Part shown: positions 1 to 64,000 of the stretch, in pieces
Position numbering within the stretch: position 1 is the first letter of the stretch
How the letters are laid out: every line of letters starts with the position of its first letter
Source: an uncultured Alphaproteobacteria bacterium
Lineage (GTDB): Bacteria; Pseudomonadota; Alphaproteobacteria; JAGOMX01
Reading direction: 5' to 3'
DNA: 64,000 bases
NCBI GenBank assembly: GCA_963780985.1
Contig: CAWAEF010000003.1
Location: 110,693 to 174,692 of the forward strand
Made by a program: the position numbers and the translations under genes
Notes under the pieces: generated by a model
Databases searched by the model: none
Seen by the model: only the letters and a program-made list of their open reading frames with translations
Told to the model about the DNA's origin: nothing

Positions 1-708
1 GTTGTACCTACACCTGCAGTCCAACCACCGATTGCCCGACCTGCACCTGTTGTCGTACCTGCACCCGCCATAACAAGGGCACTGCCGCAAGGATTTGATA
101 TAAGAGCATACATAGCAAACAATCCGGACATAACAAGAGACGCCCCAAAGTTTAATATGACTCCAGAAAACTTTGCCATACATCAGTGGAAGACATGGGG
201 TTGGAACGAGGCCCGCGTTTTCCTTGCGCAATTCATGTTCCCACAGGCGTACCTGGATATGTATCCTGATGTACTGGAACTTGCCAAGCTACTGGGTAAG
301 AACCCACTTGTGTATGCCCAAGAGCATTGGTTTACGCGAGGCAGGTATGACGGCACTCAAGGTGAAGGTCGTCTCACCATGGCCGGCCCGTTTGTGAAGC
401 CGGATAATTTCTGTGTGGAAGCATATAGGGCGCTCTATCCCGATATCGATTTCCATGCACCACGCTTTGCTATGCGACCAGATATTTTTGCGATGGTACA
501 ATATATCAAGTGGGGTAAAGCCGAGGGTCGATTGGTGCTATCAAAGCCAATCATTGTTCCGAGTGGGTTTAACACTCAGAGATACATCGAAAAGTACCGC
601 GCAAAGCTTGAAGCCGAGGCAAAGAAATTTCGCGTGCCGGATCTTACCATTTATGCCAAAGCGCAGTACTCCCAATGGGGTGCCAGCGAAGGCCTAAACG
701 ACAAGTAA
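1..708 (+). CDS. C-terminal part of a repeat-family secreted protein. The reading frame is open to window position 1, and a Pro-rich linker is followed by four ~46-aa repeats.
   Basis: The frame of the listed ORF 157..708 stays open back to nt 1 (VVPTPAVQPPIARPAPVVVPAPA...FDIRAYIANNPDITRDAPKFNMTPENFAIHQWKTWG), which is another copy of the repeat. The repeats match those in 867..2510 and 3039..4157. The conserved C-terminus is YAKAQYSQWG. Confidence 0.7.
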   Translation, partial: VVPTPAVQPPIARPAPVVVPAPAITRALPQGFDIRAYIANNPDITRDAPKFNMTPENFAIHQWKTWGWNEARVFLAQFMFPQAYLDMYPDVLELAKLLGKNPLVYAQEHWFTRGRYDGTQGEGRLTMAGPFVKPDNFCVEAYRALYPDIDFHAPRFAMRPDIFAMVQYIKWGKAEGRLVLSKPIIVPSGFNTQRYIEKYRAKLEAEAKKFRVPDLTIYAKAQYSQWGASEGLNDK

Positions 709-733
709 AACCCCTCAATTAAGAACCAACGAG

Positions 734-767
734 CCCTTGAGAGTATAACGCTCTCAAGGGTTTTTTC
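734..767 (+). terminator. Rho-independent terminator (cccttgagag...ctctcaaggg followed by TTTTTT).
   Basis: A GC-rich 10-bp stem hairpin followed by a T-run, 26 nt downstream of the stop at 708. Confidence 0.55.
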
Positions 768-866
768 TATCTTGCTCCCGTTCCTGAAAAATGTTCTTAT
801 GTTGAAAAGATACTGCAACAATGAGCGCTCAGGGCATCGCCCTTCCTCATCCCATGGGAGACTAAC

Positions 867-2510
867 ATGCGACTTCGCCATTCTTACTTACACTTAGCGC
901 TCGTCATCTGTTTAGGCCTGACCCCAGCTATCACGTTCGCTAGCGTTCCAGTTCCAGATGAACTCACCAGTCGAAAGATCCAACTCACGAAAGGTGATAC
1001 ACACGGGCACACCAAAAGAGATCTCAAAAAGTTTGGCAAAAAACATCCTCGGGTAAAGCAAGATGTACCTAACGGCAATGCGGCCCGGAAAGTACTTCAA
1101 GAGCTAACACTTCCTGAAAATTTGGATTCCAACTCCCCTACCCTGGGTGGATATGGCGAAGTTTACTTGGCCAAGAATTACGTGGTTAAAATCTCAAAAC
1201 CGAGCGGCTCCACCACACCAGAGCGAGAGCTTGCCGGATTATTAGATTTAAAAAGGCGCTTGGGCGCAAACCCCTCCCCCGGCCTGACATTTTGTTGGCC
1301 TAAAGTCGCTTATGAGACTTCTCCGGCGGGGCATGGCAAAGCCAAACCAAAGCTGGGTGTGCAACCCTTCAACATGTACGTCTACGACAGGGTTAATCCT
1401 GTAAAATCGATGAAAACGGTTGTATGGGAAGCACTCGTTTTTAACTCCACGGGCTCAAGAATGGACATCTGTGCATTCGGTGAATGCTTGGGCAGGTTCC
1501 AAGCAAGTTCACTCCTGAAAATCGACAATGGCCGCTATGTTTCCAATGCGCACATGGATCTTAACTATAATAATATCCTGCCTACGGGCCTTCCGTCCCT
1601 GGGCCAAGCCCCAGCGTTTTCCCTTATTGACGTAGCGGATGTGCGTCTTGCGGCAGATCCAAATGCCCCAGAATTACCCATCGACCCTCTCTATTTCGTT
1701 CTTATATCCATACAATGGACCGCGGGATCGGAAGGGTACAGAAATCTTAGCCCGAGTACCAAGAAGAGGCACATACAGGCCTTCGCAAAAGAATTTTTTC
1801 TAGGTCTTTTGAAACCTTTTTCAAATGAAGTGAGAGAAGAACTAAAACCGATTTATACCACGTCGAGTGCAATAAATATCTTCACAGACAAAAGCCCAGG
1901 CAATAATCGTCGGAAAGTTTATCATGCAAACATATTTAGACATTATGACGCATGGATATTACCTGCCATTCGTGAGGCATTTCAGGATGTAGGGGCCCAA
2001 CCTAGCGCGATGCCCGCACCCATACCCGGCCTTCCTGCAGACTTTAATGTACAAGCTTATCTGGACATCTACCCAGATGTCGCCCGAGAAGCCCCTCACT
2101 TTAAGATGGACCCGCTCACCTTTGCAGCATACCAGTATGTCAACTGGGGCCGTTTTGAAGGCAGCCAAAATGAGGGACGCCTCTATCTGACGGGCCCTCT
2201 GGACGTACCCGCCGATTTCTGTGCGGAAGCCTACGCGGAAATGTATCCAGATATCGCTTTGGATGCGCCCCGGTTCTGCCTAGACCCCCTTGTATTTGCC
2301 AAGGTCCAGTACCACAAATGGGGTAGAACCGAGGGAAGGCTCGTCCTCACGAAGAAGATTGAGGTGCCTACGGACTTCAATGCTCAGAAGTATTTAGATA
2401 ATTATCCCCACTTTTACGAGGAAGCAAAGCAATATGGCGTTGACCCTCTTATTTACGCGAGGGCGCAATATTCCCAATGGGGTAAAGGCGAAGGTAGAAG
2501 CTATCAATAA
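867..2510 (+). CDS. Secreted protein with an N-terminal eukaryotic-like protein-kinase-like domain and three C-terminal family repeats.
   Basis: Signal-peptide-like N-terminus. Kinase-like motifs: GGYGEVYLAKNYVVKISK (Gly-loop/VAIK-like) and SNAHMDLNYNNILPTG (HxDLxxxNIL catalytic-loop-like). C-terminal repeats FNVQAYLDIYPDV...QYVNWGRFEG x3, ending YARAQYSQWGKGEGRSYQ. Confidence 0.7.
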   Translation: MRLRHSYLHLALVICLGLTPAITFASVPVPDELTSRKIQLTKGDTHGHTKRDLKKFGKKHPRVKQDVPNGNAARKVLQELTLPENLDSNSPTLGGYGEVYLAKNYVVKISKPSGSTTPERELAGLLDLKRRLGANPSPGLTFCWPKVAYETSPAGHGKAKPKLGVQPFNMYVYDRVNPVKSMKTVVWEALVFNSTGSRMDICAFGECLGRFQASSLLKIDNGRYVSNAHMDLNYNNILPTGLPSLGQAPAFSLIDVADVRLAADPNAPELPIDPLYFVLISIQWTAGSEGYRNLSPSTKKRHIQAFAKEFFLGLLKPFSNEVREELKPIYTTSSAINIFTDKSPGNNRRKVYHANIFRHYDAWILPAIREAFQDVGAQPSAMPAPIPGLPADFNVQAYLDIYPDVAREAPHFKMDPLTFAAYQYVNWGRFEGSQNEGRLYLTGPLDVPADFCAEAYAEMYPDIALDAPRFCLDPLVFAKVQYHKWGRTEGRLVLTKKIEVPTDFNAQKYLDNYPHFYEEAKQYGVDPLIYARAQYSQWGKGEGRSYQ

Positions 2511-2634
2511 AGCTTCTTGCCAGGTGGCCTTGTGCTTAAACAAGGCTCTTGTGCAAATCGAATGGGTAAAGGGTGATCAGTATGCTAAGCTGAACATGAG
2601 TGAGGGTAATTGCCATGCGAATTTTCCCCGCTCC

Positions 2635-2866
2635 CGTCATCCTGAACGGACGACCGCGAAGCGGGCGGGAGAGAAGGGTCCAGTCAGACATGTGTCGCGA
2701 AGCGACTCTGATGTAGATGGTCCCACTCATCTTGTTCAACGTCAAATGGACAGCTGGTTGTTTCGTTTGAATATTGGATATATTTTTAAGCAGAGTCGCT
2801 TCGCGACACGTGTTTAACTGGATCCTTCTCTACCGCCCGCTTCGCGGTCGTCCATTCAGTATGACG
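2635..2866. repeat. MITE-like palindromic element, family A, copy 1 (~232 bp with ~76-bp terminal inverted repeats).
   Basis: Left arm cgtcatcctgaacggacgaccgcgaagcgggcgggagagaagggtccagtcagacatgtgtcgcgaagcgactctg. Right arm is its near-perfect reverse complement ending ...cagtatgacg. A second full copy lies at 32349..32571. Confidence 0.7.
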
Positions 2867-3038
2867 TCTGCCAGGGGCAAAAGATTACATCCAGCCCACA
2901 CGTTTCGCTTAAGAGCCATAAACAAACAATCTGTTATACATAAAGCTTTGTTAGCGCTTAACTATATCTTGACAAAACAGAATGAAACAATGTATAAATT
3001 CAATACTGTATCTTTTTTTTATTTAGTAAGGTTAGACA

Positions 3039-4157
3039 ATGATTAAAACTGTTCGTTACTTTATTATCCTTCTGGCTTTTTCCGCCCAAGCCTATGGGTC
3101 TAATTTGATTGAGGAACTAGCTCCCCATACGGCTAAGTTTGCCAGGTTTATGGATAATCCGCCTCTTAACCCCTTCAATCCTCAAAGTATTCATGCATTT
3201 AACCGCTTAGCTAGGCCCTTTGCCGAATTTTTGCGGCTGAGTAACACTATACTTATGACTGAAGATCCTTTAAGTCCTCGACAGATCCTGGACCAACTGT
3301 CCGTCCTGCGTGTGGCTCATAACTATCCGGACCACATAGAAGAAGCCTTAGAACAGATCCGTGTCTATATTGCTGCTGGCAGCGATTATGATGCGGAAAC
3401 CAACATGAACTTAAATTATCTACTCCGCACCGTCTGGAGTTATATGCAGAACGATGGGCCCGAAGCTTTGGAAGGTAATTTAAGCGAACTATTCTTCTAC
3501 GTAGGACAAAACGTCTACGAGGGAGGCGGATGCTTCCCAGGTCATGTGGGACGACTGATGTTCCTGAACGGCCTTCATGTCCTGAGAAATCATCGTGCTC
3601 AGATGGAGTATCTCGGGCTGCCATACCCTATACTCGAGGAGGAGCCCCGAAGGCCGCCCATAGGGAATTTACCACGGAAGATCACGAAGCACCTGCCGCG
3701 CGGATTTCATGCACAGGCATACATAGACATGTATCCGGATATCATCAGGGACGCACCGCGCTTCAAGATGGACCCGTTCACCTTCGCGGCCTTTCAGTAC
3801 GTGAAGTGGGGCCGGTCAGAAAATAGAATCTATCTGACATGCCCTTTAGATGTGCCAGCTGACTTCAACGCCGAGGCCTATTGCTTGATGTATCCAGACG
3901 TCGAACAAAATGCTAAAAAATACTGCATGCAGCCCCTCATCTTCGCCAGAGTTCAGTATTTTCTTTGGGGTAGACAGAAGGGAAGACTATGCCTTACCAA
4001 GCCTATTGTCGTACCTGATGATTTTAATGCGGAACAATACTTACACAACCACCCCCGTATGTACGAAGAGGCTAAAAGATTCGGCGTTGAACCCTTAATT
4101 TACGCTATGGCTCAGTATTCCCAGTGGGGTAAGGACGAAAAGAATAGTTACAAGTAA
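3039..4157 (+). CDS. Secreted repeat-family protein (unique N-terminal domain plus three C-terminal family repeats).
   Basis: Signal peptide MIKTVRYFIILLAFSAQAYG. Repeats FHAQAYIDMYPDIIRDAPRFKMDPFTFAAFQYVKWGR..., FNAEAYCLMYPDV..., FNAEQYLHNHP..., ending YAMAQYSQWGKDE. Confidence 0.8.
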   Translation: MIKTVRYFIILLAFSAQAYGSNLIEELAPHTAKFARFMDNPPLNPFNPQSIHAFNRLARPFAEFLRLSNTILMTEDPLSPRQILDQLSVLRVAHNYPDHIEEALEQIRVYIAAGSDYDAETNMNLNYLLRTVWSYMQNDGPEALEGNLSELFFYVGQNVYEGGGCFPGHVGRLMFLNGLHVLRNHRAQMEYLGLPYPILEEEPRRPPIGNLPRKITKHLPRGFHAQAYIDMYPDIIRDAPRFKMDPFTFAAFQYVKWGRSENRIYLTCPLDVPADFNAEAYCLMYPDVEQNAKKYCMQPLIFARVQYFLWGRQKGRLCLTKPIVVPDDFNAEQYLHNHPRMYEEAKRFGVEPLIYAMAQYSQWGKDEKNSYK

Positions 4158-4270
4158 GGTGGCCACTCACCAAAAGTAGCAGGGCTGGGGGTGGCTTTCA
4201 CTGCCCCCTTCACCCTATTGGTCATCACAAGAGGCTAGGGGAAAGATTTCCTCTCCACCCCACATCATCC

Positions 4271-5158
4271 TCAAAACCCCTGAGGATCCGTATTCCTAGC
4301 CACAGCCAAAACCATATCCACTTGATACGGAATCTGCCCGCCGTCTTTTACAGAAACCGAGTCCATGTATTGATCTGTAACGTCCGTTATAAGCTGTTCC
4401 TGATCCGCTTCATTCAGGTGTGGTAAATAGCGACCGAGACCAGAACGCACGAATGCTTCCAACTCGCTCCGATCATTGAAGTACAATGAGTACACATGTT
4501 TTTCTGCTGTCACGTCCTTAAACCCAGCACGGGTCATAAAGTTTGCATACTGATCGGGTCTATAGGAAGACCTCGGCTCGACATGTTCAACAAGCTTCTC
4601 GCTCCATTTAGCCTGCTGCACGATAGACTCTATCGCACTCGATAGTGGGGATCCTTTCATCGGGTAAATAACAGCACAAGTGCCCCCTTCTTTCAACATG
4701 GACCGCATGGTCTTGAGGCTTATGACTTGTTTGGTGTCAGGTATATAGCCGACGGCCCAACTGCAGAAAACCATGTCGGCTTTATTCTTTAGTTTCCTGT
4801 CCGCCCTGAAAATATTTCCGTAACGGTTCTCAATTCGGGGATGTGCATGCTGCAATTCCGCAAACTCCACAAGCTCGGGGCTCAAGACATAGTTCATTAT
4901 CTTGGCATCCTCAATCTTGTCCACCAGAAACTGGCTGGTACGGCCCGTGTCAAAGCCTACCAGGACTATACGGGCATAATCGGGCATAATCATGCGCTTG
5001 GTGACCCGGTTAAAGAAGATACGAGAAGAATCATGCATGGGCAAATTGCCGTCAAACACTTCAGGACTCAACGACACCTTAAACGGCTCATCATAGGCCT
5101 GTGCAGGCGCAAGAAACATACAAACCAATGTCAATGCTGTGGCTAATTTTCTTATCAT
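4271..5158 (-). CDS. Secreted SAM-dependent methyltransferase-like protein.
   Basis: Signal peptide. VLVGFDTGRTSQF resembles methyltransferase motif I. ORF of 295 aa. Confidence 0.45.
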   Translation of the reverse strand: MIRKLATALTLVCMFLAPAQAYDEPFKVSLSPEVFDGNLPMHDSSRIFFNRVTKRMIMPDYARIVLVGFDTGRTSQFLVDKIEDAKIMNYVLSPELVEFAELQHAHPRIENRYGNIFRADRKLKNKADMVFCSWAVGYIPDTKQVISLKTMRSMLKEGGTCAVIYPMKGSPLSSAIESIVQQAKWSEKLVEHVEPRSSYRPDQYANFMTRAGFKDVTAEKHVYSLYFNDRSELEAFVRSGLGRYLPHLNEADQEQLITDVTDQYMDSVSVKDGGQIPYQVDMVLAVARNTDPQGF

Positions 5159-5394
5159 TCGAGACTCCTTTGTTATTATTAAGAGACCATTTCAAAACCA
5201 CATTTCACCTCTTCACTTGTGGAAGAGGTCCGGAGCGAAGCTTAGGGGTGAGGGGTACTAACAAGCAGTATTTATACCCCTCACCCGGCCTTCGGCCGAC
5301 CTCTCCCACAAGGGGAGAGGTGCTTCTAAACCGCCAAATGGAGTGTTTTGAAATGGTCATGTTAAAACACATTATAGACAAAGCCCCTGCAGAG

Positions 5395-6441
5395 TCAACT
5401 GCCGGTCATCTCGATGAGCCTTGATGTGGTCCTTGCAAACAGCTCGCTGTTCTTGCCCTCCTGATAGAGAAGATCTGGCTTTGCTGCCGCTGAGACCACT
5501 AGATTCACATCCCGGTCATAGAGGATGTCGATCAGCGTCATAAACCGCCTCGCCTGATTATGCATATCCGCATTCATAACCGGCACGTCTTCAAGCAGGA
5601 TAGTATGGAAGTGATCGGCCAAGCTCAAGTAATCCGAGGCACCCAGCGTTTCCTCACACATGTCATCAAAACTAACACGGGCAACCCCGTTCGAAGCCCG
5701 CGAAATAACGATCTCACGACCATTAACCAACATGTGCACTGCTTGCTCAGGTCTGCCATCAGACAACTCACCATAAATAACATCAATCTCATGGGCCGCA
5801 TGTGCGTTAATGGGTGAAAAATAACGTTTATGCTTATGCAATATAGCTCGCCGATAATCCACAGGACCATCCAGCGCAACCTCGCGACAATGCTGTTTCA
5901 GCACCTCCACAAAGGGCAAGAAACGATCCCTGTGCAAACCATTCTTATAAAGCTCATCAGGCTTCTGATTGGACGTGGCCACCATCACCACTCCCTGTTT
6001 AAAAAGGAGGGTAAACAGCCGCCCCAGAATCATCGCATCCGCTATATCTGTGACATGAAACTCATCAAAACAAATCACATGGGCCCTATGGGCGATCTCC
6101 CGGGCAAGCATTTCAATGGGCTGTTCTTTGGTGACGCCACTCAGGGCCTTTAAGCGCTGGTGAACGGCCTGCTGCATGAAGGCATGGAAGTGCCAACGTT
6201 CTTTGCGCTGCAGCCAAAGGCCATCGTAGAAAGCATCCATCAACATGGTCTTGCCCCGCCCCACGGAGCCATAGATATACAAACCTTTAATCGGGGCCTT
6301 GTGTTGCCAGTTCAAGAATGAAAGGAACTTATCCTTAAACGAGCGCGACTCCCACGCCATAAGCTCAGCCTCCAGCTGCAGCAGGTCACGGGCTACCCCC
6401 TGTTGGGCGGGATCAAGGATAAGTCCAAATGGTATTTTCAT
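5395..6441 (-). CDS. zapE: AFG1/ZapE family ATPase.
   Basis: Walker A GSVGRGKT, Walker B VICFDEF, and overall AFG1-like layout over 348 aa. Confidence 0.75.
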   Translation of the reverse strand: MKIPFGLILDPAQQGVARDLLQLEAELMAWESRSFKDKFLSFLNWQHKAPIKGLYIYGSVGRGKTMLMDAFYDGLWLQRKERWHFHAFMQQAVHQRLKALSGVTKEQPIEMLAREIAHRAHVICFDEFHVTDIADAMILGRLFTLLFKQGVVMVATSNQKPDELYKNGLHRDRFLPFVEVLKQHCREVALDGPVDYRRAILHKHKRYFSPINAHAAHEIDVIYGELSDGRPEQAVHMLVNGREIVISRASNGVARVSFDDMCEETLGASDYLSLADHFHTILLEDVPVMNADMHNQARRFMTLIDILYDRDVNLVVSAAAKPDLLYQEGKNSELFARTTSRLIEMTGS

Positions 6442-6489
6442 GGTTATCAGACTATCAGGAACTGCAACACTTTGCCATCATCCCGCATG

Positions 6490-7722
6490 CTAGAATGCTT
6501 TCTTGCCTAGAACATAAGTAGCAAGCACTTCCAGCTCCTCATTAAGAGCAATGAAATCCGCATCTGCGCCTACATTGAGAGTACCTTTGGTATTCGCTAT
6601 CCCCAGTAGCCTCGCTGGACTGAGAGTAGCCGCCTCGATAGCCTCAAACCATGGGCAGGAACAATAGCCAACTAAATTTAGCACCGCCTCATCCATACTT
6701 AACACACTACCAGCCAGCGTATTGGTACCAGAGATAGTGGCTCTTAGATCACGAGTCACATCAACTTTCATAGAACCCAAAGTGTAACTGCCCTCTCCCA
6801 ACCCCATGGCCGCCATGGCATCGGTCACCAGTATAAGGCCTTTCGGATGAGCCTTTCGGGCTAAATTAATTGTTGCGGGATGTAAGTGATGGCGATCCAC
6901 GATCACCGAATAAAACATATCATCGTGATTCAGAACCCTCGCCACAACCCCGGGATCTCGGTGATTAAAGGGCATGGCATTAAAGAGATGAGTTGCACAC
7001 TTAAGGCCCTGAGCCGTGGCCCGAAACATCCCCATATAACTAGCATTGGTATGACCCGCAGATACAATTATTCCCCTCCTGTAAAGGGCACCAATAGCCT
7101 CATGGGCTTCCGGCACCTCAGGAGCCAGTGTCACCATTCTTACCCCTTCAAGACTGCCGTAAAAATCCTTTGGGTCAGGATATGCACAGCCCAAGACGTT
7201 ACCATGATCATGAGCACCACATTGCTCTTTACTCAAAAAGGGCCCCTCTAGATGCATCCCCAATATGTTCGCACCATGCGCTCCTCCCGCTTTGGGCTGA
7301 AGATGCGGCATACACAAAGGATATTCTTCCTGCTTCAAGGAAACCAAGGTAGGAAGAAAAGAAGTAACACCGAAACGAGTCAACTGCTTAGCTACCTCAG
7401 CCACTCGCTCTGGTGAGCGCGAAAAGTCGACGCCAAAAGCACCATTGATTTGCAGATCAATGTATCCAGGCGCAAGGAAATTGCCTTCCATATCTATGGA
7501 CACATCAGCTTGTTCCCTAGGCTCGATTATTTTGCTGCCCCGAACCCAAATTTCACCATGAAGGTCATCGAGGTGACGAACTTCTGCGGCCGGATCACTA
7601 ATAACTTTAGCGTTGTAATATCGATAAACTTTGTCATCAGGCATTTCATCATCACTAGCATATGATGGGAGAACAGAAGTAAATAAAACAGCTGATGTCA
7701 CAAAGGTCTTAATGATCTGCAT
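6490..7722 (-). CDS. nagA: N-acetylglucosamine-6-phosphate deacetylase-like amidohydrolase.
   Basis: GYIDLQINGAFGVDFS motif and amidohydrolase His/Asp pattern over 410 aa. Confidence 0.65.
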   Translation of the reverse strand: MQIIKTFVTSAVLFTSVLPSYASDDEMPDDKVYRYYNAKVISDPAAEVRHLDDLHGEIWVRGSKIIEPREQADVSIDMEGNFLAPGYIDLQINGAFGVDFSRSPERVAEVAKQLTRFGVTSFLPTLVSLKQEEYPLCMPHLQPKAGGAHGANILGMHLEGPFLSKEQCGAHDHGNVLGCAYPDPKDFYGSLEGVRMVTLAPEVPEAHEAIGALYRRGIIVSAGHTNASYMGMFRATAQGLKCATHLFNAMPFNHRDPGVVARVLNHDDMFYSVIVDRHHLHPATINLARKAHPKGLILVTDAMAAMGLGEGSYTLGSMKVDVTRDLRATISGTNTLAGSVLSMDEAVLNLVGYCSCPWFEAIEAATLSPARLLGIANTKGTLNVGADADFIALNEELEVLATYVLGKKAF

Positions 7723-7800
7723 GGCGCCTATCCTAATGAGTGTTCAACAACATAGCTTACCATACAAATTGAGGAAGAGGAATTAGGCCTAACCTCTAAT

Positions 7801-8190
7801 TTAATGTCTCAAAGGAGGCTCCGTAGACAGGGTGACATCAACCCGCAAATGCTCGAAGGTAACCTGTGGCATAATCTCACCTGTCTTTTTACGCTTCAGC
7901 CTAACGAGCCCATAGCGTTCCATTGTCCGCAATGTGCGCGATAAGTTGCTCTTATGGCGGCCTGACAGCTCAGACAACTCGGTCATTGACTGAGGCTTGG
8001 TTTGAGCAATAAGCTCGAGTAATAATTTGTTAGGAGTTGAAAGAACTTGTGCCAGAGACTCCAATGAATTAAACCAAATCTTAGGCTCACTGGCCGTGGG
8101 CTTATGCTCGCCCCGTGCGATAGCCATAGTACGGTTCCAAATGTCATCATAAGAGGCAATGCCAACCCGCAGAATATGTACGTTTCTCAT
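7801..8190 (-). CDS. Winged-HTH (MarR-like) DNA-binding protein, possible antitoxin-like partner of the upstream small gene.
   Basis: HTH segment MTELSELSGRHKSNLSRTLRTMERYGLVRL. The coding region directly abuts the upstream small ORF (2 nt apart). Confidence 0.4.
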   Translation of the reverse strand: MRNVHILRVGIASYDDIWNRTMAIARGEHKPTASEPKIWFNSLESLAQVLSTPNKLLLELIAQTKPQSMTELSELSGRHKSNLSRTLRTMERYGLVRLKRKKTGEIMPQVTFEHLRVDVTLSTEPPLRH

Positions 8191-8191
8191 C

Positions 8192-8534
8192 TTAACTGTT
8201 CCTTCTCATGATACGCTCAACGTCCTTCCGAAAGTCTTCTAAAAGAGTCGCAGCATCCTTGTATTCATATTTAACGATTTTACCGCTCCTATGCATATGA
8301 TCGTGAGTCTTTATCGATGCATTTTTGGGCAGAGCATGAGCATTATCGTATCCTAGCACCCTCTTCTCCCCTGGCGTCGTGAAGGGTGAGAGAATACTTG
8401 ATTCCATATGGCTTTGCCTCATCATTCTGTACCCGTTGAGCTTCGATCTTTATCCAGAATCCACCACCCAATGTTGCGATCATGCCATCTAGCTCGATCA
8501 AAGTTTCAAGCGTGTAATCGCGATGTTCACGCAT
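8192..8534 (-). pseudogene. Small gene split by a frameshift (ORFs 8343..8534 and 8192..8425 overlap in different frames), possibly the toxin-like partner of a two-gene module.
   Basis: Two overlapping ORFs on the same strand whose translations look like one ~110-aa protein interrupted near 8.35-8.42 kb. Confidence 0.3.
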
Positions 8535-8606
8535 ATCTTTATCCTAACACATATATCAGCGGATGATAACTTAAATCTTTTAGAAAATGGACACAACCCT
8601 TTTAAA

Positions 8607-11354
8607 CTAAGCCTCAGCCCAAGTCTGACCCACCGCGGAATCTACCAGAATTGGTACCTTTAGCTCAGCAGAATTTGCCATAATAGGCCTGATCAGGTCG
8701 ATGGTTGCTTCGACCTCGTTGTCGGGGACTTCGAATATGAGTTCGTCGTGGATTTGTAGTAGCATTTTTGCGGCCAGGCCTGTGTCTTTGAGGGCTTGAA
8801 CGCTTCGGATCATGGCTTTTTTGATTAGGTCTGAGACGCTGCCCTGCAACGGTGCATTGATGGCTGCTCGCTCGGCAAAGCCGCGGCGGGAGGGGTTTTG
8901 GGCATTGATCTCGGGGATGAAGCACTTACGACCAAACAGGGTCTTCACAAAGCCAAACTCGTGGGCGATTTTTTTCTGCTCTTCCATGTAACGCTCAATG
9001 CCGGGATAGCGTTCCAAATAGTCCTGAATATGGCGTGCAGCATCGGATCGTGGTATGCGCAGTTGCCGGCTGAGGCCGTGGGCGCTGATGCCATAGATAA
9101 TCCCGAAGTTAATGACCTTTGCGCGATTACGCAGATCGCTATCCACCTGGTCCAGCGGCACACCGAATACTTCCGATGCGGCCATTTTGTGGATGTCCAG
9201 ATTGTGATGAAAAGCGTCCTGCAACTGAGGAATATCAGCCATGTGGGCCAAAAACCGCAGCTCGATTTGGGAATAGTCGAGAGATAGTAACTTACTCCCA
9301 GGATTGGCCTCAAATGCATCGCGAATCTTGCGGCCTTCTTCAGAGCGTACGGGGATATTCTGCAGGTTCGGATTATTGGACGACAACCTTCCCGTAGAGG
9401 TCACCGTCATCCCAAACTGGGTGTGAACCCGTCCGGTTTTGGGATTAATTTGATGCACAAGCGCATCGCTATAGGTGCTTTTCAATTTCGATAAATGCCG
9501 CCAATCAAGGATGAGGATAGGTAGGTGATGCCCCTGCACCGCCAGGTCTTCCAGGACCTCCGCCCCTGTAGAATGAGCACCGGTCTTGGCGCTTTTGCGG
9601 CCCTTTTCCATGTCCATTTCGTCAAACAGCACTTCTGCCAGCTGTTTAGGAGAACCGATATTAAACTGACGCCCTGCGGCTTCGTAAATATCCTTTTCGA
9701 TCCGGGCTATGCGAGCACCGAAGTCTTTACTGATGTCCTTGAGCTTTTGCAAGTTTATGCCGATACCACAGTATTCCATATCCGCCAGAATCTTAATCAT
9801 AGGGCGGTCTAGGGTTTCATAGATGGTCTGCTGATGTTCTTTTATTATCCGGGATTTCAGAACCGTATAAAGGCGACCCGTTATATCCGCGTCTTCGGCC
9901 GCATATGTGCAGGCGGGCTCCAGTTCTACCTCATCAAAACGCAGCTGAGTCTTTCCTGATCCCGTTACGTCCTTATAAGAAATCGTCTGATAGTCGAAAT
10001 AAAGCTTCGCCAGCTCATCCATACCATGGCCATGAGAGACCCCATCCAGTACATAAGACATAACCATGGTGTCATCAATGGGAGAAACCTCAATGCCGTA
10101 GCGCCTAAGGACCAGCATGTCGTATTTAAGGTTCTGGCCGATCTTAAGGATACTCGGATCTTCCAAGACCGGTTTCAACTGATCTATCGCCTGTTGGAAG
10201 GGTATTTGCGTAACGGACTTGCCCGCTTTGCCTTGATCAAACAGATCACCATTTCTGACCTTGTGAGCAAGAGGTATATAACACGCCTCACCAGACTTTA
10301 AAGACAGGGAGACACCCACCAGCTCAGCCATCATGGGATCCAGGGATGTGGTCTCCGTGTCCACAGACACATGACCGACCTCATTAATGCGGGTAATCCA
10401 CGCCTGAAGCGCCTCAACGGTCTGTACCAGCTGGTAATCGGCTTTTTCTGTTGGCGCCACTTCTATATTATTGGCACTCAGCTTGAATCCACGCTTTTCA
10501 AGGCGCGCTTTGACCCCATTAAAACTCTGAGCATCCAAAAACCGCGTTAGTTCGTCTACGTCAGGCTCTTTAAAGCTAAAGTCTTCTATGGTTTGGTCAA
10601 CGGGTACATTATTTTCTAGGGTCACTAATTGGTAACTTATGCGGGCACTCTCCGCATGCTCAAGCAAGCGCTCTCGGCGCTTAGGTTGCTTAATCTCATT
10701 TGCCCTGGCCAGCAGGTTCTCTAGGTTTCCGTATTCAAGTATCAGTTCCGCTGCGGTCTTCACGCCGATACCTGGCACCCCTGGAACATTGTCCGAGGTA
10801 TCTCCTGCTAGCGACTGAATATCTACAACTTTGTCGGGTGTAACTCCAAACTTTTCGATTACTTCTGGCACACCAATGGGGCGATTGCGGATAGGGTCAA
10901 ACATAACAACTTGATCATTAACCAGCTGCATCAAGTCCTTGTCGGAGGAAACAATGGTCACCTCCATCCCCTGCTCTACGGCTTTTCTGGCATAGGTTGC
11001 AATCAGGTCATCGGCCTCAAATCCAGGCATTTCAATCATCGCTACGTTAAAGGCCTTACAAGCCTCACGCACCAGGCCGAATTGCGGGATAAGCTCGTGG
11101 GGCGTTTCCTCGCGATTGGCTTTGTAATCCGCATATATATCGTTACGAAAAGTCTTGCGCGCGCTATCAAACACGACCACAATGTGGTCGGCTTTCATAT
11201 CCATGATGAGACGGATGAGCATATTGGTAAAACCAAGCACCGCGTTTATCTGAACGCCATCAGGACGTGTAAGCGGCGGCAAAGCATGAAAAGCACGGAA
11301 GATGAAGCCTGAGCCATCAACCAAATAGAGGTGATTTTGATGATTGTTTGTCAT
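8607..11354 (-). CDS. polA: DNA polymerase I.
   Basis: The full 5'-3' exonuclease, 3'-5' exonuclease and Klenow polymerase domains are present, with motifs LYLVDGSGFIFRAF, DYSQIELR and QIHDELIFE. The likely start is the internal Met (MTNNHQ...) at 11354 rather than the 11417 ORF start. Confidence 0.93.
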   Translation of the reverse strand: MTNNHQNHLYLVDGSGFIFRAFHALPPLTRPDGVQINAVLGFTNMLIRLIMDMKADHIVVVFDSARKTFRNDIYADYKANREETPHELIPQFGLVREACKAFNVAMIEMPGFEADDLIATYARKAVEQGMEVTIVSSDKDLMQLVNDQVVMFDPIRNRPIGVPEVIEKFGVTPDKVVDIQSLAGDTSDNVPGVPGIGVKTAAELILEYGNLENLLARANEIKQPKRRERLLEHAESARISYQLVTLENNVPVDQTIEDFSFKEPDVDELTRFLDAQSFNGVKARLEKRGFKLSANNIEVAPTEKADYQLVQTVEALQAWITRINEVGHVSVDTETTSLDPMMAELVGVSLSLKSGEACYIPLAHKVRNGDLFDQGKAGKSVTQIPFQQAIDQLKPVLEDPSILKIGQNLKYDMLVLRRYGIEVSPIDDTMVMSYVLDGVSHGHGMDELAKLYFDYQTISYKDVTGSGKTQLRFDEVELEPACTYAAEDADITGRLYTVLKSRIIKEHQQTIYETLDRPMIKILADMEYCGIGINLQKLKDISKDFGARIARIEKDIYEAAGRQFNIGSPKQLAEVLFDEMDMEKGRKSAKTGAHSTGAEVLEDLAVQGHHLPILILDWRHLSKLKSTYSDALVHQINPKTGRVHTQFGMTVTSTGRLSSNNPNLQNIPVRSEEGRKIRDAFEANPGSKLLSLDYSQIELRFLAHMADIPQLQDAFHHNLDIHKMAASEVFGVPLDQVDSDLRNRAKVINFGIIYGISAHGLSRQLRIPRSDAARHIQDYLERYPGIERYMEEQKKIAHEFGFVKTLFGRKCFIPEINAQNPSRRGFAERAAINAPLQGSVSDLIKKAMIRSVQALKDTGLAAKMLLQIHDELIFEVPDNEVEATIDLIRPIMANSAELKVPILVDSAVGQTWAEA

Positions 11355-11667
11355 ATAGTTGGAATAGCACAGCTGGAAAGAAAGGCAAGAGGAAAAATGT
11401 AACTCCCCAGCTAGCACGTCATCTACGTGCGAAAGCCTGCGCTCCGGTGCTCACGTACCCAAAAGTACGCTCCGCTCCGGTGCTCGGCTTTCGCACGTAG
11501 CTAACGCACTATCTGAAGAGTTGCCCGTAACTGCCCTGGGCAGTTACAGGAAGATGGGGAATTTGGGTAAGAAAATTCATCTAGTTTTCAGAGCAAAGCT
11601 AGTTACTGAAATTATTTGACATATTTATTCTCTTCCAGTATTTTGTCAGTAAGTATAGGATATTATT

Positions 11668-12903
11668 ATGAAGTATATTGCATTTATCATTATGATTTTT
11701 ACGTTACCCTTGGCTCATGCTAGCCAGGGAGTATCTGTTGACCCCAACGCCCAAGAAGAAGCGGCTCGCCAGCGCGCACAGGCTCGAAGAGAGCTCAACC
11801 AAGGACTTGCAGAGAACCTGCGGCCACCCAAGAGCAAGCCACAATTAAAACATCTTTGCCAATTACAAGCCATGGAGCTAGACCCCCATTGGACATTTCA
11901 AGGAATGGCTACTTTCTTGGATGTCCAATATCTCTTCCTTGGCAATCTGAACTTGGCGACACTGCCTTCCTCACTTACCCAGCTTAAAAAGCTTGTAACA
12001 CTGGATTTATCAGACAACCGCCTTACAGAAACCCCCTCCTGGCTAACAATGCTCAAAGTATTGGATGAGCTAAGCCTAAATCACAACGAGTTAGACACGA
12101 GCAAAGACTTCCTTAAGGGAGCAAAACACGTAAGAAAGCTGCATCTAAATGGAAACGGCTTCACACAAGTTCCGACCGCTCTTGATGGCATGACGAAACT
12201 GGTAGTCATCGATCTGAAGGATAATAAAATAGAAGAGATTCCAGCCTTTATAAGTAATCTCCCGCTGAGAGGTCTATGCCTTGCGAATAACATGATCGAA
12301 GAACTTCCCGCGCATATGTCACAGATGAGAAACCTTAGAACTCTAGAACTGCAATCAAATTCTTTGCGCTCACTACCAAACTTCCTGTTGAGTCTAGCTA
12401 ATTTAGTTTACGTAGATGTTAGTAACAACAAATATTTAGTGCAAAATAAGACTGCTGAAGCGCTAAGACTACAAGGCAAACTCGATATGACCCAGCAGGT
12501 TGCCACGCAACTTGCTTCAAAAGCGACAAATAATATGGTCGCTACAGTTCAGAACAAGCCCCAGACCCAGGCACCGAGAGCAACGACGGAGCTGAAAGCA
12601 GCCGAGAAAATCAAGCAGCAAGCAGTTGCAAGCACTCCTCAAAAAAGGCCGCGGCCCTCCAAAAAAGACAGCCCAGCCACTGACTTGGATCTAACGCTGG
12701 TGGAGGGCAAAATCGACTCTGTGGCAAAAATCCTCTCGGACGTACAACCTGACCAGAGATTATTAATAGCACTGACTGCTGCAAATCTCCCAAAAAGAAA
12801 CAGCGATTCGACTATATATAATACATTGATCGCCTTGGGAATCGATAATGTCACCGCAGAAAAGATGATGAAGCAACTGCCCAAAGATAAGCAGAATAAG
12901 TAA
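11668..12903 (+). CDS. Secreted leucine-rich-repeat (LRR) protein, eukaryotic-like effector candidate.
   Basis: Signal peptide MKYIAFIIMIFTLPLAHA. About ten LxxLxLxxNxL repeats, for example LVTLDLSDNRLTETP and LRTLELQSNSLRSLP. Confidence 0.75.
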   Translation: MKYIAFIIMIFTLPLAHASQGVSVDPNAQEEAARQRAQARRELNQGLAENLRPPKSKPQLKHLCQLQAMELDPHWTFQGMATFLDVQYLFLGNLNLATLPSSLTQLKKLVTLDLSDNRLTETPSWLTMLKVLDELSLNHNELDTSKDFLKGAKHVRKLHLNGNGFTQVPTALDGMTKLVVIDLKDNKIEEIPAFISNLPLRGLCLANNMIEELPAHMSQMRNLRTLELQSNSLRSLPNFLLSLANLVYVDVSNNKYLVQNKTAEALRLQGKLDMTQQVATQLASKATNNMVATVQNKPQTQAPRATTELKAAEKIKQQAVASTPQKRPRPSKKDSPATDLDLTLVEGKIDSVAKILSDVQPDQRLLIALTAANLPKRNSDSTIYNTLIALGIDNVTAEKMMKQLPKDKQNK

Positions 12904-12913
12904 TTAAACCTGA

Positions 12914-15053
12914 CTACCCCTTAGCGCGATCGACGCTGCTGATGTGGGATGAAGATCGCAGCGCACCTATAATATTGTTCAGGTGAGATATATCGGTAAC
13001 TTCCACATCAACGATAACGTCGAAGAAGGTCTCCGTTCGGTGGGTTATCTTCAGGTTTAATATGTTACCGCCATTTTTGCCGATCAGGGTCGTCAGGGCT
13101 GCAAGGCTGCCCAGCTTGTTATAGATGGTAATCCTTAGGCGCGTTACATACTTGTCCTCGACACTGGATTCATCAGACCAGCCCACATCCAACCAACGAT
13201 CAGGCTCATCTGCGTATCGTTGCAGGGTATCACAGTCTTCCGTATGCACAGTCACACCACGGCCTGTTATCACAATACCGACAATTTTGTCACCGGGTAG
13301 AGGGTGACAACAACCTGCATAGTGCACCGCCATTCCTGGAATAAGTCCTTTGAGCGAGACTTTACCTTCCGTGTGGGTCTTTTTATCCGACCATTCTTCA
13401 GGTGTCTTGGTTCGCTTATCAGAGACCAGTCTTTCAGGGTGCAGCACCCGGATAATTTCAGAAACCGTACGTTGTCCTTCACCCAGAATCGAGTATAGAT
13501 CCTCGATAGATTTACAACCCAACTTGCCCAGATTTTCAGTCAGAGTCGCCTCATCAAATACGAGCTTTTCGGCTTTGAAAGTCTTTTGCAGTATGGTCTG
13601 CCCCAGCGCCACAAACTCATGGCGCTTTTGGGTGCGGATGTACCGGCGGATGGCTGATCTCGCCTTACCCGTGACCGCATAGCGTTCCCATGTGGGTGAA
13701 GGCGTTTGTGCCTTGGAGGTGGTGATCTCCACCTGGTCACCATTATGGAGCACGTACGCAAAGGCACCATACGCCCGTTTATTTTGGCGCCTACGCAATG
13801 ATTGCCCACAGCGCTGTGCACCGCATAAGCAAAGTCGATGGGTGTGGCCCCACTAGGCAGGGAGATCAAATCACCCTTGGGCGTAAAGCAGAACACCTGA
13901 TCCTGGAACATTTCCAGCTTGGTGTTTTCCAAAAACTCTTCTGGATCTGAAGCATTTTCAAGGATATCCAACAGCCCACGCAGCCATTTATAACCGGAAG
14001 AAGCCTCATCTACTCTCCCGCCTTGTTTATACCGCCAGTGAGCAGCCACACCGTAGTCATTGACCTCATGCATATCCTTGGTACGGATTTGTATCTCAAT
14101 ACGATACCCTTTCGGACCGATGACGGTTGTGTGAAGAGACTGGTAGTTATTGGGTTTTGGCGTTGATATGTAATCTTTAAATCGCCCCGGTATCACCGAA
14201 TAAGCCCCATGCAGGTAGCCAAGTGCCTGATAGCATTCCGACACACCGTTAACAACTACCCGGAACGCGACAATGTCCGACAACTGTTCGAACGTCACGT
14301 TTTTATTACGCATCTTTCGCCAAATGGAATAAGGGGATTTTTCCCGACCAGAGATCTTGACTTCCATCCCGTTGTTTTCAAACAGGTCCTTTAAATCCTT
14401 GGTAATAACGTTGACTGAGTCTTCATCTTCTTCCCGCAGGAACTTGAGACGGGCCAGAATAGAGTCCCTGGCATCGGGATTTAGTTCTCTAAAAGCCAGA
14501 TCCTCAAGCTCGTCCTTCATTTTGTGCACGCCGATGCGCTGGGCCAGCGGCACATAAATTTCCATGGTCTCCCGCGCTTTACGGGCGCGCTTTTCAGCCG
14601 ATGGCAAGTAATGTAGCGTCCGCATGTTATGCAGGCGGTCCGCCAGTTTAATAAGCGACACCCGAATATCATTGGACATAGCCAACACGAGTTTACGAAA
14701 GTTCTCCGCTTGCTCTTGCTGGTGAGACTCCCATTTGATCATGGAAAGTTTCGTAACCCCATCCACTAGCTTGCGCACGTCTTTGCCGAAGTGTTTTTCA
14801 ATATCATCAAGACTGACGTGGGTGTCCTCAACGGGTCATGCAACAATGCCGTAACGATAGAAGCCGTATCTAGCTTCATTTCCGTCAGGATGCCAGCAAC
14901 TTCCAAAGGATGAGAAAAATAGGGATCACCGGACGCACGGGTTTGCGACCCATGGGCCTTCATGGCAAAGACATATGCTGAGTTTAAAGCATCCTCATCC
15001 GCATTTGGATCGTAGGCTTTTACTCGTTCTACAAGCTCATACTGTCTGATCAT
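12914..15053 (-). pseudogene. spoT: Bifunctional (p)ppGpp synthetase/hydrolase SpoT/RelA homologue interrupted by two frameshifts.
   Basis: Three consecutive same-strand ORFs: 14766..15053 (HD hydrolase N-terminus), 13540..14778 (synthetase/TGS) and 12914..13798 (C-terminal ACT region). The N-terminal junction needs a 1-nt correction at ~14830 (catgaccCgttgaggac should be catgacAccgttgaggac to read HDTVEDTHVSLDDIEKHFGKDVRKLVDG). The second junction lies near 13.76-13.80 kb. Confidence 0.8.
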
Positions 15054-15325
15054 TGGTTAATACACTAATCCCTGTGAAGATCTAGATCCAATTTAATGAT
15101 ATCAAATGGTTACTAAAATAGAAATGATTATTGTTTAGAAACCGATTCCGATGCCGGACCGAGCCGTCTTGCATGTGCTGTCCTTCACTTTTGAAATACG
15201 TCCGAAAGTGAAGAAAGCACAAACTATTGAGTCGTAAACTTTTGGTGAGTTATGACCAAGGCACCCAGGGTGGCGTAAATCCCCTAGTTAAGTGCCTAGC
15301 CTGCACGTGTTTGAGACACCCCGGA

Positions 15326-17250
15326 TCATGTAACCGATTTTGTATTATCAGTTCCTCTGGCGGGCATAGTATCCTTCACTTCATCGTAGAACCTGTAGTG
15401 TCCCTTGCCGGATTTCTTGGCTGCGTACATGGCCGTGTCACTGCTAGTTAGAAGCGCCTCCGGTGTGATACCGTCTTGGGGAAATACTGATATGCCTATA
15501 CTTACACCAAAGGGGACTTTTTTCCCGTTATAATCATAATGATCACCAACAGCCTTAAGTATACGATCGGCAATGTGCGTAAGATCTTCCCGGCTACATG
15601 GAGTTCTGAGGATGATTGCAAATTCATCCCCTCCCAAGCGCGCAATGACGTCTGGAGTACGCACGCACTTTTTGAGGGTATCGCTGATGTATATAGCACC
15701 TGATCCCCCACATCATGGCCCAGAGTATCATTGATTGCCTTAAATCCATCCAGATCTAAGAACATCAAACCAAAGCGTTCTAGAGTGGGCCCATTGGCTG
15801 CAAAGGAAGACGTCAAGTTGGCCTCAAAAGAAGCCCTGTTGGCAAGACCTGTTAACGCGTCATGCATAGCCAGATACGTCAGACGATCTTCGTCTTGCTT
15901 GCGGTTTGTCACGTCCTTATGCACTGAAACGAGGCCGCCATCTGGGGTTGCGCTATTGACGATCTCAATCCAGCGACCATCCCGTAACCGAACCAGATAT
16001 GGCGCAGACAACTTCTGGCGTGCCTCATTCAGGCTTACCCAGTTGTCTACATCTTGCGCCGTCGCAGCCTGTGCCTGACCTAACTGGCGACGTTCTTCGA
16101 AATAGACGCCTAGCTCCATGTTCTTACGCAGCAATTGCTCGTAAGTGAATCCATGATTGCCCAGCCTCTCAACACCAGGATAGAGTCTCTGGAACTGTTC
16201 ATTACAGAGATTCAAGCGTTCGTCGTGATCAAAAACAGCAAAACCATCGTCAATACTCTCAATGGCTGTTTCTAGCTTTTTACGGGCCATCTCAAGCTTG
16301 TCCAAGTTCTGTTGCTCTCGATCTCGTAAATTCTTCTTTTCAAGACATGCCTTTATACGGGCATGCAATACGACAGGGTTAAAGGGCGTGGGCAGGTAGT
16401 CTTCTGCGCCAACCTCAATACAGCGTACGATACTATCCACCTCACTGAGCGCGGAAATCATCAGCACGGGTATGTTTTTTGTAGCCGGATCACTCTTCAA
16501 ACGTGTTAGCACCTCATACCCGTTCATAACCGGCATCATGATGTCGAGTAGAATCAGATCCACCGGTTTTTGAGACACCACTTCGAGACCAGCAGCACCG
16601 TCTTCTGCGGTGATAACTTTAACACCGTAACGAGATAGACGTCGACGCAGGATCTCGCGGTTGTATGGGGAATCGTCTATGATCAAAACCGTGTTGTCGG
16701 CAAATTGCTCTCCGTAAGGCAAGTTGCTCTCAACCAGACCTTGGTTGTATGTCAGGTTTTCGTTGGTGCTGAATTCCTCGTTTTGAATGAGGTCATCCAA
16801 GCGAAGGCCATCAATGACGGGAATCAAGTTGTTGGCGTGTTCAATTATAACACCAAAGCCCTTGCTAAAATTAGCCGCAGCTTCTGTGCTTTCATCCCCT
16901 AATTCCTCTTGGATAAGTTCACTATAGCCTAAGATCGCACCCACCTTTGCGCGCAGGTCATGACGGGCTTCTTTCATATGCTCTTCGGTCAGATCATTTG
17001 CCTGAATCCAGTTAGCAATAGAAGTTCGGTCCTTTTCTACCAATTCAACAAATTGATCGCAAGCAGTGAGGATACTGTTCAGATCCTCTTCAAAATTTGG
17101 AAATTCTCTACCAGCCTCCACGGCTTGTACCACGAGAGGTTTTATGTACTCTACTGCACGCAAGATTTTCGTAAAAATCTGCTCGACTTTGAGGGCGGCT
17201 TGTTCACCACGGACTGCGTTCATTTCATATGCTATCCCATTACCAGACAT
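15326..17250 (-). pseudogene. Response regulator receiver-PAS-GGDEF (diguanylate cyclase) protein with a frameshift inside the GGDEF domain.
   Basis: 15502..17250 encodes the REC domain (LIIDDSPYNREILRRRL...DLILLDIMMP), a PAS-like segment and the start of GGDEF. The GGDEF core (RLGGDEFAII) continues in the overlapping ORF 15326..15664 in another frame. Confidence 0.7.
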
Positions 17251-17270
17251 GTGTTATTTTTAATCCTTTC

Positions 17271-17663
17271 CTATTTAGTATTATCGTTTTCTGAACTCTT
17301 TGACCCCAGAAATGCTTCCATCTTGGATAAAAGGCGATCCAGGTCGATTGGCTTGGTGTCATAATCCTCACACCCAGCCTCCAATGCCCTCTCGCGATCA
17401 CCAATGAGAGCATGTGCTGTCAACGCGATGATGGGAATTTTATTCGTGTTCGCATTCTTTTTAATTATGCGCGTAGCTTCCCAGCCATCAAGGACAGGCA
17501 GGCTCATATCCATAAGGATTAAATCCGGCATACCATCGCTTGCCATGCGAACCGCTTGTTCTCCATCCACTGCTATCTGGACATCATAACCACGACGCAT
17601 CAAGCGGCGGGAAAGCATGTCCCGGTTCATATCATTATCTTCTACCAGAAGGATTTTCGACAT
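17271..17663 (-). CDS. Single-domain CheY-like response regulator.
   Basis: KILLVEDNDMNRDML...DLILMDMSLPVLDGWE with the conserved Asp and Lys residues, 130 aa. Confidence 0.8.
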   Translation of the reverse strand: MSKILLVEDNDMNRDMLSRRLMRRGYDVQIAVDGEQAVRMASDGMPDLILMDMSLPVLDGWEATRIIKKNANTNKIPIIALTAHALIGDRERALEAGCEDYDTKPIDLDRLLSKMEAFLGSKSSENDNTK

Positions 17664-17763
17664 TTGCCCTACCCTAGATTAATTTTAGTCGTATTTGATT
17701 TAACTTGTTGATTCTTACCTAAGAAAATTGGTACCTCTTTTTCTAAGTTAATTAAAGCAAAAA

Positions 17764-19405
17764 ATGATTATAAAAACATTAATAATATGGAATGATTCTC
17801 AAATGTCAAAAGAGACGGTTAACCCAGGAATTCCGCAAATCTTGATGGCTAAAGGCTTTCTGTCAAATGATCAATTCGCAATTGTCAAAAAGGAGCGGGA
17901 AAAAACCGGAAAAAATTTTTCGCAGACGCTGGTTGCTTTGGGTTTTATCAGCGAGCAATCCCTCAATCAGATCGTTGCGGAGCATGGCGGCTTTACGGCG
18001 CTCGATCTTTCTTCCACATCCCTGGATCATGAGCTAATTAAAACCTTGCCAAGACACATCGCGGAGCAAAGGCAAATGATACCGGTGTCCATGGAGGGCA
18101 GTAACCTTTTGCTGGCATTGGTGGATGTATATGATTTGCGGGCGCTGGATCAGGCTCGGAAGTATTTTCCCCATTGTACCCTGCAACCAGTTCTGACCAA
18201 CAGCGCACAACTGAAAGCTGCCATCGATCGTTATTACGGCTATGAACTTACCGTCGACAAATTGCTGAAGGAAATTGAGAGCTCAAATGTGGCCCTCGAG
18301 GGCGAAACAACTTGGGTCAGTCCTGTTGTCCGTCTTGTTGAAACGCTTTTGATCCATGGGATTAAATTGGGAGCCTCCGACGTTCATTTTCAGCCAGAGG
18401 AGAGCTTTGTTCGCGTAGATATCGCATCGATGGCATCTTGCAACAGCACTGCGTCTTCCACAAGTCCTATTGGTCCGCTATCTGTGTGCGCCTCAAGGTT
18501 ATATCTGATCTAAATCTAGCTGAATCACGACGACCCAAACGGGACGCTTAAGCCTGATGTACGGCTTGCGTGAGGTCGACTTTCGCGTTTCTTCACATCC
18601 TACGGTCTATGGCGAAAGCATCGTCTTGCGTATCCTAGACAAACAACATTCCATCAGGTCTTTGGAGCATCTAGGCTTCAACCCGGAACAAGTGGCGAGC
18701 CTTATCCAGCAGATCAAGCAGCCTCAGGGTTTGTTTATTATTACGGGCCCAACAGGATCGGGTAAGACCACCACCCTTTACTCGATTTTGCAGTACCTTA
18801 ACAGTTCCTCACGCAACATTATGACCTTGGAGCAGCCTGTGGAATACCGGCTGCCTATGATTCGACAGTCAGAAATCCGGGAGATGAGCAAGACCACCTT
18901 TGCCGACGGTGTCAGGAGCCTTTTGCGGCAGGATCCGGACATCATCTTCATCGGCGAGGTGCGGGATGAGGATACGGCTCAGATGGCCCTGAGAGCGGCT
19001 ATGACGGGGCATCTCGTGTTTACGACCTTGCATACCAATGATAGCGCCAGCGTCATTTCTCGCCTTCGGGATCTGGGGCTCAAACCCGGCATGGTGGCGG
19101 ATTACCTCGTGGCCTCGGTCTCCCAGAGATTGCTACGGTTGCTTTGTGCGAATTGTGGAGGAGATGGTTGCCAGGACTGTCATCACACTGGATTCAAGGG
19201 ACGGCAAGCAGTGGGGGAGATACTGGTCTTTAATGCGACCCTTAAAGACCTGGTTGCAGAGGGCGCATCCCCTAGCCTTTTGCGCAAAGCCGCAACGGAA
19301 CAGGGGTTCAAGCCTATGGCAGCGGTGGCGCAGGACATGATTGACAAGGGACTCACCACAAGGGATGAAGTGGATTTCCAGCTGGGGGCTGCTCATGGGG
19401 AATAG
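17764..19405 (+). pseudogene. GspE/PilB/MshE-family secretion ATPase with a T2SSE_N domain, interrupted by frameshifts near 18.43 and 18.54 kb.
   Basis: The N-terminal T2SSE_N-like domain is in 17764..18513. Walker A GPTGSGKTTT and the C-terminal tetracysteine CANCGGDGCQDCHHTG are in 18557..19405. The conserved RIDG.../AESRRP segments read in a third frame between the two ORFs. Confidence 0.75.
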
Positions 19406-20599
19406 GCTTTACACCTATAAAGCGGCCGCCCATGGGGGAGAGATTATTCGCGGCAGCGCCCTTGCAACGGATGCTCAAGCCCTTTACCAGCAGTTGCGGG
19501 ACCAAAACCATTTTCTTATCTCCACCAGGGTCAAAAGAGGTCTGTTGACGGGCTTATTTAAGACCAAGGTCACGCCTCAGGAACTCTTTGATTTTTGCCT
19601 ACATATGCAATACATGGATCAGGCTGGGGTACCGTTGCTGGATGCGCTCCTGGATGCGCAAAGCTCGAGCACCAAGCTGAAACCTGTGCTGGCAGATATG
19701 ATCACACAGATTAAAGGTGGCAGGATGCTATCGGAGACGATTGCTAGCCACAAAGATACTTTCCCGGATATGTTTCAACCCATTATCTATCTGTCCGAGC
19801 AATCGGGTCAATTGGCCAAGGTTTTAAAACCCTTTATGAGCACCTTTCCTGGAAGGAACAGAATAAGCGCCAGCTGAGCAAAAGTCTGCAATACCCAGCG
19901 ATGGTCTTTGGCCTGATCTGTGTGGTGATGTGGATGATGTCGGTGGTGGTGGTGCCACAAATGTTTGATCTGATCAAGATGAGCGGCGTTGAAGTTCCCT
20001 ATTCTACCAGGTTGCTGTTAGATATAAATCAGGGGCTTGTGCAATGGGCACCACGAGCGTTAATGCTTGGCGCCTGTGGTCTGTTGTTGATCATGGGCCT
20101 GCGTTTTCTTTCCTTGAGTCATAAACTGCGCCAGGATCGGCTGTTATTGAAGGTCCCATTTATCGGACAGTTGTTAGTCAAGCGCGATTTGGCCATGTAT
20201 CTTCACTTTTTTCATGTGTGCCTTACGTCTCATATAGACTTGTTGGAGTGTATGGATTATGGCCGTAAAGCTGTGCGTAATTGTTGGCTTCAGGAAAGGC
20301 TTGCGGCTTGTGCCAAAGCCGTGAGAGAAGGTTCCACCTTGTCCAAAGCGATGCAAAATGCGGGTATTTTTGATGCCTCTACCTTGCGCATGGTTCAGAT
20401 CGGCGAGATCACAGGGCATCTGACAGCGCTTTTGGCCGTGCTGGAAAATTATCATGTGCGTGATTTAAAACGACAAATCGAGCGTTTTCTCACCTATCTT
20501 CAGCCTGGCTTGTTGGGTATAATTGGCCTGATGTTAATCTGGATTGTGGTGGGGATATTCTATCCTCTATACGACCAGTTGTTGGTAATAGAAGGGTAA
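19398..20599 (+). pseudogene. GspF/PilC-family inner-membrane platform protein with a frameshift in an A-run near 19829-19832.
   Basis: The N-terminal half is MGNRLYTYKAAAHGG...QSGQLAKVLK. The C-terminal half is MVFGLICVV.... The alternative frame reads KTLYEHLSWKEQNKRQLSKSLQYPAMVFGL continuously if one extra A is inserted in gttttaaaaccc. Confidence 0.75.
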
Positions 20600-20602
20600 G
20601 GC

Positions 20603-21841
20603 ATGCCGCAAGGGACGCTCGTCATAGGCGATCATCATATAAGCTACCATGATTGTCGCGGCGCAAGAGTTGTGGTTCAAGGTCCGGACGATATCCCTGT
20701 GGGGACATCATTACGGGTATTGTTAAATTTCTCGGATCTGGATGTATATGCTGAGTCTATACCGGCCATGGGCAGATGGGACCGCTATGGATTATCTCGG
20801 ATGCGATCCCGGCAGGAATCGACAGCGGTGCTCAAAGGCCATCGTATGTTTAAGGACAGCCTGGTCGAGGTGAGTTGCCCCCTTACGGATGACTTGCGGC
20901 ATCTGCTTGAGGCCCTGGTAAACGGAGGCGTGAGGATCACACGTATGGAGCCTTTGTTAATAACCCCTCTCACACCACATCCTCATACCCTAGTGGTGAG
21001 CGATCATGGCGCGGATGGTATTCGGCATACCTTGTTCCAAGAATCGAAACCTCTCTTCACCAGACTAACTTCCGCACCTGTTGAAGTTATGACCACGATG
21101 ACCTACTTGCGGAACCATTTTCAGCTGAATGCCACTTATGTGCAGTGTCATATAACGCCACAGGATTTTGAGCTACTTGTTAAGCGCGAAGATATGGAGC
21201 TCGGTCTCTATCCCTTGGTGGATTTATCGGATAACAAGGCGTATGCATTTTCATTGCCCGCTTTTGTTCTAGAAGCTAATAACCGTTACCGGGCAAAAAT
21301 AGCCAATCGTCTGGGTGCTGTGGCGGCTGTTGTCTTGTTTATGGTTGCAGGGTGGCAATACTATGACTATCAGGGCCTACAGGATCGCCTTGAAGGCCAG
21401 CAGCAAAAGGTATCTGGTCTCAGCGAGAAACTCACGCTTCTTAAGGCGGATCTGTCCTTGGATAAATTGTTACCTCAATCCTATAAGGACAAGATGGCAG
21501 AACCATCGCCTATTGATCTGTTGCGGCATATAAGCAGTATTATGAGTAATGATATGACCCTGTCTGCGCTGAAATGGGAAAACACCCCTCAGGAAGAACG
21601 CTTGTTGCTGCAGGTGCGGATTGTTGCTCAGGATGAAGACTTAGACCAAAACGTGGATGTGGTTCAGGATTTCAAAACCAATCTGGCGAGTGCGCTGCCA
21701 GGGTTTGTGGTGGAGGCTCCGTCTCTGCCTCATGGGTCTGGGGATCAGGAGACTTTTACGGGAAGCACCAACGCTCAGGACTTGACCCTGGCTGGGGATA
21801 GGGAAAAGGCTACTATCCAACTGACTAGGAAAAAATCATGA
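20603..21841 (+). CDS. Bitopic membrane protein with GspL/PilM-PilN-like architecture (cytoplasmic domain, one TM, periplasmic domain).
   Basis: 412 aa with a single TM LGAVAAVVLFMVAGW at ~aa 230. It is operonic and its start overlaps the pilC-like stop. Confidence 0.4.
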   Translation: MPQGTLVIGDHHISYHDCRGARVVVQGPDDIPVGTSLRVLLNFSDLDVYAESIPAMGRWDRYGLSRMRSRQESTAVLKGHRMFKDSLVEVSCPLTDDLRHLLEALVNGGVRITRMEPLLITPLTPHPHTLVVSDHGADGIRHTLFQESKPLFTRLTSAPVEVMTTMTYLRNHFQLNATYVQCHITPQDFELLVKREDMELGLYPLVDLSDNKAYAFSLPAFVLEANNRYRAKIANRLGAVAAVVLFMVAGWQYYDYQGLQDRLEGQQQKVSGLSEKLTLLKADLSLDKLLPQSYKDKMAEPSPIDLLRHISSIMSNDMTLSALKWENTPQEERLLLQVRIVAQDEDLDQNVDVVQDFKTNLASALPGFVVEAPSLPHGSGDQETFTGSTNAQDLTLAGDREKATIQLTRKKS

Positions 21842-22362
21842 GGAACATATTTATTCAATCGGGGTTAGTAGTTATCTTGGTTCTGGCTGGCCTTGGGGGA
21901 AATGCCTATTTATACCAAGCCCGGGAGGAAGCGCGTGGGGAGCTTGCTGGGTTAGATCAATCTTTTCAGCAAAAGCAGGCTTTGATAAAGCTCGCGAGTC
22001 AAAAACCAGATAAGCCATCCATAATCGGCCATCGTCTGGCCATTCCTTGCAATCGCTTATCGGTCAGCGAGGACTTTCAACAGCTGAGCAAAACCTTACG
22101 CTTGGCCCGCCTTGATTTTCAGATCTCGCCTGAGACAACGGTTGAGAATGCCTTTTCAGAATCTATCGTTGAGCTCAAATTCCAGAATCAGTCGGATCAA
22201 CCACTGTTTCATATGATTGCCCACCTGATGGACGAGTTTCCTGGCCTGGTGTATCCCATGGAGATCGTTATGTGGCGAGAGCCTTCTCAAGATAAACCGC
22301 TGATATCTGGCACCTTTCGTTTTTCCTGGTTAAAAGGTGTCACGGAAAAGGTGGCGTCATGA
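21838..22362 (+). CDS. GspM/PilO-like bitopic protein.
   Basis: N-terminal TM IFIQSGLVVILVLAGLGG followed by a coiled-coil-like segment. The gene overlaps its neighbour by 4 nt. Confidence 0.35.
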   Translation: MRNIFIQSGLVVILVLAGLGGNAYLYQAREEARGELAGLDQSFQQKQALIKLASQKPDKPSIIGHRLAIPCNRLSVSEDFQQLSKTLRLARLDFQISPETTVENAFSESIVELKFQNQSDQPLFHMIAHLMDEFPGLVYPMEIVMWREPSQDKPLISGTFRFSWLKGVTEKVAS

Positions 22363-22712
22363 AAAGATTCCTGATTTTAGTTGCCCTTTCTTCCCCGGCT
22401 TTCGCTGCGGAGCCCTTCTCTCTTTTCCTGACCGAAGATGAACAATCGCGTTTTAACAAAGATGTAAACATAGGCGCCCTGACCCACTCATCCAACCGGG
22501 TGTCTTTAAAAGCCATCATGATGATGGATGAAGCCAACTGGACCATATGGCTGAACGAACACAAAATCACGCCAGATTCCTGTCCGGAACATGTTCAGGT
22601 CGTGTCAGTCTCACCCGCTGAGGTCGAGCTGATTTGGAGCAAAGAAATGGAGCCACGGACCATATCATTGAAGATCAATGAATCCGTTGATTTGGAGAGT
22701 CTTGACCCATAA
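22359..22712 (+). CDS. Small secreted protein (PilP/GspC-like position in the cluster).
   Basis: Signal peptide MKRFLILVALSSPAFA. Overlaps the previous gene by 4 nt. Confidence 0.35.
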   Translation: MKRFLILVALSSPAFAAEPFSLFLTEDEQSRFNKDVNIGALTHSSNRVSLKAIMMMDEANWTIWLNEHKITPDSCPEHVQVVSVSPAEVELIWSKEMEPRTISLKINESVDLESLDP

Positions 22713-22732
22713 GAATATGCGGGTAGCTTTTT

Positions 22733-22754
22733 AGGCCTAAGAGGCCTGTTTTGA
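22733..22754 (+). terminator. Putative rho-independent terminator (aggcctaagaggcct followed by gtttt).
   Basis: A 6-bp GC-rich stem followed by a T-rich tract 20 nt after the stop at 22712. Confidence 0.35.
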
Positions 22755-22979
22755 GTTCTGTGGAAATCATTTCCACATTTATTGGTAGGATGCTGAGGAT
22801 TTCACCGCATAATCGGACATTTTGATTTCTGCAGCACTCGAATATATCCTTTTCATGACTTTCATCTTCCATTCTTGTTCAGATTCTTATTTTTGCCTTC
22901 TGCAGAAAACAAAATATTGCTTTTGGAGGCAGGATGTGGTATCTATGTAGATACAGACCTCAAACATCGGAAATAATTA

Positions 22980-23216
22980 ATGGTCGAAATTTTCGGATCA
23001 AAGGACCTAGGAAACATCATCAGGGACTTGCGCAAAAGGGCAGGTTTATCCCAGGAAGCACTTGCGGAACTTGCGGGACTCAGCCGTACGGCTGTGCAGG
23101 CGCTGGAGGGTGGCAAGGAAACGTGCAAATTAATTACTGTGTTTAAGGTCGTGAAGATTTTGAACATTCATGTTCACTTAAGCCACCCACTGATTAGGGA
23201 TATGCCCCATGAATGA
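22980..23216 (+). CDS. hipB: XRE-family HTH protein, HipB-like.
   Basis: LRKRAGLSQEALAELAGLSRTAVQALEGG is a classic HTH_XRE. The gene lies immediately upstream of the split HipA-like genes and overlaps them. Confidence 0.75.
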   Translation: MVEIFGSKDLGNIIRDLRKRAGLSQEALAELAGLSRTAVQALEGGKETCKLITVFKVVKILNIHVHLSHPLIRDMPHE

Positions 23217-23565
23217 ACGTATCCCTACAGAAGGGAACTACAAGCGTCGCTTGCTTATCACATGTCATGGGGTCCCGTGCGGGTATTTTATTCAAACCGA
23301 GAACAATGAATATTCCTTTACCTACTTTGAAGATTATCGGGGCCCTCCCATATCTTTAACCATGCCGGTGCGGTCTGAACCTTACACCTTTAATCGGTTT
23401 CCGCCCTTTTTTGACGGATTGTTGCCAGAAGGCATACTGCTGGAGGCTCTCATTCGGCAGAATAAAATTGATGCCCATGATTACATGGCGCAGCTAGAGG
23501 CCGTTGGAGCCGACATGGTGGGGGCGGTAACTGCCTTGCCTGATTCTATGAAAAAGGGGAAATGA
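23209..23565 (+). CDS. hipS: HipA N-terminal-subdomain-like protein, HipS-like.
   Basis: FPPFFDGLLPEGILLEALIRQ matches the HipA N-terminal motif FFDNLLPEG. 118 aa. Its stop overlaps the next start in ATGA. Confidence 0.65.
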   Translation: MNERIPTEGNYKRRLLITCHGVPCGYFIQTENNEYSFTYFEDYRGPPISLTMPVRSEPYTFNRFPPFFDGLLPEGILLEALIRQNKIDAHDYMAQLEAVGADMVGAVTALPDSMKKGK

Positions 23566-24518
23566 TGCGCTGCCCCATTACTTACGAGGAACTTCTTCCC
23601 GGGGAAGAGAAATATAGCGCGGCTGGCTTAAAACGCTTGTCGCCGAATCTCAAGACCTTGAAAGATTTTCCCTATACCATGGAAGAACAGCTGCGAGAGG
23701 CAAATCGCTTAGCTTCTAAACTCTCCATTCAAGGCGTTCAACCCAAACTGAGTGTCGTGCTTGATGTAACCCATGAAACATTTAAGATCACCGATAAGGG
23801 CGGAACCTTTATCCTAAAACCACAAAACCCCCAATGGAATAGCCTGCCCGAAAATGAGGACCTGACCATGCGCCTGGCTGCGCTGGTTGGGATTGAGGTG
23901 CCTCTGCATGGTTTGCTGTACTGCAAAGACGGCGCCTTGAGCTATTGGATCCGCCGCTTTGATCGTCCATCCTTACGAAATCCGACAAACGTAAAGCTAA
24001 GCCTGGAAGATTTTGCCCAGCTGAGCCAAGAAGACCGCCAAACAAAATATAACAGCTCCATGGAAAAGGTGGCCAAAGTCATCCGCGAGTTCTGCTCCTT
24101 CCCCATTATGGAATTAGAAAAGTTGTTTAGGTTAACCATATTTAACTTTGTGGTCGGGAATGAGGACATGCACCTGAAGAATTTTTCGTTAATCACCAGG
24201 GACAACCTGATATCCCTATCCCCGGCCTACGATTTACTTAATTCCACTCTCGCCATGGGCACTGGAACACGGGAGGAAATAGCTTTATCTCTTAATGGGA
24301 AAAGGCAGAAACTGAAGGCAGAAGATCTGATAGATACCTATGGTATTGAACGATTAGAGCTACGCCCTAGTACCGTCAACAAGATCCTGCAGACGATAAT
24401 TGAGGCTCAGCCTCTATGGATAGAACTTATAGACCGAAGCTTCCTGTCGCAAGCGCAAAAAGAGGGCTATAAATCCATTATCCATGAGAGGTTGGAACGG
24501 CTCTTGCGGAACAAGTAA
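23562..24518 (+). CDS. hipT: HipA-family kinase core, HipT-like toxin.
   Basis: P-loop-like GVQPKLSV and catalytic motif VGNEDMHLKNFSL, which matches GNxDxHxKN of HipA. 318 aa. Confidence 0.75.
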   Translation: MMRCPITYEELLPGEEKYSAAGLKRLSPNLKTLKDFPYTMEEQLREANRLASKLSIQGVQPKLSVVLDVTHETFKITDKGGTFILKPQNPQWNSLPENEDLTMRLAALVGIEVPLHGLLYCKDGALSYWIRRFDRPSLRNPTNVKLSLEDFAQLSQEDRQTKYNSSMEKVAKVIREFCSFPIMELEKLFRLTIFNFVVGNEDMHLKNFSLITRDNLISLSPAYDLLNSTLAMGTGTREEIALSLNGKRQKLKAEDLIDTYGIERLELRPSTVNKILQTIIEAQPLWIELIDRSFLSQAQKEGYKSIIHERLERLLRNK

Positions 24519-24537
24519 CCTAAAGCCCATAAATAAT

Positions 24538-26136
24538 CTATTTCCTCTTGGTGTAAAAGTTATCTTCGTTTCTACCCCATATGGAGAACTGTGCCCTTGC
24601 GTAGGCAAATGGATCACCAATTCTGAATCTTTTGGCCTCTTCGTGGAAGCGCGGATTATCGTGCAGATAACGATGCACATCAAGATCAGCAGGCACAACT
24701 ATTGGCCTTTCAGTATGTAGCTTTCCTTCCGCAATTCCCCAGGTGACGTATTGGTAAAGAGCAAAAGATACGGGATCGAGATTGAAACGCGGAGCATCTC
24801 TGAGGATATCCGGGTACAATTCAATGTATGCATCGGCACAGAAAAACTTAGGCAGCTTAGCCTTCCGGTTGTCGTCAAGCGCGACCAGCAGCGCTGGGCT
24901 GATGGGAGCAAGTACCGGATCCGGAACAGACGGCATCCCAGGCGCTTTAATTTGAGCTGGCACAGCGTTATTATGAAGCAGGTCTATTTCCTTCACACAT
25001 CTAAGCCATGCCCGAGTGGGATGTAAGAGCCCCTGCCCCCAATGCCGCGCTCCCTTTGCGTCATAAGATCCTGGCTTTAAAGCAGATGAGAGCATAAAGC
25101 GTTTGATGTCGACCATACTCAGTTCAGGGAAGAGGTGACTTAGAGCCTGTACCACTGTAGTTCCTTTAGGAGCGCTGTGAGAAGTCCCTGTATGAACTGA
25201 ACTGTTAAGCGTAAGGGCATGCTCAGCACACAGGACATGATCCTGTAAATCACCGGCTCGGTTTGAATAGCTAGCCATTCTCCAATCATAACCATGTTCT
25301 GGCCATGCTTTGGGAAGAAGTTCAGCAGCAGATACAAGAAGAACCCGCTTCAACAAGTTTCGGAACTTCAGAAGAGCACTGGTTATATCTACATACCCAA
25401 CATCCAAGCGTTGGCCCTGATAAGGGGCATAGTCCAGGTTGCTGTCCATTTCACAACCTTTATTGCCAAGAGCTTTAACCAGCAACATATCATTATCATC
25501 AAGAATCTTGGCAAATCTATTGACGTCTGCATCCAGTGTAGCCATGCTGAAGACCATCGCCATAGACATATTGATGACCCGAGGTATGGGCTTACCCTGA
25601 CGCTTATATCGCTCTATAGTCGCCTCGATTCCATCCATCACGTATTTATTAATCGTCGACATACCGCGCTCACCATCTTCGGTGAGCTCGCGCCGAGGTG
25701 AGCTTATAAAAGGAATAACTGTCGCACCGGCTGCCATAGGCGCATAAATAGAAAACTTGCCCTTTCCCGCAGCAGCGCACGACACGGTCGCCCCATGAGC
25801 GATCATGCCCCTGTGGCTATTAAGACGAGCCAATATGGCGGGATGAACATCATAATTAACATGATCAATGCCACTGAATGCAACATCGAGAACAATCATA
25901 GAGGAGCCATCACCTTTAACACCCCCGCTTCTGAAATGCTCAATGTCTTGGATGTCCGGCAATTCTGCCGCCTGCCGAAGGAAGTCAGGGTCAAGAAGTT
26001 TGGGATCCAGCCTAGCACGCCGCTCGCGGCCAAGGTCTTGGGGATTATCATTACTGCATGCAAAGCTTGTACTTGGGACCAGACAAGCGGCAATAGCTAG
26101 GATAGCAAGATATACTTGCAGTTTAAATTTTAACAT
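24538..26136 (-). CDS. Lipoprotein with a divergent subtilase (S8)-like domain and two C-terminal family repeats (fourth member of the repeat family).
   Basis: Signal peptide and lipobox-like LVPSTSFAC. Candidate Asp/His/Ser motifs VLDVAF, AHGATV and HTGTSHSAP (GTSxxxP). C-terminus FFCADAYIELYPDILRDAPRFNLDPVSFALYQYVTWG...YARAQFSIWGRNE. Confidence 0.55.
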   Translation of the reverse strand: MLKFKLQVYLAILAIAACLVPSTSFACSNDNPQDLGRERRARLDPKLLDPDFLRQAAELPDIQDIEHFRSGGVKGDGSSMIVLDVAFSGIDHVNYDVHPAILARLNSHRGMIAHGATVSCAAAGKGKFSIYAPMAAGATVIPFISSPRRELTEDGERGMSTINKYVMDGIEATIERYKRQGKPIPRVINMSMAMVFSMATLDADVNRFAKILDDNDMLLVKALGNKGCEMDSNLDYAPYQGQRLDVGYVDITSALLKFRNLLKRVLLVSAAELLPKAWPEHGYDWRMASYSNRAGDLQDHVLCAEHALTLNSSVHTGTSHSAPKGTTVVQALSHLFPELSMVDIKRFMLSSALKPGSYDAKGARHWGQGLLHPTRAWLRCVKEIDLLHNNAVPAQIKAPGMPSVPDPVLAPISPALLVALDDNRKAKLPKFFCADAYIELYPDILRDAPRFNLDPVSFALYQYVTWGIAEGKLHTERPIVVPADLDVHRYLHDNPRFHEEAKRFRIGDPFAYARAQFSIWGRNEDNFYTKRK

Positions 26137-26258
26137 AACAACACCTGTACTAAATAATCATATACACTTTATATATATGGACGAGGTATTGCTTTGTCAA
26201 GGATTATTGGGGTTTTTTTGACAGAACTAATGCCCCGGTTGAGGGGGCACGAGCCATT

Positions 26259-26549
26259 TTAATGATGCAGAGCTTTCTGCACAACATCGGGAGCATAATT
26301 AATCACCTTCAATAACACCCGAGAGGCTCCGCTCGGGCGACGTCGTTTTTGTTCCCATTGCTGCAATGTACGCAGTTGGAAACCGAATTCTCTGGAGAAT
26401 TGTTCCTGAGTCATATTATTCTTCTTACGAATTTGGCCTACGTCAAAATCCTCAACAATAACTGTGCGTCTGTTGAGAGTAATTTCTCCCCGCACATCTG
26501 CCAAAACCTCTTCCAGACCGGCTATAAGCCTTTTTCCAAAGTCGCTCAT
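26259..26549 (-). CDS. HigA2/COG2944-like HTH antitoxin-type regulator (orphan).
   Basis: MSDFGKRLIAGLEEV...MTQEQFSREFGFQLRTLQQWEQKRRRPSGASRVLL, 96 aa. No intact toxin gene upstream. A MITE lies 140 bp upstream. Confidence 0.55.
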   Translation of the reverse strand: MSDFGKRLIAGLEEVLADVRGEITLNRRTVIVEDFDVGQIRKKNNMTQEQFSREFGFQLRTLQQWEQKRRRPSGASRVLLKVINYAPDVVQKALHH

Positions 26550-26689
26550 AATTTTTCTCCTATGCTATTGAAGGCAAACTCCTGTCTTCGGAATTCAAGA
26601 TACTCCATTGGCGTATATTTTGAAGTCTAATCTCAGCAAAATACAGGGCCTACTCATGAAAACGAAGCATATGAAGGGAAACACGTAGC

Positions 26690-26826
26690 TGCCAGCTTGC
26701 CTCCCCTTGATGCGCAGGGGTCCAGCCCTTAAAATGTGCTGCGTAGCAGCTCCGAAGAAAATACAGAGTCGCTACGCGACGCATTTTGCGCTGGACCCCT
26801 GCTTTCGCAGGGGAGACAAGCTGGAG
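26690..26826. repeat. MITE-like palindromic element, family B, copy 1 (~135 bp with nested hairpins).
   Basis: ccagcttgcctccccttgatgcgcaggggtccagccc...gagtcgctacgcgacgcattttgcgctggacccctgctttcgcaggggagacaagctgg. Three more copies lie at 34.1, 35.4 and 41.7 kb. Confidence 0.65.
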
Positions 26827-26878
26827 CTTTGTGCACTTTTAATTTTTATGCGTAGGCGCTGTAGCAAAATGCCCCATC

Positions 26879-27676
26879 TCACTTCTTCCCCCGCTCCGCA
26901 AGCGGGTGATTAAAGGCAGGTGGCTGAATGGCGTTGTTTTGTTGTGGAGCCGCTGATGGCTCTTTACATGGGGACTTACCATAAATGCCCATCAGATTGC
27001 GGGCCGTAACCCATTTGACGATTTGTCGGAAGGGTTTACCGCTTTTGTCGGCGCCGTAGGGTTGGTCGTGGAATACTAGTGTTCCGCTGCAGTTGACTTT
27101 TTCTTCGGGGCTCATTGACTCGCTTGGAATGCGTTCTGTTCGTTCACCGGTAAAAGCCCCTTGCCCGCTGGGTCCGTGGCTGATGAGAACCAGGGCGACA
27201 AAGTCTTGGGACCTGTCATGGTTTTGGGGATAGATCACTTCACCTTTAACTTTCAAGGTTATTGGGGACCTAGGTGACTTTCCGCAGAACTTATTGGTAC
27301 CGGAGGGGCTCGGAAGCGAATCGATGAAAACTGGGATAGCATAGGTCATATAACGGCCAAAGCCGTCTTTGGCTTGGGATTCGGTCAGGCCTAGCGTCCG
27401 ATAAGGCACGATGCCGACAGCCTTGTTAGGTTCCGTGACCGTCTCGGACTCCCCTTTCTTGGAGGGATCTGCGGGACCGGGCAGCTCGCCCGTCATTACC
27501 AGATAAGAGGCCACCGCTTGGGTAACCAGTTCTTGTCGCTCTTTGGTTTCCCGCAGGCTCGCCTGTTGGCGATAGCGCAGCAAAGAGGGCATCGCCGCCC
27601 CCAGCACGAGCCCCATGACGATCAGGACGATCGCCAACTCAAACAGTGAGAAACCAGCCCGGGCATGATTTTTCAT
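26879..27676 (-). CDS. Type IV pilin / pseudopilin-like protein with a large C-terminal domain.
   Basis: Prepilin leader MKNHARAG followed by FSLFELAIVLIVMGLVLGAA (G-F-S-L-x-E motif). A C-terminal Cys pair is present. Start placed at the internal Met at 27676. Confidence 0.65.
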   Translation of the reverse strand: MKNHARAGFSLFELAIVLIVMGLVLGAAMPSLLRYRQQASLRETKERQELVTQAVASYLVMTGELPGPADPSKKGESETVTEPNKAVGIVPYRTLGLTESQAKDGFGRYMTYAIPVFIDSLPSPSGTNKFCGKSPRSPITLKVKGEVIYPQNHDRSQDFVALVLISHGPSGQGAFTGERTERIPSESMSPEEKVNCSGTLVFHDQPYGADKSGKPFRQIVKWVTARNLMGIYGKSPCKEPSAAPQQNNAIQPPAFNHPLAERGKK

Positions 27677-27683
27677 CGGGCAC

Positions 27684-28349
27684 CTAGAACTGGAAATACA
27701 TGATGCAAGCAGGCGCCTGATTCTTTGTGTTGTATTTGCCATCGGCCGTCACACAACTGTTGGCTGGCACATCGGCCCCATCCCTGGAGAGGACCTTGCC
27801 ATTGTTGGGCAGACCATTATCGATTTTTTTGTCCAGGCTCATGGCCTGTTGCGGCGTCAGCAGCGCTTTGTTGCCATGAGGTCCGTTTTCGCCCCCGAGC
27901 ACAAACCAATGCTTGCCATCCTCATACTTAACGGTTATACCGCCGCCAATGCGAGCTGAAGGCGCTCCCTTATCAAAGTGCAATGCGGCACCCGTAGCCT
28001 CCCCCGGCGCAGGTATTAAGCCGGCACCAGCCAGATGAGCCCAGAATTGGCCTGCTTCACTGTCACGCTCAAGCCCGTTAGCGTCTATCTTGCCATCCCC
28101 GTTACCATTCTTGAGGTTTTCGCTGATATAGTCCCGAGCGCCTGCAAAATCACCGGGCATCGCATCAAACATATCCATGAAGGTACCTGTGGCAACTCGA
28201 TATTCGTTTAACTGAGTCAAGACAGACTTCAGACGCGCGCTTTCAATCAACTCCCGCCCCTTAAGAACGCCGCCGATAATGAGGCCAATAACGATTAAGA
28301 CAATCGCCAACTCGACCAGACTGAAACCGGAATTATGATGATTTTTCAA
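27684..28349 (-). CDS. Type IV pilin / pseudopilin-like protein (tandem paralogue), probable TTG start.
   Basis: L/MKNHHNSG followed by FSLVELAIVLIVIGLIIGGV. The TTG codon at 28349 is preceded by a ggagat RBS. C-terminal Cys pair CVTADGK...APAC. Confidence 0.6.
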   Translation of the reverse strand: MKNHHNSGFSLVELAIVLIVIGLIIGGVLKGRELIESARLKSVLTQLNEYRVATGTFMDMFDAMPGDFAGARDYISENLKNGNGDGKIDANGLERDSEAGQFWAHLAGAGLIPAPGEATGAALHFDKGAPSARIGGGITVKYEDGKHWFVLGGENGPHGNKALLTPQQAMSLDKKIDNGLPNNGKVLSRDGADVPANSCVTADGKYNTKNQAPACIMYFQF

Positions 28350-28433
28350 GGCGATCTCCCAACTATTTTCGTTAGGTATACGCCTGACCGGGACGAAACA
28401 CAAGGGAGAGATTGCAATTAAGGTGGTTTAGGC

Positions 28434-28892
28434 CTACATCCGCAAATCGCGGGCAATCATGAAGGACCAAAACGTCTCGAGATTGTCCATGGTGCGAACC
28501 AAACCATTCAGATCCTCCGGAGTGATATTATTCCTTTGGAAGTTATTGATATGGCGCGTCAGCATTTCTTCCAGCTTGTCATAGAGCTTCACGCCCTTTT
28601 CGGACAGCCTAATGACGCTTGAGCGACGATCGTGGACGGATTGCTGCTGGTCCAGGTAGCCGTTTTCGACCATCTTTTTAAGGTTATAGGTCACGTTTGA
28701 CCCAAGGTAATACCCGCGGTTACTGACTTCACCTACGGTCATTTTATTTTTGCCGATATTGTACAGAATGACGCCTTGGACGTTGCTGATATCGACGATG
28801 TGGAGTCTGTCGAGCTCGGACTTGACTACATCAAGAAACAGCCTGTGCATTCTCTCTATCGTCATTATGATTTCAAAATATTTTTCTATCAC
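28434..28892 (-). CDS. MarR-family transcriptional regulator.
   Basis: Winged HTH VILYNIGKNKMTVGEVSNRGYYLGSNVTYNLKKMVENGYL, 152 aa. Confidence 0.7.
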   Translation of the reverse strand: MIEKYFEIIMTIERMHRLFLDVVKSELDRLHIVDISNVQGVILYNIGKNKMTVGEVSNRGYYLGSNVTYNLKKMVENGYLDQQQSVHDRRSSVIRLSEKGVKLYDKLEEMLTRHINNFQRNNITPEDLNGLVRTMDNLETFWSFMIARDLRM

Positions 28893-29021
28893 GATGCGCC
28901 TCGTACATTTGTTGTATTTGCTTCATTAATATCATTATCGCTAAATTTTGTTAAATTTTGATTAATGCGCAAATTAGCCTTCCATTAATTTGTTTATGCT
29001 ACCTTTTCAACAGGGGGAACA

Positions 29022-30038
29022 ATGCACACACCCAAAAAGATTGCTATTGGCCTACAAGGCGGCGGCAGCCATGGGGCTTTTTCCTGGGGGGTGCTGGATG
29101 CATTGCTGGCTGATGACCGTATTGATATCGTAGGACTCAGTGGCACCAGCGCCGGCGGCATGAACGCAGCCGCCACCCTGCAGGGCTTTAACAAGGGTGG
29201 CCGCGAGGGAGCTCGAGCGGAATTGCGTCGTTTTTGGGAGATGGTGCACAAGACAACCGCTGAATCTGCCATGCGCCCTACTCCTTTTAAATCTATGATG
29301 GGAAGCCACAGCCTACGGGGATCTCCCGTGTATGCTTGGATGAACATGATGCGGGATTTTTACTCGCCATACGAGCTCAATCCTTTGGATATAAATCCAT
29401 TAAAGACCTTGGTTCACGATTTCTTCGATTTGGACATTCTTCACAAACGAAGTAAAATGAAGGTCTTTTTGTGCGCCACCCAGGTTAGAACAGGCAAGCT
29501 ACATATTTTCAAAGGAAAGGAACTTACAGAAAGCGCGCTCCTGGCAAGCGCCTGCTTACCATCGCTGTTTAGGGCCGTGGAAGTGGACGGCGAATTCTAT
29601 TGGGATGGCGGTTATGTAGGCAACCCTGCTATATACCCGTTGATCTATAATTGCCCCACGAGAGATATCGCCATCATACAAATCACCCAAGCCCATAGAG
29701 AGCTTATCCCCAACACAGCGGATGCCATCGCTGACCGGCACCAAGAGATTACCTATAACGCTTGCCTTATGCACGAGATCCGGGCCATTTACTTTATTTC
29801 GAAGATGGTTGAAAAAGGGATAGTGAACGATAAATCCATCAAGATACTTAATCTCCATGTGATCAGGGATCGCGAGTTTTTTGAGGAATTGGACCTGTCG
29901 ACGGCCATGAATACGGACTGGAATTTTCTGCTGAAACTGTTTGAGGCTGGTAAACGCAGCGGTGAAAAGTGGCTCGAGGACCATTACGATGATATCGGTG
30001 TTCGTTCCTCGGCCCAAATTGAAGAGGATTTTATTTGA
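29022..30038 (+). CDS. Patatin-like phospholipase.
   Basis: GLQGGGSHGAFSWGVLDAL (oxyanion GGGxxG) and GLSGTSAGG (GxSxG nucleophile elbow), 338 aa. Confidence 0.8.
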   Translation: MHTPKKIAIGLQGGGSHGAFSWGVLDALLADDRIDIVGLSGTSAGGMNAAATLQGFNKGGREGARAELRRFWEMVHKTTAESAMRPTPFKSMMGSHSLRGSPVYAWMNMMRDFYSPYELNPLDINPLKTLVHDFFDLDILHKRSKMKVFLCATQVRTGKLHIFKGKELTESALLASACLPSLFRAVEVDGEFYWDGGYVGNPAIYPLIYNCPTRDIAIIQITQAHRELIPNTADAIADRHQEITYNACLMHEIRAIYFISKMVEKGIVNDKSIKILNLHVIRDREFFEELDLSTAMNTDWNFLLKLFEAGKRSGEKWLEDHYDDIGVRSSAQIEEDFI

Positions 30039-30084
30039 GGGAGAATCAGGGTAGAATGGAGAGATATTCATTCGAGGAATAAAA

Positions 30085-31350
30085 ATGACCATTAAAACCC
30101 TGGACCAGCGTTTGTCTTATATCGACCACTTGCGTGGTTTTATCTTTATTCTTATGGCTGTGGATCATGGTCTTCATGCTTATGCTTACAACTGGAAAGC
30201 ATTCTGGTTCTTCCGGGATTATGAAGGCAGTACTATCTTTGATGCCTTCTACCTGCACGACCAGGTTATTATCATGCCGATGCTGTTCTTTATTTTCGGT
30301 ATGTTTGTGATTCCATCGTTACTGCGACGGGGATTGCCAGGGTACCTGAAGGAACGGTTTTTCCGTCTTGGTATCATCTACATCATTGGCGTGCCCCTGT
30401 TTGTGCCGATGTTGTCCTATCCCCGTTACGAAACTTTTGAAGAGCCTGGCATCAGTTATTTTGCTTATCTGCGGGATGTGTTCTTTGCGGATTTTCCCCA
30501 TATTCCGCAAGCGGGGCCCTATTGGGTGGTGCATGCGTTGTTGGGCTTTACATTAATCTTGTTGCTGGTGTATTACGTCCTGCCGCCCCTGTATCGCGCG
30601 ATCACTTGGTTCTTCCGTTGGTGCGTCAGCCGGCCATTGGCGGGTTATGTCATCTTTGGTCTCATCAGCTCGGTCATTCTGTTTGTCTCAGATATCATCT
30701 GGGGTGCGCCTTGGTGGATTAACTTTGGCTGGCTCTTTTCCTTGCAGGCCTCCAAGATGGTTTTGGTCCTCACCTACTTCTTTGCAGGCTCCGCCCTCAT
30801 GTATTCAGGCGTCTTGCGCGATGAGGAGCTGATGAACAAGTTTGCTAACCATTGGCAGCGATTGCTGGCGCTCTATGCCCTGTTGGCCATTTGCTATATG
30901 TACTACTCGGTCGCCCATTTCGATGATGCATTTAATGAAATCACCCGCCGCTTTGCCATGAGCCATGGGGGATGGTGGCAGGCCAGTAACGACATCTGGC
31001 CCATATTCACGGAATTTGGTCCACCAATCCTTAAGCGAACGATTTTGCATGGTTTCCTGTGTATGACGCAGGTTTTGTTGCTTTTGGCTTTGTTCAAGAA
31101 GTTCTTTGACAAGCCGACACCTATGTGGACCTCGTTGGCAAGGAACGGTTTTGGTATTTTCATCATCCACGACCCAATCGTTGTGTGGATGCAGTATTAC
31201 CTTATTAATGTCCATTTGCCACTTTTCATCAAATTTGTCTTGTGTGCAATAATTCCTATTGCACTGGCATGGGTCATTAGTGCTAAAATACTACTTAAGA
31301 TACCGATCGTTGAACGGATATTAAGTCCAAAACCGAAAGAGGTCGCATGA
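30085..31350 (+). CDS. Acyltransferase-3 family integral membrane protein.
   Basis: About ten predicted TM helices. N-terminal YIDHLRGFIFILMAVDHG is typical of acyltransferase_3 / OpgC-like proteins. Confidence 0.65.
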   Translation: MTIKTLDQRLSYIDHLRGFIFILMAVDHGLHAYAYNWKAFWFFRDYEGSTIFDAFYLHDQVIIMPMLFFIFGMFVIPSLLRRGLPGYLKERFFRLGIIYIIGVPLFVPMLSYPRYETFEEPGISYFAYLRDVFFADFPHIPQAGPYWVVHALLGFTLILLLVYYVLPPLYRAITWFFRWCVSRPLAGYVIFGLISSVILFVSDIIWGAPWWINFGWLFSLQASKMVLVLTYFFAGSALMYSGVLRDEELMNKFANHWQRLLALYALLAICYMYYSVAHFDDAFNEITRRFAMSHGGWWQASNDIWPIFTEFGPPILKRTILHGFLCMTQVLLLLALFKKFFDKPTPMWTSLARNGFGIFIIHDPIVVWMQYYLINVHLPLFIKFVLCAIIPIALAWVISAKILLKIPIVERILSPKPKEVA

Positions 31351-32282
31351 GATGTTGCTGGTTAATTATAGGCACCTTGCTTAGCTTTGCTGAAGAGGCC
31401 CAGTCTACAGTCGTTTTTCGCGAGCTTGATAATGACCTTTTACCAGTGAATCGCGTTCTTGCACTTCCCGTGGAGCCAACTGTCACGACGATGAAGCGGG
31501 TTCCGTCTGTGGAGAACCTGCCTGCAAAATGTTGGGGTGACATATTTTACGAGAGGCACCACTCTGGCCCCCAGCATTTTTTGATTTGCGCGCATAACAA
31601 TCATCTTTTTGAAACCTACCTGGCAGCATTACCCAAGTTGTTGAGCCATAATAGCCATTGCAGAATAACCATTTTGGCTCCCGAAGAAGAACATAGGTCA
31701 CTGCGCGCGCAGGTCAAGGCCTTTATCCAAACAAATGTGAAACCAACATATGACACACGAGATTTACACTTCTTGGATGTGAAATCAGCAGATGGCACTC
31801 ATTTTCTGGATAAACCAAAGAGTAAAGCTTTAAGCAGGTATGTGTCAGATTCCGCCTTGGGGGGAAAAGGACAGCACGATCCGAAGACCAGCAATTCACC
31901 ATATGGGGACAAATACACCTGCATCATACTTACTTCCCTGCCGGAGAATTTTGGGGCCGTCACGCGATGGATTCATAACAGCAGGGCCATGCTTTACGTT
32001 CCCTATATCATACCCGAATCGAACAAGGGCGACGATAAGAAAATCAAGTATACAATGCACAATCCGGATACCATTAAGGAAAAACTACACAAAGTTGGCT
32101 TCAGGACCCATGAAGTCTTAACAGCTGACACGATGGTTTGCGCAGCTACCTCTGATCACACAAGCTTTCCAAAAGATTATTTAAGTCCGGGCTACAACCC
32201 TGAAAAAGTCACAACACCTAAGATAGCTAGGGGTGTCCGTGATGAGGGACAATGCGAAGGTTGTAGGGAACACGGCGAGTAA
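31347..32282 (+). CDS. Secreted hypothetical protein.
   Basis: Signal-peptide-like N-terminus. Start overlaps the upstream stop. 311 aa, no recognisable motif. Confidence 0.5.
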   Translation: MRCCWLIIGTLLSFAEEAQSTVVFRELDNDLLPVNRVLALPVEPTVTTMKRVPSVENLPAKCWGDIFYERHHSGPQHFLICAHNNHLFETYLAALPKLLSHNSHCRITILAPEEEHRSLRAQVKAFIQTNVKPTYDTRDLHFLDVKSADGTHFLDKPKSKALSRYVSDSALGGKGQHDPKTSNSPYGDKYTCIILTSLPENFGAVTRWIHNSRAMLYVPYIIPESNKGDDKKIKYTMHNPDTIKEKLHKVGFRTHEVLTADTMVCAATSDHTSFPKDYLSPGYNPEKVTTPKIARGVRDEGQCEGCREHGE

Positions 32283-32348
32283 GTTTAACCCCTCACCATA
32301 ATGGTGTATAGAATAGAATGGGATAGAATAGAACAAGCCCCAAGCAGA

Positions 32349-32571
32349 CGTCATCCTGAACGGACAAACCGGCAGCGGGCGGTAGTGAAGGATCCAGTCA
32401 GACATGCGTCGCGTAGCGACTCTGTTATAAATATACCCAACATACAACTGAAACAACCAGCTGTCTAAATTACCTTAAAATGGGACCATCCACAGCAGAG
32501 TCGCTTCGCGACGCATTTATAACTGGATCCTTCTCTCCCGCCCGCTTCGCAGTCGTCCGTTCAGGATGACG
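32349..32571. repeat. MITE-like palindromic element, family A, copy 2 (~223 bp).
   Basis: cgtcatcctgaacggacaaaccggcagcgggcggtagtgaaggatccagtcagacatgcgtcgcgtagcgactctg ... cagagtcgcttcgcgacgcatttataactggatccttctctcccgcccgcttcgcagtcgtccgttcaggatgacg. Confidence 0.7.
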
Positions 32572-33170
32572 GGGGACTGGGGGTATTTTTCCTTGCTAGC
32601 TATCCTCACTTGAGTTCAACTTAGTATGCCCATTACCCACTTGTTTTACATAAGAGCCATAAGTTGAAACTCTAAAGATCGTTAATCGGAATTAAATCCT
32701 CAAAGGCACATTCGTTCAGGAAATTCTCGTATATCAATCCACACATGCGTTCGTTCTGCAGCGCCAGCATGACGGCTGCGCCTGTAATAATATTGTCATG
32801 AACTCCCGATGCGTCCAGTTCAGGCAGAGATGCCTCTAACGTGCCATCTTCCCTCAGGATGATAGCGGCGTCATAGGGCCCCAAATGGAGCGACTTCGGA
32901 ATTTTGTGTATCATTTCTTACGTCTTCCCAGCTCGAGTAATTTTCAATGACCGCCGTGCCTATACGCCCCACCGGGAGCATCATCGGTTATGATGGCCCT
33001 TTAGAAAAACCTCCGTTTTTTCTTGAATCTACTATGGTAATAACGTAAACCTTTTACGCGGCCTTATTTGCTTTTATTTTTTCCGCGTCTAAGTCCAATG
33101 CCTGCAACAGCTCACGCAGACTCTCGTGGGCTCATGCCGGTTTCCATTTGATCGAGGGGCTCTCCCGCGA

Positions 33171-34019
33171 TTAAACGGCGAATAATATCGACACCCTGTT
33201 GTACACACGAACACCATTGAAATGATACTTCATAAATGCTTCGTAAGTATAGGGGGTCCATTTTTTTAAAACTTCGACCATGGCCAAAGCATATACCTGG
33301 ATTTCGTATTGAGCATGACTGTCCGCACGCAAACTCAAGAAATGCAACAGGTTGTGTAGATCGATCTTCCAGTAGAATTCCGTATAAAAATTCACGGGCA
33401 GGTTCATGCGCGCCAACTCACGGGCCAAAGATGGCTTGGACTCGTCGAGGATGATGCCCTCCTCGTCCGTGTTAATCATTTCACGGTAGTTATCATAAGC
33501 TTGCACCGCATCGGTTTTTAACATGTCCAGAATCTTCGCCGCCTCCTCGGGCGCCAAAATCTGATCGCGACCCTGACGATTTGAGCTGGATTGTTGTGCT
33601 AAAACACTGGGGTGAGGAAGGTAGAATTCATCTTGCACAATAGAATAACGAGCAGAATACTCGTTCACATTGGCTGTCCGGTGCCGCAGCCACTGACGGG
33701 CCACGAATATGGGAGTCTTGATGTGGAATTTAATCTCACACATCTCAAAAGGCGTCGTGTGACGGTGCCGCAGCAAATAGTTGATGAGGCCCCTGTCCTC
33801 GTTAATCTTTTTAGTTCCTTTGCCGTAGGAAACGCGGGCGGCCTGGACGATGGCGCTATCGTCACCCATATAATCGATGACCCGGACGAAACCGTGGTCC
33901 AGCAAAGGGATGGGCTCAAACAGAATTTCCTCAAGCGCCGGCACGGTCGCTCGTTTTGTCTGATAGGTCTCAGCCATTTGTTGGGAAATTTCAGCCTTTT
34001 GCTGGTCGTTCATTGCCAT
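33171..34019 (-). CDS. thyX: Flavin-dependent thymidylate synthase.
   Basis: ThyX signature [15 protein letters not shown] (RHR-x7-S-x-RY), 282 aa. Confidence 0.8.
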
Positions 34020-34090
34020 CGATAACTCCGTTTATATTTTATTTAAAATAACTACACTTTTTCAAAAGGGTGATAGGACGTAAACAGTCT

Positions 34091-34219
34091 CCAGCTGCTT
34101 CCCCTGGATGCGCAGGGGTCCAGCGCAAAATGCGTCGCGCAGCGACTCCTACTCAATTCGGAGCTGCTACGCAGCACATTATTAGGCCTGGACCCCTGCG
34201 CATCCAGGGGAGGCAGCGG
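34091..34219. repeat. MITE-like palindromic element, family B, copy 2.
   Basis: ccagctgcttcccctggatgcgcaggggtccagcgcaaaatgcgtcgcgcagcgactcc...ggagctgctacgcagcacatt...cctggacccctgcgcatccaggggaggcagcgg. Confidence 0.6.
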
Positions 34220-34451
34220 GTGACAAACGTCACTCCACCACCCTTCGAGTCAATTCTCACACTTACCGTCATTCAAGCACAGCTGGACAACAATTCCAAC
34301 TAGTTTTATATATATAGATAGGGGCGCTAGTTATCTCGTTTTTTTGCTAATCTTTTCTGACTCTTCCCTTGCAATTTCTTAAGAAAACATTATATAATAT
34401 ATATGTCAGGAAACTGACTATGGCGATAAACGTCTTATGGAATAGGCGATG

Positions 34452-34790
34452 TGGACCCGGGGGCGGTACCCGGCGCCTCCACCAAAAATGGTCACGATGT
34501 GACCCTTTCTGTGGGGGCGAAATAGGATCGACACGCGTAATAAAGATATGATTTTTGCTCGGTAGGCACCACCGTTATCGGACCATTGTTATAAGTGCAA
34601 ACTTTAACTTTAAAAACTTGGCTATGGGTCAGGATAATTTCGCTACTGCAGCTGCAGCCGCTTAATTGTTAGACTAAGCCAGCGGTCGGGGGCGCCGGGC
34701 AACAGAAAGCCCCCACTTATTTATGTGCCTGCCCAAGGGGAAGTTAATAACGCCCGAGTGGGCGGCACTGTTATATGCGAACTAAAGAGT
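34452..34790 (+). ncRNA. ssrA: Circularly permuted (two-piece) tmRNA gene. The acceptor piece ends in CCA at 34481-34484, a ~28-nt intervening hairpin follows, and the coding piece starts with GGGGGCG at 34513. The 3' boundary is approximate.
   Basis: The 5' GGGGGCG (34513-34519) pairs with the upstream CGCCUCC+ACCA to give a 7-bp acceptor stem with a G3·U70 wobble (the Ala identity element). T-stem CCGGG/CCCGG. AGGATCGAC resembles the conserved GGAUUCGAC. An in-frame tag ORF ...(A)NFNFKNLAMGQDNFATAAAAA ends at TAA 34663-34665. The SspB-like gene follows immediately. Confidence 0.55.
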
Positions 34791-34801
34791 GAGGGTTAGC
34801 T

Positions 34802-35281
34802 GTGGACAGCTTGGATTACGATCAACTGATACAAGAAGCACTTCGCGATGTGGTGCGCAAGACTTTACAGACGGTCTCGAAAAAGGGGCTGCCTGGCAAT
34901 CATCATTTCTATATTACATTCCGAACCGATCGCAACGATGTTGTTATGCCAGAATACTTGCGTGACCAACATCCTGATGAAGTGACCGTTGTTCTACAGC
35001 ACCAATTTTGGGACCTGAACATCGATAACGCCTCCTTCAGCGTGACGCTCAGCTTTAATGGCCATCATGAAAGACTGGTGATCCCTTACGGTGCGCTGGT
35101 CAGCTTTATGGATCCATCGGTTAAGTTTGGCCTGCAATTCACACCAGAAGAGCCCGCGGCAGGCAAGCCAACGCCTCCTCACAATGGTGATGACGACAAT
35201 GCTCACCTGAAGCAGCCAGGCGTAAAGACAGACAACATTGTGACGCTTGCTTCCTTCCGGAACGATAAAAAGAAGAAGTAA
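34802..35281 (+). CDS. sspB: SspB-like ClpXP specificity-enhancing adaptor for ssrA-tagged proteins (GTG start).
   Basis: HFYITFRTDRNDVVMPEYLRDQHPDEVTVVLQHQFWDLNIDNASFSVTLSFNGHHERLVIPYGALVSFMDPS aligns with the SspB substrate-binding domain. Acidic linker and basic C-terminal tail (NDKKKK) resemble the ClpX-binding tail. Confidence 0.65.
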   Translation: MDSLDYDQLIQEALRDVVRKTLQTVSKKGLPGNHHFYITFRTDRNDVVMPEYLRDQHPDEVTVVLQHQFWDLNIDNASFSVTLSFNGHHERLVIPYGALVSFMDPSVKFGLQFTPEEPAAGKPTPPHNGDDDNAHLKQPGVKTDNIVTLASFRNDKKKK

Positions 35282-35410
35282 GGTATAATTCAAATAAGCA
35301 GCCGGCGGTTTAAAATCGCCGGCTGTTTTATTTTGGGTGTTATACACCACCGCACTGGGTTGCCCCGAAGCTGCGCTTCTTCTGATGACCAAAAGGCTCA
35401 AGGGGTAGTG

Positions 35411-35555
35411 ATCGCCACCAGCTGCCTCCCCTGCGAAAGCAGGGGGCCAGCGCAAAATGCGTCGCGTAGCGACTCTGTGCTTCTATATAGAGCTGCTTCG
35501 CAGCGCATGTTAAGAGCTGGACCCCTGCTTTCGCAGGGGAGGCAGCTGGTGGCGA
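35411..35555. repeat. MITE-like palindromic element, family B, copy 3.
   Basis: tcgccaccagctgcctcccctgcgaaagcagggggccagcgcaaaatgcgtcgcgtagcgactctg...gctgcttcgcagcgcatgttaagagctggacccctgctttcgcaggggaggcagctggtggcga, a perfect long palindrome. Confidence 0.65.
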
Positions 35556-35676
35556 TTACTACCCCAACAACCTACCGGTCATTTTGTAAAATCGACCCCT
35601 ACAGGGGTTGTCGGTTACTCGCAATGACAGGCTGGAGGAATTTGGCTAGCCTTGCTACATCTGCTGGGCAAACTAC

Positions 35677-36132
35677 CTATAAACTATACCCACCATTGAT
35701 ATAATGGATGAGATCATTAATTTCCTGCACGTGAGATCTGTGCTGAGCACTGAGCCATTTGGTAAGATCGCCTACGGAGATCATTCCCATCAGCACCGAG
35801 TCTTCCATTATGGGCAGGTGCCGGATCCGCTTTTCCGTCATAATGGACATGGCTTCTTCGATGGTTGTATCTGGATCCACGCATATAACGTCTCGATTCA
35901 TAACTTCTGATACTTTGGTTTTTTCTGGGTCTAGCTTTTGGGCGACAATCTTCATCAAAACATCACGCTCTGAGAATATACCCACAATGCGGCCTTCCTC
36001 CATGATCAGCAAGCACCCAATGCGGGACTCTTTCATCAATACGACACAGTCATAAACAGTATCCGTAGGCTTACCCGTGACAATGTGGAATCCCTTGCCC
36101 TTTAGTAACTCACCTAAAACAGTGTGAATCAT
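35677..36132 (-). CDS. CBS-domain pair protein.
   Basis: Two CBS motifs (GCLLIMEEGRIVGIFSERDVL and HLPIMEDSVLMGMISVGDL), 151 aa. Confidence 0.75.
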   Translation of the reverse strand: MIHTVLGELLKGKGFHIVTGKPTDTVYDCVVLMKESRIGCLLIMEEGRIVGIFSERDVLMKIVAQKLDPEKTKVSEVMNRDVICVDPDTTIEEAMSIMTEKRIRHLPIMEDSVLMGMISVGDLTKWLSAQHRSHVQEINDLIHYINGGYSL

Positions 36133-36316
36133 AGCTTTCTCCCAGAACCCTTATACTACTATTGTAATGCGGAGAGATTAAGAAAGGGTAAAACTATTGT
36201 TTTACCGATATATTTGGTCACCACCTCTATCATTTCTCAGTATTTTTTACGGTTGCACAGCGTCACACCATTGAGTAAGGTTACCTCGTTAAACAGATAA
36301 CCGATGGGAGTTCCTC

Positions 36317-37357
36317 ATGTTAAGAAAGACATCAAATCTATTGGCCAGTTGGTATTTACCGGCCGCAAAAACCGTAAAGATCGCTGCCCTGACTGGGCTT
36401 GTGCTTGCTTCCCTACCGGAAGCAAATGCATGCAGGCTGCTGCGTGCTGAGGGCGCCGCCGTGGCGCGCACTTCCGCCTTTACGGGGACGACAACCCATG
36501 TTGCAAGACCTACAACACTTGTACAGGCTCGGACCTATGCTACCGGTAGAACCATGCTTAACAGAAACTGGACTACGGTACTAAAAGCCACACTCGCCAC
36601 AAGCACCATGGCTGGGATGGCAGCTTTAGCCGAAGCAGATAAGGGACCCGCTAACGAACTGCCATTTCTCTCGGCTGCACAAGCCGAACTTTTAAAGACA
36701 GCACAAATTATCGGAGAAGATAAATTTTTCTCCGAAGACGTCATAAAGCTGATGGAGAAGCAAAAAAGAACTTTTGTCTGTCATTTGTTGGCAGATAAGC
36801 GCCCAATCATGCTAAGCAGATTCGAAGTGCCCAAAACCAACGAGGCAGATCGGGGCTTCAGGCACTTTTCTTTCTATCCCCGCACGGGGGACTTCCGAGT
36901 AATCAATGAGATATTGATTGTAGGACAAGAGGGCCATTCCGGCTATACGCACAACGGTCCTTACGTAGACGTTTGGGTACAGCTGAACACAAAAAATTGG
37001 AATGAATTTCAAAAAGCTTCATTTGAACGTTTCTACCCTTATAATCCGCTTAGAAAACAAGGCGACATGAGCGAGATGGCCTATATGGATGGACAAGATT
37101 TAGCCATCATGCAGCTTTTTCTAAGCCAAGATCCTGACATGGTCTACATTAAGTTAGCTTATAATCCCTTATTTTATAAGGAGAAAAACTGCATTGCTAA
37201 CTTTGCACTTTTCGGGGCACTGAGTGAGGATGCTGCCAGACTACTCATGGCACAAATAGCTTTTGAGGCAGACCTCGCAAAAGGAAAACGCGCCCGCGCG
37301 GAGGAACTACAGGTTGCACTTTTGGAACTCACAAGTTCCCTAAGATCCAAGAAGTAA
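36317..37357 (+). CDS. Secreted hypothetical protein.
   Basis: Signal peptide with Ala-rich N-terminus. 346 aa. A weak copy of the 19-bp box lies upstream at 36236-36254. Confidence 0.55.
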   Translation: MLRKTSNLLASWYLPAAKTVKIAALTGLVLASLPEANACRLLRAEGAAVARTSAFTGTTTHVARPTTLVQARTYATGRTMLNRNWTTVLKATLATSTMAGMAALAEADKGPANELPFLSAAQAELLKTAQIIGEDKFFSEDVIKLMEKQKRTFVCHLLADKRPIMLSRFEVPKTNEADRGFRHFSFYPRTGDFRVINEILIVGQEGHSGYTHNGPYVDVWVQLNTKNWNEFQKASFERFYPYNPLRKQGDMSEMAYMDGQDLAIMQLFLSQDPDMVYIKLAYNPLFYKEKNCIANFALFGALSEDAARLLMAQIAFEADLAKGKRARAEELQVALLELTSSLRSKK

Positions 37358-37527
37358 AATACACACATCCGCAACGCCGGGGATAACTTTCCCCGGCCAC
37401 GGGTAACCGCTGATGGGCCTTGTAGGCATCATCCCTTCTACTGACGCTATAACCGATTTTCTTGACATTTTTGCATAAACACACCATATGAAGACAGAGG
37501 CTTGATTAGTCTTTTGTTGGGGAATTT

Positions 37528-48471: not shown

Positions 48472-50670
48472 ATGTTGAAGAGTTCGTATAGGTTGCTGTC
48501 TGCCGTAAGTCTGGCGGCTTTTGTGGGTGCGGAGGTAAGTTGGGCCTCGAGAGAGTCCCATGAGGATGAGGTGCCCGTGGTGGGACAGCTTGCGCTTTCT
48601 CTTCTCGAGTCCCCGCCTGCAAGTCCGAGATGGCCTTCTGTTACCAAGCGTCTGCGTGATGAAGAGTTTGGTGCTCTCAAGCGTCTCAGCTATGAAGAAG
48701 CTGTTGTAAAAGCATATCCCCGACTGCCGAGCAGTGATGTTTGTCGGCTGACAGAACAGCTCATGAGAGAGGTTGGCGAGCCTGATGCTGATCTGAACTT
48801 TTATATCCCCTTTGCCTTGGAAACTATAATTATGCATGAGTTACCCATTGGGCCTTATGTGAATGGTATCGGACAGGCTAAGAAGTACATCAAAAAAGGT
48901 CATTCCATCTATGATGCGGTTTTGCGAGTACAAACCAGATATGAAAGACGCAGACTGAAGAATGAGTATCGTTATCTTGAGGAGGCCGTCTTTAAAAAAA
49001 TGGCGGAGTTGCGTACGTCTACGCAAATGGATGAAAAAGCAGCGCTGTTGGCGGCTCTAGATCCGTTTCCCTTCCAACGAGAGAGTGAAGATGACTGGTC
49101 TGTATGGCCCCTTGTTACACCTGACCCAAATGACACAAGCACCGGAACTTTTCTTGCAAAAGCGATTCTGGAAGAAAAGAAGTCCGTGCTTACCGCGTTT
49201 GCGGAATTTTGCATCATGAAAGACATTGAATGGCTTGGGCTGCCGGAAGAAGAAGCAAAGAATATGTCCGCATATGCTCGTGAATTTCATCCATCACAAC
49301 CTTTTTTCGCTAAGGTGTTATGTACGTATCTCATGGATCAAGGCCTTTACCCATATCTCATAAAGCTCACCGTTGATGAGGTGATCAAAGAACATTCCGT
49401 CGCTGCCGTGTTGCATAAGCATAGACGAGAAGTTTTTCGTCGCCTCTGGCGGGGTCTCACGGACGCCCAAGTATCTCGTTTTTCAGAACTGGATGATGTC
49501 AAACACATGAATCCAAAAATCTGTTTCTTGTACTATATGGACAATGTCGATGACTACCGTAAGCGATTAGATTTGAGTACATTCCTGTTAAAGGAATTGA
49601 GGGCGGAACTAGCTAGTGAGGTTGTTAGTCATGTGTCCTCTAATCTCAAAAGGGGATATGCCCTAGAGGAATCCTTAAAACGAGCCCCCTTCTGTCATGG
49701 TTTTTTCACTGACAATTGTGACGAAATGCGAAAAAAATGGGACTTTACTGAGCATGGTTCCCAACATTCCTTTTTACGCTTGATGGAAGAGGCAGCTAAT
49801 CTTACCTATGACAAGCTGCGAGAGGACTATGAGAAGGGCGTCAATAGGACATTAGGCTTCCGCCTTGCGATAGAGAAAATTGGTCAATTCGCGCCGCCGC
49901 ATCCTTTAATCCAGGAAACACTGGTTCTTCGCAAGCTTTATTACGACGCAATTTATCGACGGATGATGGGAGAGGACCGCGGATGGATCACCGGTAGGGA
50001 CTGGATTGGCAACCAAGTGGAAAGTGATCGCCTTGTTTTTATTCAGAACGTGGCGAACAATAAAACAATGATTGCCAATAAATTTGCGGCACATATGACC
50101 CAGGTGCCTTATGAACAGGTAAAAAGAGGTATCGATGTGAATGCCCGCCTCGTCTGGTATAACTGCTTTGGCAGTGGGTTGGTTGGTGATTCTGAAGGGG
50201 CTGAGAGAGTGTTGACTGAATTGATGGTCGTTGAATTTGTCTTGTGGTTACAAACCATGACCGACCCCTACTCTACCGTCTTGAAATTAATCTCTAATGA
50301 TTTTAAGGAAGCCTTTACAGCCACATTTGGTTTTTGGTACCAGCACTTATATTCGACCGAAATAACCGGCATGGACATGTTAACTCCAGCCACCGTGGGA
50401 GCCTTCGGGGAAGGTATAGCAAAGCACATGCTTGAAAAGCGTGTTATGGGTTATAGCGAGGCAAGACGTGAGGTTTACAAGAATATGTTGGAGACCCGTT
50501 CGGAGCTGCAACAGGAGTACACTTATATGCCTTATGAGACCATTAAAGATTTGGCCATGACAAAGGTTCTTGGTATTAGTTCATGCTCTGATCCAACACC
50601 TGCAGGCTTTAACGCACAACTGGCGAAAGCAAAGGCGCTGTATCCGGCTCCGGCTGAGATGCCAAAGTAA
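48472..50670 (+). CDS. Secreted hypothetical protein (732 aa).
   Basis: Signal peptide LLSAVSLAAFVGAEVSWA. Long ORF with no recognisable catalytic motif. Confidence 0.65.
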   Translation: MLKSSYRLLSAVSLAAFVGAEVSWASRESHEDEVPVVGQLALSLLESPPASPRWPSVTKRLRDEEFGALKRLSYEEAVVKAYPRLPSSDVCRLTEQLMREVGEPDADLNFYIPFALETIIMHELPIGPYVNGIGQAKKYIKKGHSIYDAVLRVQTRYERRRLKNEYRYLEEAVFKKMAELRTSTQMDEKAALLAALDPFPFQRESEDDWSVWPLVTPDPNDTSTGTFLAKAILEEKKSVLTAFAEFCIMKDIEWLGLPEEEAKNMSAYAREFHPSQPFFAKVLCTYLMDQGLYPYLIKLTVDEVIKEHSVAAVLHKHRREVFRRLWRGLTDAQVSRFSELDDVKHMNPKICFLYYMDNVDDYRKRLDLSTFLLKELRAELASEVVSHVSSNLKRGYALEESLKRAPFCHGFFTDNCDEMRKKWDFTEHGSQHSFLRLMEEAANLTYDKLREDYEKGVNRTLGFRLAIEKIGQFAPPHPLIQETLVLRKLYYDAIYRRMMGEDRGWITGRDWIGNQVESDRLVFIQNVANNKTMIANKFAAHMTQVPYEQVKRGIDVNARLVWYNCFGSGLVGDSEGAERVLTELMVVEFVLWLQTMTDPYSTVLKLISNDFKEAFTATFGFWYQHLYSTEITGMDMLTPATVGAFGEGIAKHMLEKRVMGYSEARREVYKNMLETRSELQQEYTYMPYETIKDLAMTKVLGISSCSDPTPAGFNAQLAKAKALYPAPAEMPK

Positions 50671-50743
50671 GTGAAGCTAGCTGCTTATGTATAAAGAATG
50701 CTTGAGCTGAATGCCAGGCTGGACATACGTGAGTATTTGAGAG

Positions 50744-50826
50744 AAAAATGGTGAAGGCCCCTAGTTTTCTAGGGGCCTCAGCCATTCAGAGACTTGCATG
50801 AAAGAACCTTCACCATTTTTTCTTAT
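50744..50826. terminator. Bidirectional rho-independent terminator between convergent genes.
   Basis: aaaaatggtgaaggcccctagttttctaggggcct...gaaccttcaccatttttt. Nested hairpins are flanked by an A-run on one side and a T-run on the other. Confidence 0.55.
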
Positions 50827-50915
50827 AAATACTCAAGCGCTGGAGCAAACAAGGCGATAATAGCCGGTAGTTTGATTACGCCTAGCCCATCCGTTGTACT
50901 ATTATTACGCACAAC

Positions 50916-51617
50916 CTACAAAACATAATCCTGAAGCTTAGCTTGCAATTTTAGCAAGTCGTCATCGTGCTCTTTGATCCAGCTAAAGATCTTATGATGG
51001 CAGCCAGGCAAGGTGTATAGCTCCCTCCTGTCAGCTTTAAAAGCGTGTTCCATTATCAAAGGAATGACCTCTCCAGGAATGATCTCATCCTGATCACCCA
51101 TAATAATTAATAAATTTCCAGTGAAGGTTTTAAGCAAATCGAGGGCATCCGTATTACGCCAGCTTTCTGGTATTCTGATAGCTTCCGTGAAGCCGTCATC
51201 AAAACGAAGGTTATAGGCCTTTTTATCATAAAGAGCGGGACAAAAAAGTATGAGGGTTTCGACCTGGAAGTACTCCAGCATTTTGATGGCGATGTAACCA
51301 CCCATACTTGCCCCACAAACGATCAGTTTATCTGTTGCGGCAAAATCCTCAATCGCTTTGCGCGCCTCTTCACATCTCTTTTTCAAGCTGCTCTTCTTAA
51401 GGTCACCTGTGCTTTTGCCGTGCCCACTGAAATCCATGGCGAGCACATTTGTTCCATCATTCACAAGTGGAGGGATAACATCATATATTCTTTCCTTGTT
51501 TCCGGCGCCCCCGTGAAGAAATATAAAGTTGGGCGGAGCATCTTGTCCATCCTTGGAAAGAATGGCCCCATCGATGATATCTTCATTCACTTTAAACGAA
51601 ATGGGTTTTATGAACAT
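50916..51617 (-). CDS. Alpha/beta-hydrolase fold protein.
   Basis: FIFLHGGAGN and the nucleophile elbow GASMGG, 233 aa. Confidence 0.7.
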   Translation of the reverse strand: MFIKPISFKVNEDIIDGAILSKDGQDAPPNFIFLHGGAGNKERIYDVIPPLVNDGTNVLAMDFSGHGKSTGDLKKSSLKKRCEEARKAIEDFAATDKLIVCGASMGGYIAIKMLEYFQVETLILFCPALYDKKAYNLRFDDGFTEAIRIPESWRNTDALDLLKTFTGNLLIIMGDQDEIIPGEVIPLIMEHAFKADRRELYTLPGCHHKIFSWIKEHDDDLLKLQAKLQDYVL

Positions 51618-51730
51618 AGCTCGTTGTATTCCTATATAGATGGTCCACTTCTCAGTATCTCTGATTATGCAAAATATGCTAGCTGACCACTAGAGAGAAA
51701 CCCACCACGGACCAGCTAGCTTTGCATGAT

Positions 51731-52570
51731 TTATTCTTTAATCAACCCAGACTTGATCAGGGCCGCAAGAAATTCTTCACGGCTCATATCGGGACGGACG
51801 GTTAATGGCGCCTTGATGGTCATACCGTTAAAGGAACCTGCGCCCAAAGTAACGACTATTGCACCGCTGAGGTTGCCGACGGATACTCTATCAGGCGTAT
51901 GTCTTGCCTCTAGGCCATTATCTAATATAAAGGATTCGGTCCAGTTACTTTTTTCGCTGTTCTGTTTAGGCACTTCGTTAGAAGCTTGTGAAGATTGTCT
52001 CGGCTCATCCTCACGATGACTCTCCTCACCAAATGCTTCCCTTTCCCAAGCAAGCGCTGCGTGTATTCTGCCTGGTACAACATAGGTGTCTTGAAATGTG
52101 CTCCACCGAGGGTCAAGGTTAGAATCCATATTTACAGCCTCACATTCAAAATCAGAAGAATCCTCTTCCTCAATAGGGGCAGGAGCAGAAACAGGTTCAG
52201 TCGCAGGTGCGGGTGCGGCGGTTCTCGGACTTATTTCAGAAAAATCAAGGCATTCAACTTCTATACGTACATGTTCATTTTTGCCAGTGATCTTAAGCTG
52301 ATTATCTGTTTTCTTCACTGCCGCAGGTGCGGCAGCCGCTCTTGCCCTTGGAGCAGTGTTTCTGATTTTTGCCCCAGTATCATTCATGATCAAAACCACT
52401 TCTTCATCACCTTCTTCGTCATTCACGGTCTGATTGGAACCCGTCTTTGGGGTAACTTCTGTCCAATACTCCGCATCATCTCCAGCCCTTGACGCAGACA
52501 CCTGATCAACAGAAATCGCAGATAGCGTGCCTAAGGCCATACTTGATACAATCGTAATGTTCTTTATCAT
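51731..52570 (-). CDS. Secreted Ala/Pro-rich hypothetical protein.
   Basis: Signal peptide and low-complexity APAPATEPVSAPAP segment, 279 aa. Confidence 0.5.
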   Translation of the reverse strand: MIKNITIVSSMALGTLSAISVDQVSASRAGDDAEYWTEVTPKTGSNQTVNDEEGDEEVVLIMNDTGAKIRNTAPRARAAAAPAAVKKTDNQLKITGKNEHVRIEVECLDFSEISPRTAAPAPATEPVSAPAPIEEEDSSDFECEAVNMDSNLDPRWSTFQDTYVVPGRIHAALAWEREAFGEESHREDEPRQSSQASNEVPKQNSEKSNWTESFILDNGLEARHTPDRVSVGNLSGAIVVTLGAGSFNGMTIKAPLTVRPDMSREEFLAALIKSGLIKE

Positions 52571-52626
52571 TCTATTTTCCTTTTACGTTATGATGTTTGA
52601 ACTTATCTTTTATGCAACTATTCCGC

Positions 52627-52645
52627 ATCCGTAAAAACTACGGAT
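52627..52645. promoter_or_regulatory. 19-bp perfect palindromic box ATCCGTAAAAACTACGGAT (distal copy upstream of 52784).
   Basis: Identical, including the ccgc flank, to the copy at 47462. 139 nt upstream of the start. Confidence 0.55.
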
Positions 52646-52706
52646 CAACCCTGCACTGTCAGCAAACCCGCATGCGTACTAATTCCATCGAATTATCCTA
52701 AAATTT

Positions 52707-52725
52707 ATCAGTATTTTTTACGGAT
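52707..52725. promoter_or_regulatory. Palindromic box ATCAGTATTTTTTACGGAT (proximal copy upstream of 52784).
   Basis: Same extended motif cctaaaatttATCAGTATTTTTTACGGAT as at 48392. 59 nt upstream of the start. Confidence 0.5.
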
Positions 52726-52783
52726 TCATCAGGCCCGGCTAACTGCTAAGTTCATATGCAAACAACGTATAAGGAGAATATTC

Positions 52784-54226
52784 ATGGTAAAGAATTCACA
52801 TAAATTTTTGTCCATCGCATGCCTGGCTTTGGGCCTTTTCGGTGAGGTCCAAGCAACGGATGAATTTCCTTACCTCGTCGCCGGGGGACGTGGGTCACCG
52901 TTCTCTCCGCCGCATTTTAGTGACAGGGATGATGTGATTTCTTTTCTGGATGATCATCTGGACATCAAGGGAATAGGACTGGTTGACCATACGTGTTTCC
53001 CAAAGATGTCTCTGACATTTTTGAACAATTACCCCCATATCAAAACGCTCGTGCTGAATGGAGTTGTGGCAAATCCGGCGGAGTTTGAACTGCATACTTT
53101 GCAGTACATAACGGTTTTTCATAACGGATTGCGCCCGCGGGATGGCCATCGCCATGATCCTATCTGGCAGGGCTTTGGTAACGTGCCAAACCTGGAGAAA
53201 CTGGACACAACACTGGAACACTTTCCATACCTGGGGGAAATGCCTTTCTTGCAGAAACTGCGACTGACTGAGCAAGATACCCATCTGTATGCACCATACA
53301 ATATTCAAAATATCGGTCGCTATAACTTGAGGGAGCTTAGCATTCATGCGGGTCACCTCACAGATATCTCCCCTTTGGGCCAGCTTACTGGGCTTGAGAG
53401 CTTATGGATCTATGGATTCCAGATAACGTCTGAGGGATTTGAATTCCTGCATCAGCTTCGAGCGTTAAAGCTGCTTGAAATTCAAGACAGCCGGCACATG
53501 GATTTATCCATCCTTAAAGGCCACCCCGCTATGGAAACTCTAGTTCTGGACATGGACCCATACTACAAGGAGACCGCTTGCCCGCAAATTTTTGAAACCT
53601 TACCTAGCCTCAAATCACTGACGTTACGGTGGAATTCTTTAAAAGACATCTCCGCTCTATCTGCATGCAAAAAGCTTGAGGTATTAGTACTATACCGCAC
53701 AAAAATCTCATCCCTAGAAGCCCTGCGGGGACTGCCGATCAGACACCTGGATATAAGTCTTTGCAATGTAAAGGATTTATCACCTATATCTGACATGAAA
53801 AGCCTAGAACTTCTAGATATTGTGTGCAACTACCCACACCATTGGGACGGGCTAAAGGCACACCCCTCATTGAGAAGAATCAAAGCGGCTAAGGGTGATT
53901 TGATAAATCCAACTAAAATTGCGGGGAGCGATTATGGCGAAAATGTAACATGGGATTCAAAATACTTTCTAACAGCTGAAAGTAAAAAGTTCATAGAAGA
54001 GTATGATACGAACATCCCCAATATACCGGAAGGCTATCCCCTTGAGGTTCTGAAAACGGTTCCCCATCTAGAAATGATCGTCACAACGTCCCAGGAGATC
54101 ACACCGACTCTTCTTGAAAACTTTAGACAAGCCCGACCGGATGTGGCCGTTGTCGAATGCGGTCCATGGCAGACGGTAGATATTGACTCTATCAGAAAAT
54201 ATGAGGCTGCTGAGGCGAAGAAGTAG
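52784..54226 (+). CDS. Secreted leucine-rich-repeat protein.
   Basis: Signal peptide. LRR units such as LKSLTLRWNSLKDISALSACKKLEVLVLYRTKISSLEAL and LDISLCNVKDLSPISDMKSLELLDI. 480 aa. Confidence 0.7.
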   Translation: MVKNSHKFLSIACLALGLFGEVQATDEFPYLVAGGRGSPFSPPHFSDRDDVISFLDDHLDIKGIGLVDHTCFPKMSLTFLNNYPHIKTLVLNGVVANPAEFELHTLQYITVFHNGLRPRDGHRHDPIWQGFGNVPNLEKLDTTLEHFPYLGEMPFLQKLRLTEQDTHLYAPYNIQNIGRYNLRELSIHAGHLTDISPLGQLTGLESLWIYGFQITSEGFEFLHQLRALKLLEIQDSRHMDLSILKGHPAMETLVLDMDPYYKETACPQIFETLPSLKSLTLRWNSLKDISALSACKKLEVLVLYRTKISSLEALRGLPIRHLDISLCNVKDLSPISDMKSLELLDIVCNYPHHWDGLKAHPSLRRIKAAKGDLINPTKIAGSDYGENVTWDSKYFLTAESKKFIEEYDTNIPNIPEGYPLEVLKTVPHLEMIVTTSQEITPTLLENFRQARPDVAVVECGPWQTVDIDSIRKYEAAEAKK

Positions 54227-54422
54227 AAAAATTGATGACTCAGGTGGGCCGTACCCATCTGAGTCTGTTTAGATAGGATTGCCATATTTAGTGGGTGTTC
54301 ACGATAATTTAAATTAATGCCTTGCCCAATAATCTCAAAAATGACGAACTTTTAGAACATTGAAGCATTACTCCATCTCCTCAAAAGGTACGTCCGTAGA
54401 CAAGCCACACTTAAAATAAGTT

Positions 54423-54441
54423 ATCCGTATTTTTTACGGAT
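54423..54441. promoter_or_regulatory. 19-bp perfect palindromic box ATCCGTATTTTTTACGGAT.
   Basis: Perfect 7+5+7 inverted repeat 58 nt upstream of the 54499 start. Confidence 0.55.
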
Positions 54442-54498
54442 GTGCCTATTTTTGTCACGTGGTAGAACCAGCTAGATTGTAAATTAGATTACCCTTTA

Positions 54499-55803
54499 AT
54501 GGAGTATACGACAATGTTGAAAATAGTACTTAAATTCGCATCCGCACTGAGCTTGTCTTTGTGCTTAAGTATGGGGGCAACGTGGGCATCCGATGAGGAG
54601 AGTAGTGAAGAGCGTATTAGCGAGCCTGCAGCTCAGAAGTCTTGGTCGGATTATAAACGAGAAGACGCAGCTTATTGGGAAAATCGAAGAATACGGGAGC
54701 AGGCAGAGCTAGAGGAATCAAGAAAACCGCCCGTTTTCTTCCGGCGCGTGGTGCTGGAATCCTATCCACACCTACAGGAGGTGGATATTACCCGGATAAT
54801 TGGGTTACTCACTAAGCTTTTAAATCGCAAAGAGCCTGGAGGTATTGTTCATAAAATACCTGAGTCTGGCCATATAGGACACTGGGATGATCACATGGAA
54901 GATGTAATATCTAAGATGTTTGTGAAACAGCTTTGTACGCCTGATAAGTATAATCAATGGAATCATGAATTCATCTGCCGTGACTGCCCGGGTGAAAAAG
55001 CAATGGAATGGTTGAAACAAGGGCATTCCCTAGAACAAGCGGCAAACATGGCCAGCGCCATGAAAGATCAGAGTATTAGCAAGCCTGCAGCTCAGCCTTC
55101 TTCTGGGTCAGCTCATAAACGAGAAGACGATGATTATTGGAAAAAACGAAAAATACAGGAGCAGGCAGAGCTAGAGGAATCAAGAAAACCGCCCGTTTTC
55201 TTCCGGCGCGTGGTGCTGGAATCCTATCCACACCTACAGGAGGTGGATATTACCCGGATAATTGGGATACTCACTGAGCTGTTAAATCGCAAAGTAGAGC
55301 CTAGAGGTACTGTTTATTTCATAGCTAAATCTGGCAGTACAGGACACTGGGACGAAGACATGAAAGGCTTAATATGTGACATATTTGTGAAACAACTTTG
55401 TACGCCAGAGAGATACAATCAATATAATCATGTCACTATCTGCCGTGACTGCCCGGGTATTAAAGCAATGGAATGGTTAAACAAGGGGTATTCCCTAGAA
55501 CAATCGGCAAATATAGCCCGGATCTGGCAGGATCTTCGAATAAGGTTCCCAAAGCTGGAAGATATTGTCACAACATTATGGGCAACGCTATCTGAGCAAA
55601 ACAAGAGTTTGGGAGAAGGTCCTGCGCTTTTGAAAGCGCTCAGCGAAAGCTCTTGGGTAAGGAATCATCAATTGCACCCTGTAGTTAAGCAGCCCGATTT
55701 TAATGATCCTGTAATCGGAAATTATTTCCTCAACAAAATTTTTATTAATGGAAGCTCATATGGCGACGCTTTTCGTGCATACAAAAATGAGATGAATTTT
55801 TAA
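54499..55803 (+). CDS. Secreted protein built from an internal tandem duplication of a ~154-aa Cys-containing unit.
   Basis: Signal peptide. Two units share ...AELEESRKPPVFFRRVVLESYPHLQEVDITRIIG...FVKQLCTP..ICRDCPG.KAMEWL. A ~108-bp tract (54696-54804 and 55157-55266) is 100% identical at the DNA level. Confidence 0.7.
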   Translation: MEYTTMLKIVLKFASALSLSLCLSMGATWASDEESSEERISEPAAQKSWSDYKREDAAYWENRRIREQAELEESRKPPVFFRRVVLESYPHLQEVDITRIIGLLTKLLNRKEPGGIVHKIPESGHIGHWDDHMEDVISKMFVKQLCTPDKYNQWNHEFICRDCPGEKAMEWLKQGHSLEQAANMASAMKDQSISKPAAQPSSGSAHKREDDDYWKKRKIQEQAELEESRKPPVFFRRVVLESYPHLQEVDITRIIGILTELLNRKVEPRGTVYFIAKSGSTGHWDEDMKGLICDIFVKQLCTPERYNQYNHVTICRDCPGIKAMEWLNKGYSLEQSANIARIWQDLRIRFPKLEDIVTTLWATLSEQNKSLGEGPALLKALSESSWVRNHQLHPVVKQPDFNDPVIGNYFLNKIFINGSSYGDAFRAYKNEMNF

Positions 55804-55877
55804 ACGTTCCAAGAGAAAGAAACTAGCGGCTCATATGCAAAACGGGTGGGTCAGATACAACCTTCTCTCCCCCGCAG

Positions 55878-55926
55878 CCGTCATGGTGAACGGACGACCG
55901 GGAAGCGGGAGGTAGGGAAGGATGAC
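55878..55926. repeat. Short remnant related to the MITE family A termini.
   Basis: cgtcatggtgaacggacgaccgggaagcgggaggtagggaaggatgacg carries the cgtcat...atgacg termini and the gaacggacgacc core of family A. Confidence 0.35.
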
Positions 55927-56122
55927 GTATGTCGGGGCAGAGATTCCATCCAACCCACCAGTTTTGCATAAGAGTCTATATTGTATCGTCTGTCTTTAAC
56001 TCGTTGTACAGAATCATAAAACCCCTCCAACCTGCATTTAGTTTAAATTTATCTTAGATTTTATTAAAAAAGTAATATAATGGTAGCTTAGGGGTCCTTT
56101 GAAGGAAGCTATAAGTTAATCA

Positions 56123-57397
56123 ATGAAAACGATAACACATATTTTATCGCAGACTGTATCTGTTACTGAAACGGTGATGATGCATATTACATCTGTCTTT
56201 CATAAGGTTAGCGAGGCCTCTATGTTTGATTCTGCGCGACATAAAATAGGCGCCAAGAGGCTACGCTATTTACTTATGTTGGTTGCTCTTACGCTTTTAC
56301 TCTATATCCTATATTCATTGTTTTTCGCCAATAACCACAAAAAGGTGGTGACGCCCCCTGCCCTGGTAACCGTTAGCACGGTGAGAAAAGGTGACATTCC
56401 GCTTTACGAAAGCACCATCGGCACGGTCACGCCTTTGGGCAGTGTGACGGTGAAAACGCAGATTAATGGACGACTTACCCATGTATATTTTACCGAGGGT
56501 AAGATCGTTAAAAAAGGTGAGTTATTAGCCCAAATAGACCCTCAACCGTACGAGGCACAACTACTCCAGTACCAGGGGCAACTCATCAGGGATCAGGCAC
56601 TCTTGGATAACGCGCGACTGGACTTGATCCGATATGAGAAATTGATTAAAGAAGACTCCATTTCTAAACAGATCTATGACACACAAAAATCATTAGTCGT
56701 GCAATACGAGGGGGCCGTCAAAACCGATGTAGGATTAATTCAGTCCGCCAAGGTCAATATCCAGTACTGTCGGATCGTGTCCGACATCGATGGAATGATT
56801 GGTCTGCGGCTGGTTAATCCGGGCAACTTTGTGCAAACGACGGACACAACCCCTATCACTACGATTAACACAATCAGCCCCATTACTGTGATATTTCCAA
56901 TCTCAGAAGACCGTTTACCTCTGGTTCATGCCCAATTCATGAAAACGGACAGTCTCCCCGTGGATGCCTTTGATAAGCGGGGAGAGACACTACTGGCATC
57001 GGGAGCTCTTGCGGCCATTGACAGTCAGATCAGTACCACCACAGGTACTATCAACTTACGGGCCTCCTTTACGAATGAAGACATGAAGCTCTTTCCCAAT
57101 CAATTTGTCAATGTGAGACTAAAGGTGGATACGCTGAAGGATTCCCTCATTATTCCCAATGCTGCCATACAAATGGGAAGCAAGGGCGGTTACGTATATG
57201 TGGTAAATAACGAGGATAAATCCGTTACATCTAAACAGGTTATAGTCAAAACAACCGTTGGTTTGGATGCGGCCGTTACGGGGGAGCTAGCCGAGGGCCA
57301 AACTATTGTGGTACAGGGGCAAGACAAGCTGAAAGATGGAGCAATCATTACGACCACAACCACTCAAGTGACGCCACCGTCAGGGGGTCCTAAATAA
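56123..57397 (+). CDS. mdtA: RND efflux periplasmic adaptor (membrane fusion protein).
   Basis: N-terminal TM, then coiled-coil, lipoyl and beta-barrel segments typical of the HlyD/AcrA family. First gene of an operon with two RND pumps. Confidence 0.8.
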
Positions 57398-57398
57398 G

Positions 57399-64000: not shown

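Follow-up and report, generated by a model that had tools for sequence, protein, structure and literature searches.

Function of a repeat module shared by four genes with differing heads

In the 64-kb stretch of alphaproteobacterial DNA that we analyzed (hereafter the window), four genes (A-D) end in tandem copies of the same repeat, raising the question of whether this common module directs secretion, targets or anchors the proteins, or serves another role. A sequence-only reading had described genes with two to four C-terminal repeats, and the open reading frames were present as it described. Using an HMM of the repeat unit, we identified four copies in gene A, three in each of genes B and C, and two in gene D. 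A six-frame scan of the window with this HMM recovered these 12 units and no further copies, the next-best fragment having an E-value of ~0.4. When one gene at a time was left out of the HMM, all of the left-out units were recovered (E-values of 3e-7 to 1e-24), and the top unrelated window fragment in these controls reached only 0.1-0.6.

Gene A is truncated by the window edge, so that its 3’ part (1..708, forward strand) encodes the C-terminal region of a protein of 579-624 aa, with repeat units at 70-225, 211-366, 385-540 and 550-705. Its full copy in a second strain, L001 (5796..7670 of L001), encodes 624 aa, placing the kinase-like head and signal peptide upstream of the window. A consensus scan located a terminator-like hairpin of 14 pairs followed by a T run 3’ of gene A (731..763, forward strand), suggesting that gene A forms its own transcription unit. 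Gene B (867..2510, forward strand, 547 aa) carries its module at 2019..2507 (units at 2019-2174, 2193-2348 and 2352-2507), and gene C (3039..4157, forward strand, 372 aa) at 3681..4154 (3681-3836, 3840-3995 and 3999-4154). The module of gene D (24538..26136, reverse strand, 532 aa) occupies 24550..24867 (24712-24867 and 24550-24705) after which the protein ends in the short basic stretch TKRK.

Alignment of the ~52-residue units over 52 columns gave the consensus xxxxVPxDFxAxAYxxxYPDxxxxAKRFxxDPLxFAxxQYxxWGRxEGR, in agreement with the one proposed earlier, with Y14, A25, A36 and G44 invariant and P6, P19, P32, Q39 and W43 conserved in at least 90% of units. The ~46 aa originally given for the repeat describes its conserved core, but not its period, which is 47-58 aa and typically 53. 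Similarly, the four last units had been called near-identical; this holds for an 11-residue segment (IYAxAQYSQWG) in A, B and C, whereas D has AYARAQFSIWG, and pairs of whole last units are just 37-67% identical. The ...EGRxYK ending terminates internal units as well as last ones.

The module is attached to kinase-like, subtilase and unassigned heads on exported proteins

Consistent with the earlier description of secreted proteins, Sec-type N-terminal signal peptides were predicted on all four, by eye and with a hydrophobicity scan in place of a dedicated predictor. B, C and D, as well as gene A in L001, begin with a basic n-region and a hydrophobic core and have an AXA-like cleavage site. 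The signal peptide spans aa 1-25 in B (nt 867-941, forward strand, ...ITFA/SVP cleavage), aa 1-20 in C (nt 3039-3098, forward strand, ...AQAYG/SNL) and aa 1-26 in D (reverse strand, ...STSFA/CSN).

The common module was indeed found on differing heads: kinase-like in A and B, subtilase in D, and of no assigned family in C. The heads had all been called unrelated, but those of A and B are kin, being paralogous kinase-like domains with 40% identity. The B head (~aa 26-380, forward strand) contains a glycine-rich loop (GGYGEVY), a VVK lysine, HMDLNYNNI and IDVAD, so that the A and B heads resemble the protein-kinase-like superfamily in their G-loop, lysine, HxDLxxxN catalytic loop and IDxxD metal-binding motif. 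Four of the five members of the A/B head family retain these motifs; a relative in which they are degenerate, P0005, may on this basis be a pseudokinase. An AF2 model of the B head, of moderate confidence (pLDDT 75.7, pTM 0.79), had 153 Foldseek matches in the PDB at E<=1e-3, the best 50 of which were kinases or kinase-fold proteins; among the top matches were PINK1, aminoglycoside phosphotransferases, glucosamine kinase and WaaP. The A and B heads differ from the superfamily in their TM-scores of only 0.3-0.4, in lacking a Pfam Pkinase or APH match, and in lacking a PDB sequence or profile match. Their motifs and the fold search of the predicted model together assign them to the protein-kinase-like fold.

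The D head (aa 113-353, nt 25078-25800, reverse strand) scored above the gathering cut-off of Pfam PF00082 (E 1.1e-5, 25.3 bits versus 21.8), and its translation contains HGATV, ALGNKG and GTSHSAP together with a less canonical Asp motif (VLDVAF), placing it in the Peptidase S8 family. The C head (aa 21-214) had no sequence match in Pfam, NCBIfam or the PDB; proteins identical to the gene C product are present in three other assemblies.

The array is a conserved fold carried by old paralogues

The repeat had not been recognized as a named domain, and database searches bore this out. The repeat of A-D matched no family in Pfam-A (2025 copy) or NCBIfam r20 at E<=1, its profile had 0 matches among PDB sequences at E<=10, and a Foldseek search of the PDB with the module model gave 0 matches at E<=1e-3. 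Nor did any curated model cover the repeat in 50 + 10 + 10 + 10 relatives, short forms (see below) included. Structure prediction of a three-repeat array, which had been proposed as a check, yielded a confident AF2 model of the B module in which each unit forms three helices (pLDDT 88.7, pTM 0.81). Most of the conserved residues cap helix N-termini (NPD, DP) or are hydrophobic residues of the core, and their role could be purely structural. Aromatic residues make up 15-17% of the modules, whose net charge varies (pI 5.0-9.2).

First, middle and last units each had their nearest match in the same-position unit of the other genes, with 37-67% identity at the same position versus 18-40% across positions. 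Between paralogues dS was saturated and dN was 0.28-0.60. The four genes are old paralogues whose module has been passed on and duplicated in one piece; the array is folded and non-catalytic, evolves under purifying selection, and has been joined to differing heads.

Compared with another assembly, the window has seven 1-nt deletions elsewhere; these are errors of an assembly type and would be in keeping with the repeats being an assembly duplication, which the sequence-only reading had raised, or a chance similarity. Nevertheless, the probability of either is negligible. Duplication in assembly is ruled out by the 60-76% DNA identity of the repeat-gene copies with saturated dS, and by the recurrence of the gene order of the locus in three independent assemblies (JGI, ENA and Logan), one of which, L001, matches the window with 99.2% identity across 6.8 kb. 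Against chance similarity stand the leave-one-out E-values and the relatives found elsewhere.

The repeat belongs to a broader, uncurated family

A search for the module beyond the window had also been suggested, and an exhaustive profile search returned 437 cluster representatives at E<=1e-3 (78 at <=1e-10), showing that the module is not confined to this genome. The broader repeat, LPxDFDxxxYLxLNPDV...DPxxFAxxHYxxxGxxEGRxYK, is present in exported proteins from alphaproteobacterial MAGs, in RTX/cadherin-like surface proteins, in glycosyltransferases and in phage virion proteins, and it has a 40-aa short form. This short form (FDxxxYLAxxPDLxxAFGxDxxxAxxHYxxxGxxEGR, 40-43 aa), for which no Pfam or NCBIfam model was found, is carried by GT2/GT4 glycosyltransferases, by surface proteins of the RTX, cadherin-like, Calx-beta and Big_9 kinds, and by phage virion, tape-measure-like and tail-fibre-like proteins. 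It shares tandem arrays and an F-D...Y-L..NPD...HY...G..EGR skeleton with the window unit, and hhalign aligned the two over 42 columns (probability 98.3%, E 2.5e-14), the short-form units having been chosen by motif regex among proteins that the profile had already matched. The window unit differs in that ~10 more residues separate PDV from HY, so that its second helix is longer and its third is capped by DP, and in reading Q-Y..W-G rather than H-Y...G; it is found on kinase-like and protease heads with Sec signal peptides, whereas the short form is found on RTX or glycosyltransferase proteins. Profile and profile-profile similarity and the tandem arrangement place the window repeat in this broader ‘NPDV...HY...G..EGR’ family, of which, judged from sequence, it is a lineage-specific ‘QY..WG’ branch.

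Among 144 relatives, the repeats were C-terminal in 60, in the middle in 50 and N-terminal in 34. Copy number in the family runs from 1 to 14, with a median of 3 units per protein. A hydrophobic N-terminus was present in 60 of 138 relatives, including most of the closest ones. The glycosyltransferases of the family and P0004 (13+ units) lack a signal peptide, and thus the repeat family is not limited to exported proteins. Partner domains include trypsin, NUDIX, DUF2608 and WH2. In P0010, P0033 and P0031, a signal peptide is followed by mid-protein repeats and then by a WH2 actin-binding motif at the extreme C-terminus; a lipobox-like LGC was seen in P0010 and P0033. The domain family defined here comprises several hundred clusters unannotated in current libraries, including the RTX, glycosyltransferase and phage virion repeats, and the structure and ligand of a single unit would annotate all of them together.

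Secretion signals as an unlikely explanation for the module

The conserved C-terminus had been compared with C-terminal type IV secretion signals. In Bartonella Beps, the BID domain and a basic tail constitute a bipartite VirB/VirD4 T4SS signal. Like the window module, BID is an alphaproteobacterial, helical, C-terminal module (~100 aa), sometimes repeated, on effectors with differing N-terminal enzymes. If the last unit or tail of the window proteins targeted a T4SS coupling protein, as BID plus a charged tail or Dot/Icm signals do, this would fit the modular cargo, the alphaproteobacterial host with its effector-like gene content, and the basic tails that end D, P0037 and P0099 (TKRK, TKKK and YKKK). 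We nevertheless consider it very unlikely. Sec signal peptides are atypical of T4SS substrates and are lacking in Beps, and they are predicted on four of four window proteins. The C-terminus belongs to a predicted helix-rich fold, and in the model its conserved extreme end is just where the last folded unit stops. No similarity to BID or another family was detected in Pfam or in the PDB fold search; unlike BID, the window module consists of ~52-aa three-helix units, and it is also N-terminal and internal in relatives. Furthermore, 84 of 144 relatives have their repeats elsewhere than at the C-terminus, WH2 can follow the repeats, the basic tail is absent from A, B and C, and the 64-kb window contains no T4SS genes.

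Alternatively, the folded array might be recognized after Sec export by an outer-membrane translocation machine, e.g. one encoded by the T2SS/type IV filament genes between A-C and D. The T2SS recognizes its substrates in the folded state, which makes a shared folded module a plausible secretion determinant for proteins that, by eye and hydrophobicity, all bear Sec-type signal peptides. Genes for a gspE/pilB-like ATPase, a gspF-like platform protein and pseudopilin-like proteins are located at 17764-22362 and 26879-28403 and are intact in an independent assembly. However, PilB and GspE models gave the ATPase similar scores, both under their cut-offs, so that a T2SS and a type IV pilus cannot be separated here, and a secretin was not seen. 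The repeats are also not tied to one position and can number up to 14, and their presence in glycosyltransferases without signal peptides and in phage virion proteins is a poor fit to a dedicated export tag. We therefore regard recognition by such a machine as unlikely, and on present evidence the locus reveals no new secretion mechanism.

The neighborhood is effector-rich, with genes for LRR proteins, a patatin and a DUF2608 protein. There is a small chance that the module is an unrecognized fold that marks and delivers effectors (kinases, proteases and WH2 actin-binders) of a probably protist-associated, uncultured alphaproteobacterial lineage, either as the determinant that the neighboring type II/type IV-filament machinery recognizes or as a domain that binds a host surface (glycan or membrane) and so carries Sec-exported enzymes to the host cell or into it.

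A proposed binding or tethering role for the module

Targeting, anchoring and secretion recognition had been offered together as roles for the module; the type IV signal fell away, and binding or anchoring is favored. The variable position of the repeats and their 1-14 copies favor a binding module over a terminal signal. On the basis of domain architecture and partner domains, we give an even chance to the module being a folded, non-catalytic binding or tethering unit on Sec-exported proteins. The protein, a variable N-terminal head fused to a C-terminal array of two to four three-helix units of ~52 residues, would be exported by Sec, after which the tandem units would cooperate as a multivalent module that brings the attached enzyme to a common ligand in the cell envelope or on a host surface. 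It would thus act not as a linear C-terminal secretion signal, but in the manner of the SLH, LysM, choline-binding and PG-binding repeats of other exported enzymes. The ligand would most plausibly be a glycan or polysaccharide, as hinted by the homologous short form in GT2/GT4 and surface proteins, the occurrence in phages and the aromatic content of the modules.

SLH, LysM, choline-binding and PG_binding_1 repeats are likewise tandem, non-catalytic units of ~45-60 aa at one end of Sec-exported proteins, spread by domain shuffling onto unrelated catalytic heads, and SLH typically has three helical units of ~55 aa, resembling the B and C arrays. In contrast to these systems, the window host is a Gram-negative alphaproteobacterium, and no Pfam sequence match to their profiles was found. 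The PDB fold search offered no structural analogue that would point to a binding site, and the range of pI, conserved residues that could be structural and members without a signal peptide also count against binding. Should the module serve in binding or targeting, the combination of a Sec signal peptide with NPDV...HY/QY...G..EGR repeats provides a sequence handle on the exported repertoire of poorly known, uncultured Alphaproteobacteria.

Finally, the units might be ligand-free and form a spacer, stalk or oligomerization array that projects or multimerizes a functional domain at the cell surface. The mid-protein repeats of P0010, P0033 and P0031, with WH2 at the extreme C-terminus, would suit such an arrangement, as would the widely varying copy number, conserved positions that appear structural, and the pTM of 0.81 for the B module, which suggests a rigid arrangement of its three units. 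We assign this explanation a modest probability: the window proteins end with the array, which therefore has nothing to project, and the position-specific conservation of first, middle and last units despite saturated dS suggests more than a spacer.

Four genes end in an inherited tandem repeat array

ORF listing and translation placed gene A at 1..708 (frame 1, cut by the window edge), gene B at 867..2510 (547 aa), gene C at 3039..4157 (372 aa) and gene D at 24538..26136 on the minus strand (532 aa). All four end in tandem units of one type, with 4 units in A, 3 in B, 3 in C and 2 in D. Alignment of the 12 units over 52 columns gave the consensus xxxxVPxDFxAxAYxxxYPDxxxxAKRFxxDPLxFAxxQYxxWGRxEGR, in which 4 positions are invariant and 5 nearly so. 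These results confirm the shared C-terminal unit that a sequence-only reading had described in the four genes, as well as its consensus. The length of ~46 aa given there is right for the conserved core but not for the period, since the distance from one unit start to the next is 47-58 residues and typically 53. Likewise, the near-identical last unit reported earlier is an 11-residue stretch common to A, B and C, and D differs there. A six-frame scan of the window with the unit HMM found the 12 known copies and none besides. HMMs built with one gene left out at a time recovered all left-out units (E of 3e-7 to 1e-24), and the top unrelated window fragment had an E of 0.1-0.6. Aromatic residues make up 15-17% of the modules (the whole array of each gene), and module net charge is not conserved (pI 5.0 to 9.2).

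The fold of a three-repeat unit, which the same reading had proposed to predict, was modeled by AlphaFold2 for the B module (163 aa), with an input alignment limited to the four window paralogues. The model was confident (pLDDT 88.7, pTM 0.81), and each unit is predicted to form three short helices, with short extended linkers between them. Judged from the secondary-structure string, the NPD/YPD and DP motifs at helix starts look like N-caps.

An identity matrix showed that units in the same position of different genes are the most alike. Identity was 37-67% among the last units (A4, B3, C3, D2), 46-62% among the middle units (A3, B2, C2) and 37-56% among the first units (A1, B1, C1, D1), and only 18-40% between units from different positions. 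It follows that the array was copied and transferred from gene to gene as one block, and this pattern rules out its separate amplification within each gene. A2 is one extra divergent unit of A, and D is without a middle-type unit. At the DNA level, units are 60-76% identical between genes, dS is saturated in every gene pair (Nei-Gojobori) and dN is 0.28-0.60, indicating that these are old paralogues under purifying selection. The A-B-C order was also found in JGI, ENA and Logan assemblies, with an identical protein C. Thus, an assembly duplication, the artifact that might have explained the paralogues, is ruled out by the diverged DNA, the saturated dS and the three other assemblies.

The window is 99.2% identical to the JGI copy of the A-B-C locus (L001), and the 3' half of B and all of C are identical. 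Over 6.8 kb, 28 of the 54 differences fall within the first 500 nt, inside gene A. This cluster could be a hotspot of recombination or diversifying selection, and errors in the window assembly are also possible.

Exported proteins with different heads

Signal peptides in A-D were judged by eye and by a hydrophobicity scan. The starts of B, C and D have a basic n-region, a hydrophobic core and an AXA-type cleavage site, with putative cleavage at ...ITFA/SVP in B, ...AQAYG/SNL in C and ...STSFA/CSN in D; the L001 copy of A has ...STWA/SNVP.

The heads (N-terminal parts) of A and B are paralogous, with 40% identity, and group with three further metagenomic proteins into a single family. They had no Pfam match and no PDB sequence match (PDB sequence search for B, profile search for the A/B head). 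In both, a glycine-rich loop and a VVK lysine are present, as are an HMDLNxNNI catalytic loop and an IDxxD motif. A fold search of PDB with a moderately confident AlphaFold2 model of the B head (pLDDT 75.7, pTM 0.79) returned 153 matches at E<=1e-3, of which the best 50 were all kinases or kinase-fold proteins, among them PINK1, aminoglycoside phosphotransferases, glucosamine kinase and WaaP. Together, the motifs and the fold matches support the kinase-like assignment first made from the sequence, a relationship visible by fold search only, as sequence and profile searches gave nothing. The subtilase-like domain named at the same time was also recovered, as the D head matched Peptidase_S8 above the gathering score. 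The C head matched nothing in Pfam, NCBIfam or PDB sequences. The N-terminal domains had been called unrelated, which holds across the kinase-like, S8 and unmatched heads but not between A and B.

The repeat belongs to a wider family

The repeat matched no Pfam-A or NCBIfam model at E<=1, the unit profile gave zero matches to PDB sequences at E<=10, and no description was found in the literature, including searches with literal motif strings. It is thus uncurated within the libraries searched, in agreement with the initial impression that it is not a named domain. A word-indexed homologue search with the C module or a 73-unit alignment as query gave nothing useful. A two-unit alignment searched against contigs of GTDB species representatives yielded zero confirmed loci, so that neither the organism nor a close relative is among the representatives searched. 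The sole homologue search that worked was an exhaustive profile search of 1.84 billion cluster representatives. This wider search for the module, also called for by the sequence-only reading, returned 437 relatives at E<=1e-3, 78 at <=1e-10 and 9 at <=1e-30, and the repeat is therefore not private to this genome.

The general consensus among relatives is LPxDFDxxxYLxLNPDVxxxAxxxxxDPxxFAxxHYxxxGxxEGRxYK, with 1-14 units per protein (median 3). The Q-Y..W-G form of the window occurs in 14 of the 150 best matches, and H-Y...G in most others. Close and mid-range matches with named sources are all annotated as 'hypothetical protein' or 'WH2 domain-containing protein' of Alphaproteobacteria bacterium MAGs. 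A short form of 40-43 aa, FDxxxYLAxxPDLxxAFGxDxxxAxxHYxxxGxxEGR, is homologous to the window unit (hhalign 98.3%, E 2.5e-14, 42 columns), the short units having been picked by regular expression from profile-matched proteins.

Partner domains in the relatives include WH2, NUDIX, trypsin, S8, DUF2608 and Peptidase_S74, GT2 and GT4 glycosyltransferases, and RTX, Big_9, cadherin-like, Calx-beta and Ig-like surface domains; partner proteins include phage virion-structural, ejection-protein, tail-fibre-like and tape-measure-like proteins. In P0067, units at about aa 100-212 lie inside a protein matching virion-structural phrog_6121, and in P0030 a unit at aa 277-314 lies inside a stretch (aa 272-319) matching tape-measure phrog_16823. 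The tape-measure PHROG matches of P0011 (aa 1077-1145) lie outside its repeat units. No curated model spans the repeat in the relatives with partner domains that we examined. Altogether, the repeat defines a real, moderately sized domain family that is uncharacterised; it is not a new kind of system and merits a Pfam-style definition.

Three relatives carry the WH2 actin-binding motif at the C-terminal end, after internal units. P0010 and P0033 begin with a lipobox-like signal peptide (..LGC..); P0031, whose cluster is named 'WH2 domain-containing protein' by NCBI and comes from Alphaproteobacteria MAGs, is without this N-terminus. Their domain order suggests that these proteins may be surface-displayed actin binders. 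A WH2 motif placed after the repeats would also suit an array that is a mere spacer or serves oligomerisation, an explanation that we consider unlikely.

Second arrays were found in related metagenome contigs and are assigned to the same or a sister genome. Contig L005 (1-5815) has five consecutive genes with two terminal units each; it comes from both samples holding the window-like locus, and contigs of its type resemble that locus in GC (0.48-0.49). In a third sample, contig L007 (3150-14524) extends the L005 locus to seven or more genes of this kind, several of which are fragmented, and the array is interrupted by a Glyco_transf_90 (GT90)-like gene. Contig L088 encodes three units directly after a signal peptide, with an F-box-like gene nearby. 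These loci indicate that the family is expanded, tandemly arrayed and turning over.

Possible function of the module

The module is folded, conserved, non-catalytic and tandem, and is common to exported proteins with different heads. We propose that the array might provide multivalent binding or tethering to a ligand common to these proteins, a reading to which we give about an even chance. The earlier guess of targeting or anchoring stands as the best available one. The favoured ligand would be a glycan of the envelope or the host surface, given that the family partners include glycosyltransferases, RTX/cadherin adhesins and phage virion proteins, the last of which have to contend with the cell envelope; the high aromatic content points in the same direction. 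We hold the glycan suggestion tentatively, at about half the probability of binding itself.

The conserved C-terminus had also been likened to a type IV secretion signal. However, the proteins carry Sec signal peptides (by eye and hydrophobicity), the C-terminus is predicted to be folded, the repeat varies in position among relatives (60 C-terminal, 34 N-terminal, 50 internal), and no BID-like match was found by sequence or fold. The analogy is therefore not supported, and a T4SS signal appears very improbable.

Genomic neighbourhood and organism

Type II secretion/type IV filament genes (17764-22362) lie between the A-C array and D, and pseudopilin-like genes are found at 26879-28403. Across both stretches, the set contains genes for an ATPase bearing a c-di-GMP-binding MshEN domain, a GspF-like platform protein and two prepilin-type proteins, along with two unassigned ORFs. 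Scores of the PilB and GspE models were alike and no secretin was seen, so that T2SS and T4P are not distinguishable. The repeat module might be a recognition determinant for this neighbouring type II-like machinery, which we regard as less likely still than a spacer; binding or tethering is the reading that we prefer.

Comparison with the independent JGI assembly L090 shows that the window lacks single nucleotides at seven sites (13752, 14834, 15215, 15694, 18416, 18535 and 19815). These 1-nt deletions split the relA/spoT (12914-14778), response-regulator/GGDEF (15502-17250), gspE/pilB-like (17764-19405) and gspF-like (19341-20599) genes. Each of the four is uninterrupted in L090, and their interpretation as pseudogenes or genome decay was therefore rejected. 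The deletions are most likely assembly errors of the long-read type.

HipA_N and HipA_C toxin ORFs (23209-24518) directly adjoin gene D, an HTH_3/MqsA-like antitoxin-type gene (26259-26549) lies on its other side, and HTH-type regulators are present in the window. Of the effector-like genes (11668-12903, 29022-30038, 42026-47332 and 52784-54226), two encode LRR proteins, one a patatin-like phospholipase and one a 1768-aa protein that contains a DUF2608 region. Large ORFs at 38501-40384, 48472-50670 and 54499-55803 had no family match. This set of genes is consistent with host association, without amounting to proof.

The lineage is alphaproteobacterial and known from metagenomes only. The tmRNA (34365-34756) is of the permuted, two-piece alphaproteobacterial type (Rfam alpha_tmRNA, 235.8 bits), with the predicted tag peptide ANFNFKNLAMGQDNFATAAAAA. 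PolA shares 64-85% identity with a small number of Alphaproteobacteria bacterium proteins known only from metagenomes, and about 58-60% with those of Rhodospirillales such as Thalassospira and Magnetovibrio. Finally, two adjacent ORFs of ~1036 aa each at 57399-63622, with a 424-aa ORF before them, look like RND-type efflux pump genes by size and arrangement alone.

Follow-up and report, generated by a model that had tools for sequence, protein, structure and literature searches.

The window, that is, the whole stretch of 64,000 nucleotides that was analysed, carries close to its start a complete coding sequence on the forward strand (867..2510, from the list of open reading frames), whose 547-amino-acid (aa) product comprises a signal peptide, a kinase-like domain, a Pro/Ala linker, and three C-terminal repeats. 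An identical protein, P0001, is present in public collections, a near-identical strain copy of the gene is carried on L005, and a metagenome scan recovered solely the same gene from a near-identical strain. The ATG at 867 is preceded, at a distance of 5 nt, by a Shine-Dalgarno-like GGGAGA (856..861, forward strand) read from the sequence. Farther upstream, between the stop codon of a paralogue and the gene, a pattern scan found a terminator-like hairpin with a 14-bp stem followed by a T run (731..763, forward strand), a consensus match only, which suggests that 867..2510 is a separate transcription unit. A search of Rfam with this intergenic inverted repeat gave no match.

The N-terminus, MRLRHSYLHLALVICLGLTPAITFA|S, was examined with a hydropathy heuristic. 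The predicted signal peptide (aa 1-25; 867..941, forward strand) consists of a basic n-region (MRLRH), a hydrophobic core in which a 12-residue window averages 2.33 on the Kyte-Doolittle hydropathy scale, and the residues T-F-A at -3 to -1 of the predicted cleavage site TFA|S. The signal peptide named in the original prediction is thus likely to be of the Sec type by this heuristic, and it recurs across the family, signal-peptide-like N-termini being found in most of the full-length members. Just past the predicted cleavage site lies the motif VPDE (aa 29-32; 951..962, forward strand), conserved in the core family as [LVF]P[DN]E and seen in the N-termini of P0001, P0002, P0005, P0006, P0008, P0009, P0013, P0016, P0017, and the paralogue on L005. 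A Pro/Ala-rich linker evident in the sequence (aa 373-389; 1983..2033, forward strand) marks the point at which the family alignment stops.

The protein-kinase-like (PKL) domain occupies aa 62-372 (1050..1982, forward strand), as judged from an AF2 model, a Foldseek search against the PDB, and the family profile. The original prediction had drawn attention to a Gly-loop/VAIK-like string and an HxDLxxxN string some 115 aa apart. Both were located: GGYGEVYLAKNYVVKISK covers aa 94-111 (nt 1146-1199) and includes GGYGEVY..VVKIS at aa 94-110, SNAHMDLNYNNILPTG covers aa 226-241 (nt 1542-1589), and the distance from the end of the former to the start of the latter measures 115 aa. The Gly-rich loop GGYGEV (aa 94-99; 1146..1163, forward strand) aligns with GGFGQV of PKR, has two of the three glycines, and runs from immediately ahead of model strand 36-41 into its start; in the family alignment G94 is conserved in 21, G97 in 19, and V99 in 19 of 24 sequences. 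The equivalent of the beta-3 VAIK lysine, K108 (1188..1190, forward strand), falls in model strand 44-49 (aa 105-110), and the equivalent of the alpha-C glutamate, E121 (1227..1229, forward strand), which is invariant (24/24), falls in model helix 57-71 (aa 118-132); these placements on the beta-3 strand and the alpha-C helix derive from the secondary-structure elements of the model. Position 108 is occupied by K in 19 sequences, R in four, and E in one (K or R in 23/24). For another PKL family, an Arg has been proposed in place of the beta-3 Lys (PMC9758233).

The catalytic loop HMDLNYNN (aa 229-236; 1551..1574, forward strand) supplies H229 (conserved in 23/24), the catalytic D231 (23/24), and the Mg-ligand N236 (24/24). 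It is in register with H-R-D-L-K-x-x-N of PKR, CDPK, and twitchin, with H-C-D-F-N-x-x-N of RIO2, and with H-G-D-L-x-x-x-N of APH. Position 233 (D+2) is N in 15 sequences, H in four, S in three, and T and G in one each, but never K, and position 230 is R in a single sequence of the 24. The original prediction had listed no DFG or Mg-binding equivalent; one is present as LID (aa 253-255; 1623..1631, forward strand), in which D255, conserved in 23/24 sequences, follows model strand 189-192. This LID, within LIDVADV at aa 253-259, is matched in the alignments by the (I/V)D(F/L) motifs of kinases and APH, and both the catalytic loop and the Mg-binding Asp are in register with PKA as well. The alpha-F aspartate has its equivalent in D273 of a DxxYF motif (1683..1685, forward strand), invariant (24/24) and placed at the start of model helix 211-225, only 18 residues beyond D255. 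A literal APE (aa 267-269) occurs solely in the protein studied, P0006, and P0009, and its Glu is not conserved elsewhere.

In the 24-sequence alignment, conservation is highest at these motif residues. A composite regular expression combining the Gly loop, [VAIL]xK, E, HxD[LFIM]xxxN, and hydrophobic-hydrophobic-D at kinase-like spacings matched none of 20,000 shuffles of the protein, and the 867..2510 frame was its sole match among the window's 57 stop-free segments with a length of at least 150 aa. One family member, P0010, has E, N, and G in place of K108, D231, and D255, from which it follows that pseudokinases exist in the family.

Searched as a single sequence, the protein matched nothing in Pfam (no family at E<=1), NCBIfam, or the PDB (phmmer). 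An exhaustive HMMER search of 1.84 billion representative proteins yielded 26 relatives, which could be recovered in this way only, word-indexed homologue searches having returned two, two, and three proteins. P0025 was rejected as a relative; it is a repeat protein that matched one short stretch of the profile seven times, a false positive. The family is rare and unnamed, comes from uncultured bacteria, has no Pfam or NCBIfam model, and has a signal peptide, a PKL domain, and repeats as its core architecture.

Two distant members reach curated PKL families. P0021, which matches the family profile with E 1.4e-7, passes the Pfam gathering score for Kdo (24.8 versus 21.3), and P0022 passes that for EcKL (22.6 versus 22). 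The profile link of 867..2510 to the curated families runs only through these two proteins and is transitive. Three other members match Kdo below the gathering score, two match the NCBIfam Kdo-kinase model weakly, eleven match TCAD9 weakly, and weak matches of further members are to the APH, RIO1, Choline_kinase, Bud32, and Kdo-kinase profiles; for APH the family's top score is 20.8 bits (P0021), against a gathering score of 23.2, and for Choline_kinase the score is 13.4, against 29. Pkinase does not figure in the top 25 Pfam families by frequency of matches to the 26 members at E<=0.1. A role in defence, considered on account of the TCAD9 matches, was discarded: PADLOC gave no match for 867..2510, and nothing relevant was found in three downstream neighbours.

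The AF2 model of the PKL domain (m4f74a28adcd2), built on the 24-sequence family alignment, had a pLDDT of 88.8 and a pTM of 0.89; single-sequence AF2 of the whole protein was uninformative (pLDDT 36.7). The elements of the model follow one another as three strands, with K108 in the third, a helix bearing E121, strands, helices, the catalytic loop, two strands, D255, and helices, so that the full catalytic set stands in canonical order on canonical secondary-structure elements. A Foldseek comparison of the model with the PDB gave 255 matches at E<=1e-3, and all 50 of the matches listed have a kinase fold. The best was APH(2'')-Ia (PDB 5IQF; E 4.8e-6), and those listed include a CMGC kinase, TNIK, PINK1, PRPK/Bud32, and capreomycin phosphotransferase; TM-scores against kinase-fold entries lie between 0.3 and 0.5, TMq being 0.51 for maltokinase and 0.50 for MTR kinase. 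A kinase fold of the N-terminal half, as originally proposed, is thereby confirmed in the predicted structure, in its bilobal form.

The family profile agrees with this. Against the PDB it gave 73 matches at E<=10, the best with E 0.027, and all 60 of the matches listed are protein kinases or APH; PKR, RIPK3, CDPK, twitchin, and Wee1 are among the best, and the alignments coincide at the Gly loop, the VAIK Lys, the alpha-C Glu, HxDLxxxN, and the DFG position. A PDB search with a four-sequence profile returned noise only, and nothing informative came of phmmer searches of the PDB with P0021 and P0022. An hhalign comparison of the family profile gave weak probabilities of 43% for PKA and 6% for APH(3')-IIIa, with the catalytic loop in register.

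The fusion to a repeat module held as well: from aa 390 on, the protein consists of three repeats of about 50 aa (aa 390-446, 447-499, and 500-547; 2034..2507, forward strand) with the motif P.DF.A.AY...YPD..[gap]..DP..[FY]A..QY..WG..EGR. The module has no sequence relative in Pfam, NCBIfam, or the PDB, the last also searched with a profile of the repeat. Four proteins encoded in the window carry it. Besides 867..2510, these are the tandem paralogue, whose C-terminal end with four repeats is encoded at 1..708 (forward strand; the frame is open from base 1, and the gene starts before the window); the product of a downstream gene (3039..4157, forward strand) with a signal peptide, an N-terminal domain lacking a Pfam match, and a three-repeat module; and a distant carrier (24538..26136, reverse strand) with a signal peptide, a Peptidase_S8 (subtilase) domain, and two repeats. 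The 579-aa protein P0007 ends in a sequence identical to the product of 1..708, and its kinase-like domain is 44% identical to that of 867..2510; the full-length gene of this upstream paralogue, signal peptide included, lies on L005 at 3785..5659. The module is also found on the family members P0002, P0005, P0009, P0010, P0036, and P0021, while LRR repeats stand in its place in P0020 and P0023, and Sel1 repeats in P0029. Its carriers have two to eleven tandem copies of the roughly 50-aa unit, and all have signal peptides; their heads are kinase-like domains, a subtilase, or the domain without a Pfam match.

The convergent neighbour of the downstream repeat gene encodes a class I SAM-methyltransferase (Pfam Methyltransf_25/11) with a signal-peptide-like N-terminus (4271..5158, reverse strand), and methyltransferases with signal peptides also flank the homologues on L001, L003, and L004. 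As a conserved orthologous partner the enzyme was rejected: the methyltransferases of the window and of L004 show no BLASTP similarity, and the case for a partner therefore comes down to the recurrence of the enzyme class. Elsewhere in the window are MshEN/T2SSE/T2SSF genes and orphan ORFs, as well as genes for LRR proteins, a patatin, and a DUF2608 giant protein, the T2SS/T4P-type genes lying 15 kb from 867..2510; no genes for LPS-core or polysaccharide biosynthesis were found in the neighbourhood of 867..2510. Two distant homologues adjoin a polysaccharide gene cluster, as is seen on L006, L007, and L010. Directly before P0008/P0036 and P0021 lie a giant glycosyltransferase and an epimerase, both orthologous (54% and 41% identity, respectively), which on L006 and L007 belong to an rml/Wzm/Wzt(+Wzt_C) cluster.

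Taken together, 867..2510 probably encodes a Sec-exported modular protein in which an atypical PKL phosphotransferase, catalytically competent by appearance, is joined to a repeat tail for targeting or anchoring. The PKL head would bind ATP-Mg and use the gamma-phosphate to phosphorylate a hydroxyl of a target captured by the C-terminal module, the three-repeat tail serving to target or anchor the protein toward a host or cell-surface structure. Given the predicted signal peptide and the scarcity of ATP in the periplasm or exterior of a free-living bacterium, the protein would most likely act in a host environment rich in ATP, either once released or from the cell surface. For the target we favour a macromolecule, a host or surface protein, at close to an even chance; a glycan, lipid, or small molecule is a real possibility to which we give somewhat less weight. 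From the sequence we infer, further, that the product may be a host-targeting effector, with circumstantial support from an effector-type context, namely, the T2SSE/T2SSF genes, the LRR, patatin, and DUF2608 neighbours, and the LRR or Sel1 tails of relatives.

More tentatively, the shared repeat of about 50 aa could be an "address" placed on varied Sec-exported heads, and the kinase one head of an unrecognised modular exoprotein system. The heads would then be the atypical kinase, the subtilase, and the domain without a Pfam match, with exported methyltransferases nearby, and the repeats would direct them to a common destination, either a glycan of the bacterial surface or a host structure. 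The kinase would work on host ATP outside the bacterial cytoplasm, in uncultured alphaproteobacteria that are probably host-associated.

The exported phosphotransferase proposed here has to be weighed against other readings. It is unlikely, in our view, that the protein is an envelope glycan or lipid kinase, like Kdo/WaaP or the WbdD kinase, which would act on surface polysaccharide or LPS, with repeats binding the polymer and the neighbouring methyltransferase possibly as its partner. The Kdo matches of P0021 (above the Pfam threshold) and of two members in NCBIfam (weak), and the small-molecule kinases at the top of the Foldseek matches (APH(2''), capreomycin phosphotransferase, maltokinase, and MTR kinase) speak for it, as do the glycosyltransferase and epimerase genes directly before P0008/P0036 and P0021 in the polysaccharide cluster of L006 and L007, and the class I methyltransferases adjoining the gene in the window, L001, L003, and L004. 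Glycan capping offers precedents for pairing a kinase with a methyltransferase, among them the WbdD and Lani_1194/NoeA architectures (PMC9758233). Yet the known LPS and O-antigen kinases work on the cytoplasmic face, whereas 867..2510 and the methyltransferases have predicted export signals, and the periplasm is not expected to contain either ATP or SAM. Moreover, the gene's own neighbourhood is devoid of polysaccharide genes, the methyltransferases show no detectable orthology between loci, and the LRR and Sel1 tails of relatives suggest protein targets.

We regard as less likely still the reading closest to the original prediction, in which a Hanks-type, eukaryotic-like Ser/Thr kinase would be secreted and, as an effector, phosphorylate Ser/Thr residues of host proteins. 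The fold and the catalytic residues fit, PKR, RIPK3, CDPK, twitchin, and Wee1 are among the best PDB profile matches, the LRR and Sel1 tails of relatives are protein-binding modules, and the gene neighbourhood looks effector-like. Against it stand the missing PF00069 match of 867..2510 at E<=1 and the absence of that family from the 25 Pfam families most matched by its relatives, a loop of the form H-x-D-L-N in which D+2 is never K, the mere 18 residues from D255 to D273, an APE that is unconserved past the closest relatives, a Gly loop with two of three glycines, and the weak affinities to Kdo, Bud32, RIO, APH, and EcKL. Of the secreted Ser/Thr-kinase-like effector, then, the protein-kinase-like domain and a likely signal peptide stand; the labels "eukaryotic-like" and "Ser/Thr", and with them the Hanks-type assignment, found no support, there being no Pkinase HMM match, Asn instead of Lys at D+2, and no conserved APE.

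A kinase fold that does not phosphorylate, whether engaged in AMPylation (SelO) or glutamylation (SidJ) or a catalytically dead binding scaffold, seems improbable. The family does include the pseudokinase-type member P0010, but 867..2510 keeps every canonical residue, including the catalytic-base Asp, in what are the family's most conserved columns. Pseudokinases of the SelO type, which AMPylate, are not known to have a catalytic Asp. Unexpected chemistry is frequent among atypical bacterial proteins with a kinase fold. This theme has been raised previously (PMC9758233). A chance resemblance, i.e., short kinase-like strings in an unrelated fold, might be suspected from the single-sequence results (no significant match in Pfam, NCBIfam, or PDB phmmer, and an AF2 pLDDT of 36.7) but is refuted by the shuffles (0/20,000), by motif residues that coincide with invariant columns across 24 homologues, and by a confident alignment-based model whose listed matches are all kinase folds.

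What is added to the kinase-fold superfamily is a rare unnamed family, the fold itself being already known; divergent kinase-fold families now turn up fairly often. Unlike most bacterial kinases, the members have predicted Sec signal peptides and interchangeable C-terminal modules (the new repeat, LRR, or Sel1). Provided that activity is confirmed, 867..2510 would be an example of a kinase working outside the bacterial cytoplasm and would give a handle on host manipulation or self-surface decoration by an uncultured alphaproteobacterium. Should the repeat indeed define an exoprotein system, a new class of exported bacterial kinase would be at hand, and the shared module would serve to identify an entire set of exported proteins in the genomes that carry it.

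As for known kinases, the weak profile matches suggest that 867..2510 sides by sequence with the atypical Kdo/Bud32/RIO/APH/EcKL group, not with Hanks-type enzymes; this group, together with TCAD9, spans both small-molecule and protein kinases. With Hanks-type kinases (Pkinase, PF00069) it shares the fold, an aromatic-tip Gly loop, the VAIK Lys, the alpha-C Glu, HxD...N, the Mg-binding Asp, and the alpha-F Asp, but it has neither a match to the Pkinase HMM, nor the Lys at D+2, nor the Arg of HRD, and in its family a conserved APE/P+1 loop is missing and ID[VNCL] replaces DFG. With Kdo/WaaP kinases (PF06293; NCBIfam PRK01723) it has in common H-G/x-D-L-x-x-x-N-[IV], followed some 20 residues on by hydrophobic-I-D, and a short activation segment; it differs in having no PF06293 match, in its signal peptide and C-terminal repeats, and in its location outside a waa/LPS-core locus. 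The known members of Kdo/WaaP are cytoplasmic.

The APH (PF01636) and EcKL (PF02958) kinases provide the best Foldseek matches, with the HGDLxxxN and IDxxx motifs in register, but at TM-scores of about 0.4 and identities of 11-14%; in addition, 867..2510 has no APH or Choline_kinase (PF01633) match and no resistance or metabolic context, and it is predicted to be exported and is modular. RIO and Bud32/PRPK resemble it in the minimal kinase domain devoid of activation loop and APE, in the small polar residue at D+2, in the weak NCBIfam Bud32 and Pfam RIO1 matches, and in a Foldseek TMt of up to 0.51 for PRPK. RIO and Bud32 occur universally in archaea and eukaryotes as cytoplasmic housekeeping proteins, whereas the family described here is rare, bacterial, and predicted to be exported, and is extended after alpha-F by about 100 helical residues. 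For the C-terminal module an analogy is offered by SLH-type and other repeat anchors, which are common to diverse exoenzymes; the module differs from them in lacking sequence relation to any Pfam or PDB entry, and an anchoring role of the module is putative.

The effectors of Legionella are delivered by the Dot/Icm system and are not known to have Sec signal peptides. Compared by description only, atypical effector kinases of intracellular bacteria, such as those of Legionella, share with 867..2510 a divergent PKL domain found only by profile or structure (PMC9758233). The Legionella pan-kinome comprises several PKL families, including the Lani_1194/NoeA kinase-methyltransferase family with its associated class I methyltransferase; in these families the equivalents of D166, N171, and D184 are conserved, the beta-3 Lys is sometimes Arg, and the domain is joined to repeat or enzyme modules (PMC9758233). 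Lani_1194 has no identifiable alpha-C Glu (PMC9758233), whereas in the 867..2510 family, again compared by description only, the corresponding E121 is invariant.

ORF 867..2510 (+) forms an open frame of 547 aa, with a Shine-Dalgarno-like GGGAGA 5 nt ahead of its ATG, a strong terminator-like hairpin (731..763) between it and the upstream gene, and the same G+C content as the remainder of the window; the gene is real. The two kinase-like strings of the original prediction were confirmed in position and spacing: GGYGEVYLAKNYVVKISK covers aa 94-111 (nt 1146-1199), and SNAHMDLNYNNILPTG covers aa 226-241 (nt 1542-1589), 115 residues past the end of the former, as against the claimed ~115 aa. The equivalent of the Mg-binding DFG motif is LIDVADV (aa 253-259). 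A composite regular expression (Gly loop, [VAIL]xK, E, HxD[LFIM]xxxN[IVLF], and hydrophobic-hydrophobic-D at kinase-like spacings) matched the query and no shuffled version of it in 20,000; of the 57 segments in the window that run for at least 150 aa without a stop, it matched the query alone.

The N-terminal domain is predicted to adopt a kinase-like fold. The AlphaFold2 model of aa 62-372, built from a 24-sequence alignment of this domain (model residue i being protein residue i+61), was confident (pLDDT 88.8, pTM 0.89) and showed the secondary-structure elements in canonical kinase order. A strand comes after the Gly loop, K108 lies on a strand, and E121 lies on a helix, which is followed by two further strand regions, a low-confidence insertion (aa 152-171), and helices matching alpha-D and alpha-E. 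The loop with H229, D231, and N236 then leads through two short strands to D255, and 18 residues past D255 a helix starts at D273, with about 100 residues of helices thereafter. A Foldseek search of the PDB with this model gave 255 matches at an E value of ≤1e-3, and all 50 of those listed were kinase-fold proteins, including APH(2'')-Ia (E value, 4.8e-6), a CMGC kinase, TNIK, capreomycin phosphotransferase, PINK1, MK2, PERK, PRPK/Bud32, maltokinase, and MTR kinase. Independently, the HMM of the alignment matched 73 PDB sequences at an E value of ≤10 (best, 0.027); the 60 shown were all protein kinases or APH, and the Gly loop, Lys, Glu, and HxDLxxxN...ID fell in register with PKR, RIO2, CDPK, and twitchin. 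Since the predicted fold is kinase-like and a DFG equivalent, the lack of which had been named as refuting, was looked for and found, the kinase-fold part of the original prediction stands.

As a single sequence, the query had no match in Pfam, NCBIfam, or PDB, and a word-indexed homologue search returned only the query itself and one 939-aa protein (28% identity). When a profile built from two sequences of the N-terminal domain was run exhaustively with HMMER against 1.84 billion representative proteins, 26 proteins were recovered at an E value of ≤1e-3; one of these, P0025, was a false positive. The family members looked up were all unnamed or "hypothetical" and always came from metagenomes or MAGs, and the two species-representative genomes holding a relative were both "Alphaproteobacteria bacterium" MAGs. 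The best-conserved columns of the 24-sequence alignment were exactly the expected catalytic positions: E121, N236, and D273 were invariant, H229, D231, D255, and P145 were kept in 23 sequences, G94 in 21, and G97 and V99 in 19, while position 108 was Lys in 19, Arg in 4, and Glu in 1. The catalytic residue set of the query is thus complete and conserved. The sole member without K108, D231, and D255 is P0010, where they are replaced by E, N, and G, respectively, with the fold motifs and repeats retained; it is likely a pseudokinase paralogue.

The labels "eukaryotic-like" and "Ser/Thr" were not supported, and a role as an effector is putative. By these tests the query is not a Hanks-type kinase, because Pkinase (PF00069) was absent from the 25 Pfam families most matched by family members (E value, ≤0.1), the position two residues past the catalytic Asp was occupied by N, H, S, T, or G but in none of the 24 sequences by Lys, the Mg-binding Asp and the alpha-F Asp lie just 18 residues apart, and the literal APE (aa 267-269) is conserved in the nearest relatives of the query only. 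Position 230 was Arg in just one of the 24. The weak Pfam matches that the family does have all sit over the catalytic loop, namely, TCAD9 (11 members), EcKL (5 members; P0022 scored 22.6 bits versus a gathering score of 22), Kdo (4 members; P0021 scored 24.8 bits versus 21.3), APH (4 members), and RIO1, Choline_kinase, and DUF1679 (single members each); NCBIfam gave weak Bud32 and Kdo-kinase matches. The query belongs among the atypical Kdo/Bud32/RIO/APH-like members of the superfamily, a group with protein kinases as well as small-molecule kinases.

The signal peptide that had been proposed is likely: the N-terminus, MRLRHSYLHLALVICLGLTPAITFA|SVPVPDE, is of the export type, in that a basic n-region precedes a hydrophobic core and the residues at -3 and -1 are small, and N-termini resembling signal peptides occur in most of the full-length family members. 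Directly behind the predicted cleavage site, the core group shares a conserved [LVF]P[DN]E (951..962 in the query). The mature parts of several further signal-peptide proteins of the window also open acidic (ASDDE, AYDEP, ATDEF), and such a start may serve in sorting or processing. From aa 390 the query carries three ~50-aa repeats (consensus, P.DF...Y...YPD...DP..FA..QY..WG..EGR) that had no relative in Pfam, NCBIfam, or PDB. Since the repeat recurs on P0002, P0005, P0009, P0010, P0036, and the distant P0021, the core architecture is signal peptide, kinase-like domain, and repeats. The tail is modular, consisting of LRR repeats in P0020 and P0023 and of Sel1 repeats in P0029.

The window itself opens inside a tandem paralogue that consists of a kinase-like domain and four repeats. 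Its frame is open over 1..708 (+), where the sequence matches the C-terminus of P0007 exactly; P0007 corresponds to the full protein, and its kinase-like domain shares 44% identity with that of the query. On the near-identical strain contig L005 the full gene (3785..5659) has its own signal peptide. The mechanically listed ORF 157..708 is the C-terminal part of this paralogue, starting at an internal ATG. Downstream of the query, a third such protein (3039..4157, +) joins a signal peptide and an unknown N-terminal domain to the same three repeats, and a fourth repeat carrier is a subtilase (Peptidase_S8) with a signal peptide (24538..26136, -). Because the repeat is fused to these different heads, both with signal peptides, it seems to behave as a shared "address" on exported proteins. 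The window also has an effector-like gene content, namely, a 1,768-aa protein with a DUF2608 region (42026..47332), two LRR proteins (11668..12903 and 52784..54226), a patatin-like phospholipase (29022..30038), and a HipA-type (HipA_C) kinase (23562..24518). In addition, it holds several orphan ORFs and MshEN, T2SSE, and T2SSF genes of the kind found in type II secretion systems or type IV pili; an alpha-type tmRNA (34365..34717) settles the class of the organism.

Further features of the window were noted in passing. A 76-nt inverted repeat in the intergenic region downstream of the query gene (2635..2710 / 2791..2866; 91% complementary, 80-nt spacer) had no match in Rfam. Its 22-nt core, CGGACGACCGCGAAGCGGGCGG, is present at four sites of the window (the arms, 32538..32559, and 55891..55912) versus 0 expected by chance, and the repeat resembles a dispersed element of the REP/MITE kind. 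The amidohydrolase-like protein 6490..7722 (-), by eye an apparent N-acetylglucosamine-6-phosphate deacetylase, has a signal-peptide-like N-terminus, MQIIKTFVTSAVLFTSVLPSYA|SDDE, a surprising feature in an enzyme that normally stays in the cytoplasm. A GspE/PilB-type ATPase (MshEN and T2SSE ORFs, 17764..18513 and 18557..19405) and RelA/SpoT (overlapping ORFs 12914..13798 / 13540..14778, -) are seemingly split, possibly by frameshifts from gene decay or assembly error.

We propose that the query would be exported by Sec and then released, possibly via T2SS-type machinery, or held at the cell surface by its repeats. ATP-Mg would be bound through G94-V99, K108-E121, N236, and D255, and D231 would serve as the base in phosphorylating a hydroxyl of whichever target the C-terminal module recruits. 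Because little ATP is available outside the cytoplasm, and the exported methyltransferase next door would likewise need SAM, the site of action is most plausibly a host cell; the LRR, patatin, and DUF2608 genes would fit a host-associated lifestyle. The target may be a protein, which we rate a little short of an even chance, given the LRR and Sel1 tails of relatives and the RIO/Bud32 affinities. A glycan, lipid, or small molecule is a somewhat less probable target, in line with the Kdo/APH affinities and the polysaccharide-cluster neighbours; these neighbours are the main reason why a glycan-directed function is kept as a serious rival. The distant homologues P0008/P0036 (L006 1..9101, L007) and P0021 (L010 2..4823) directly follow a giant methyltransferase-glycosyltransferase that is orthologous across these loci (54% identity) and an epimerase (41% identity); on L006 and L007 both genes come after rmlA, rmlC, Wzm, and Wzt(+Wzt_C) and are part of this polysaccharide cluster, which is of the ABC-transporter type. 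Other homologues have other neighbours: orphan genes and an LRR protein (P0033), orphan genes (P0013), or cell-envelope peptidases (P0027). The remaining probability falls to another chemistry or no activity.

The non-protein target is also favored by a kinase-plus-methyltransferase pairing known from WbdD and Lani_1194 (PMC9758233). At four loci, class I SAM-methyltransferase genes, all on the minus strand, are neighbours of kinase-like genes. These loci are the window (4271..5158, convergent and beyond 3039..4157) and, adjoining 940-aa homologues, L001 (84..1178), L003 (6815..7432), and L004 (6518..7609 and 10776..11339). The methyltransferases on L001, L003, and L004 are divergent; those of the window, L001, and L004 (6518..7609) have signal-peptide-like N-termini, and the window and L004 enzymes shared no BLASTP similarity. 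The fold and catalytic logic of the query are already well known, and divergent new kinase-fold families appear regularly (PMC9758233; 2026 oral-microbiome preprint). What is new is a rare, unnamed family with an export signal and a conserved post-signal motif, together with an undescribed repeat module common to this family and other exported enzymes. Four family members have Arg at the beta-3 Lys position, a replacement that has also been proposed in a different kinase-like family of bacteria (PMC9758233).

Follow-up and report, generated by a model that had tools for sequence, protein, structure and literature searches.

Six 1-nt deletions split four genes between positions 12914 and 20599 of the window, the 64,000-nt stretch of alphaproteobacterial DNA analysed here. 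These are the genes for SpoT/Rsh, a response-regulator/PAS/GGDEF diguanylate cyclase, a T2SSE ATPase with an N-terminal MshEN domain, and a T2SSF platform protein. Three further genes in the window, encoding TumE-family, ThyX and 951-aa proteins, are also affected by single-base indels. All coordinates below are window positions, and the exact lesion sites in these first four genes were fixed by alignment to the 99.1% identical contig L084. The features are as follows.

8192–8534, minus strand: TumE-family gene, 113 aa when repaired, with an extra T at 8364 (T to TT)
12914–15053, minus strand: SpoT/Rsh gene in three ORFs, with 1-nt deletions at 14835 and 13753 (Pfam, tblastn against the L001 orthologue, alignment to L084 and L097)
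13753: SpoT lesion, C in the window and CC in L084 and L097 (GGAGCA[C]CGTACG)
14835: SpoT lesion, lone T missing outside any homopolymer (CAACGG[T]GTCATG; alignment to L084 and L097)
15216: intergenic lesion between the SpoT start and the GGDEF stop, lone G missing (GAAGAA[G]AGCAC; alignment to L084 and L097)
15326–17250, minus strand: response-regulator/PAS/GGDEF diguanylate cyclase gene, split by a deletion at 15695 (AA to A; Pfam, alignment to L084 and L097)
17271–17663, minus strand: single-domain response regulator gene, 130 aa, intact
17803–19405, plus strand: T2SSE/PilB-like ATPase gene with MshEN N-terminal domain, deletions at 18417 (lone C) and 18536 (lone A; Pfam)
19395–20599, plus strand: T2SSF/PilC-like platform gene, split by a 1-nt deletion at 19816 (CCC to CC)
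20542–20544: GAT, an in-frame 3-nt difference from L084 and a real strain polymorphism; its presence in contig L083 serves as an internal control
33054–34019, minus strand: ThyX (Thy1) gene, with a G inserted at 33119 and a G deleted at 33203
37528–40384, plus strand: gene for a 951-aa protein, with a G deleted at 38201 (GGG to GG) and an A inserted at 38413 and at 38415

Split genes and single-base lesions

The original prediction that four neighbouring genes are split was confirmed by their ORFs, by interrupted Pfam profiles and by alignment. SpoT is read from three minus-strand ORFs (14766–15053, 13540–14778 and 12914–13798), which in sum carry the HD_4 (HD hydrolase), RelA_SpoT, TGS, AH/RIS and ACT domains in long-RSH order according to Pfam, with HD_4 interrupted between profile positions 51 and 69. 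Its N-terminal break, predicted to be a 1-nt loss outside a long homopolymer, is indeed the lone T at 14835. Repaired SpoT differs from that of L084 by one amino acid and shares 88% identity with P0001 and P0002, both intact; relatives at 66–68% identity include metagenome-assembled genomes (MAGs) labelled Holosporales and Caedibacter acanthamoebae. The diguanylate cyclase is divided between ORFs 15502–17250 and 15326–15664, its GGDEF profile being interrupted at 63/70, and the repaired protein has the same amino acids as the L084 protein P0241.

The N-terminal part of the T2SSE ATPase lies in a frame +1 ORF (17764–18513) up to 18417, its middle in a frame +3 stretch (18417–18539), and its C-terminal part in a frame +2 ORF (18557–19405). 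An intact 534-aa homologue, P0121, is 99% identical. The T2SSF gene is divided between ORFs 19341–19877 and 19901–20599. At its lesion, both L083, a contig of the same strain from run ERR11630400, and L084 read TTGGCCCAAGG, where the window reads TTGGCCAAGG. The missing base is thus the C at 19816, which rules out a T-run as its site and contradicts the earlier suggestion that the gene could be repaired by adding an A to the run at 19829–19832.

Every break in these four genes is a net loss of one nucleotide (frames 3 to 2 to 1, or 1 to 3 to 2), and a single re-inserted base per site (13753, 14835, 15695, 18417, 18536 and 19816) is enough to restore full-length proteins without internal stops. 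The repaired SpoT, GGDEF, T2SSE and T2SSF proteins are 713, 641, 534 and 401 aa long, compared with 711, 618, 547 and 406 aa for the orthologues in L001 and 713, 641, 534 and 400 aa for those in L084.

Outside this block, a small split gene expected at 8.2–8.5 kb proved to be the TumE-family gene. Its extra T at 8364 is absent from five other assemblies (L084/L086, L087, L088, L089 and L090), all of which encode 113 aa. The split gene predicted at 37.5–40.4 kb was likewise borne out, and is full length (950–951 aa) in three other assemblies (P0250, P0251 and P0253). Its breaks do not lie in an A-run and a C-run as had been proposed; they are the loss from GGG at 38201 and the two single-A insertions. 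The 951-aa protein has a hydrophobic N-terminal stretch and no Pfam match. Contig L085 carries a single 951-codon ORF for it, of which JGI annotated 867 aa (P0255). The ThyX ORF is cut to 282 aa in the window, and its repaired 321-aa product is identical to that of L085. The two ThyX lesions and the intergenic lesion at 15216 did not figure in the original prediction.

Two other overlapping arrangements were rejected as split genes. The four overlapping same-strand ORFs at 867–4157 correspond in relatives to separate 547-aa and 372-aa genes with a spacer of approximately 530 nt, and the window shows no indels against L091 or L092 over 3–6843. The overlapping ORFs 26879–27742 and 27684–28403 are both pseudopilin genes, and an N-terminal methylation motif is present in each.

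In total, 13 lesion positions were found (8364, 13753, 14835, 15216, 15695, 18417, 18536, 19816, 33119, 33203, 38201, 38413 and 38415), all of them isolated 1-nt indels, with several genes hit twice. Seven fall within the 6.1 kb of the 13.7–19.9 kb block (six genic lesions and 15216); four single-base insertions (8364, 33119, 38413 and 38415) lie elsewhere. A non-repeated base was lost at four of the seven block lesions (14835, 15216, 18417 and 18536), and the other three sit in runs of just 2–3 bases. The indel load is approximately 0.3–0.45 per kb, with deletions outnumbering insertions by approximately 2:1, and the lesions are mostly outside homopolymers and unevenly distributed along the contig. 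In 48–64 kb, approximately 12.9 kb of ORFs look intact from ORF structure alone, although the coding-region rate predicts approximately four hits there. The region aligned to L084 contains seven coding lesions and one intergenic lesion in sequence that is approximately 90% coding; because one lesion (15216) falls in the small non-coding fraction of the block, coding sequence is not spared. Neither are essential genes, as the probably essential ThyX is hit twice. The motif AGCAC occurs within 6 nt of three of the 13 lesions (uncorrected p 0.003), a value that loses significance after correction for the 512 five-mers examined; a different k-mer also had a better score.

Intact copies and selection

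Comparison with orthologous loci, which the original prediction had put forward as a check, found the genes whole and in the same order in related genomes. Two JGI contigs that are 99% identical to, and collinear with, window positions 7806–24376 and 30062–46887 carry every split gene whole. One of them, L084, is 99.10% identical over 7806–24376 and differs by one base at exactly the lesion sites. The ENA contig L097 is intact at 13753, 14835, 15216 and 15695, and L085 and L099 are intact for ThyX and the 951-aa gene. Whole orthologues in the same order are found in L001 (80% amino acid identity), L084, L085, L097 and L099. The seven repaired proteins (713, 641, 534, 401, 113, 321 and 951 aa) differ from those of the JGI-type strain by 0–19 amino acids.

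A same-strain comparison was provided by Logan contigs of run ERR11630400 (L081, L082, L083 and L087), which cover 12.7 kb of the window and span two of the 13 lesions, 19816 and 8364. Over these 12.7 kb, the contigs and the window differ by only two SNPs and two indels, and both indels (a C lost at 19816 and a T gained at 8364) are lesions of the window that the Logan contigs lack. Apart from 19816, L083 is 100% identical to the window over 2,656 nt. It belongs to the window's strain, since it carries the window allele wherever L084 differs in this span, including GAT at 20542–20544; mismatches between the window and L084 number 14, 21 and 15 in the 20, 21 and 22 kb bins. The extra T at 8364 is also absent from L087, L088 and L090, which have window-type SNPs; in L088 (ERR11563597) and L090 (ENA ERZ27248494) these include the patch at 10092–10215. 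Contig L089 (SRR6960546) lacks the extra T as well, but has JGI-type SNPs at 10092–10215. For 14835, 15216, 15695, 18417, 18536, 33119, 33203, 38201 and 38413/38415, the comparator is the JGI-type strain, which is approximately 1% divergent and makes the argument at those sites indirect; the contigs found for the SpoT, GGDEF and T2SSE lesion regions (L084 and L097) are of this type only.

In the protein collection, split versions of these proteins come only from the 308,464-nt source contig, and other assemblies each contribute full-length or near-full-length versions. Exact look-ups of three fragment ORFs (294, 95 and 249 aa) returned no independent contig with the same frameshift, a weak indication in that it depends on the start-codon call. 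The repaired window-type proteins are absent from the collection as complete genes, as are the partial Logan products from L083 and L081.

The split genes are under strong purifying selection, with no shift of dN/dS toward 1. Those within 8–21 kb differ from L084 by 43 synonymous and eight non-synonymous changes (pN/pS 0.055), and their intact neighbours by 54 and 27 (pN/pS 0.148). ThyX shows five synonymous and no non-synonymous differences, and the 951-aa gene shows 25 and 19 (ratio 0.205).

Origin of the lesions

The frameshifts are very probably single-base consensus errors in this assembly rather than mutations of the organism, since the genes are whole in further assemblies of this bacterium, one of them derived from a run of the identical strain. 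In the bacterium itself, SpoT, the RR-PAS-GGDEF protein, MshEN-T2SSE, T2SSF, TumE, ThyX and the 951-aa protein would then be encoded by whole genes under purifying selection, and the one-base errors would have been introduced into the 308,464-nt contig (NCBI/ENA). The error profile points to a long-read metagenome assembly with low coverage or poor polishing as a possible source. Given the uneven spread of the lesions, such an error model would require coverage or consensus quality to vary locally. The original prediction had offered homopolymer indels in the assembly as one of two readings. Assembly indels are supported, but the homopolymer cause fails for most lesions: it fits only part of them, in short runs of 2–3 bases. 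Strain-mixture SNPs were also rejected as the cause, as 15216 and 15695 have no L084 SNP within 500 nt.

There is a slim chance that minority frameshift alleles exist beside intact ones in the population and that the assembler picked the minority. At least two strains are present in the samples, and their SNPs form a patchy mosaic. In addition, L081 terminates at 13753, the last base common to the deleted and intact alleles, as would be expected if two alleles were each present in at least two reads of ERR11630400. Contig L088, which terminates 1 nt before a SNP cluster, has the same de Bruijn graph branch signature. The window allele is therefore not the sole clean allele in that run, which counts in favour of a consensus error, though a real polymorphism with both alleles present would also fit. 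Noisy reads disagreeing at one base would, however, explain the end of L081 equally well; a rare loss-of-function allele would need to be chosen at approximately 13 independent sites; and the intact allele is the only one that the run's k-mer assembly contains at 19816 and 8364.

Slightly less probable still is the other reading of the original prediction, a genuine and very recent pseudogenisation in the window's strain, in which stringent-response, c-di-GMP and T2SS/T4P-like genes are being lost as in host-restricted bacteria. The Holosporales and Caedibacter acanthamoebae labels among the SpoT relatives point to lineages in which gene decay is common, lesion density is raised in one block of adjoining genes, and five of the block lesions lie outside the same-strain contig coverage. 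This reading does not sit well with the data from the same strain, in which both testable lesions are absent, or with the lack of relaxed selection, pN/pS being lower in the split genes than in their intact neighbours. The bacterial indel-to-substitution ratio is roughly 1:10, and seven indels against eight non-synonymous differences in 7.2 kb are far above it. Moreover, stop codons created by substitution, larger deletions and insertion elements are all absent from the split genes; the probably essential ThyX and an intergenic site are struck in the same manner; and relatives at 99% to 80% identity are all intact with gene order kept. Since the same-strain data directly contradict only two of the 13 lesions, some room is left for real frameshifts at the others. 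It is highly unlikely that the window's strain, or some part of its population, truly carries fresh frameshifts in spoT, the c-di-GMP cyclase and the genes for the T2SS/T4P-like ATPase and platform protein; if it did, an uncultured, possibly protist-associated alphaproteobacterium would have been caught starting to lose its stringent response and surface machinery.

Recoding is able to rescue some frameshifted genes. Programmed ribosomal frameshifting or transcriptional slippage that yields full-length proteins from the sequence as written can nevertheless be dismissed almost entirely here, as no slippery heptamer, prfB-like motif or long A/T run is found at any lesion site, the shift is conserved in no relative (all encode the gene in a single frame), and the same-strain contigs are intact at 19816 and 8364. 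In its favour is the title of a paper, 'Many purported pseudogenes in bacterial genomes are bona fide genes', an excerpt of which states that such pseudogenes could be sequencing or assembly artefacts (PMC11017572).

Consequences and comparison with known systems

If the lesions are consensus errors, the biology of the locus is ordinary and the value of the result lies in quality control. Taken at face value, the contig implies an apparent loss of SpoT, a PleD-like cyclase, a secretion/pilus ATPase and even ThyX, which would distort metabolic and lifestyle inference, for example by making the organism look as if it were undergoing reductive, host-dependent evolution. Protein databases already contain the fragments: P0131 (582 aa), P0247 (408 aa) and P0249 (212 aa), truncated products of this contig, are cluster representatives in the clustered collection, ranked above full-length JGI proteins, so that homology searches retrieve fragments. 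Such calls can be tested cheaply by comparing the contig with k-mer contigs from a run of the same strain and by calculating pN/pS for the supposedly broken genes.

Programmed frameshifts (prfB, dnaX and IS3-family transposases) and homopolymer phase variation resemble the locus in having two overlapping frames on one strand. They differ in their conserved slippery or repeat site and in a shift that is kept in relatives, neither of which is seen in the window. Host-restricted reductive genomes share with it the frameshifting of several neighbouring regulatory and surface-machinery genes, in an uncultured alphaproteobacterial lineage with Holosporales-labelled SpoT relatives. Real decay in such genomes involves relaxed selection, mixed lesions (stops, deletions and insertion elements) and recurrence in independent data, whereas the window has a pN/pS of 0.055, only 1-nt indels, and testable lesions that are absent from same-strain contigs.

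Systematic nanopore errors are classically tied to homopolymers, and the window differs in that most of its lesions lie outside them. Excerpts of two papers describe higher error rates in long-read assemblies that lead to frameshifts, premature stops and pseudogenized genes (Kastor; PMC12007338), and systematic nanopore errors that outlast polishing (Homopolish; PMC8011154). In long-read (nanopore and PacBio CLR) assemblies and MAGs, as in the window, isolated 1-nt indels split conserved genes into adjacent same-strand ORFs, deletions exceed insertions, and short-read or k-mer assemblies of the organism lack the errors.

Split genes and their intact counterparts

An ORF listing combined with Pfam searches bore out the original prediction of split SpoT, GGDEF, T2SSE and T2SSF genes; comparison with close relatives extended it.

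Genes of the split region
Minus strand: RelA/SpoT homologue in three ORFs, 14766-15053 (start of HD_4), 13540-14778 (remaining HD_4, RelA_SpoT, TGS) and 12914-13798 (AH/RIS, ACT)
Upstream of the SpoT homologue: response-regulator/PAS/GGDEF protein in two ORFs, 15502-17250 and 15326-15664, cut in mid-GGDEF
17271-17663: single-domain response regulator, intact, between the split genes
Plus strand: T2SSE ATPase with an MshEN N-domain, two break sites
Plus strand: T2SSF platform protein, cut into two

The nearest genome found, a Baltic MAG (L001), has the same gene order and 80% amino-acid identity in SpoT, and tblastn with its intact orthologues placed a net -1 shift at each break. With one base added at each of six sites, the genes encode full-length proteins free of internal stops. 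A chimeric query bridging the GGDEF and T2SSE breaks picked up P0131, a 582-aa fragment that is the window's own product on a 308,464-nt NCBI/ENA contig, evidently the window's source, and P0121, an intact, 99% identical T2SSE of 534 aa. The latter is encoded on JGI contig Ga0182030_10011821 (L084), from a strain about 1% divergent (the JGI-type strain); L084 runs collinear with the window from 7806 to 24376 and is 99.10% identical to it there. The genes of L084 are all whole (SpoT 713 aa, GGDEF 641 aa, T2SSE 534 aa, T2SSF 400 aa, TumE 113 aa). After repair, the window's GGDEF protein is identical to that of L084 in amino acid sequence, and its SpoT differs at 1 of 713 residues.

The 13 clearest lesions: nine 1-nt deletions and four 1-nt insertions in the window, the first eight found base by base against L084, the others against L085
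8364: insertion, extra T, splits a TumE-family gene
13753: deletion, CC to C
14835: deletion, lone T
15216: deletion, lone G, intergenic
15695: deletion, AA to A
18417: deletion, lone C
18536: deletion, lone A
19816: deletion, CCC to CC
33119: insertion, extra G
33203: deletion, G
38201: deletion, G
38413: insertion, extra A
38415: insertion, extra A

Beyond the first eight lesions, L084 and the window differ by just one indel, GAT at 20542-20544, which is in frame. Window 30062-46887 is matched by another JGI contig, L085, with 99.03% identity. The gene at 37.5-40.4 kb, also predicted to be split, is one 951-codon ORF in L085; the split stands, and its breaks, previously placed in an A-run and a C-run, are the missing G and two extra As at 38201-38415. 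The thyX gene (33054-34019), overlooked in the original prediction, is cut to 282 aa by the lesions at 33119 and 33203, and its repair gives amino acids identical to the 321-aa ThyX of L085. Other indels relative to L085 are mostly intergenic, and several lie amid dense SNPs, as true polymorphism would. An ENA contig, L097, also of the JGI-type strain, has an intact SpoT and all four bases missing from the window between 13.7 and 15.7 kb.

At the left end, zero indels were found relative to relatives' contigs L091 or L092 over window 3-6843. Suspicious ORFs at 867-4157 were considered as a split gene and rejected as two separate genes. Two ORFs that overlap each other, 2434-2817 and 2774-3046, fall inside a spacer of ~530 nt in the relatives' annotation, between a 547-aa and a 372-aa gene (both without a Pfam match), and are probably spurious rather than a split gene.

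Contigs of the same strain

Exact-protein look-ups retrieved same-strain Logan contigs from run ERR11630400: L081 (window 11487-13753) and L082 (16208-17816), both 100% identical to the window, L083 (19740-22395) and L087 (5293-11437). Over 12.7 kb, all differences from the window amount to two SNPs and two indels; the latter are precisely the lesions inside the contigs' spans (19816 and 8364). At the T2SSF lesion L083 reads TTGGCCCAAGG, as against TTGGCCAAGG in the window, so that T2SSF lies in a single frame; L087 is without the extra T at 8364, and TumE is therefore 113 aa. L083 is assigned to the window's strain because it carries the window's alleles at all L084 differences in its span (14, 21 and 15 mismatches in the 20, 21 and 22 kb bins) together with the in-frame GAT. 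It upholds a real indel yet rejects the frameshifting one. The extra T at 8364 is also absent from L088 (ERR11563597) and L090 (ENA ERZ27248494), which have window-type SNPs at 10092-10215, and from L089 (SRR6960546), where these SNPs are JGI-type. The lesions at 14835, 15216, 15695, 18417 and 18536 were judged against the JGI-type strain only, and the argument there is indirect.

The lesions might instead be real polymorphism within the population, for which there is a single positive hint. L081 stops at 13753, the final base before the deleted and intact versions diverge, and L088 exemplifies a Logan contig that stops one base short of a variant at a branch of the graph; the window's allele at that lesion is therefore not a clean single allele in ERR11630400. 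Polymorphism is nonetheless considered very unlikely.

Selection, lesion profile and deposited fragments

Reductive decay of stringent-response and pilus/T2SS genes had been proposed as one reading of the breaks. Relative to L084, the repaired split genes at 8-21 kb show 43 synonymous and 8 non-synonymous differences (pN/pS 0.055), and their intact neighbours 54 and 27 (pN/pS 0.148). For ThyX the corresponding counts are 5 and 0, and for the 951-aa protein 25 and 19 (ratio 0.205). Bacteria usually show roughly one indel per ten substitutions. For seven real indels in ~7.2 kb, the neutral expectation is ~70 substitutions, of which about three quarters would be non-synonymous, together with a few stops; both lineages together show the 8 non-synonymous differences and zero stops. 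Given this pN/pS, the lack of stops and same-strain contigs free of the lesions at 19816 and 8364, decay is not supported, and real, recent pseudogenisation is hardly credible. Programmed recoding is excluded in practice, as a slippery site is absent, the shift is not conserved and all relatives have single-frame genes.

The lesions are isolated single bases throughout, several genes are struck twice, and neither ThyX, probably essential, nor intergenic sequence (one site) is spared, a pattern that fits errors rather than selection-filtered mutations. The frameshifts are very probably an artefact of one assembly. Assembly indels had been the other predicted reading, which holds with a correction: "homopolymer errors" is an inaccurate label, because few lesions fall in runs and these runs are of 2-3 bases. 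No sequence motif was significantly associated with the lesions. Across the 41 kb for which a close reference exists they number ~0.3 per kb, or as many as ~0.45 per kb when isolated intergenic indels are counted. Their density is uneven, with seven within 13.7-19.9 kb, further dense stretches at 32-34 kb and 37.4-38.5 kb, and none across 0-8.3 kb and 40.8-46.9 kb, which points to local variation in depth or consensus quality; at 48-64 kb the ORFs look whole, judged by ORF structure alone. Deletion-biased, patchy, non-homopolymer indels on a 308-kb metagenomic contig would be the product of a thinly covered long-read assembly (compare PMC12007338, PMC8011154 and PMC8103633).

The practical weight of these errors lies in the truncated products, which are deposited as separate coding sequences. 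Three of them, P0131 (window 15502-17250), P0247 (SpoT middle fragment) and P0249 (T2SSF C-terminal fragment), represent their 90%-identity clusters ahead of full-length JGI proteins, and for this reason a homology search with SpoT did not list a full-length SpoT that shares 99% identity with its query.

Strain variation and gene neighbourhood

SNPs relative to the JGI-type strain (L084, 7806-24376) are very patchy, with none at 15-17 kb and 25 per kb at 18 kb. In polA, 16 SNPs are packed into 124 nt (10092-10215), present in some samples and absent in others. The patchiness has the look of recombination between co-occurring strains; contigs of both strain types are present in ENA assembly ERZ27248494. 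At its left end (1-128), L085 corresponds to window 5227-5355 (93% identity) instead of the sequence immediately left of 30062, which indicates either a dispersed repeat or a strain rearrangement at ~30.06 kb.

The MshEN-T2SSE ATPase gene adjoins the response-regulator/PAS/GGDEF cyclase and single-domain response regulator genes (15326-20599). MshEN is a c-di-GMP-binding domain, and the arrangement suggests c-di-GMP control of this secretion or pilus system. At 26879-28403 lie two pseudopilin genes, each with an N-terminal methylation motif. Several toxin-antitoxin-like modules (TumE paired with a MarR/HVO_A0114-like regulator; an HTH protein bearing a HipA N-terminal coupling domain) cluster around 7801-8534 and ~22980-24376, as well as just beyond the window's left edge, where HicA/HicB occur in L091 and L092. 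The 951-aa protein (37528-40384) has a hydrophobic N-terminal stretch and no Pfam match; the two strains differ at 19 of its residues, and it is among the faster-evolving genes here, along with p117, p412 and p174. Close to it, at 42026-47332, is an ORF of 1,768 aa.

A two-piece (permuted) alphaproteobacterial tmRNA is located at 34365-34717 on the plus strand (Rfam RF01849, 236 bits; ARAGORN tag peptide ANFNFKNLAMGQDNFATAAAAA), with no indels inside it relative to L085, and is directly followed by an SspB homologue (34802-35281). Intergenic repeats of ~130-170 nt occur at 26682-26825, 34091-34215, 35414-35553 and 41678-41848, with copies 75-88% identical, and are found in L085 too. A search against Rfam gave nothing above the gathering score for them. 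Each matches its own reverse complement, so the repeats are palindromic and could form a hairpin, and they resemble a REP or MITE element.

Follow-up and report, generated by a model that had tools for sequence, protein, structure and literature searches.

A hipBST locus of the Legionella pneumophila type in an uncultured alphaproteobacterium

The closest described relative of the locus analyzed here is the HipBST system of Legionella pneumophila (Lp), which is encoded by Lpg2368-Lpg2369-Lpg2370 and is represented in the PDB by the entries 7VKB, 7VKC, 7WCF, 8EZR, 8EZS and 8EZT. The kinase of this system, HipT(Lp), is toxic to both Legionella and E. coli in a kinase-dependent manner and is neutralized by HipS, not by HipB, in vivo as well as in vitro; HipS, on binding, dislodges the P-loop and prevents the entry of ATP, HipB(Lp) binds both the promoter DNA and HipT, and phosphorylation of S54 leaves the kinase on (10.1101/2022.11.26.518041; PMC10653801; PMC9325769). 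In the same reports, neither TrpS nor GltX rescued the cells, and therefore neither is taken as the target of HipT(Lp). The complex of HipS(Lp) and HipT(Lp) can be superposed on HipA in the manner of a single chain (Lin et al., 10.1101/2022.11.26.518041 / PMC10653801). Upstream of the Legionella genes, three 18-nt operators, O1-O3, are separated by 53-bp gaps, and their binding by HipB(Lp) has been demonstrated by EMSA (PMC10653801).

Another tripartite system is that of E. coli O127:H6 (PDB 7AB3-7AB5), with which the locus described here would share the organization of a split-kinase toxin-antitoxin (TA) module, a HipS antitoxin, a HipB repressor and neutralization through the P-loop. Characteristic of the E. 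coli O127:H6 system are Trp65 of HipS, the S57-I-S59 motif and the TrpS target, none of which is seen in, or transferable to, the present locus. The HipBA system of E. coli K-12 consists of two genes, with HipB as the antitoxin and GltX as the target, and its operators are of the TATCC-N8-GGATA type with 5-nt repeats. The kinase fold and the catalytic motifs are common to our locus and to HipBA of E. coli K-12 and Shewanella oneidensis, HipS and HipT together corresponding to one HipA, and so is an HTH protein HipB with multiple palindromic operators, which are putative here. The canonical two-gene HipBA arrangement, with a HipA of ~440 aa in which N-subdomain 1 is fused to the kinase core, is not found at this locus.

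Here, we describe a hipBST locus in a 64-kb stretch of DNA (the window) from an uncultured alphaproteobacterium, to which the Lp-type HipBST clade now extends. The locus is an intact, ordinary member of this characterized family.

Gene organization and relationships of the encoded proteins

The genes hipB (22980-23216), hipS (23209-23565) and hipT (23562-24518) are all located on the forward strand and encode, respectively, an XRE/Cro-type HTH protein of 78 aa, a 118-aa protein homologous to N-subdomain 1 of HipA, and a 318-aa HipA core kinase without N-subdomain 1. The overlap between hipB and hipS comprises 8 nt (CCCCATGAATGA) and that between hipS and hipT 4 nt, the ATGA within the junction GGGGAAATGATGCGC; the hipS and hipT ORFs are in different frames with a stop in between, and AGGGG, which resembles a Shine-Dalgarno sequence, lies a short way 5' of the hipT ATG. 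Such overlapping stop and start codons would couple the translation of the three genes. In gene order, the encoded proteins match the Pfam domains HTH_3 (2.3e-10), Couple_hipA (1.9e-24, 86 bits vs a cutoff of 22.5) and HipA_C (1.5e-46, 159 bits vs a cutoff of 30.5), each well over the gathering score and much stronger than chance would produce. The three-ORF layout had been proposed in a first-pass annotation with coordinates that turned out to be exact to the base in both the ORF list and the sequence. The ATGA overlap between the second and the third gene, also recorded there, is seen at the junction, and the motifs that it quoted map to HipS 66-75 (PFFDGLLPEG), HipT 59-65 (VQPKLSV) and HipT 198-210 (VGNEDMHLKNFSL). 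Its assignment of the locus to the HipBST architecture rather than to two-gene hipBA agrees with the domains, with the orthology to the Lp proteins and with the gene order across relatives.

More specialized collections are less informative. No NCBIfam model is passed by any of the three proteins: HipB scores 62.4 bits against TIGR03070 (couple_hipB / Y4mF antitoxin), below the cutoff of 71.65, and is thus a relative of this family rather than a member by score, and HipT shows only a weak match to YjjJ. Likewise, PADLOC assigned no specific family and produced only a partial match to PDC-M03A (1.5e-11).

Among solved structures, the best match for each of the three proteins is its Legionella counterpart: HipB(Lp) 8ezt_A for HipB (E 4.5e-12), HipS(Lp) 7vkb_B for HipS (1.8e-32; residues 13-108 vs 2-97 of 102) and HipT(Lp) 8ezr_B for HipT (E 5.7e-97; residues 1-314 vs 1-308 of 312). 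Identity to the Lp protein is ~54% for both HipS and HipT, as calculated with Lp sequences that were transcribed from the search alignments and from which the last few residues are missing. The similarity to the E. coli O127 system is remote, with values of 3e-28 and 102 bits for HipT, vs 328 bits for the Lp protein, and an E of 1.2e-10 for HipS; full-length HipA proteins are still farther from HipT and HipS than the E. coli O127 proteins are. The locus also resembles Lp HipBST in gene order, in the overlapping ORFs and in the position of the HipS/HipT boundary. Besides the alphaproteobacterial host, it differs from the Lp system in that HipS carries an 11-aa N-terminal extension and that hipB and hipS overlap by 8 nt rather than by 4. 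The true start of HipS can only be inferred because the annotated start lies 11 codons 5' of the Met column commonly used in the family, which is occupied by Lys (K12) here.

Functional residues and predicted mode of action

The residues for which roles have been established experimentally in HipT(Lp) (10.1101/2022.11.26.518041; PMC10653801; PMC9325769) have identical counterparts in the HipT of the window. These are the autophosphorylation site of the P-loop (S54 in Lp, S55 here) and the P-loop glutamine (Q56, Q57), the ATP-binding residues K61 (K62), K85 (K86), H199 (H204) and N202 (N207), the catalytic, ATP-coordinating D197 (D202) and the Mg-binding D219 (D224). Each of the mapped catalytic, ATP-binding and P-loop residues is present in 79-80 of the 80 family sequences. 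K40 of the Lp protein, which is cited in PMC9325769, is D40 in the transcribed sequence, and this position was left out of the residue comparison.

Given these similarities, the locus is very probably a chromosomal type II TA operon of the Lp-type HipBST family, with HipS as the antitoxin, HipT as the kinase toxin and HipB as the autoregulator. By analogy with the Legionella proteins, HipT, a HipA-family Ser/Thr kinase, would phosphorylate a cellular protein and thereby cause growth arrest. HipS, the detached N-subdomain 1 of HipA, would bind HipT and push the P-loop from the active site, preventing ATP binding. HipB is inferred to be a DNA-binding autoregulator, not an antitoxin: as a dimer, it would bind the three operators described below and act as a repressor, leaving HipT unneutralized, and it may also hold HipT or the HipS-HipT complex on DNA, which would complete the autoregulation. 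With HipS and HipT ~54% identical to their Lp counterparts, there is scope for a different target or a different mode of regulation.

Of the other readings, the one that fares best, although it is improbable, is that the module is an inactive remnant, i.e. that the three ORFs have stayed intact only by chance, in a genome that is decaying and possibly host-associated, and no longer function as a TA system. There are pseudogene-like breaks within 5 kb of the locus, an orphan HTH antitoxin-like gene that lacks an intact partner is located 1.7 kb downstream, and HipS deviates from the family at 5 of the 33 conserved columns, compared with a median of 1 among the relatives. Yet these HipS deviations are common clade features or conservative changes, and HipT deviates at only 3 of the 87 highly conserved columns (W129, S179 and T259), in each case conservatively and in a number equal to the median of the relatives. 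Decay is further contradicted by the retention of all the catalytic, ATP-binding and P-loop residues, by the intact putative operator array with a matching HipB recognition helix, and by the near-identical strains, which differ in HipT by only 1 residue in 271-290.

Less probable still is the notion that HipT, instead of being a bacterial toxin, is an effector kinase secreted to act on a host, as was first proposed for Lpg2370, which has been described as a Dot/Icm effector (PMC9325769). The closest named relatives of HipT do include amoeba-associated lineages, namely Odyssella, Paracaedibacteraceae, Legionellales and Chlamydiae. However, translocation of the Legionella protein did not exceed the negative control and it was not toxic to yeast (Lin et al., 10.1101/2022.11.26.518041 / PMC10653801), members of the family are frequent among free-living Bacteroidota and Desulfobacterota, and the gene of the window belongs to a full TA-type operon with putative autoregulatory operators.

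An equally slight chance is left to a system of the E. coli O127 type, in which HipT would target TrpS, the P-loop would carry a double serine and HipS would act through a Trp block. The three-gene architecture is shared, and the similarity to the 7ab3/7ab4 chains, if weaker, is significant. But the P-loop of HipT is S55-I56-Q57 and thus contains a single Ser (SIQ here, SVQ or SIQ in Legionella) rather than the S-I-S of the O127 type, and HipS, like that of Lp, lacks Trp altogether, with I76/L77 in the place of I65/M66 of HipS(Lp) and W65 of the E. coli protein (HipS(Ec)). The difference in bit score given above points the same way, as does the failure of TrpS and GltX to rescue in the Lp system. 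The single-Ser SIQ P-loop together with a Trp-less HipS therefore places the locus in the Lp subclade, not in the O127 type, and the E. coli details, that is, the Trp plug and the TrpS target, accordingly should not be transferred to it.

The hipS/hipT boundary and the genomic context

The first-pass annotation had expected the break between the two genes to coincide with the natural HipS/HipT boundary, and the alignments to the solved Lp proteins and the mapping to HipA residues bear this out. HipT and the solved HipT(Lp) are aligned from the first Met of each onward. The HipS family profile, built from 80 sequences, covers residues 4-103 of E. coli K-12 HipA, which constitute N-subdomain 1, and the HipT family profile covers HipA residues 198-409 with an offset of ~106, so that the break is at approximately residue 105 of HipA, past N-subdomain 1. 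The best 120 HipT homologues from a large protein collection range from 247 to 325 aa, contain HipA_C only and include no protein of HipA length.

The split is equally consistent across the family. For the comparison, 80 related loci were collected from species-representative genomes of Bacteroidota, Legionellales, Chlamydiota, Desulfobacterota, Alphaproteobacteria and others. The order hipB-hipS-hipT and the strand are identical in 79 of these loci; in the 80th (L054), the contig ends 90 bases upstream of hipT. A 4-nt overlap of hipS and hipT, ATGA as in the window, is found in 59 of the 79, where overlap lengths are approximate and stops exact, the starts of the relatives being those of maximal ORFs.

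A Logan assembly of the run ERR11630400 (L001) is 100% identical to the window over 22374-26743 (4370 bp), and the hipS/hipT junction is unchanged in L082 (ENA), L083 (JGI) and L085 (Logan), strains of ~99% identity that were obtained from other samples. The first-pass annotation had pointed to frameshifts elsewhere in the window, and these are indeed present in the type II secretion or type IV pilus-like cluster upstream of hipBST: in the T2SS-F-like gene, a 1-nt deletion at 19815, as judged against three near-identical strains, causes a split at ~19877/19901, and the gene for the T2SS-E-like ATPase is split at 18513/18557. In the near-identical strains, the upstream genes are intact where the contigs cover them, with a T2SS-F of 400 aa in L082-L084 and a T2SS-E of 534 aa in L083. 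The frameshifts are unrelated to the hipS/hipT split because the strains with intact neighbors have the same junction, and the split cannot be attributed to a frameshift-prone assembly.

The alternative offered in the first-pass annotation, a two-gene hipBA whose hipA was recently split by a frameshift, a nonsense mutation or an assembly error, has the broken genes nearby in its favor but can be dismissed as practically without probability, against a break that matches the boundary of the solved Lp proteins residue for residue, an identical split in all the 79 assessable relatives, a junction that recurs in L001, which was assembled independently, and in three further samples, homologues that are never of HipA length and a hipT equipped with its own Shine-Dalgarno-like AGGGG.

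Among named organisms, the nearest relatives of HipT come from an alphaproteobacterial MAG (75% identity) and from Odyssella and a Paracaedibacteraceae MAG (59-61%). None of the genes flanking hipBST in the window is found next to it in any of the 80 distant loci, and synteny therefore provided no clue to function; the presence of hipBST among unshared neighbors fits a mobile cassette. The GC content is unremarkable and marks no island. Downstream of hipBST, a subtilase-like gene is encoded on the opposite strand, and farther along, the window contains an alpha-type two-piece tmRNA (34365-34717). This tmRNA and the named relatives of HipT both mark the host as an alphaproteobacterium.

Putative operators upstream of hipB and the recognition helix

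In the 267-bp spacer upstream of hipB, there are three 18-bp imperfect inverted repeats with a start-to-start distance of 71 bp and gaps of 53 bp. These putative HipB operators are the distal TGAGTTCTGTGGAAATCA (22752-22769), with 1 mismatch to the pattern TGANTTCTNNAGAANTCA, and the middle TGATTTCTGCAGCACTCG (22823-22840) and the proximal TGCCTTCTGCAGAAAACA (22894-22911), with 2 mismatches each; the pattern was derived from two relatives (L002 and L004), not from the window. The proximal site lies within a longer palindrome, TTTTGccTTCTGCAGAAaaCAAAA, at 22891-22914, and is separated from the hipB ATG by 68 nt, compared with 24 nt in Legionella. Sites with at most two mismatches to the pattern occur only three times in the 64 kb, all of them upstream of hipB, where 0.36 would be expected, and none of 100 shuffles reached three.

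The operator comparison employed more distant relatives, L082-L085 being ~99% identical to the window and thus too close for footprinting. The spacing of the sites is retained in these relatives (71/71 in L002, 71 and then 72 in L003, 72 in L027), and the DNA between the operators is unalignable among the window, L002, L003 and L027. Family-wide, 349 palindrome centers were found upstream of hipB in 75 loci, vs 8 in coding regions, 21 downstream and ~18 in shuffles. Most family members use TTACTG-N6-CAGTAA, with 143 sites upstream vs 12 elsewhere and typically three per locus. The spacings between family operators are 61-62 bp (14 cases), 70-72 bp (51) and 81-82 bp (2). They are quantized at ~61, 71 and 82 bp, in steps of one helical turn, which suggests that all three sites have to face one side of the double helix.

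The array was at one point considered as an undescribed layout, of which the preprint 10.1101/2022.11.26.518041 makes no mention, but this was abandoned, as PMC10653801 both describes and validates it in Legionella. The three-operator layout was thus already on record, and that of the window, with three 18-bp sites and 53-bp gaps, agrees with it. The correspondence concerns the layout only, whereas the half-site differs, being TGAnTTCT..AGAAnTCA here and TTACTG-N6-CAGTAA in Lp.

The recognition helix of HipB differs in parallel, with GLSRTAVQ here and GVGKTxx[FY]D in Lp. Across the family, the helix is G-L-S-R-T-A-[IV]-Q in all 5 loci with a TGAnTTCT-type site and G-[VLI]-G-K-T-x-x-[FY]-D in all 51 loci with at least two TTACTG-type sites. 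This co-variation of helix and operator supports the upstream sites as HipB operators, and it nominates HipB residues 35, 36, 40 and 41 as candidate specificity determinants, which are amenable to testing. We lean, by a small degree, towards the reading that an alphaproteobacterial subclade has re-specified its HipB-operator pair, from TTACTG-N6-CAGTAA to TGAnTTCT-nn-AGAAnTCA and from the helix G-V-G-K-T-x-x-[FY]-D to G-L-S-R-T-A-[IV]-Q, with these four residues reading the DNA. If true, this would represent a natural specificity swap on a conserved three-operator scaffold.

What the comparison adds to PMC10653801 is modest, namely the occurrence of the Legionella-validated layout across phyla, the steps of about one helical turn in its spacing, and the co-variation of helix and operator. 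The mildly new points, operator re-specification and phasing, are comparative only; for the locus itself, the outcome is of little consequence and amounts to the annotation of a known TA family in a new host.

Scanning the region 22500-24900 for promoters and terminators yielded counts not above those in shuffles (4 promoter-like matches vs 3.9 expected) and no convincing sigma-70 promoter fitting the hipB start. A perfect 7+7 palindrome, GTATCTAtgTAGATAC, is located at 22939-22954, between the proximal putative operator and hipB. It occurs once in the window, matches with at most two mismatches were obtained in 8 of 100 shuffles, and no link was found to anything conserved in the relatives. 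This palindrome shares bases with the first hexamer of a weak match to a promoter at 22948-22977 and could reflect either promoter overlap or chance. Finally, the 12-nt direct repeat TTTTGNNTTCTG, present in four copies and initially treated as a candidate repeat family, proved to be the left half of the 18-bp palindromes together with its flank.

Operator spacing upstream of hipB

In the Legionella pneumophila-type HipBST family, the putative HipB operators of the TTACTG-N6-CAGTAA type mostly occur in threes (within the 420 nt upstream of hipB in the related loci L005-L081). Their start-to-start spacings across the same loci are quantised, falling at 61-62, 70-72 and 81-82 bp, with steps of approximately one helical turn. 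In published work, only the form with a 53-bp gap (71 bp) has been described, in Legionella (PMC10653801). Between the proximal operator and hipB, the window additionally contains a perfect 7+7 palindrome, GTATCTAtgTAGATAC (22939-22954), whose sequence is unrelated to the three operators and for which no counterpart was recognised in the relatives.

Features of HipS and HipT

The window HipS carries an 11-aa N-terminal extension (residues 1-12 correspond to 23209-23244), such that Lys12 occupies the alignment column that holds the start methionine in 96% of the relatives. The HipS ORFs of two alphaproteobacterial relatives, L002 and L004, are likewise long (117 aa). Residues 99-229 of HipT (23562-24518) produce a partial match (1.5e-11) to PDC-M03A, a candidate-defence model of PADLOC. 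Because candidate anti-phage systems also include HipA-like kinases, the clade to which this HipT belongs may have a role in defence.

Gene neighborhood and host placement

On the minus strand, convergent with hipT and separated from its stop codon by 19 nt, lies a gene for a 532-aa protein (24538-26136), whose N-terminus resembles that of a lipoprotein and which weakly matches subtilases (Peptidase_S8, 1.1e-05). Farther from hipT, on the same strand, is a gene encoding a 96-aa HTH protein (26259-26549) with weak similarity to MqsA/HigA-like antitoxins. No intact toxin ORF adjoins the latter gene, the region upstream of it (26550-26880) containing only short, stop-interrupted frames, and it may be an orphan antitoxin left from a degraded second toxin-antitoxin module. 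Some relatives have a second Hip-like module no more than 3 kb away from HipBST: L027 contains another hipB/hipS-like pair, and additional HipA_C-like ORFs are present in L043 and L055. These arrangements are reminiscent of the HipBA_Bu locus that was found close to a homologue of HipBST_Lp (Lin et al.).

Upstream of the HipBST locus, two secretion genes are split. The T2SS-F/PilC-like gene (19341-20599) is broken near 19815-19901 into two ORFs of 178 and 232 aa; one C at 19815, missing from the window, is present in three approximately 99% identical strains (L082-L084), where one uninterrupted ORF of 400 aa spans the gene. Either the window carries a genuine pseudogene here, or the break stems from a sequencing error in a homopolymer. 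The T2SS-E/MshE-like ATPase (17764-19405) is divided into MshEN and T2SSE parts of 249 and 282 aa, respectively, and is unbroken in one of these strains (L083), yielding one 534-aa product. Finally, a two-piece (permuted) alphaproteobacterial tmRNA on the plus strand (34365-34717; 235.8 bits versus a gathering score of 50) places the window in Alphaproteobacteria.

What the first reader, a model, noticed from the sequence alone, without database searches (positions are those of the whole stretch)
34430..35281. Circularly permuted two-piece tmRNA gene with an SspB-like adaptor gene immediately downstream, flanked by MITEs
A tRNA-like 3' end (T-stem CCGGG/CCCGG, acceptor strand CGCCUCC, ACCA at 34481-34484) lies upstream of the matching 5' acceptor strand GGGGGCG at 34513, separated by a ~28-nt hairpin. 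This is the gene order of permuted ssrA. The deduced acceptor stem has the G3·U70 pair required for alanylation. AGGATCGAC resembles the conserved tmRNA 5' box, and a tag ORF ends ...DNFATAAAAA-TAA. The next gene encodes an SspB-family adaptor that delivers ssrA-tagged proteins to ClpXP. Permuted ssrA is best known from alphaproteobacteria, which bears on the taxonomic placement of this host-associated organism. The T-loop (GGCGGUA) is non-canonical, so this needs verification.
Basis: partly seen in the sequence, partly recalled or inferred. Interest (0 to 1): 0.7.

Follow-up and report, generated by a model that had tools for sequence, protein, structure and literature searches.

The report
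Ordinary alphaproteobacterial two-piece tmRNA plus SspB

Summary
The observation and the interpretation both hold. ARAGORN calls a permuted tmRNA at 34392-34756 (+) with the tag ANFNFKNLAMGQDNFATAAAAA. Rfam's alpha_tmRNA model (RF01849) matches over its full length at 235.8 bits (gathering score 50, E=3.7e-67).

The "non-canonical" T-loop GGCGGUA is in fact the family consensus, found in 46 of 59 relatives.

The downstream ORF (34802-35281) is an alpha-type SspB. It matches Pfam PF04386 at 1.6e-42, and its best solved relatives are 2QAS/2QAZ at E~1e-32.

The ssrA→sspB order is not special to this window. 64 of 80 sspB loci from other alphaproteobacterial genomes have a permuted tmRNA directly upstream on the same strand.

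The two flanking palindromic repeats are real members of a dispersed MITE-like family. They are lineage-specific insertions, absent from the closest relative, and incidental.

The organism groups with Holosporales/Paracaedibacteraceae-like MAGs.

Verdict: a new member of a well-known kind, of low interest. One mildly new side observation: long tags in this clade usually carry two N-x-N motifs.

The parts
34369..34398 (+). sigma-70-like promoter of ssrA: -35 TTGCAA (34369-34374), 18-nt spacer, -10 TATAAT (34393-34398). The predicted transcription start is near 34405.
   Evidence: 10 of 12 matches. The -10 element is conserved in all three aligned relatives; the -35 element is conserved only between the window and L001. 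The site lies inside RF01849 model positions 1-40. The start site is inferred.
34405..34484 (+). Acceptor piece of the two-piece tmRNA, about 80 nt if the 5' end is the transcription start. It comprises a leader hairpin GUCAG-GAAA-CUGAC (34405-34418), the 3' strands of the long P2-type helices from 34422, the T-arm (34457-34473), the 3' acceptor strand CGCCUCC (34474-34480) and an encoded ACCA (34481-34484).
   Evidence: Rfam alignments with structure lines, direct reading and the regex survey. The size is comparable to the 82-nt piece seen by Northern blot in S. meliloti (PMC2245857). The ends are inferred.
34485..34512 (+). Intervening segment of 28 nt, excised during maturation, containing the hairpin GGUCAC-GAU-GUGACC (34490-34504).
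   Evidence: The spacer is 5-66 nt long (median 20) in 59 relatives. Excision is inferred from the family (review PMC3985003).
34513..34717 (+). Coding piece of the tmRNA: the 5' acceptor strand GGGGGCG (34513-34519), the box AAAUAGGAUCGAC, the 5' strands of the P2 helices, the tag frame, and the conserved 3' hairpin GGGGGC...GCCCCC-ACU. ARAGORN extends the gene to 34756.
   Evidence: RF01849 ends at 34717; ARAGORN ends at 34756. The 3' end has not been mapped.
34597..34665 (+). Tag reading frame: resume codon GCA, 22 codons encoding ANFNFKNLAMGQDNFATAAAAA, then the stop codon TAA.
   Evidence: ARAGORN. The resume codon aligns to the consensus UAUAAuUGCaAAC with high posterior probability. An identical tag occurs on an independent metagenome contig, L104.
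34802..35281 (+). sspB, encoding an alpha-type ClpXP adaptor of 159 aa with a GTG start. The C-terminal tail is NIVTLASFRNDKKKK.
   Evidence: PF04386 at 1.6e-42. PDB 2QAS 7e-33, 2QAZ 4e-31, 2NYS 4e-30. There are 6392 homologues. The conserved C-terminal motif (I/V)(V/I)TL..FR is visible in the alignment.
35296..35328 (+). Intrinsic terminator after sspB: a 15-bp stem with 8 G-C pairs, followed by TATTTT.
   Evidence: Only sub-threshold terminator-like Rfam matches were found here.
34087..34224 (+). Upstream MITE-like palindromic repeat, about 140 nt with 37-nt arms that are 92% complementary. It is inserted between thyX and the ssrA promoter.
   Evidence: It folds at -55.5 kcal/mol with z=-10.0. 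It is absent at the homologous site of relative L001.
35385..35582 (+). Downstream MITE-like palindromic repeat, about 200 nt with 67-nt arms that are 87% complementary. It has the same orientation as the upstream copy and lies after the sspB terminator.
   Evidence: It folds at -86.2 kcal/mol with z=-15.7.

Best explanation
This is the organism's functional ssrA gene in the circularly permuted, two-piece form typical of Alphaproteobacteria, followed by its partner gene sspB.

Proposed mechanism:
1. Transcription starts at a sigma-70-type promoter near 34405 and yields a precursor in which the acceptor piece (ending in the encoded CCA at 34484) lies upstream of the coding piece (starting at G34513).
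2. The 28-nt spacer is removed. By analogy with the family, this is RNase P cleavage at G34513 plus 3' trimming to the CCA.
3. The two RNAs stay base-paired through the 7-bp acceptor stem and the long P2-type helices, forming a tRNA-Ala-like domain with G3·U70.
4. After alanylation, and together with SmpB, the RNA enters stalled ribosomes. Translation resumes on GCA at 34597 and appends ANFNFKNLAMGQDNFATAAAAA.
5. The alpha-type SspB encoded 85-130 nt downstream binds the Asn-containing part of the tag, most likely the C-proximal QDNF. It tethers the substrate to ClpX through its C-terminal tail, while ClpX engages the terminal Ala-Ala.

What is shown here: sequence and structure membership of the RNA, family membership of SspB, and conservation of the gene order. 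What is inferred: processing sites, co-transcription, alanylation, tag binding and degradation.

The flanking MITE-like repeats are secondary intergenic insertions with no role in the system.
For: - RF01849 alpha_tmRNA scores 235.8 bits against a gathering score of 50, over model positions 1-355 of 355. RF04321 tmRNA_permuted scores 145.6 bits.
- ARAGORN reports a permuted tmRNA with an intact tag frame.
- The acceptor stem pairs 7 of 7 positions with G3·U70. The same holds in 59 of 59 relatives, with compensatory changes: CGCCTCC/GGGGGCG, CGTCTCC/GGGGACG, CACCTCC/GGGGGTG and CATCTCC/GGGGATG.
- The T-loop GGCGGTA is the family consensus.
- There is a promoter-like site upstream and a terminator only after sspB.
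- SspB matches PF04386 at 1.6e-42 and is homologous to the solved alpha SspB structures. Its C-terminal motif is conserved.
- A permuted tmRNA lies directly upstream of sspB, on the same strand, in 64 of 80 genomes. The median gap is 26 nt, measured on the 57 ARAGORN-positive loci.
- The thyX-ssrA-sspB...CBS gene order is kept in the closest genome, which lacks the MITEs.
- The identical tag is found on an independent contig.
- Two-piece processing and function of this family are documented in the literature (PMC3985003). Northern blot sizes of 82 and 204 nt were reported for S. meliloti (PMC2245857).
Against: - There are no RNA-level data for this organism, so the processing sites, the piece sizes and ssrA-sspB co-transcription are inferences.
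- The tag departs from the canonical alpha tag ANDNFAxxxAVAA. Its first motif is NFN rather than NDN, its second is QDN, and it ends in AAAAA. SspB recognition of this particular tag is therefore untested.
- smpB, clpX and clpP were not looked for in the window.
- 16 of 80 sspB loci lack an adjacent ssrA, so the linkage is common but not obligatory.
Confidence: 0.94

Rival explanations
1. ssrA and sspB are functional but only neighbours. On this view sspB has its own promoter and is not co-transcribed with ssrA, so the adjacency is historical rather than mechanistic.
For: A weak promoter-like site (TTTAAA/TTAAAA ... GATAAT, 9 of 12 matches) lies inside the tag region at 34609-34638. The conserved 3' hairpin GGGGGC...GCCCCC, followed by a moderately T-rich stretch, could terminate ssrA transcripts. 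16 of 80 sspB loci have no ssrA upstream.
Against: The order and strand are conserved in 64 of 80 genomes across several alphaproteobacterial groups. The gap is very short: median 26 nt on the 57 ARAGORN-positive loci, and sometimes overlapping ARAGORN's 3' boundary. The only clear intrinsic terminator follows sspB.
Confidence: 0.25
2. The tmRNA gene is a decaying relic or pseudogene in a reduced, host-associated genome.
For: The tag is atypical for the canonical alpha consensus, with NFN and QDN in place of NDN. Mobile repeats have inserted on both sides.
Against: The covariance-model match is full length, and its score falls within the range of relatives (197-251 bits). The acceptor stem, G3·U70, the CCA, the resume codon, the in-frame stop and the promoter are all intact. 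The tag length of 22 aa equals the clade median. The same tag occurs on a second contig.
Confidence: 0.03
3. The two same-orientation MITE copies delimit a mobile or recombinogenic ssrA-sspB cassette.
For: The copies are in direct orientation, 1327-1329 nt apart, and bracket exactly ssrA plus sspB.
Against: The thyX-ssrA-sspB order is the same in the closest genome, which has no MITE at the upstream site. The ssrA-sspB pair is ancestral across the class. The repeat is dispersed over at least 31 other contigs with unrelated neighbours. The outer parts of the two copies differ.
Confidence: 0.03

Closest known systems
Two-piece (circularly permuted) tmRNA of Alphaproteobacteria: Rfam RF01849 alpha_tmRNA. 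The Caulobacter crescentus and Sinorhizobium meliloti ssrA genes are the studied examples (Keiler, Shapiro & Williams 2000, as cited in PMC3985003; PMC2245857).
   Same: The gene order is the same: acceptor piece, CCA, spacer, coding piece. It also shares the T-arm with the GGCGGUA loop, the acceptor stem with G3·U70, the AAAUAGGAUCGAC box, a resume codon GCA-AAC, the conserved 3' hairpin, and predicted piece sizes of about 80 and 205-245 nt against 82 and 204 nt in S. meliloti.
   Different: The tag is 22 aa rather than 10-14. It has an N-terminal extension (ANFNFKNLAMG) in front of a canonical-looking C-terminal part (QDNFATAAAAA), and Asp is missing from the first N-x-N motif. These traits are shared with Holosporales/Paracaedibacteraceae-like relatives.
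Alpha-type SspB (SspB-alpha) of Caulobacter crescentus, PDB 2QAS/2QAZ, and Agrobacterium AGR_C_3712p, PDB 2NYS. Function described by Lessner et al. 2007 as cited in PMC3985003. The organism assignment of the PDB entries is from my memory.
   Same: It has the same Pfam family (PF04386) and clear sequence homology over the whole substrate-binding domain (residues 2-131, E=7e-33). A flexible linker is followed by the conserved C-terminal (I/V)(V/I)TL..FR tail. The gene sits directly downstream of ssrA.
   Different: The tail ends in NDKKKK instead of the commoner KK. It does not reach the NCBIfam equivalog for gamma/beta-type SspB (16.7 against 135 bits), as expected for the alpha subtype. Its cognate tag differs from the Caulobacter tag.
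Other permuted tmRNA lineages (a beta-proteobacterial group and cyanobacteria; PMC3985003).
   Same: They share the permuted gene order and two-piece maturation, and the window matches the general model RF04321 tmRNA_permuted at 145.6 bits.
   Different: The alpha-specific model is the best in the clan and scores 90 bits more than the general model. The SspB relatives are all alphaproteobacterial.
Small palindromic non-autonomous repeats (MITE-like elements) of host-associated bacteria, for example Rickettsia palindromic elements. This comparison is from memory only.
   Same: They are 140-200 nt long, nearly perfect long hairpins, non-coding, multi-copy, located mostly between genes, and show presence/absence differences between relatives.
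   Different: No sequence match to any Rfam family. No target-site duplication or partner transposase was identified here. The family appears restricted to this organism or population.

Membership tests
alpha two-piece tmRNA (RF01849) | Covariance-model score at or above the curated gathering score, over the full model | tested here: met
   235.8 bits against 50, model positions 1-355 of 355, E=3.7e-67. Best family of clan CL00001.
alpha two-piece tmRNA (RF01849) | Permuted gene order: the 3' acceptor strand plus CCA lies upstream of the 5' acceptor strand | tested here: met
   CGCCTCC-ACCA at 34474-34484 precedes GGGGGCG at 34513-34519. ARAGORN flags tmRNA*. RF04321 scores 145.6 bits.
alpha two-piece tmRNA (RF01849) | 7-bp acceptor stem with the G3·U70 alanine identity pair | tested here: met
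   7 of 7 positions pair, with G34515 opposite T34478. G3·U70 is present in 59 of 59 relatives, with compensatory changes at stem positions 5 and 6.
alpha two-piece tmRNA (RF01849) | T-arm with the family-typical loop | tested here: met
   CCGGG-GGCGGTA-CCCGG is identical to the model consensus and is found in 46 of 59 relatives.
alpha two-piece tmRNA (RF01849) | Tag frame that begins at an Ala resume codon, ends in hydrophobic Ala-Ala and is closed by a stop codon | tested here: met
   GCA at 34597 through to ...AAAAA-TAA at 34665.
alpha two-piece tmRNA (RF01849) | Maturation into two base-paired RNAs; alanylation; SmpB-dependent trans-translation | not testable with these tools
   Needs RNA and biochemical data. 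Inferred from the family (PMC3985003; PMC2245857).
SspB, alpha subtype (PF04386) | Pfam SspB domain above the gathering score | tested here: met
   145.6 bits against 27, E=1.6e-42, residues 9-131.
SspB, alpha subtype (PF04386) | Closest to the solved alpha-type SspB proteins rather than the gamma/beta-type | tested here: met
   2QAS 7e-33, 2QAZ 4e-31 and 2NYS 4e-30. No E. coli or Haemophilus SspB chain appeared at E<=1. The NCBIfam gamma-type equivalog NF008769 scores only 16.7 against 135 bits.
SspB, alpha subtype (PF04386) | Conserved C-terminal tail after a variable linker (the ClpX-tethering peptide) | tested here: met
   NIVTLASFR aligns with the consensus DNVVTLDxFRKK. F152 and R153 are invariant and L149 nearly invariant across 20 sequences. 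The ClpX-binding role is inferred.
SspB, alpha subtype (PF04386) | Binds the cognate ssrA tag and stimulates ClpXP degradation | not testable with these tools
   Needs biochemistry.
ssrA-sspB gene pair of Alphaproteobacteria | A permuted ssrA immediately upstream of sspB on the same strand | tested here: met
   In the window the gap is 45-84 nt. 64 of 80 genome loci show the same arrangement.
MITE-like repeat | Short, non-coding, with long terminal inverted repeats | tested here: met
   Arms of 37 nt (92% complementary) and 67 nt (87% complementary). Fold z-scores of -10.0 and -15.7.
MITE-like repeat | Multi-copy and dispersed in the genome | tested here: met
   4 copies in the window, with 0 expected by chance. 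The exact 20-nt core occurs 38 times on 31 metagenome contigs, 29 of them from one sample.
MITE-like repeat | Insertion polymorphism against an empty site in a relative | tested here: met
   About 180 nt extra in the window between thyX and the conserved upstream block, absent from L001.
MITE-like repeat | Target-site duplication and a cognate transposase | not tested
   The element ends differ between copies. No target-site duplication could be read with confidence, and no transposase search was made.

The most novel reading that the evidence does not exclude
The tag is unusual in architecture, not in kind. In the Holosporales/Paracaedibacteraceae-like clade to which this organism belongs, tmRNA tags are long (18-32 aa). 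30 of 37 distinct long tags carry two N-x-N motifs, against 2.8 expected from shuffles (maximum 8 in 2000 shuffles).

In long tags the last motif sits at about the same distance from the C-terminus (median 13 residues) as the single motif does in short canonical tags (median 11). The window's tag fits this pattern: ANFN near the start, and QDN 11 residues from the end.

The most novel reading is that these are bipartite tags offering two adaptor-binding sites to the dimeric alpha SspB, giving avidity or a two-step hand-off. This would be a variant of tag-adaptor recognition that I did not find described in the searched literature.

The dull alternative is that the N-terminal AN.N is kept only by RNA-level constraints around the resume codon, and that only the C-proximal motif is read by SspB.
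Probability: 0.25. Interest if true: 0.4.

Novelty: new member of a known kind. Interest (0 to 1): 0.15.

Why it matters
It matters mainly for annotation.
- It gives the correct tmRNA gene, tag sequence and SspB gene for an uncultured Holosporales-like alphaproteobacterium.
- It confirms the class-level placement of the organism.
- It shows that the ssrA-sspB pair is a widely conserved unit in Alphaproteobacteria (64 of 80 genomes).

It does not open a new question about trans-translation. The only forward-looking point is the clade-wide pattern of long, double-motif tags. That pattern could be used to test how alpha SspB reads tags and how the spacing between the adaptor site and the ClpX site is tuned.

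Tried and rejected
- **Primary papers.** I tried to read Lessner 2007 (DOI and PMC1797230), Keiler 2000 (PMC16621) and Sharkady & Williams 2004 (PMC516066). None is held. Statements about them therefore rest on the review PMC3985003, on PMC2245857 and on my memory.
- **Published note on adjacency or double-motif tags.** Literature searches for an explicit statement of ssrA-sspB adjacency or of double-motif tags found nothing specific. PMC2245857 does report that both genes flanking tmRNA are conserved in alphaproteobacteria.
- **ARAGORN alone for the synteny survey.** It undercounts: it missed 7 permuted tmRNAs that cmscan found. The count was corrected from 57 to 64 of 80.
- **My acceptor-stem regex.** It missed 5 loci that do have tmRNAs (L005, L021, L044, L050, L082). 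cmscan confirmed all five, so the figure of 59 is a lower bound.
- **MITEs as a known RNA family.** No Rfam match even at E<=1.
- **MITEs in relatives.** None was found in the 82 loci from other genomes.
- **A stable RNA structure between the coding piece and sspB.** Rejected; the fold of 34660-34805 is no better than shuffles (z=-0.8).
- **One-piece tmRNA, pseudogene and mobile cassette.** All considered and rejected; see the rival explanations.
Full report
**Observation**

I read 34000-36200.
- T-arm: CCGGG (34457-34461), loop GGCGGTA, CCCGG (34469-34473).
- 3' acceptor strand CGCCTCC (34474-34480), followed by an encoded ACCA (34481-34484).
- 28-nt spacer (34485-34512) with the hairpin GGTCAC-GAT-GTGACC.
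- 5' acceptor strand GGGGGCG (34513-34519). The two strands form seven pairs, with G3 opposite U70.
- AGGATCGAC at 34524-34532.
- Tag frame ending ...DNFATAAAAA-TAA at 34665.

**tmRNA-aware tools**

ARAGORN finds exactly one RNA gene in the 64-kb window. It is a permuted tmRNA (tmRNA*) at 34392-34756 (+), with the tag ANFNFKNLAMGQDNFATAAAAA encoded at 34597-34665.

Rfam's alpha_tmRNA model RF01849 matches 34365-34717 over all 355 model positions. The score is 235.8 bits against a gathering score of 50, with E=3.7e-67. The general tmRNA_permuted model RF04321 gives 145.6 bits. Relatives score 197-251 bits on RF01849, so this copy is a typical intact member.

The loop is identical to the RF01849 consensus. 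It occurs in 46 of 59 relatives that I parsed.

In those 59 relatives G3·U70 is invariant. The acceptor stem shows compensatory double changes: CGCCTCC/GGGGGCG, CGTCTCC/GGGGACG, CACCTCC/GGGGGTG and CATCTCC/GGGGATG. The spacer ranges from 5 to 66 nt.

**Expression signals**

A sigma-70-like promoter lies just upstream: TTGCAA, 18 nt, TATAAT at 34369-34398. The -10 element is conserved in all three aligned relatives, and the -35 element is conserved between the window and L001.

A start near 34405 would give an acceptor piece of about 80 nt. The coding piece, from G34513 to the conserved 3' hairpin (34717 by Rfam, 34756 by ARAGORN), would be about 205-245 nt. In Sinorhizobium meliloti the two pieces run at 82 and 204 nt on Northern blots (PMC2245857).

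The review PMC3985003 summarises that the permuted precursor is matured into two base-paired RNAs, probably with RNase P and a 3' processing enzyme, and that the Caulobacter two-piece RNA functions in trans-translation. Processing in this organism is therefore inferred, not shown.

**The downstream gene**

The ORF at 34802-35281 (GTG start, 159 aa) matches Pfam SspB PF04386 at 1.6e-42. Its best solved relatives are 2QAS (7e-33), 2QAZ (4e-31) and 2NYS (4e-30). From memory, the first two are the Caulobacter SspB-alpha structures and the third is an Agrobacterium homologue.

The ORF does not reach the NCBIfam equivalog for the gamma/beta-type SspB (16.7 against 135 bits). That fits the alpha subtype.

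An alignment with 19 homologues shows the conserved binding domain, a variable linker and a conserved C-terminal tail. The consensus is DNVVTLDxFRKK, and the window has NIVTLASFRNDKKKK. I interpret the tail as the ClpX-tethering peptide.

The only clear intrinsic terminator is after sspB, at 35296-35328. The segment between the coding piece and sspB has no significant structure. Read-through from the ssrA promoter into sspB is plausible but unproven.

**Is the adjacency special?**

No. I scanned one genome per species for SspB relatives and checked the 80 best loci.
- ARAGORN finds a permuted tmRNA ending just before sspB, on the same strand, in 57 loci.
- cmscan adds 7 that ARAGORN missed.
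- The total is 64 of 80.

The median gap between ARAGORN's 3' end and the sspB match is 26 nt, over the 57 ARAGORN-positive loci.

The genomes include Caedibacter, Paracaedibacter, Odyssella, Finniella and Holosporales MAGs. They also include Rhizobium, Stellaceae and Rhodospirillales MAGs, plus a 5'-truncated tmRNA match in a Dongiaceae MAG. The pair is therefore a class-wide conserved unit.

PMC2245857 had already noted that both genes flanking tmRNA are conserved among alphaproteobacteria.

**Who is the organism?**

The closest SspB proteins (73-99% identical) come from metagenomes and from "Alphaproteobacteria bacterium" MAGs. At about 50-54% identity come Caedibacter, Holosporales, Odyssella and Finniella.

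The closest genome is JBGSQK01, GCA_041738135.1. It keeps the order acyltransferase, two hypothetical genes, thyX, ssrA, sspB ... CBS-domain gene, as in the window.

A JGI contig, Ga0182030_10012538 (L104), carries the same tag and the same repeat spacing.

The window is about 45-49% G+C. It holds ordinary chromosomal genes such as polA and RND pumps, together with large ORFs that have no Pfam match, an LRR protein and a DUF2608-containing 1768-aa protein. This is compatible with a host-associated lifestyle but was not tested further.

**The repeats**

The two flanking elements are real. The upstream copy (34087-34224) has 37-nt arms, and the downstream copy (35385-35582) has 67-nt arms. As single strands they fold far better than shuffles, with z=-10.0 and z=-15.7.

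The 20-nt core CCAGCGCAAAATGCGTCGCG occurs four times in the window, with 0 expected by chance. It occurs 38 times on 31 metagenome contigs, 29 of them from one sample. It does not occur in 82 loci from other genomes.

The upstream copy is an insertion relative to the closest genome. About 180 extra bases sit between the thyX start and a conserved block upstream of the ssrA promoter.

The elements match no Rfam family, even at E<=1.

They are MITE-like intergenic insertions and are incidental to ssrA-sspB. I did not establish a target-site duplication or a transposase.

**Side observation on the tag**

The tag is 22 aa, longer than the canonical alpha tags of 10-14 aa, but it equals the median of the 58 tags in my survey.

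Among distinct tags of 18 aa or more, 30 of 37 carry two N-x-N motifs, against 2.8 expected from composition-preserving shuffles (maximum 8 in 2000). In long tags the last motif lies a median of 13 residues from the C-terminus, against 11 for the single motif of short tags.

The window's tag fits this pattern. ANFN is at the start, and QDNFATAAAAA at the end looks like a complete canonical tag with N changed to Q.

Two readings remain open. Both motifs may be read by the dimeric SspB, or the first may be kept for RNA-level reasons near the resume codon. I found no paper addressing this in the held library.

**Verdict**

This is the standard alphaproteobacterial two-piece ssrA gene with its standard neighbour sspB, in an uncultured Holosporales-like bacterium, bracketed by lineage-specific MITE-like insertions. 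It is a new member of a known kind and of low interest. Its value is for annotation and for the modest tag-architecture question.

Noticed in passing
window 34597-34665; loci L003-L082 (tags listed): Long tmRNA tags (18-32 aa) in Holosporales/Paracaedibacteraceae-like genomes usually contain two N-x-N motifs: 30 of 37 distinct long tags, against 2.8 expected from shuffles. The last motif keeps the canonical distance to the C-terminus. The window tag has ANFN plus a degenerate QDN.
   Followed up: partly
window 2626-2877, 32340-32582, 55870-55921: A second palindromic repeat family (families D6-D8). It shares the internal core G(C/T)GTCGCGNAGCGACTC with the MITE family that flanks ssrA (8 core matches in the window). 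This suggests two related sub-families of one element.
   Followed up: partly
window 26689-26834 (-) and 41694-41840 (-): Two further copies of the same MITE-like family as the ssrA-flanking copies, in the opposite orientation and with different outer sequences.
   Followed up: partly
window ~34266-34310: A block, AAGCACAGCTGGACA..CCAACTAGTTTTATATATATA, about 100 nt upstream of the ssrA promoter. It is conserved in the window, L001 and L004, although the surrounding intergenic DNA is not. It may be a shared regulatory site or the divergent thyX promoter.
   Followed up: no
window ~34728-34782: About 50 extra bases between the tmRNA 3' hairpin and the sspB ribosome-binding site, compared with the closest genome L001. 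No significant fold was found.
   Followed up: partly
L001 4484-7346, compared with window 35282-35676: In the closest genome a 100-aa ORF and a cytochrome P450 gene lie between sspB and the CBS-domain gene. The window has only the terminator and the MITE there.
   Followed up: no
window 54640-55518 (inside ORF 54499-55803): A tandem duplication with a period of about 462-465 nt (79-93% identity) inside a 434-aa ORF with no Pfam match.
   Followed up: no
window 157-708, 867-2510, 3039-4157: Three neighbouring ORFs on the same strand. The 3' (C-terminal) coding ends of all three form one direct-repeat family (D5; 64-70% nucleotide identity to the reference copy). A second repeat (D3) links the interiors of the second and third ORFs. 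The second ORF has no Pfam match. This looks like a local paralogue family.
   Followed up: no
window 36317-40384, 42026-47332, 48472-50670, 52784-54226: A run of large ORFs with no Pfam match or only effector-like domains: DUF2608 in a 1768-aa protein, and leucine-rich repeats. This is compatible with a host-associated lifestyle.
   Followed up: no
loci L022, L030, L032, L036, L046, L062, L078: ARAGORN missed seven permuted tmRNAs, one of them cut by a contig end. Rfam RF01849 finds them at 135-230 bits, so ARAGORN alone undercounts two-piece tmRNAs.
   Followed up: yes
loci L015, L064, L070, L075 and 12 others: 16 of 80 sspB loci have no ssrA upstream. Two have tRNA-His (L064, L075) and one has tRNA-Met (L015) in that position, and L070 has a tRNA-Met just downstream of sspB. 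The ssrA-sspB linkage has therefore been broken repeatedly.
   Followed up: partly

Follow-up and report, generated by a model that had tools for sequence, protein, structure and literature searches.

A palindromic promoter box beside a LuxR-type gene marks a putative regulon of orphan, mostly secreted proteins of an uncultured alphaproteobacterium

Comparative analysis of a 64-kb stretch of DNA from an uncultured alphaproteobacterium (the window) supports the view that a 19-bp palindrome, ATCCGTA-N5-TACGGAT, is a regulatory site with a dedicated regulon, whose products are orphan proteins, mostly secreted. The dyad would serve as operator for a LuxR-type activator that responds to a ligand, and this activator is most probably the protein encoded at 40773..41600 on the minus strand, a reading based on sequence comparison to which we assign a probability of roughly 0.65.

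Results

A pattern search of the 64 kb for the consensus box returned five matches at two or fewer mismatches, where 0.18 are expected, and a count of five was reached in 0/100 shuffles. These are the three perfect copies (47462-47480, 52627-52645 and 54423-54441) and the two one-mismatch copies (ATCAGTATTTTTTACGGAT; 48392-48410 and 52707-52725, both on the plus strand) that a preliminary description of this DNA had reported; all sites listed there were found where it had placed them, including two weaker copies (36236-36254 and 40718-40737). The seven sites score 17-32 bits in a PWM scan. The same scan of the whole 64 kb detected no further site above 13 bits, so that no box lies upstream of a housekeeping gene, in agreement with the earlier claim. 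All seven boxes cluster in 18 kb that surround the LuxR-like gene, and one of the seven follows the stop codon of this gene directly. The box had also been likened to lux-type boxes in size and dyad symmetry; in sequence it is not a lux box: there is no CTG-N10-CAG, the length is 19 bp rather than 20, and the layout is 7-5-7 with a CCGTA/TACGG core and an obligatory A/T-tract spacer.

The box is part of a larger, oriented module, as seen in 14 promoters of one population taken from the window and the same metagenome. A distal arm ATC(C/A)GTA, a T-rich spacer and a near-invariant proximal arm TACGGAT(G) are followed, after 21 nt, by a -10-like TAnnnT. In all 14 promoters, the T-rich spacer runs in the direction of the gene; the proximal arm is TACGGAT in 13/14, the distal arm carries the C->A exchange in 5/14, and a G directly follows the box in 12/14. 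[T/C]A is found at +22/+23 in 13 of the 14, with a single exception that is off by 1 nt, and T at +27 in ten; box and -10 element are in fixed phase in 13/14. The distance from box to ATG is mostly 53-63 nt, and the -35 is poor in most boxed promoters (ATGTGC, ATGCGG, ATAGAC). From the constant 21-nt gap to TAnnnT, the box centre is predicted near -43, the position of a class-II activator, provided that TAnnnT is the -10. An alternative-sigma promoter, in which the right arm would act as the -35 and TAnnnT as the -10, was rejected in view of the 21-nt spacer that it would require and of the dyad symmetry of the site. Beyond box and -10, the promoter flanks are not conserved. A mobile repeat was rejected as well: the flanks are unrelated, and a MITE-like repeat at 41683-41844 has a sequence different from the box. 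The downstream flank of the 54423 promoter (GTGCCCAT...TAGA) is common to promoters in the loci L061, L096 and L099.

The preliminary description placed every box upstream of a signal-peptide gene, which was confirmed for the genes starting at 36317, 48472, 52784 and 54499 and not for 47559. The weak box CTCAGTATTTTTTACGGTT (36236..36254, +; 28.3 bits), followed by the -10-like TAAGGT at 36276-36281 and an ATG at 36317, precedes a 346-aa orphan with an N-terminal signal peptide (36317..37357, +). The gene downstream of it (37528..40384), split in the window and a single gene of 867-951 aa in L001-L004, may be co-transcribed. The ATCAGTATTTTTTACGGAT box at 48392..48410 (+), with TATCAA at 48433-48438 and an ATG at 48472, serves a 732-aa orphan with a signal peptide (48472..50670, +), and the second ATCAGTATTTTTTACGGAT box at 52707..52725 (+), with TAAGTT at 52747-52752 and an ATG at 52784, a 480-aa leucine-rich-repeat protein, again with a signal peptide (52784..54226, +; Pfam LRR_4, E=3e-19). 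Downstream of the perfect box at 54423..54441 (+), with TAGAAC at 54463-54468 and an ATG at 54499 or 54514, lies the gene for a 434-aa orphan featuring a signal peptide and an internal duplication (54499..55803, +).

The other two perfect boxes point left. The box at 52627..52645 (-) had been taken for a second box of 52784; its placement and orientation, with TAAGTT at 52605-52600, instead fit a divergent gene that starts at 52570 and was absent from the earlier account, encoding a 279-aa orphan with a signal peptide (51731..52570, -). The box at 47462..47480 (-) had been assigned to 47559 as a signal-peptide gene, but it points the opposite way, with a perfect TATAAT 21 nt to its left (47440-47435), and 47559..48359 has no signal peptide. 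This box could conceivably serve 47559 (+) as well, though the spacing to the best -10 is 2 nt off. No ORF lies behind the leftward promoter, and folding of its expected transcript, which would be antisense to the 3' end of 42026..47332, revealed no structured RNA (z=0.06); a terminator or structured RNA was rejected, as the consensus scan and this folding gave nothing. The variant box at 40718..40737 (-), just downstream of the regulator stop codon and with CATAAT at 40696-40691, reads CCCCGTATTTTTTACGG(G)AT on the minus strand. The CCCGTA-N5-TACGGG previously noted at 40720-40736 is present, with an extent of 40718-40737; four contigs from this species have CCCCGTATTTTTTACGGAT here, which makes an additional G in the window probable. 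The site would drive a conserved 79-aa protein with the motif IQEYAxERTCSDGSCD and without a signal peptide (40349..40588, -).

The window regulon hence consists of the signal-peptide proteins at 36317, 48472, 51731(-), 52784 and 54499, the 79-aa cytoplasmic protein and the leftward 47462 promoter without an identifiable product. Outside the window, the strict box is found on nine contigs of the peat metagenome Ga0182030, only one of which maps to the window, and at least seven further boxed promoters belong to the same metagenome population. Six of these have a readable downstream ORF, and a signal peptide opens each of the six ORFs. That these contigs come from the same genome is suggested by their common sample and repeats and by the similarity of their GC and promoter flanks. 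By a crude hydropathy criterion, signal peptides were scored in 11/12 boxed products versus roughly a third of 30 other window genes. Genes without a box can thus encode signal peptides too. The dedicated regulon of secreted proteins proposed earlier is upheld by the comparative evidence as a mostly secreted one. The boxed products are without recognisable function; searches of Pfam, NCBIfam and PDB sequences for target function gave nothing beyond LRR, and there is no paralogy among the boxed targets. T2SS/T4P-like parts are encoded in the window at 17.7-28.4 kb, while T3SS or T4SS genes are absent from it.

But which protein reads the box? The candidate regulator (40773..41600, -) comprises 275 aa, with an alpha/beta/alpha ligand-binding domain (LBD) of the LuxR-receptor fold at residues ~1-200 fused to a C-terminal four-helix GerE DNA-binding domain (HTH at 215-261). 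The fold derives from alignment-based structure prediction; single-sequence prediction reached a pLDDT of only 41. In structure comparison and hhalign, the LBD is most similar to LasR, RhlR, YenR, QscR and TraR, so the LuxR-family assignment of the preliminary description was correct. Autoind_bind (PF03472) was detected in 0/56 regulator family members at E<=0.01. The columns of TraR W57, Y61, D70, P71, W85 and G113 hold L, Y, H, V, W and G in the window protein (hhalign), and D70 is not conserved in the family consensus. The missing AHL-pocket residues argue for a non-AHL ligand, and 'quorum sensing' should not be read into the regulator. No Autoind_synth (luxI-type) domain was found in the ORFs scanned across the 64 kb, and the regulator's own upstream region contains no box. 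An exhaustive HMMER search for homologues yielded 719 family representatives at E<=1e-10 among 1.84e9 proteins, while a word-indexed search returned only the 275-aa protein itself.

The association of box and regulator extends beyond this genome. In the syntenic locus L147, the regulator is 43% identical, and the counterpart of the weak 36236 box is a perfect copy that precedes the orthologous signal-peptide gene. In L156 (regulator ~39% identical), CCCGTA-N5-TACGGG directly follows the regulator stop codon, as in the window. The alphaproteobacterial MAG Gw_Bodden_bin_246 (L059) features a 78-aa ORF homologous to the 79-aa protein behind a perfect box, and in its alignment with the window, box and -10 stand out as conserved blocks in otherwise diverged DNA. 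For co-occurrence, the box pattern alone was used to retrieve 134 loci (0.9 Mb) from public collections. The N-terminal domain specific to the regulator (E 1e-24 to 1e-35) is present in five of them, L041, L047 (Legionella impletisoli), L030, L074 and L094, and strong GerE domains lie next to the box in eight, including L026 (Coxiellaceae), L076 and L115. With 719 family representatives in 1.84e9 proteins, about 1e-3 or fewer chance matches are expected in 134 loci; box-adjacent LuxR-type genes across Legionella impletisoli, a Coxiellaceae MAG and alphaproteobacterial MAGs are far commoner than chance. No other transcription-factor family, MarR-type included, recurs beside the boxes. In L026, L030, L074 and L076, the closest LuxR-type gene to the box differs at its N terminus, which is shorter and perhaps PAS-like, so it may be the GerE module, and not this exact family, that goes with the box. 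No box is present in the short contigs of three homologue loci (L151, L155, L158), and a comparison of the recognition helices of box-linked and unlinked regulators was not discriminating. Together, syntenic conservation and the co-occurrence of box and LuxR-type genes support the earlier nomination of 40773..41600 as the likely regulator.

Discussion

LuxR-receptor-type proteins act as dimers on dyad sites. In the mechanism we favor, the regulator dimer would load a non-AHL ligand and, once loaded, bind ATC(C/A)GTA-T5-TACGGAT. The bound site would be centred ~43 bp upstream of the transcription start, overlapping the poor -35 region, where the dimer could recruit RNA polymerase, in the class-II mode, to promoters whose only retained element is the -10. 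The products would be exported by Sec, possibly then by the type II secretion/pilus-like machinery at 17.7-28.4 kb. That the protein binds the box, that it activates and does not repress, where transcription begins, which kind of ligand is bound and where the products end up are all inferred.

As the regulon is genome-wide, the regulator could be encoded elsewhere. A genuine operator could then be read by a different protein, such as a paralogous or PAS-type LuxR encoded elsewhere or a MarR-type factor (28434..28892(-), 7801..8190(-)), which we consider unlikely. The at least seven boxed promoters outside the window, the other N-terminal domain of the nearest LuxR-type gene in L026, L030, L074 and L076, and the two wHTH regulators encoded in the window would be compatible with such a protein; however, seven boxes lie within 18 kb of the LuxR-like gene, one right after its stop codon, the box is kept by the syntenic orthologue locus, the specific N-terminal domain occurs beside it in five independently fetched loci, and neither MarR-type nor other factors are recurrent there.

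Less probable still is that the LuxR-type protein is a repressor that occludes the -35 until its ligand relieves repression. Some LuxR homologues, those of the EsaR type, do act in this way as repressors, the box is predicted to span about -52 to -34 and so to overlap the -35, and at 36236 this overlap creates TTGCAC-N17-TAAGGT, a usable sigma-70 promoter. Yet a poor -35 in most promoters and the strict phase of box and -10 are both typical of activator-dependent class-II promoters, and LexR1 and RegK3, the analogues studied by experiment in Legionella, activate their targets and have inverted repeats whose spacing to the -10 is fixed (PMC13555631). Finally, it is highly improbable that the palindromes are non-regulatory hairpin terminators or small mobile-repeat remnants in intergenic DNA, even though 54423 appears as terminator-like in a consensus scan, genes end at three of the copies (40718, 47462, and 4290 in L157) and the window does contain a real MITE-like repeat, since the stems are short (7 bp) and without a consistent U-tail, conservation of the flanks ends at box and -10, neither the orientation nor the 21-nt phase to TAnnnT varies, and LuxR-type genes of different bacterial classes have this 19-mer next to them.

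If the box is indeed the operator of a LuxR-type activator, its distribution makes speculation about its spread tempting. With somewhat less than even confidence, we suggest that a non-AHL LuxR-receptor module and its 19-bp operator make up a horizontally mobile pair, present in Legionellales (Legionella impletisoli, a Coxiellaceae MAG) and uncultured, probably protist-associated alphaproteobacteria, that in each host wires lineage-specific proteins, many of them secreted or host-interaction-like (LRR proteins, orphans), to one possibly host-derived signal. One operator common to several classes would, if true, represent a clean case of regulator-operator co-transfer. In practical terms, box and phased -10 provide a handle for listing co-regulated, mostly secreted proteins of this uncultured peat alphaproteobacterium and its relatives from metagenomes, and several hundred LuxR-receptor-fold proteins are nominated for biochemical study.

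How does this system relate to known ones? It differs from canonical LuxR, TraR and LasR in its operator, a 19-bp 7-5-7 box with CCGTA/TACGG and an A/T-tract in place of CTG-N10-CAG, in the missing equivalents of D70 and W57, and in that no AHL synthase was found in the 64 kb. Non-AHL LuxR solos are represented by PluR/PauR of Photorhabdus and by the plant-associated OryR/XccR type. With these, the candidate regulator shares the LBD and GerE architecture, a WYDPWG pocket motif with substitutions (L-Y-H-V-W-G in the hhalign alignment with TraR) and a ligand presumed to be exogenous or host-derived, and the ORFs scanned across the 64 kb gave no luxI-type synthase; it differs in a similarity too low for Pfam Autoind_bind (0/56 members), and operator and regulon content are unrelated. 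In SsrB (SPI-2), a response regulator with a 7-4-7 site, and VjbR (Brucella), an alphaproteobacterial LuxR-type protein controlling the VirB T4SS, a GerE-family regulator likewise coordinates scattered, horizontally acquired secreted or effector genes through a palindromic box, but neither has the box described here, and the window lacks T3SS/T4SS genes.

LexR1 (lpg2524) and RegK3 (lpg2557) are Legionella local activators of effector genes (Adler & Segal 2026, PMC13555631). The LexR1 element contains GTC...GAC (Mut-1/Mut-2), and LexR1 has no close homologues outside Legionella, where it occurs in seven species, L. impletisoli not among them (PMC13555631). GTC...GAC is absent from our box, and the two systems are set apart by element and published distribution. 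No use of TACGGAT as a LuxR-linked operator was found in the literature searched, the comparison of operator sequences covering that of LexR1. Further differences are the host, here an alphaproteobacterium, and the targets, which carry Sec signal peptides in a window without a T4SS, whereas those of LexR1 and RegK3 are Icm/Dot substrates. The likeness nevertheless covers a LuxR-type protein with an N-terminal sensory domain not recognised by Pfam, a regulator that adjoins some targets and has distant ones too (here seven boxes within 18 kb and at least seven elsewhere), an inverted-repeat operator at a fixed distance upstream of the -10, orphan or eukaryote-like (LRR) targets, and a patchy, HGT-like distribution, one box locus here (L047) coming from Legionella impletisoli itself. 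Our best reading is a putative non-AHL LuxR solo activating a mostly secreted regulon, kin to the LexR1/RegK3 kind. The 'local activator' concept, developed in Legionella for host-interaction genes, would then apply in a second bacterial class as well, and to cargo that depends on Sec.

A palindromic box defines a common promoter layout

The box ATCCGTA-N5-TACGGAT is a real feature of the window: at up to two mismatches it matches five times (47462, 48392, 52627, 52707 and 54423) against 0.18 expected, and no shuffled window held five matches. With the weaker copies confirmed at 36236 and about 40718, all copies listed in the preliminary description were recovered. In a weight-matrix scan of both strands of the 64 kb, only these seven sites score above 13 bits (17-32 bits); therefore, no housekeeping gene in the window (polA, relA/spoT, thyX, sspB, an RND pump and others) is preceded by a box, as had been claimed from the sequence alone.

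Read in the orientation that makes the spacer T-rich, every window site shares one layout: a distal arm ATC(C/A)GTA, a spacer (T/G)TTTT and a proximal arm TACGGAT, usually followed by G, with a -10-like hexamer exactly 21 nt (in one case 22) from the proximal arm. The hexamers of the seven sites are TAAGGT, TATCAA, TAAGTT, TAGAAC, TAAGTT, TATAAT and CATAAT, and at five of the seven the start codon follows at 58-63 nt from the box. The -35 region overlapped by the box is poor (ATGTGC, ATGCGG, ATAGAC). Taking the hexamer as the -10, the box would span about -52 to -34, with its centre near -43; a box centred there over a poor -35 is classical for promoters that depend on a class-II activator, such as luxI. 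The sequence is not that of a lux box. Among 14 non-redundant promoters, the spacer orientation is kept in all, the proximal arm is intact in 13, and [T/C]A stands at +22/+23 in 13. Box variants with spacers TTTTA or AAAGA (public loci L030:2593-2772, L049:2433-2451 and L074:134-152) occur in other taxa, in divergent intergenic regions adjoining LuxR-type or signal-peptide genes; in every case an A/T tract, not mixed sequence, forms the spacer.

Orientation reassigns two boxes

The box at 52627 had been taken as the second box of gene 52784. By the orientation rule it points leftward, to the signal-peptide gene 51731..52570(-), which was missing from the earlier list. The 47462 box, described as upstream of a signal-peptide gene at 47559, also points left, and 47559..48359 has no signal peptide. 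This site carries a perfect TATAAT, the best -10 of all (window 47435-47480, - strand), and transcription from it would enter the convergent gene 42026..47332 (1768 aa) at its 3' end; neither an ORF nor a significant or stable RNA fold was found downstream of it. The promoter may make an antisense or small RNA, and the dyad may serve 47559 as well, at a gap 2 nt longer. The 1768-aa protein itself starts with a hydrophobic, signal-peptide-like segment and has DUF2608 as its N-terminal domain (E=1e-7), a family known mainly from Legionella/Coxiella; its gene is divergent from the LuxR-like gene 40773..41600(-) and has no box of its own.

The site behind the stop codon of this LuxR-like gene, our candidate regulator, was assigned to a 79-aa ORF, 40349..40588(-). 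Since the proximal arm is a perfect TACGGAT in four same-species contigs, the extra G in the window's copy (about 40718) is probably an assembly error, which would agree with the window's many split genes. Adjacent or overlapping ORFs of this kind lie at 12914-15053, 17764-19405, 19341-20599, 23209-24518 and 37528-40384 and include RelA/SpoT, T2SS-E, T2SS-F, HipA and a large secreted protein, the last of which is encoded by one uninterrupted gene of 867-951 aa in related contigs. Together with the extra G, they point to homopolymer/indel assembly errors or to pseudogenisation. The ~79-aa protein is conserved, cysteine-rich and without a signal peptide (motif IQEYA[ND]ERTCSDGSCD), has a box in front of its gene in two alphaproteobacterial genomes that are distantly related (the second at L059:5457-5693) and matched no known family; it is the sole clearly cytoplasmic regulon member.

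The regulon extends beyond the window

Scanning JGI/ENA metagenome contigs for ATCMGTAKTTTTTACGGAT returned 87 loci, mostly chance singletons. Nine of them come from one sample, peat metagenome Ga0182030, which also holds the organism's contigs, and one of the nine maps to the window. In the out-of-window boxed loci from this sample (L061, L077/L123, L096/L127, L099, L112, L122 and L132) the box is always followed by G, and +22/+23 is TA or CA; a downstream ORF is readable in six of the seven, each starting with a signal peptide. Apart from one LRR protein, boxed products have no Pfam, NCBIfam or PDB-sequence relatives, and no paralogy was found among them. Signal peptides are frequent throughout this genome: about one third of the window's unboxed genes also pass the crude signal-peptide test, so the box picks out some exported proteins rather than all of them. 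The window also encodes a type II secretion/type IV pilus-like set (17764-22362 and 26879-28403: MshEN + GspE/PilB ATPase, GspF/PilC, two prepilin-type N-methyl proteins), a possible export route for signal-peptide proteins, as well as a patatin-like phospholipase (29022..30038) and a second, unboxed LRR protein (11668..12903).

A two-piece (permuted) alpha-type tmRNA gene at 34365-34756 places the window in an alphaproteobacterium, whose contigs occur in peat and soil metagenomes. Directly downstream of it come sspB and a stretch of lower GC (43-47%) that holds the boxed genes and may be an island that entered beside ssrA. The window also carries a MITE-like palindrome (core GCTTCCCCTGCGAAAGCAGGGGTCCAGC) whose inverted arms are 49 nt long, at 41683-41844, 35424-35543 and about 26700-26817; the arm occurs five times in the window where no copy is expected, and one full element lies in the gap separating the LuxR-like and 1768-aa genes.

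The candidate regulator is a LuxR-type protein

GerE is the only Pfam match of the 275-aa protein. A word-indexed search gave no close relative, while exhaustive HMMER searching recovered 719 family representatives at E<=1e-10, the matches listed being mostly 260-300 aa and aligned over nearly their full length. An AlphaFold model from an alignment of 56 family members reached pLDDT 94.6, and in a profile comparison both domains align with TraR (92.7% probability). Because the equivalents of W57, D70 and P71, three of six hallmark pocket residues, are L, H and V, an acyl-homoserine lactone seems an unlikely ligand; no luxI-type gene was seen in the window. The family falls outside the sequence-defined Autoind_bind family, and 'LuxR solo with non-AHL ligand' would be a fair structural description.

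Three independent lines link the box to its probable regulator

Position, orthologous loci and a reverse test each support this link, from which we infer that the box is bound by the 275-aa protein. By position, the population has 12 known boxes that are strict or nearly so, and seven of these lie within 18 kb around the regulator gene, one of them 35 nt after its stop codon. Among orthologous loci, the syntenic locus (L147) of a 43% identical homologue, P0003, carries an orthologous 326-aa signal-peptide gene with a perfect box, ATCCGTACTTTTTACGGAT, kept amid diverged DNA; a homologue about 39% identical (L156) has CCCGTA-N5-TACGGG directly after its stop codon; and in the alphaproteobacterial MAG locus L059, syntenic with the window, box and -10 are kept before the homologous 78-aa ORF.

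For the reverse test, the 19-mer alone was used to retrieve 134 loci (0.9 Mb) from GTDB genomes and metagenomes. The N-terminal domain specific to the family is encoded in five of them (E 1e-24 to 1e-35), and eight encode GerE domains that score highly and lie about 0.1-3.6 kb from the box, where family frequency predicts about 1e-3 or fewer such matches by chance. In Legionella impletisoli (NZ_CAAAIA010000003.1, L047:105-1590), a LOG-family (Lysine_decarbox/SLOG) gene has a perfect box 53 nt upstream and is directly followed by a 279-aa LuxR-like gene of the regulator's family; the pair looks like an autoregulated operon, which might make or modify the ligand. In a Coxiellaceae MAG the box has a signal-peptide gene on one side and a divergent LuxR-type gene on the other, and several low-GC proteobacterial contigs are among the fetched loci, some of them carrying two boxes in one intergenic region. 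Regulators of other families do not recur beside the boxes. The chief reservation comes from four of the fetched loci, in which the nearest LuxR-type gene has a different, shorter N-terminus; specificity may reside in a GerE subtype common to two receptor classes. After the two reassignments, the earlier reading of a box regulon under the neighbouring LuxR-family protein appears essentially right.

Comparison with known systems

In principle, the window case resembles the SsrB and VjbR regulons. Among the papers available to a text search, none uses the box sequence as an operator. Of the systems described so far, the Legionella 'local activator regulators' come closest: RegK3 and, above all, LexR1. 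LexR1, a LuxR-type protein whose N-terminal part matches no recognisable domain, is encoded beside effector genes. At these neighbours and at effector genes further away it binds an inverted repeat that keeps a constant spacing to the -10; its ligand derives from nutrients, and it is spread by HGT (PMC13555631). The window system is thus of a kind already described, a new case of the same logic. However, the LexR1 operator is a different one, containing GTC...GAC, the host class differs and, unlike the LexR1 case, the targets here carry signal peptides; nor is the box-carrying L. impletisoli a LexR1 species. What this case adds is one operator that is found with LuxR-type genes in Legionellales as well as in Alphaproteobacteria.
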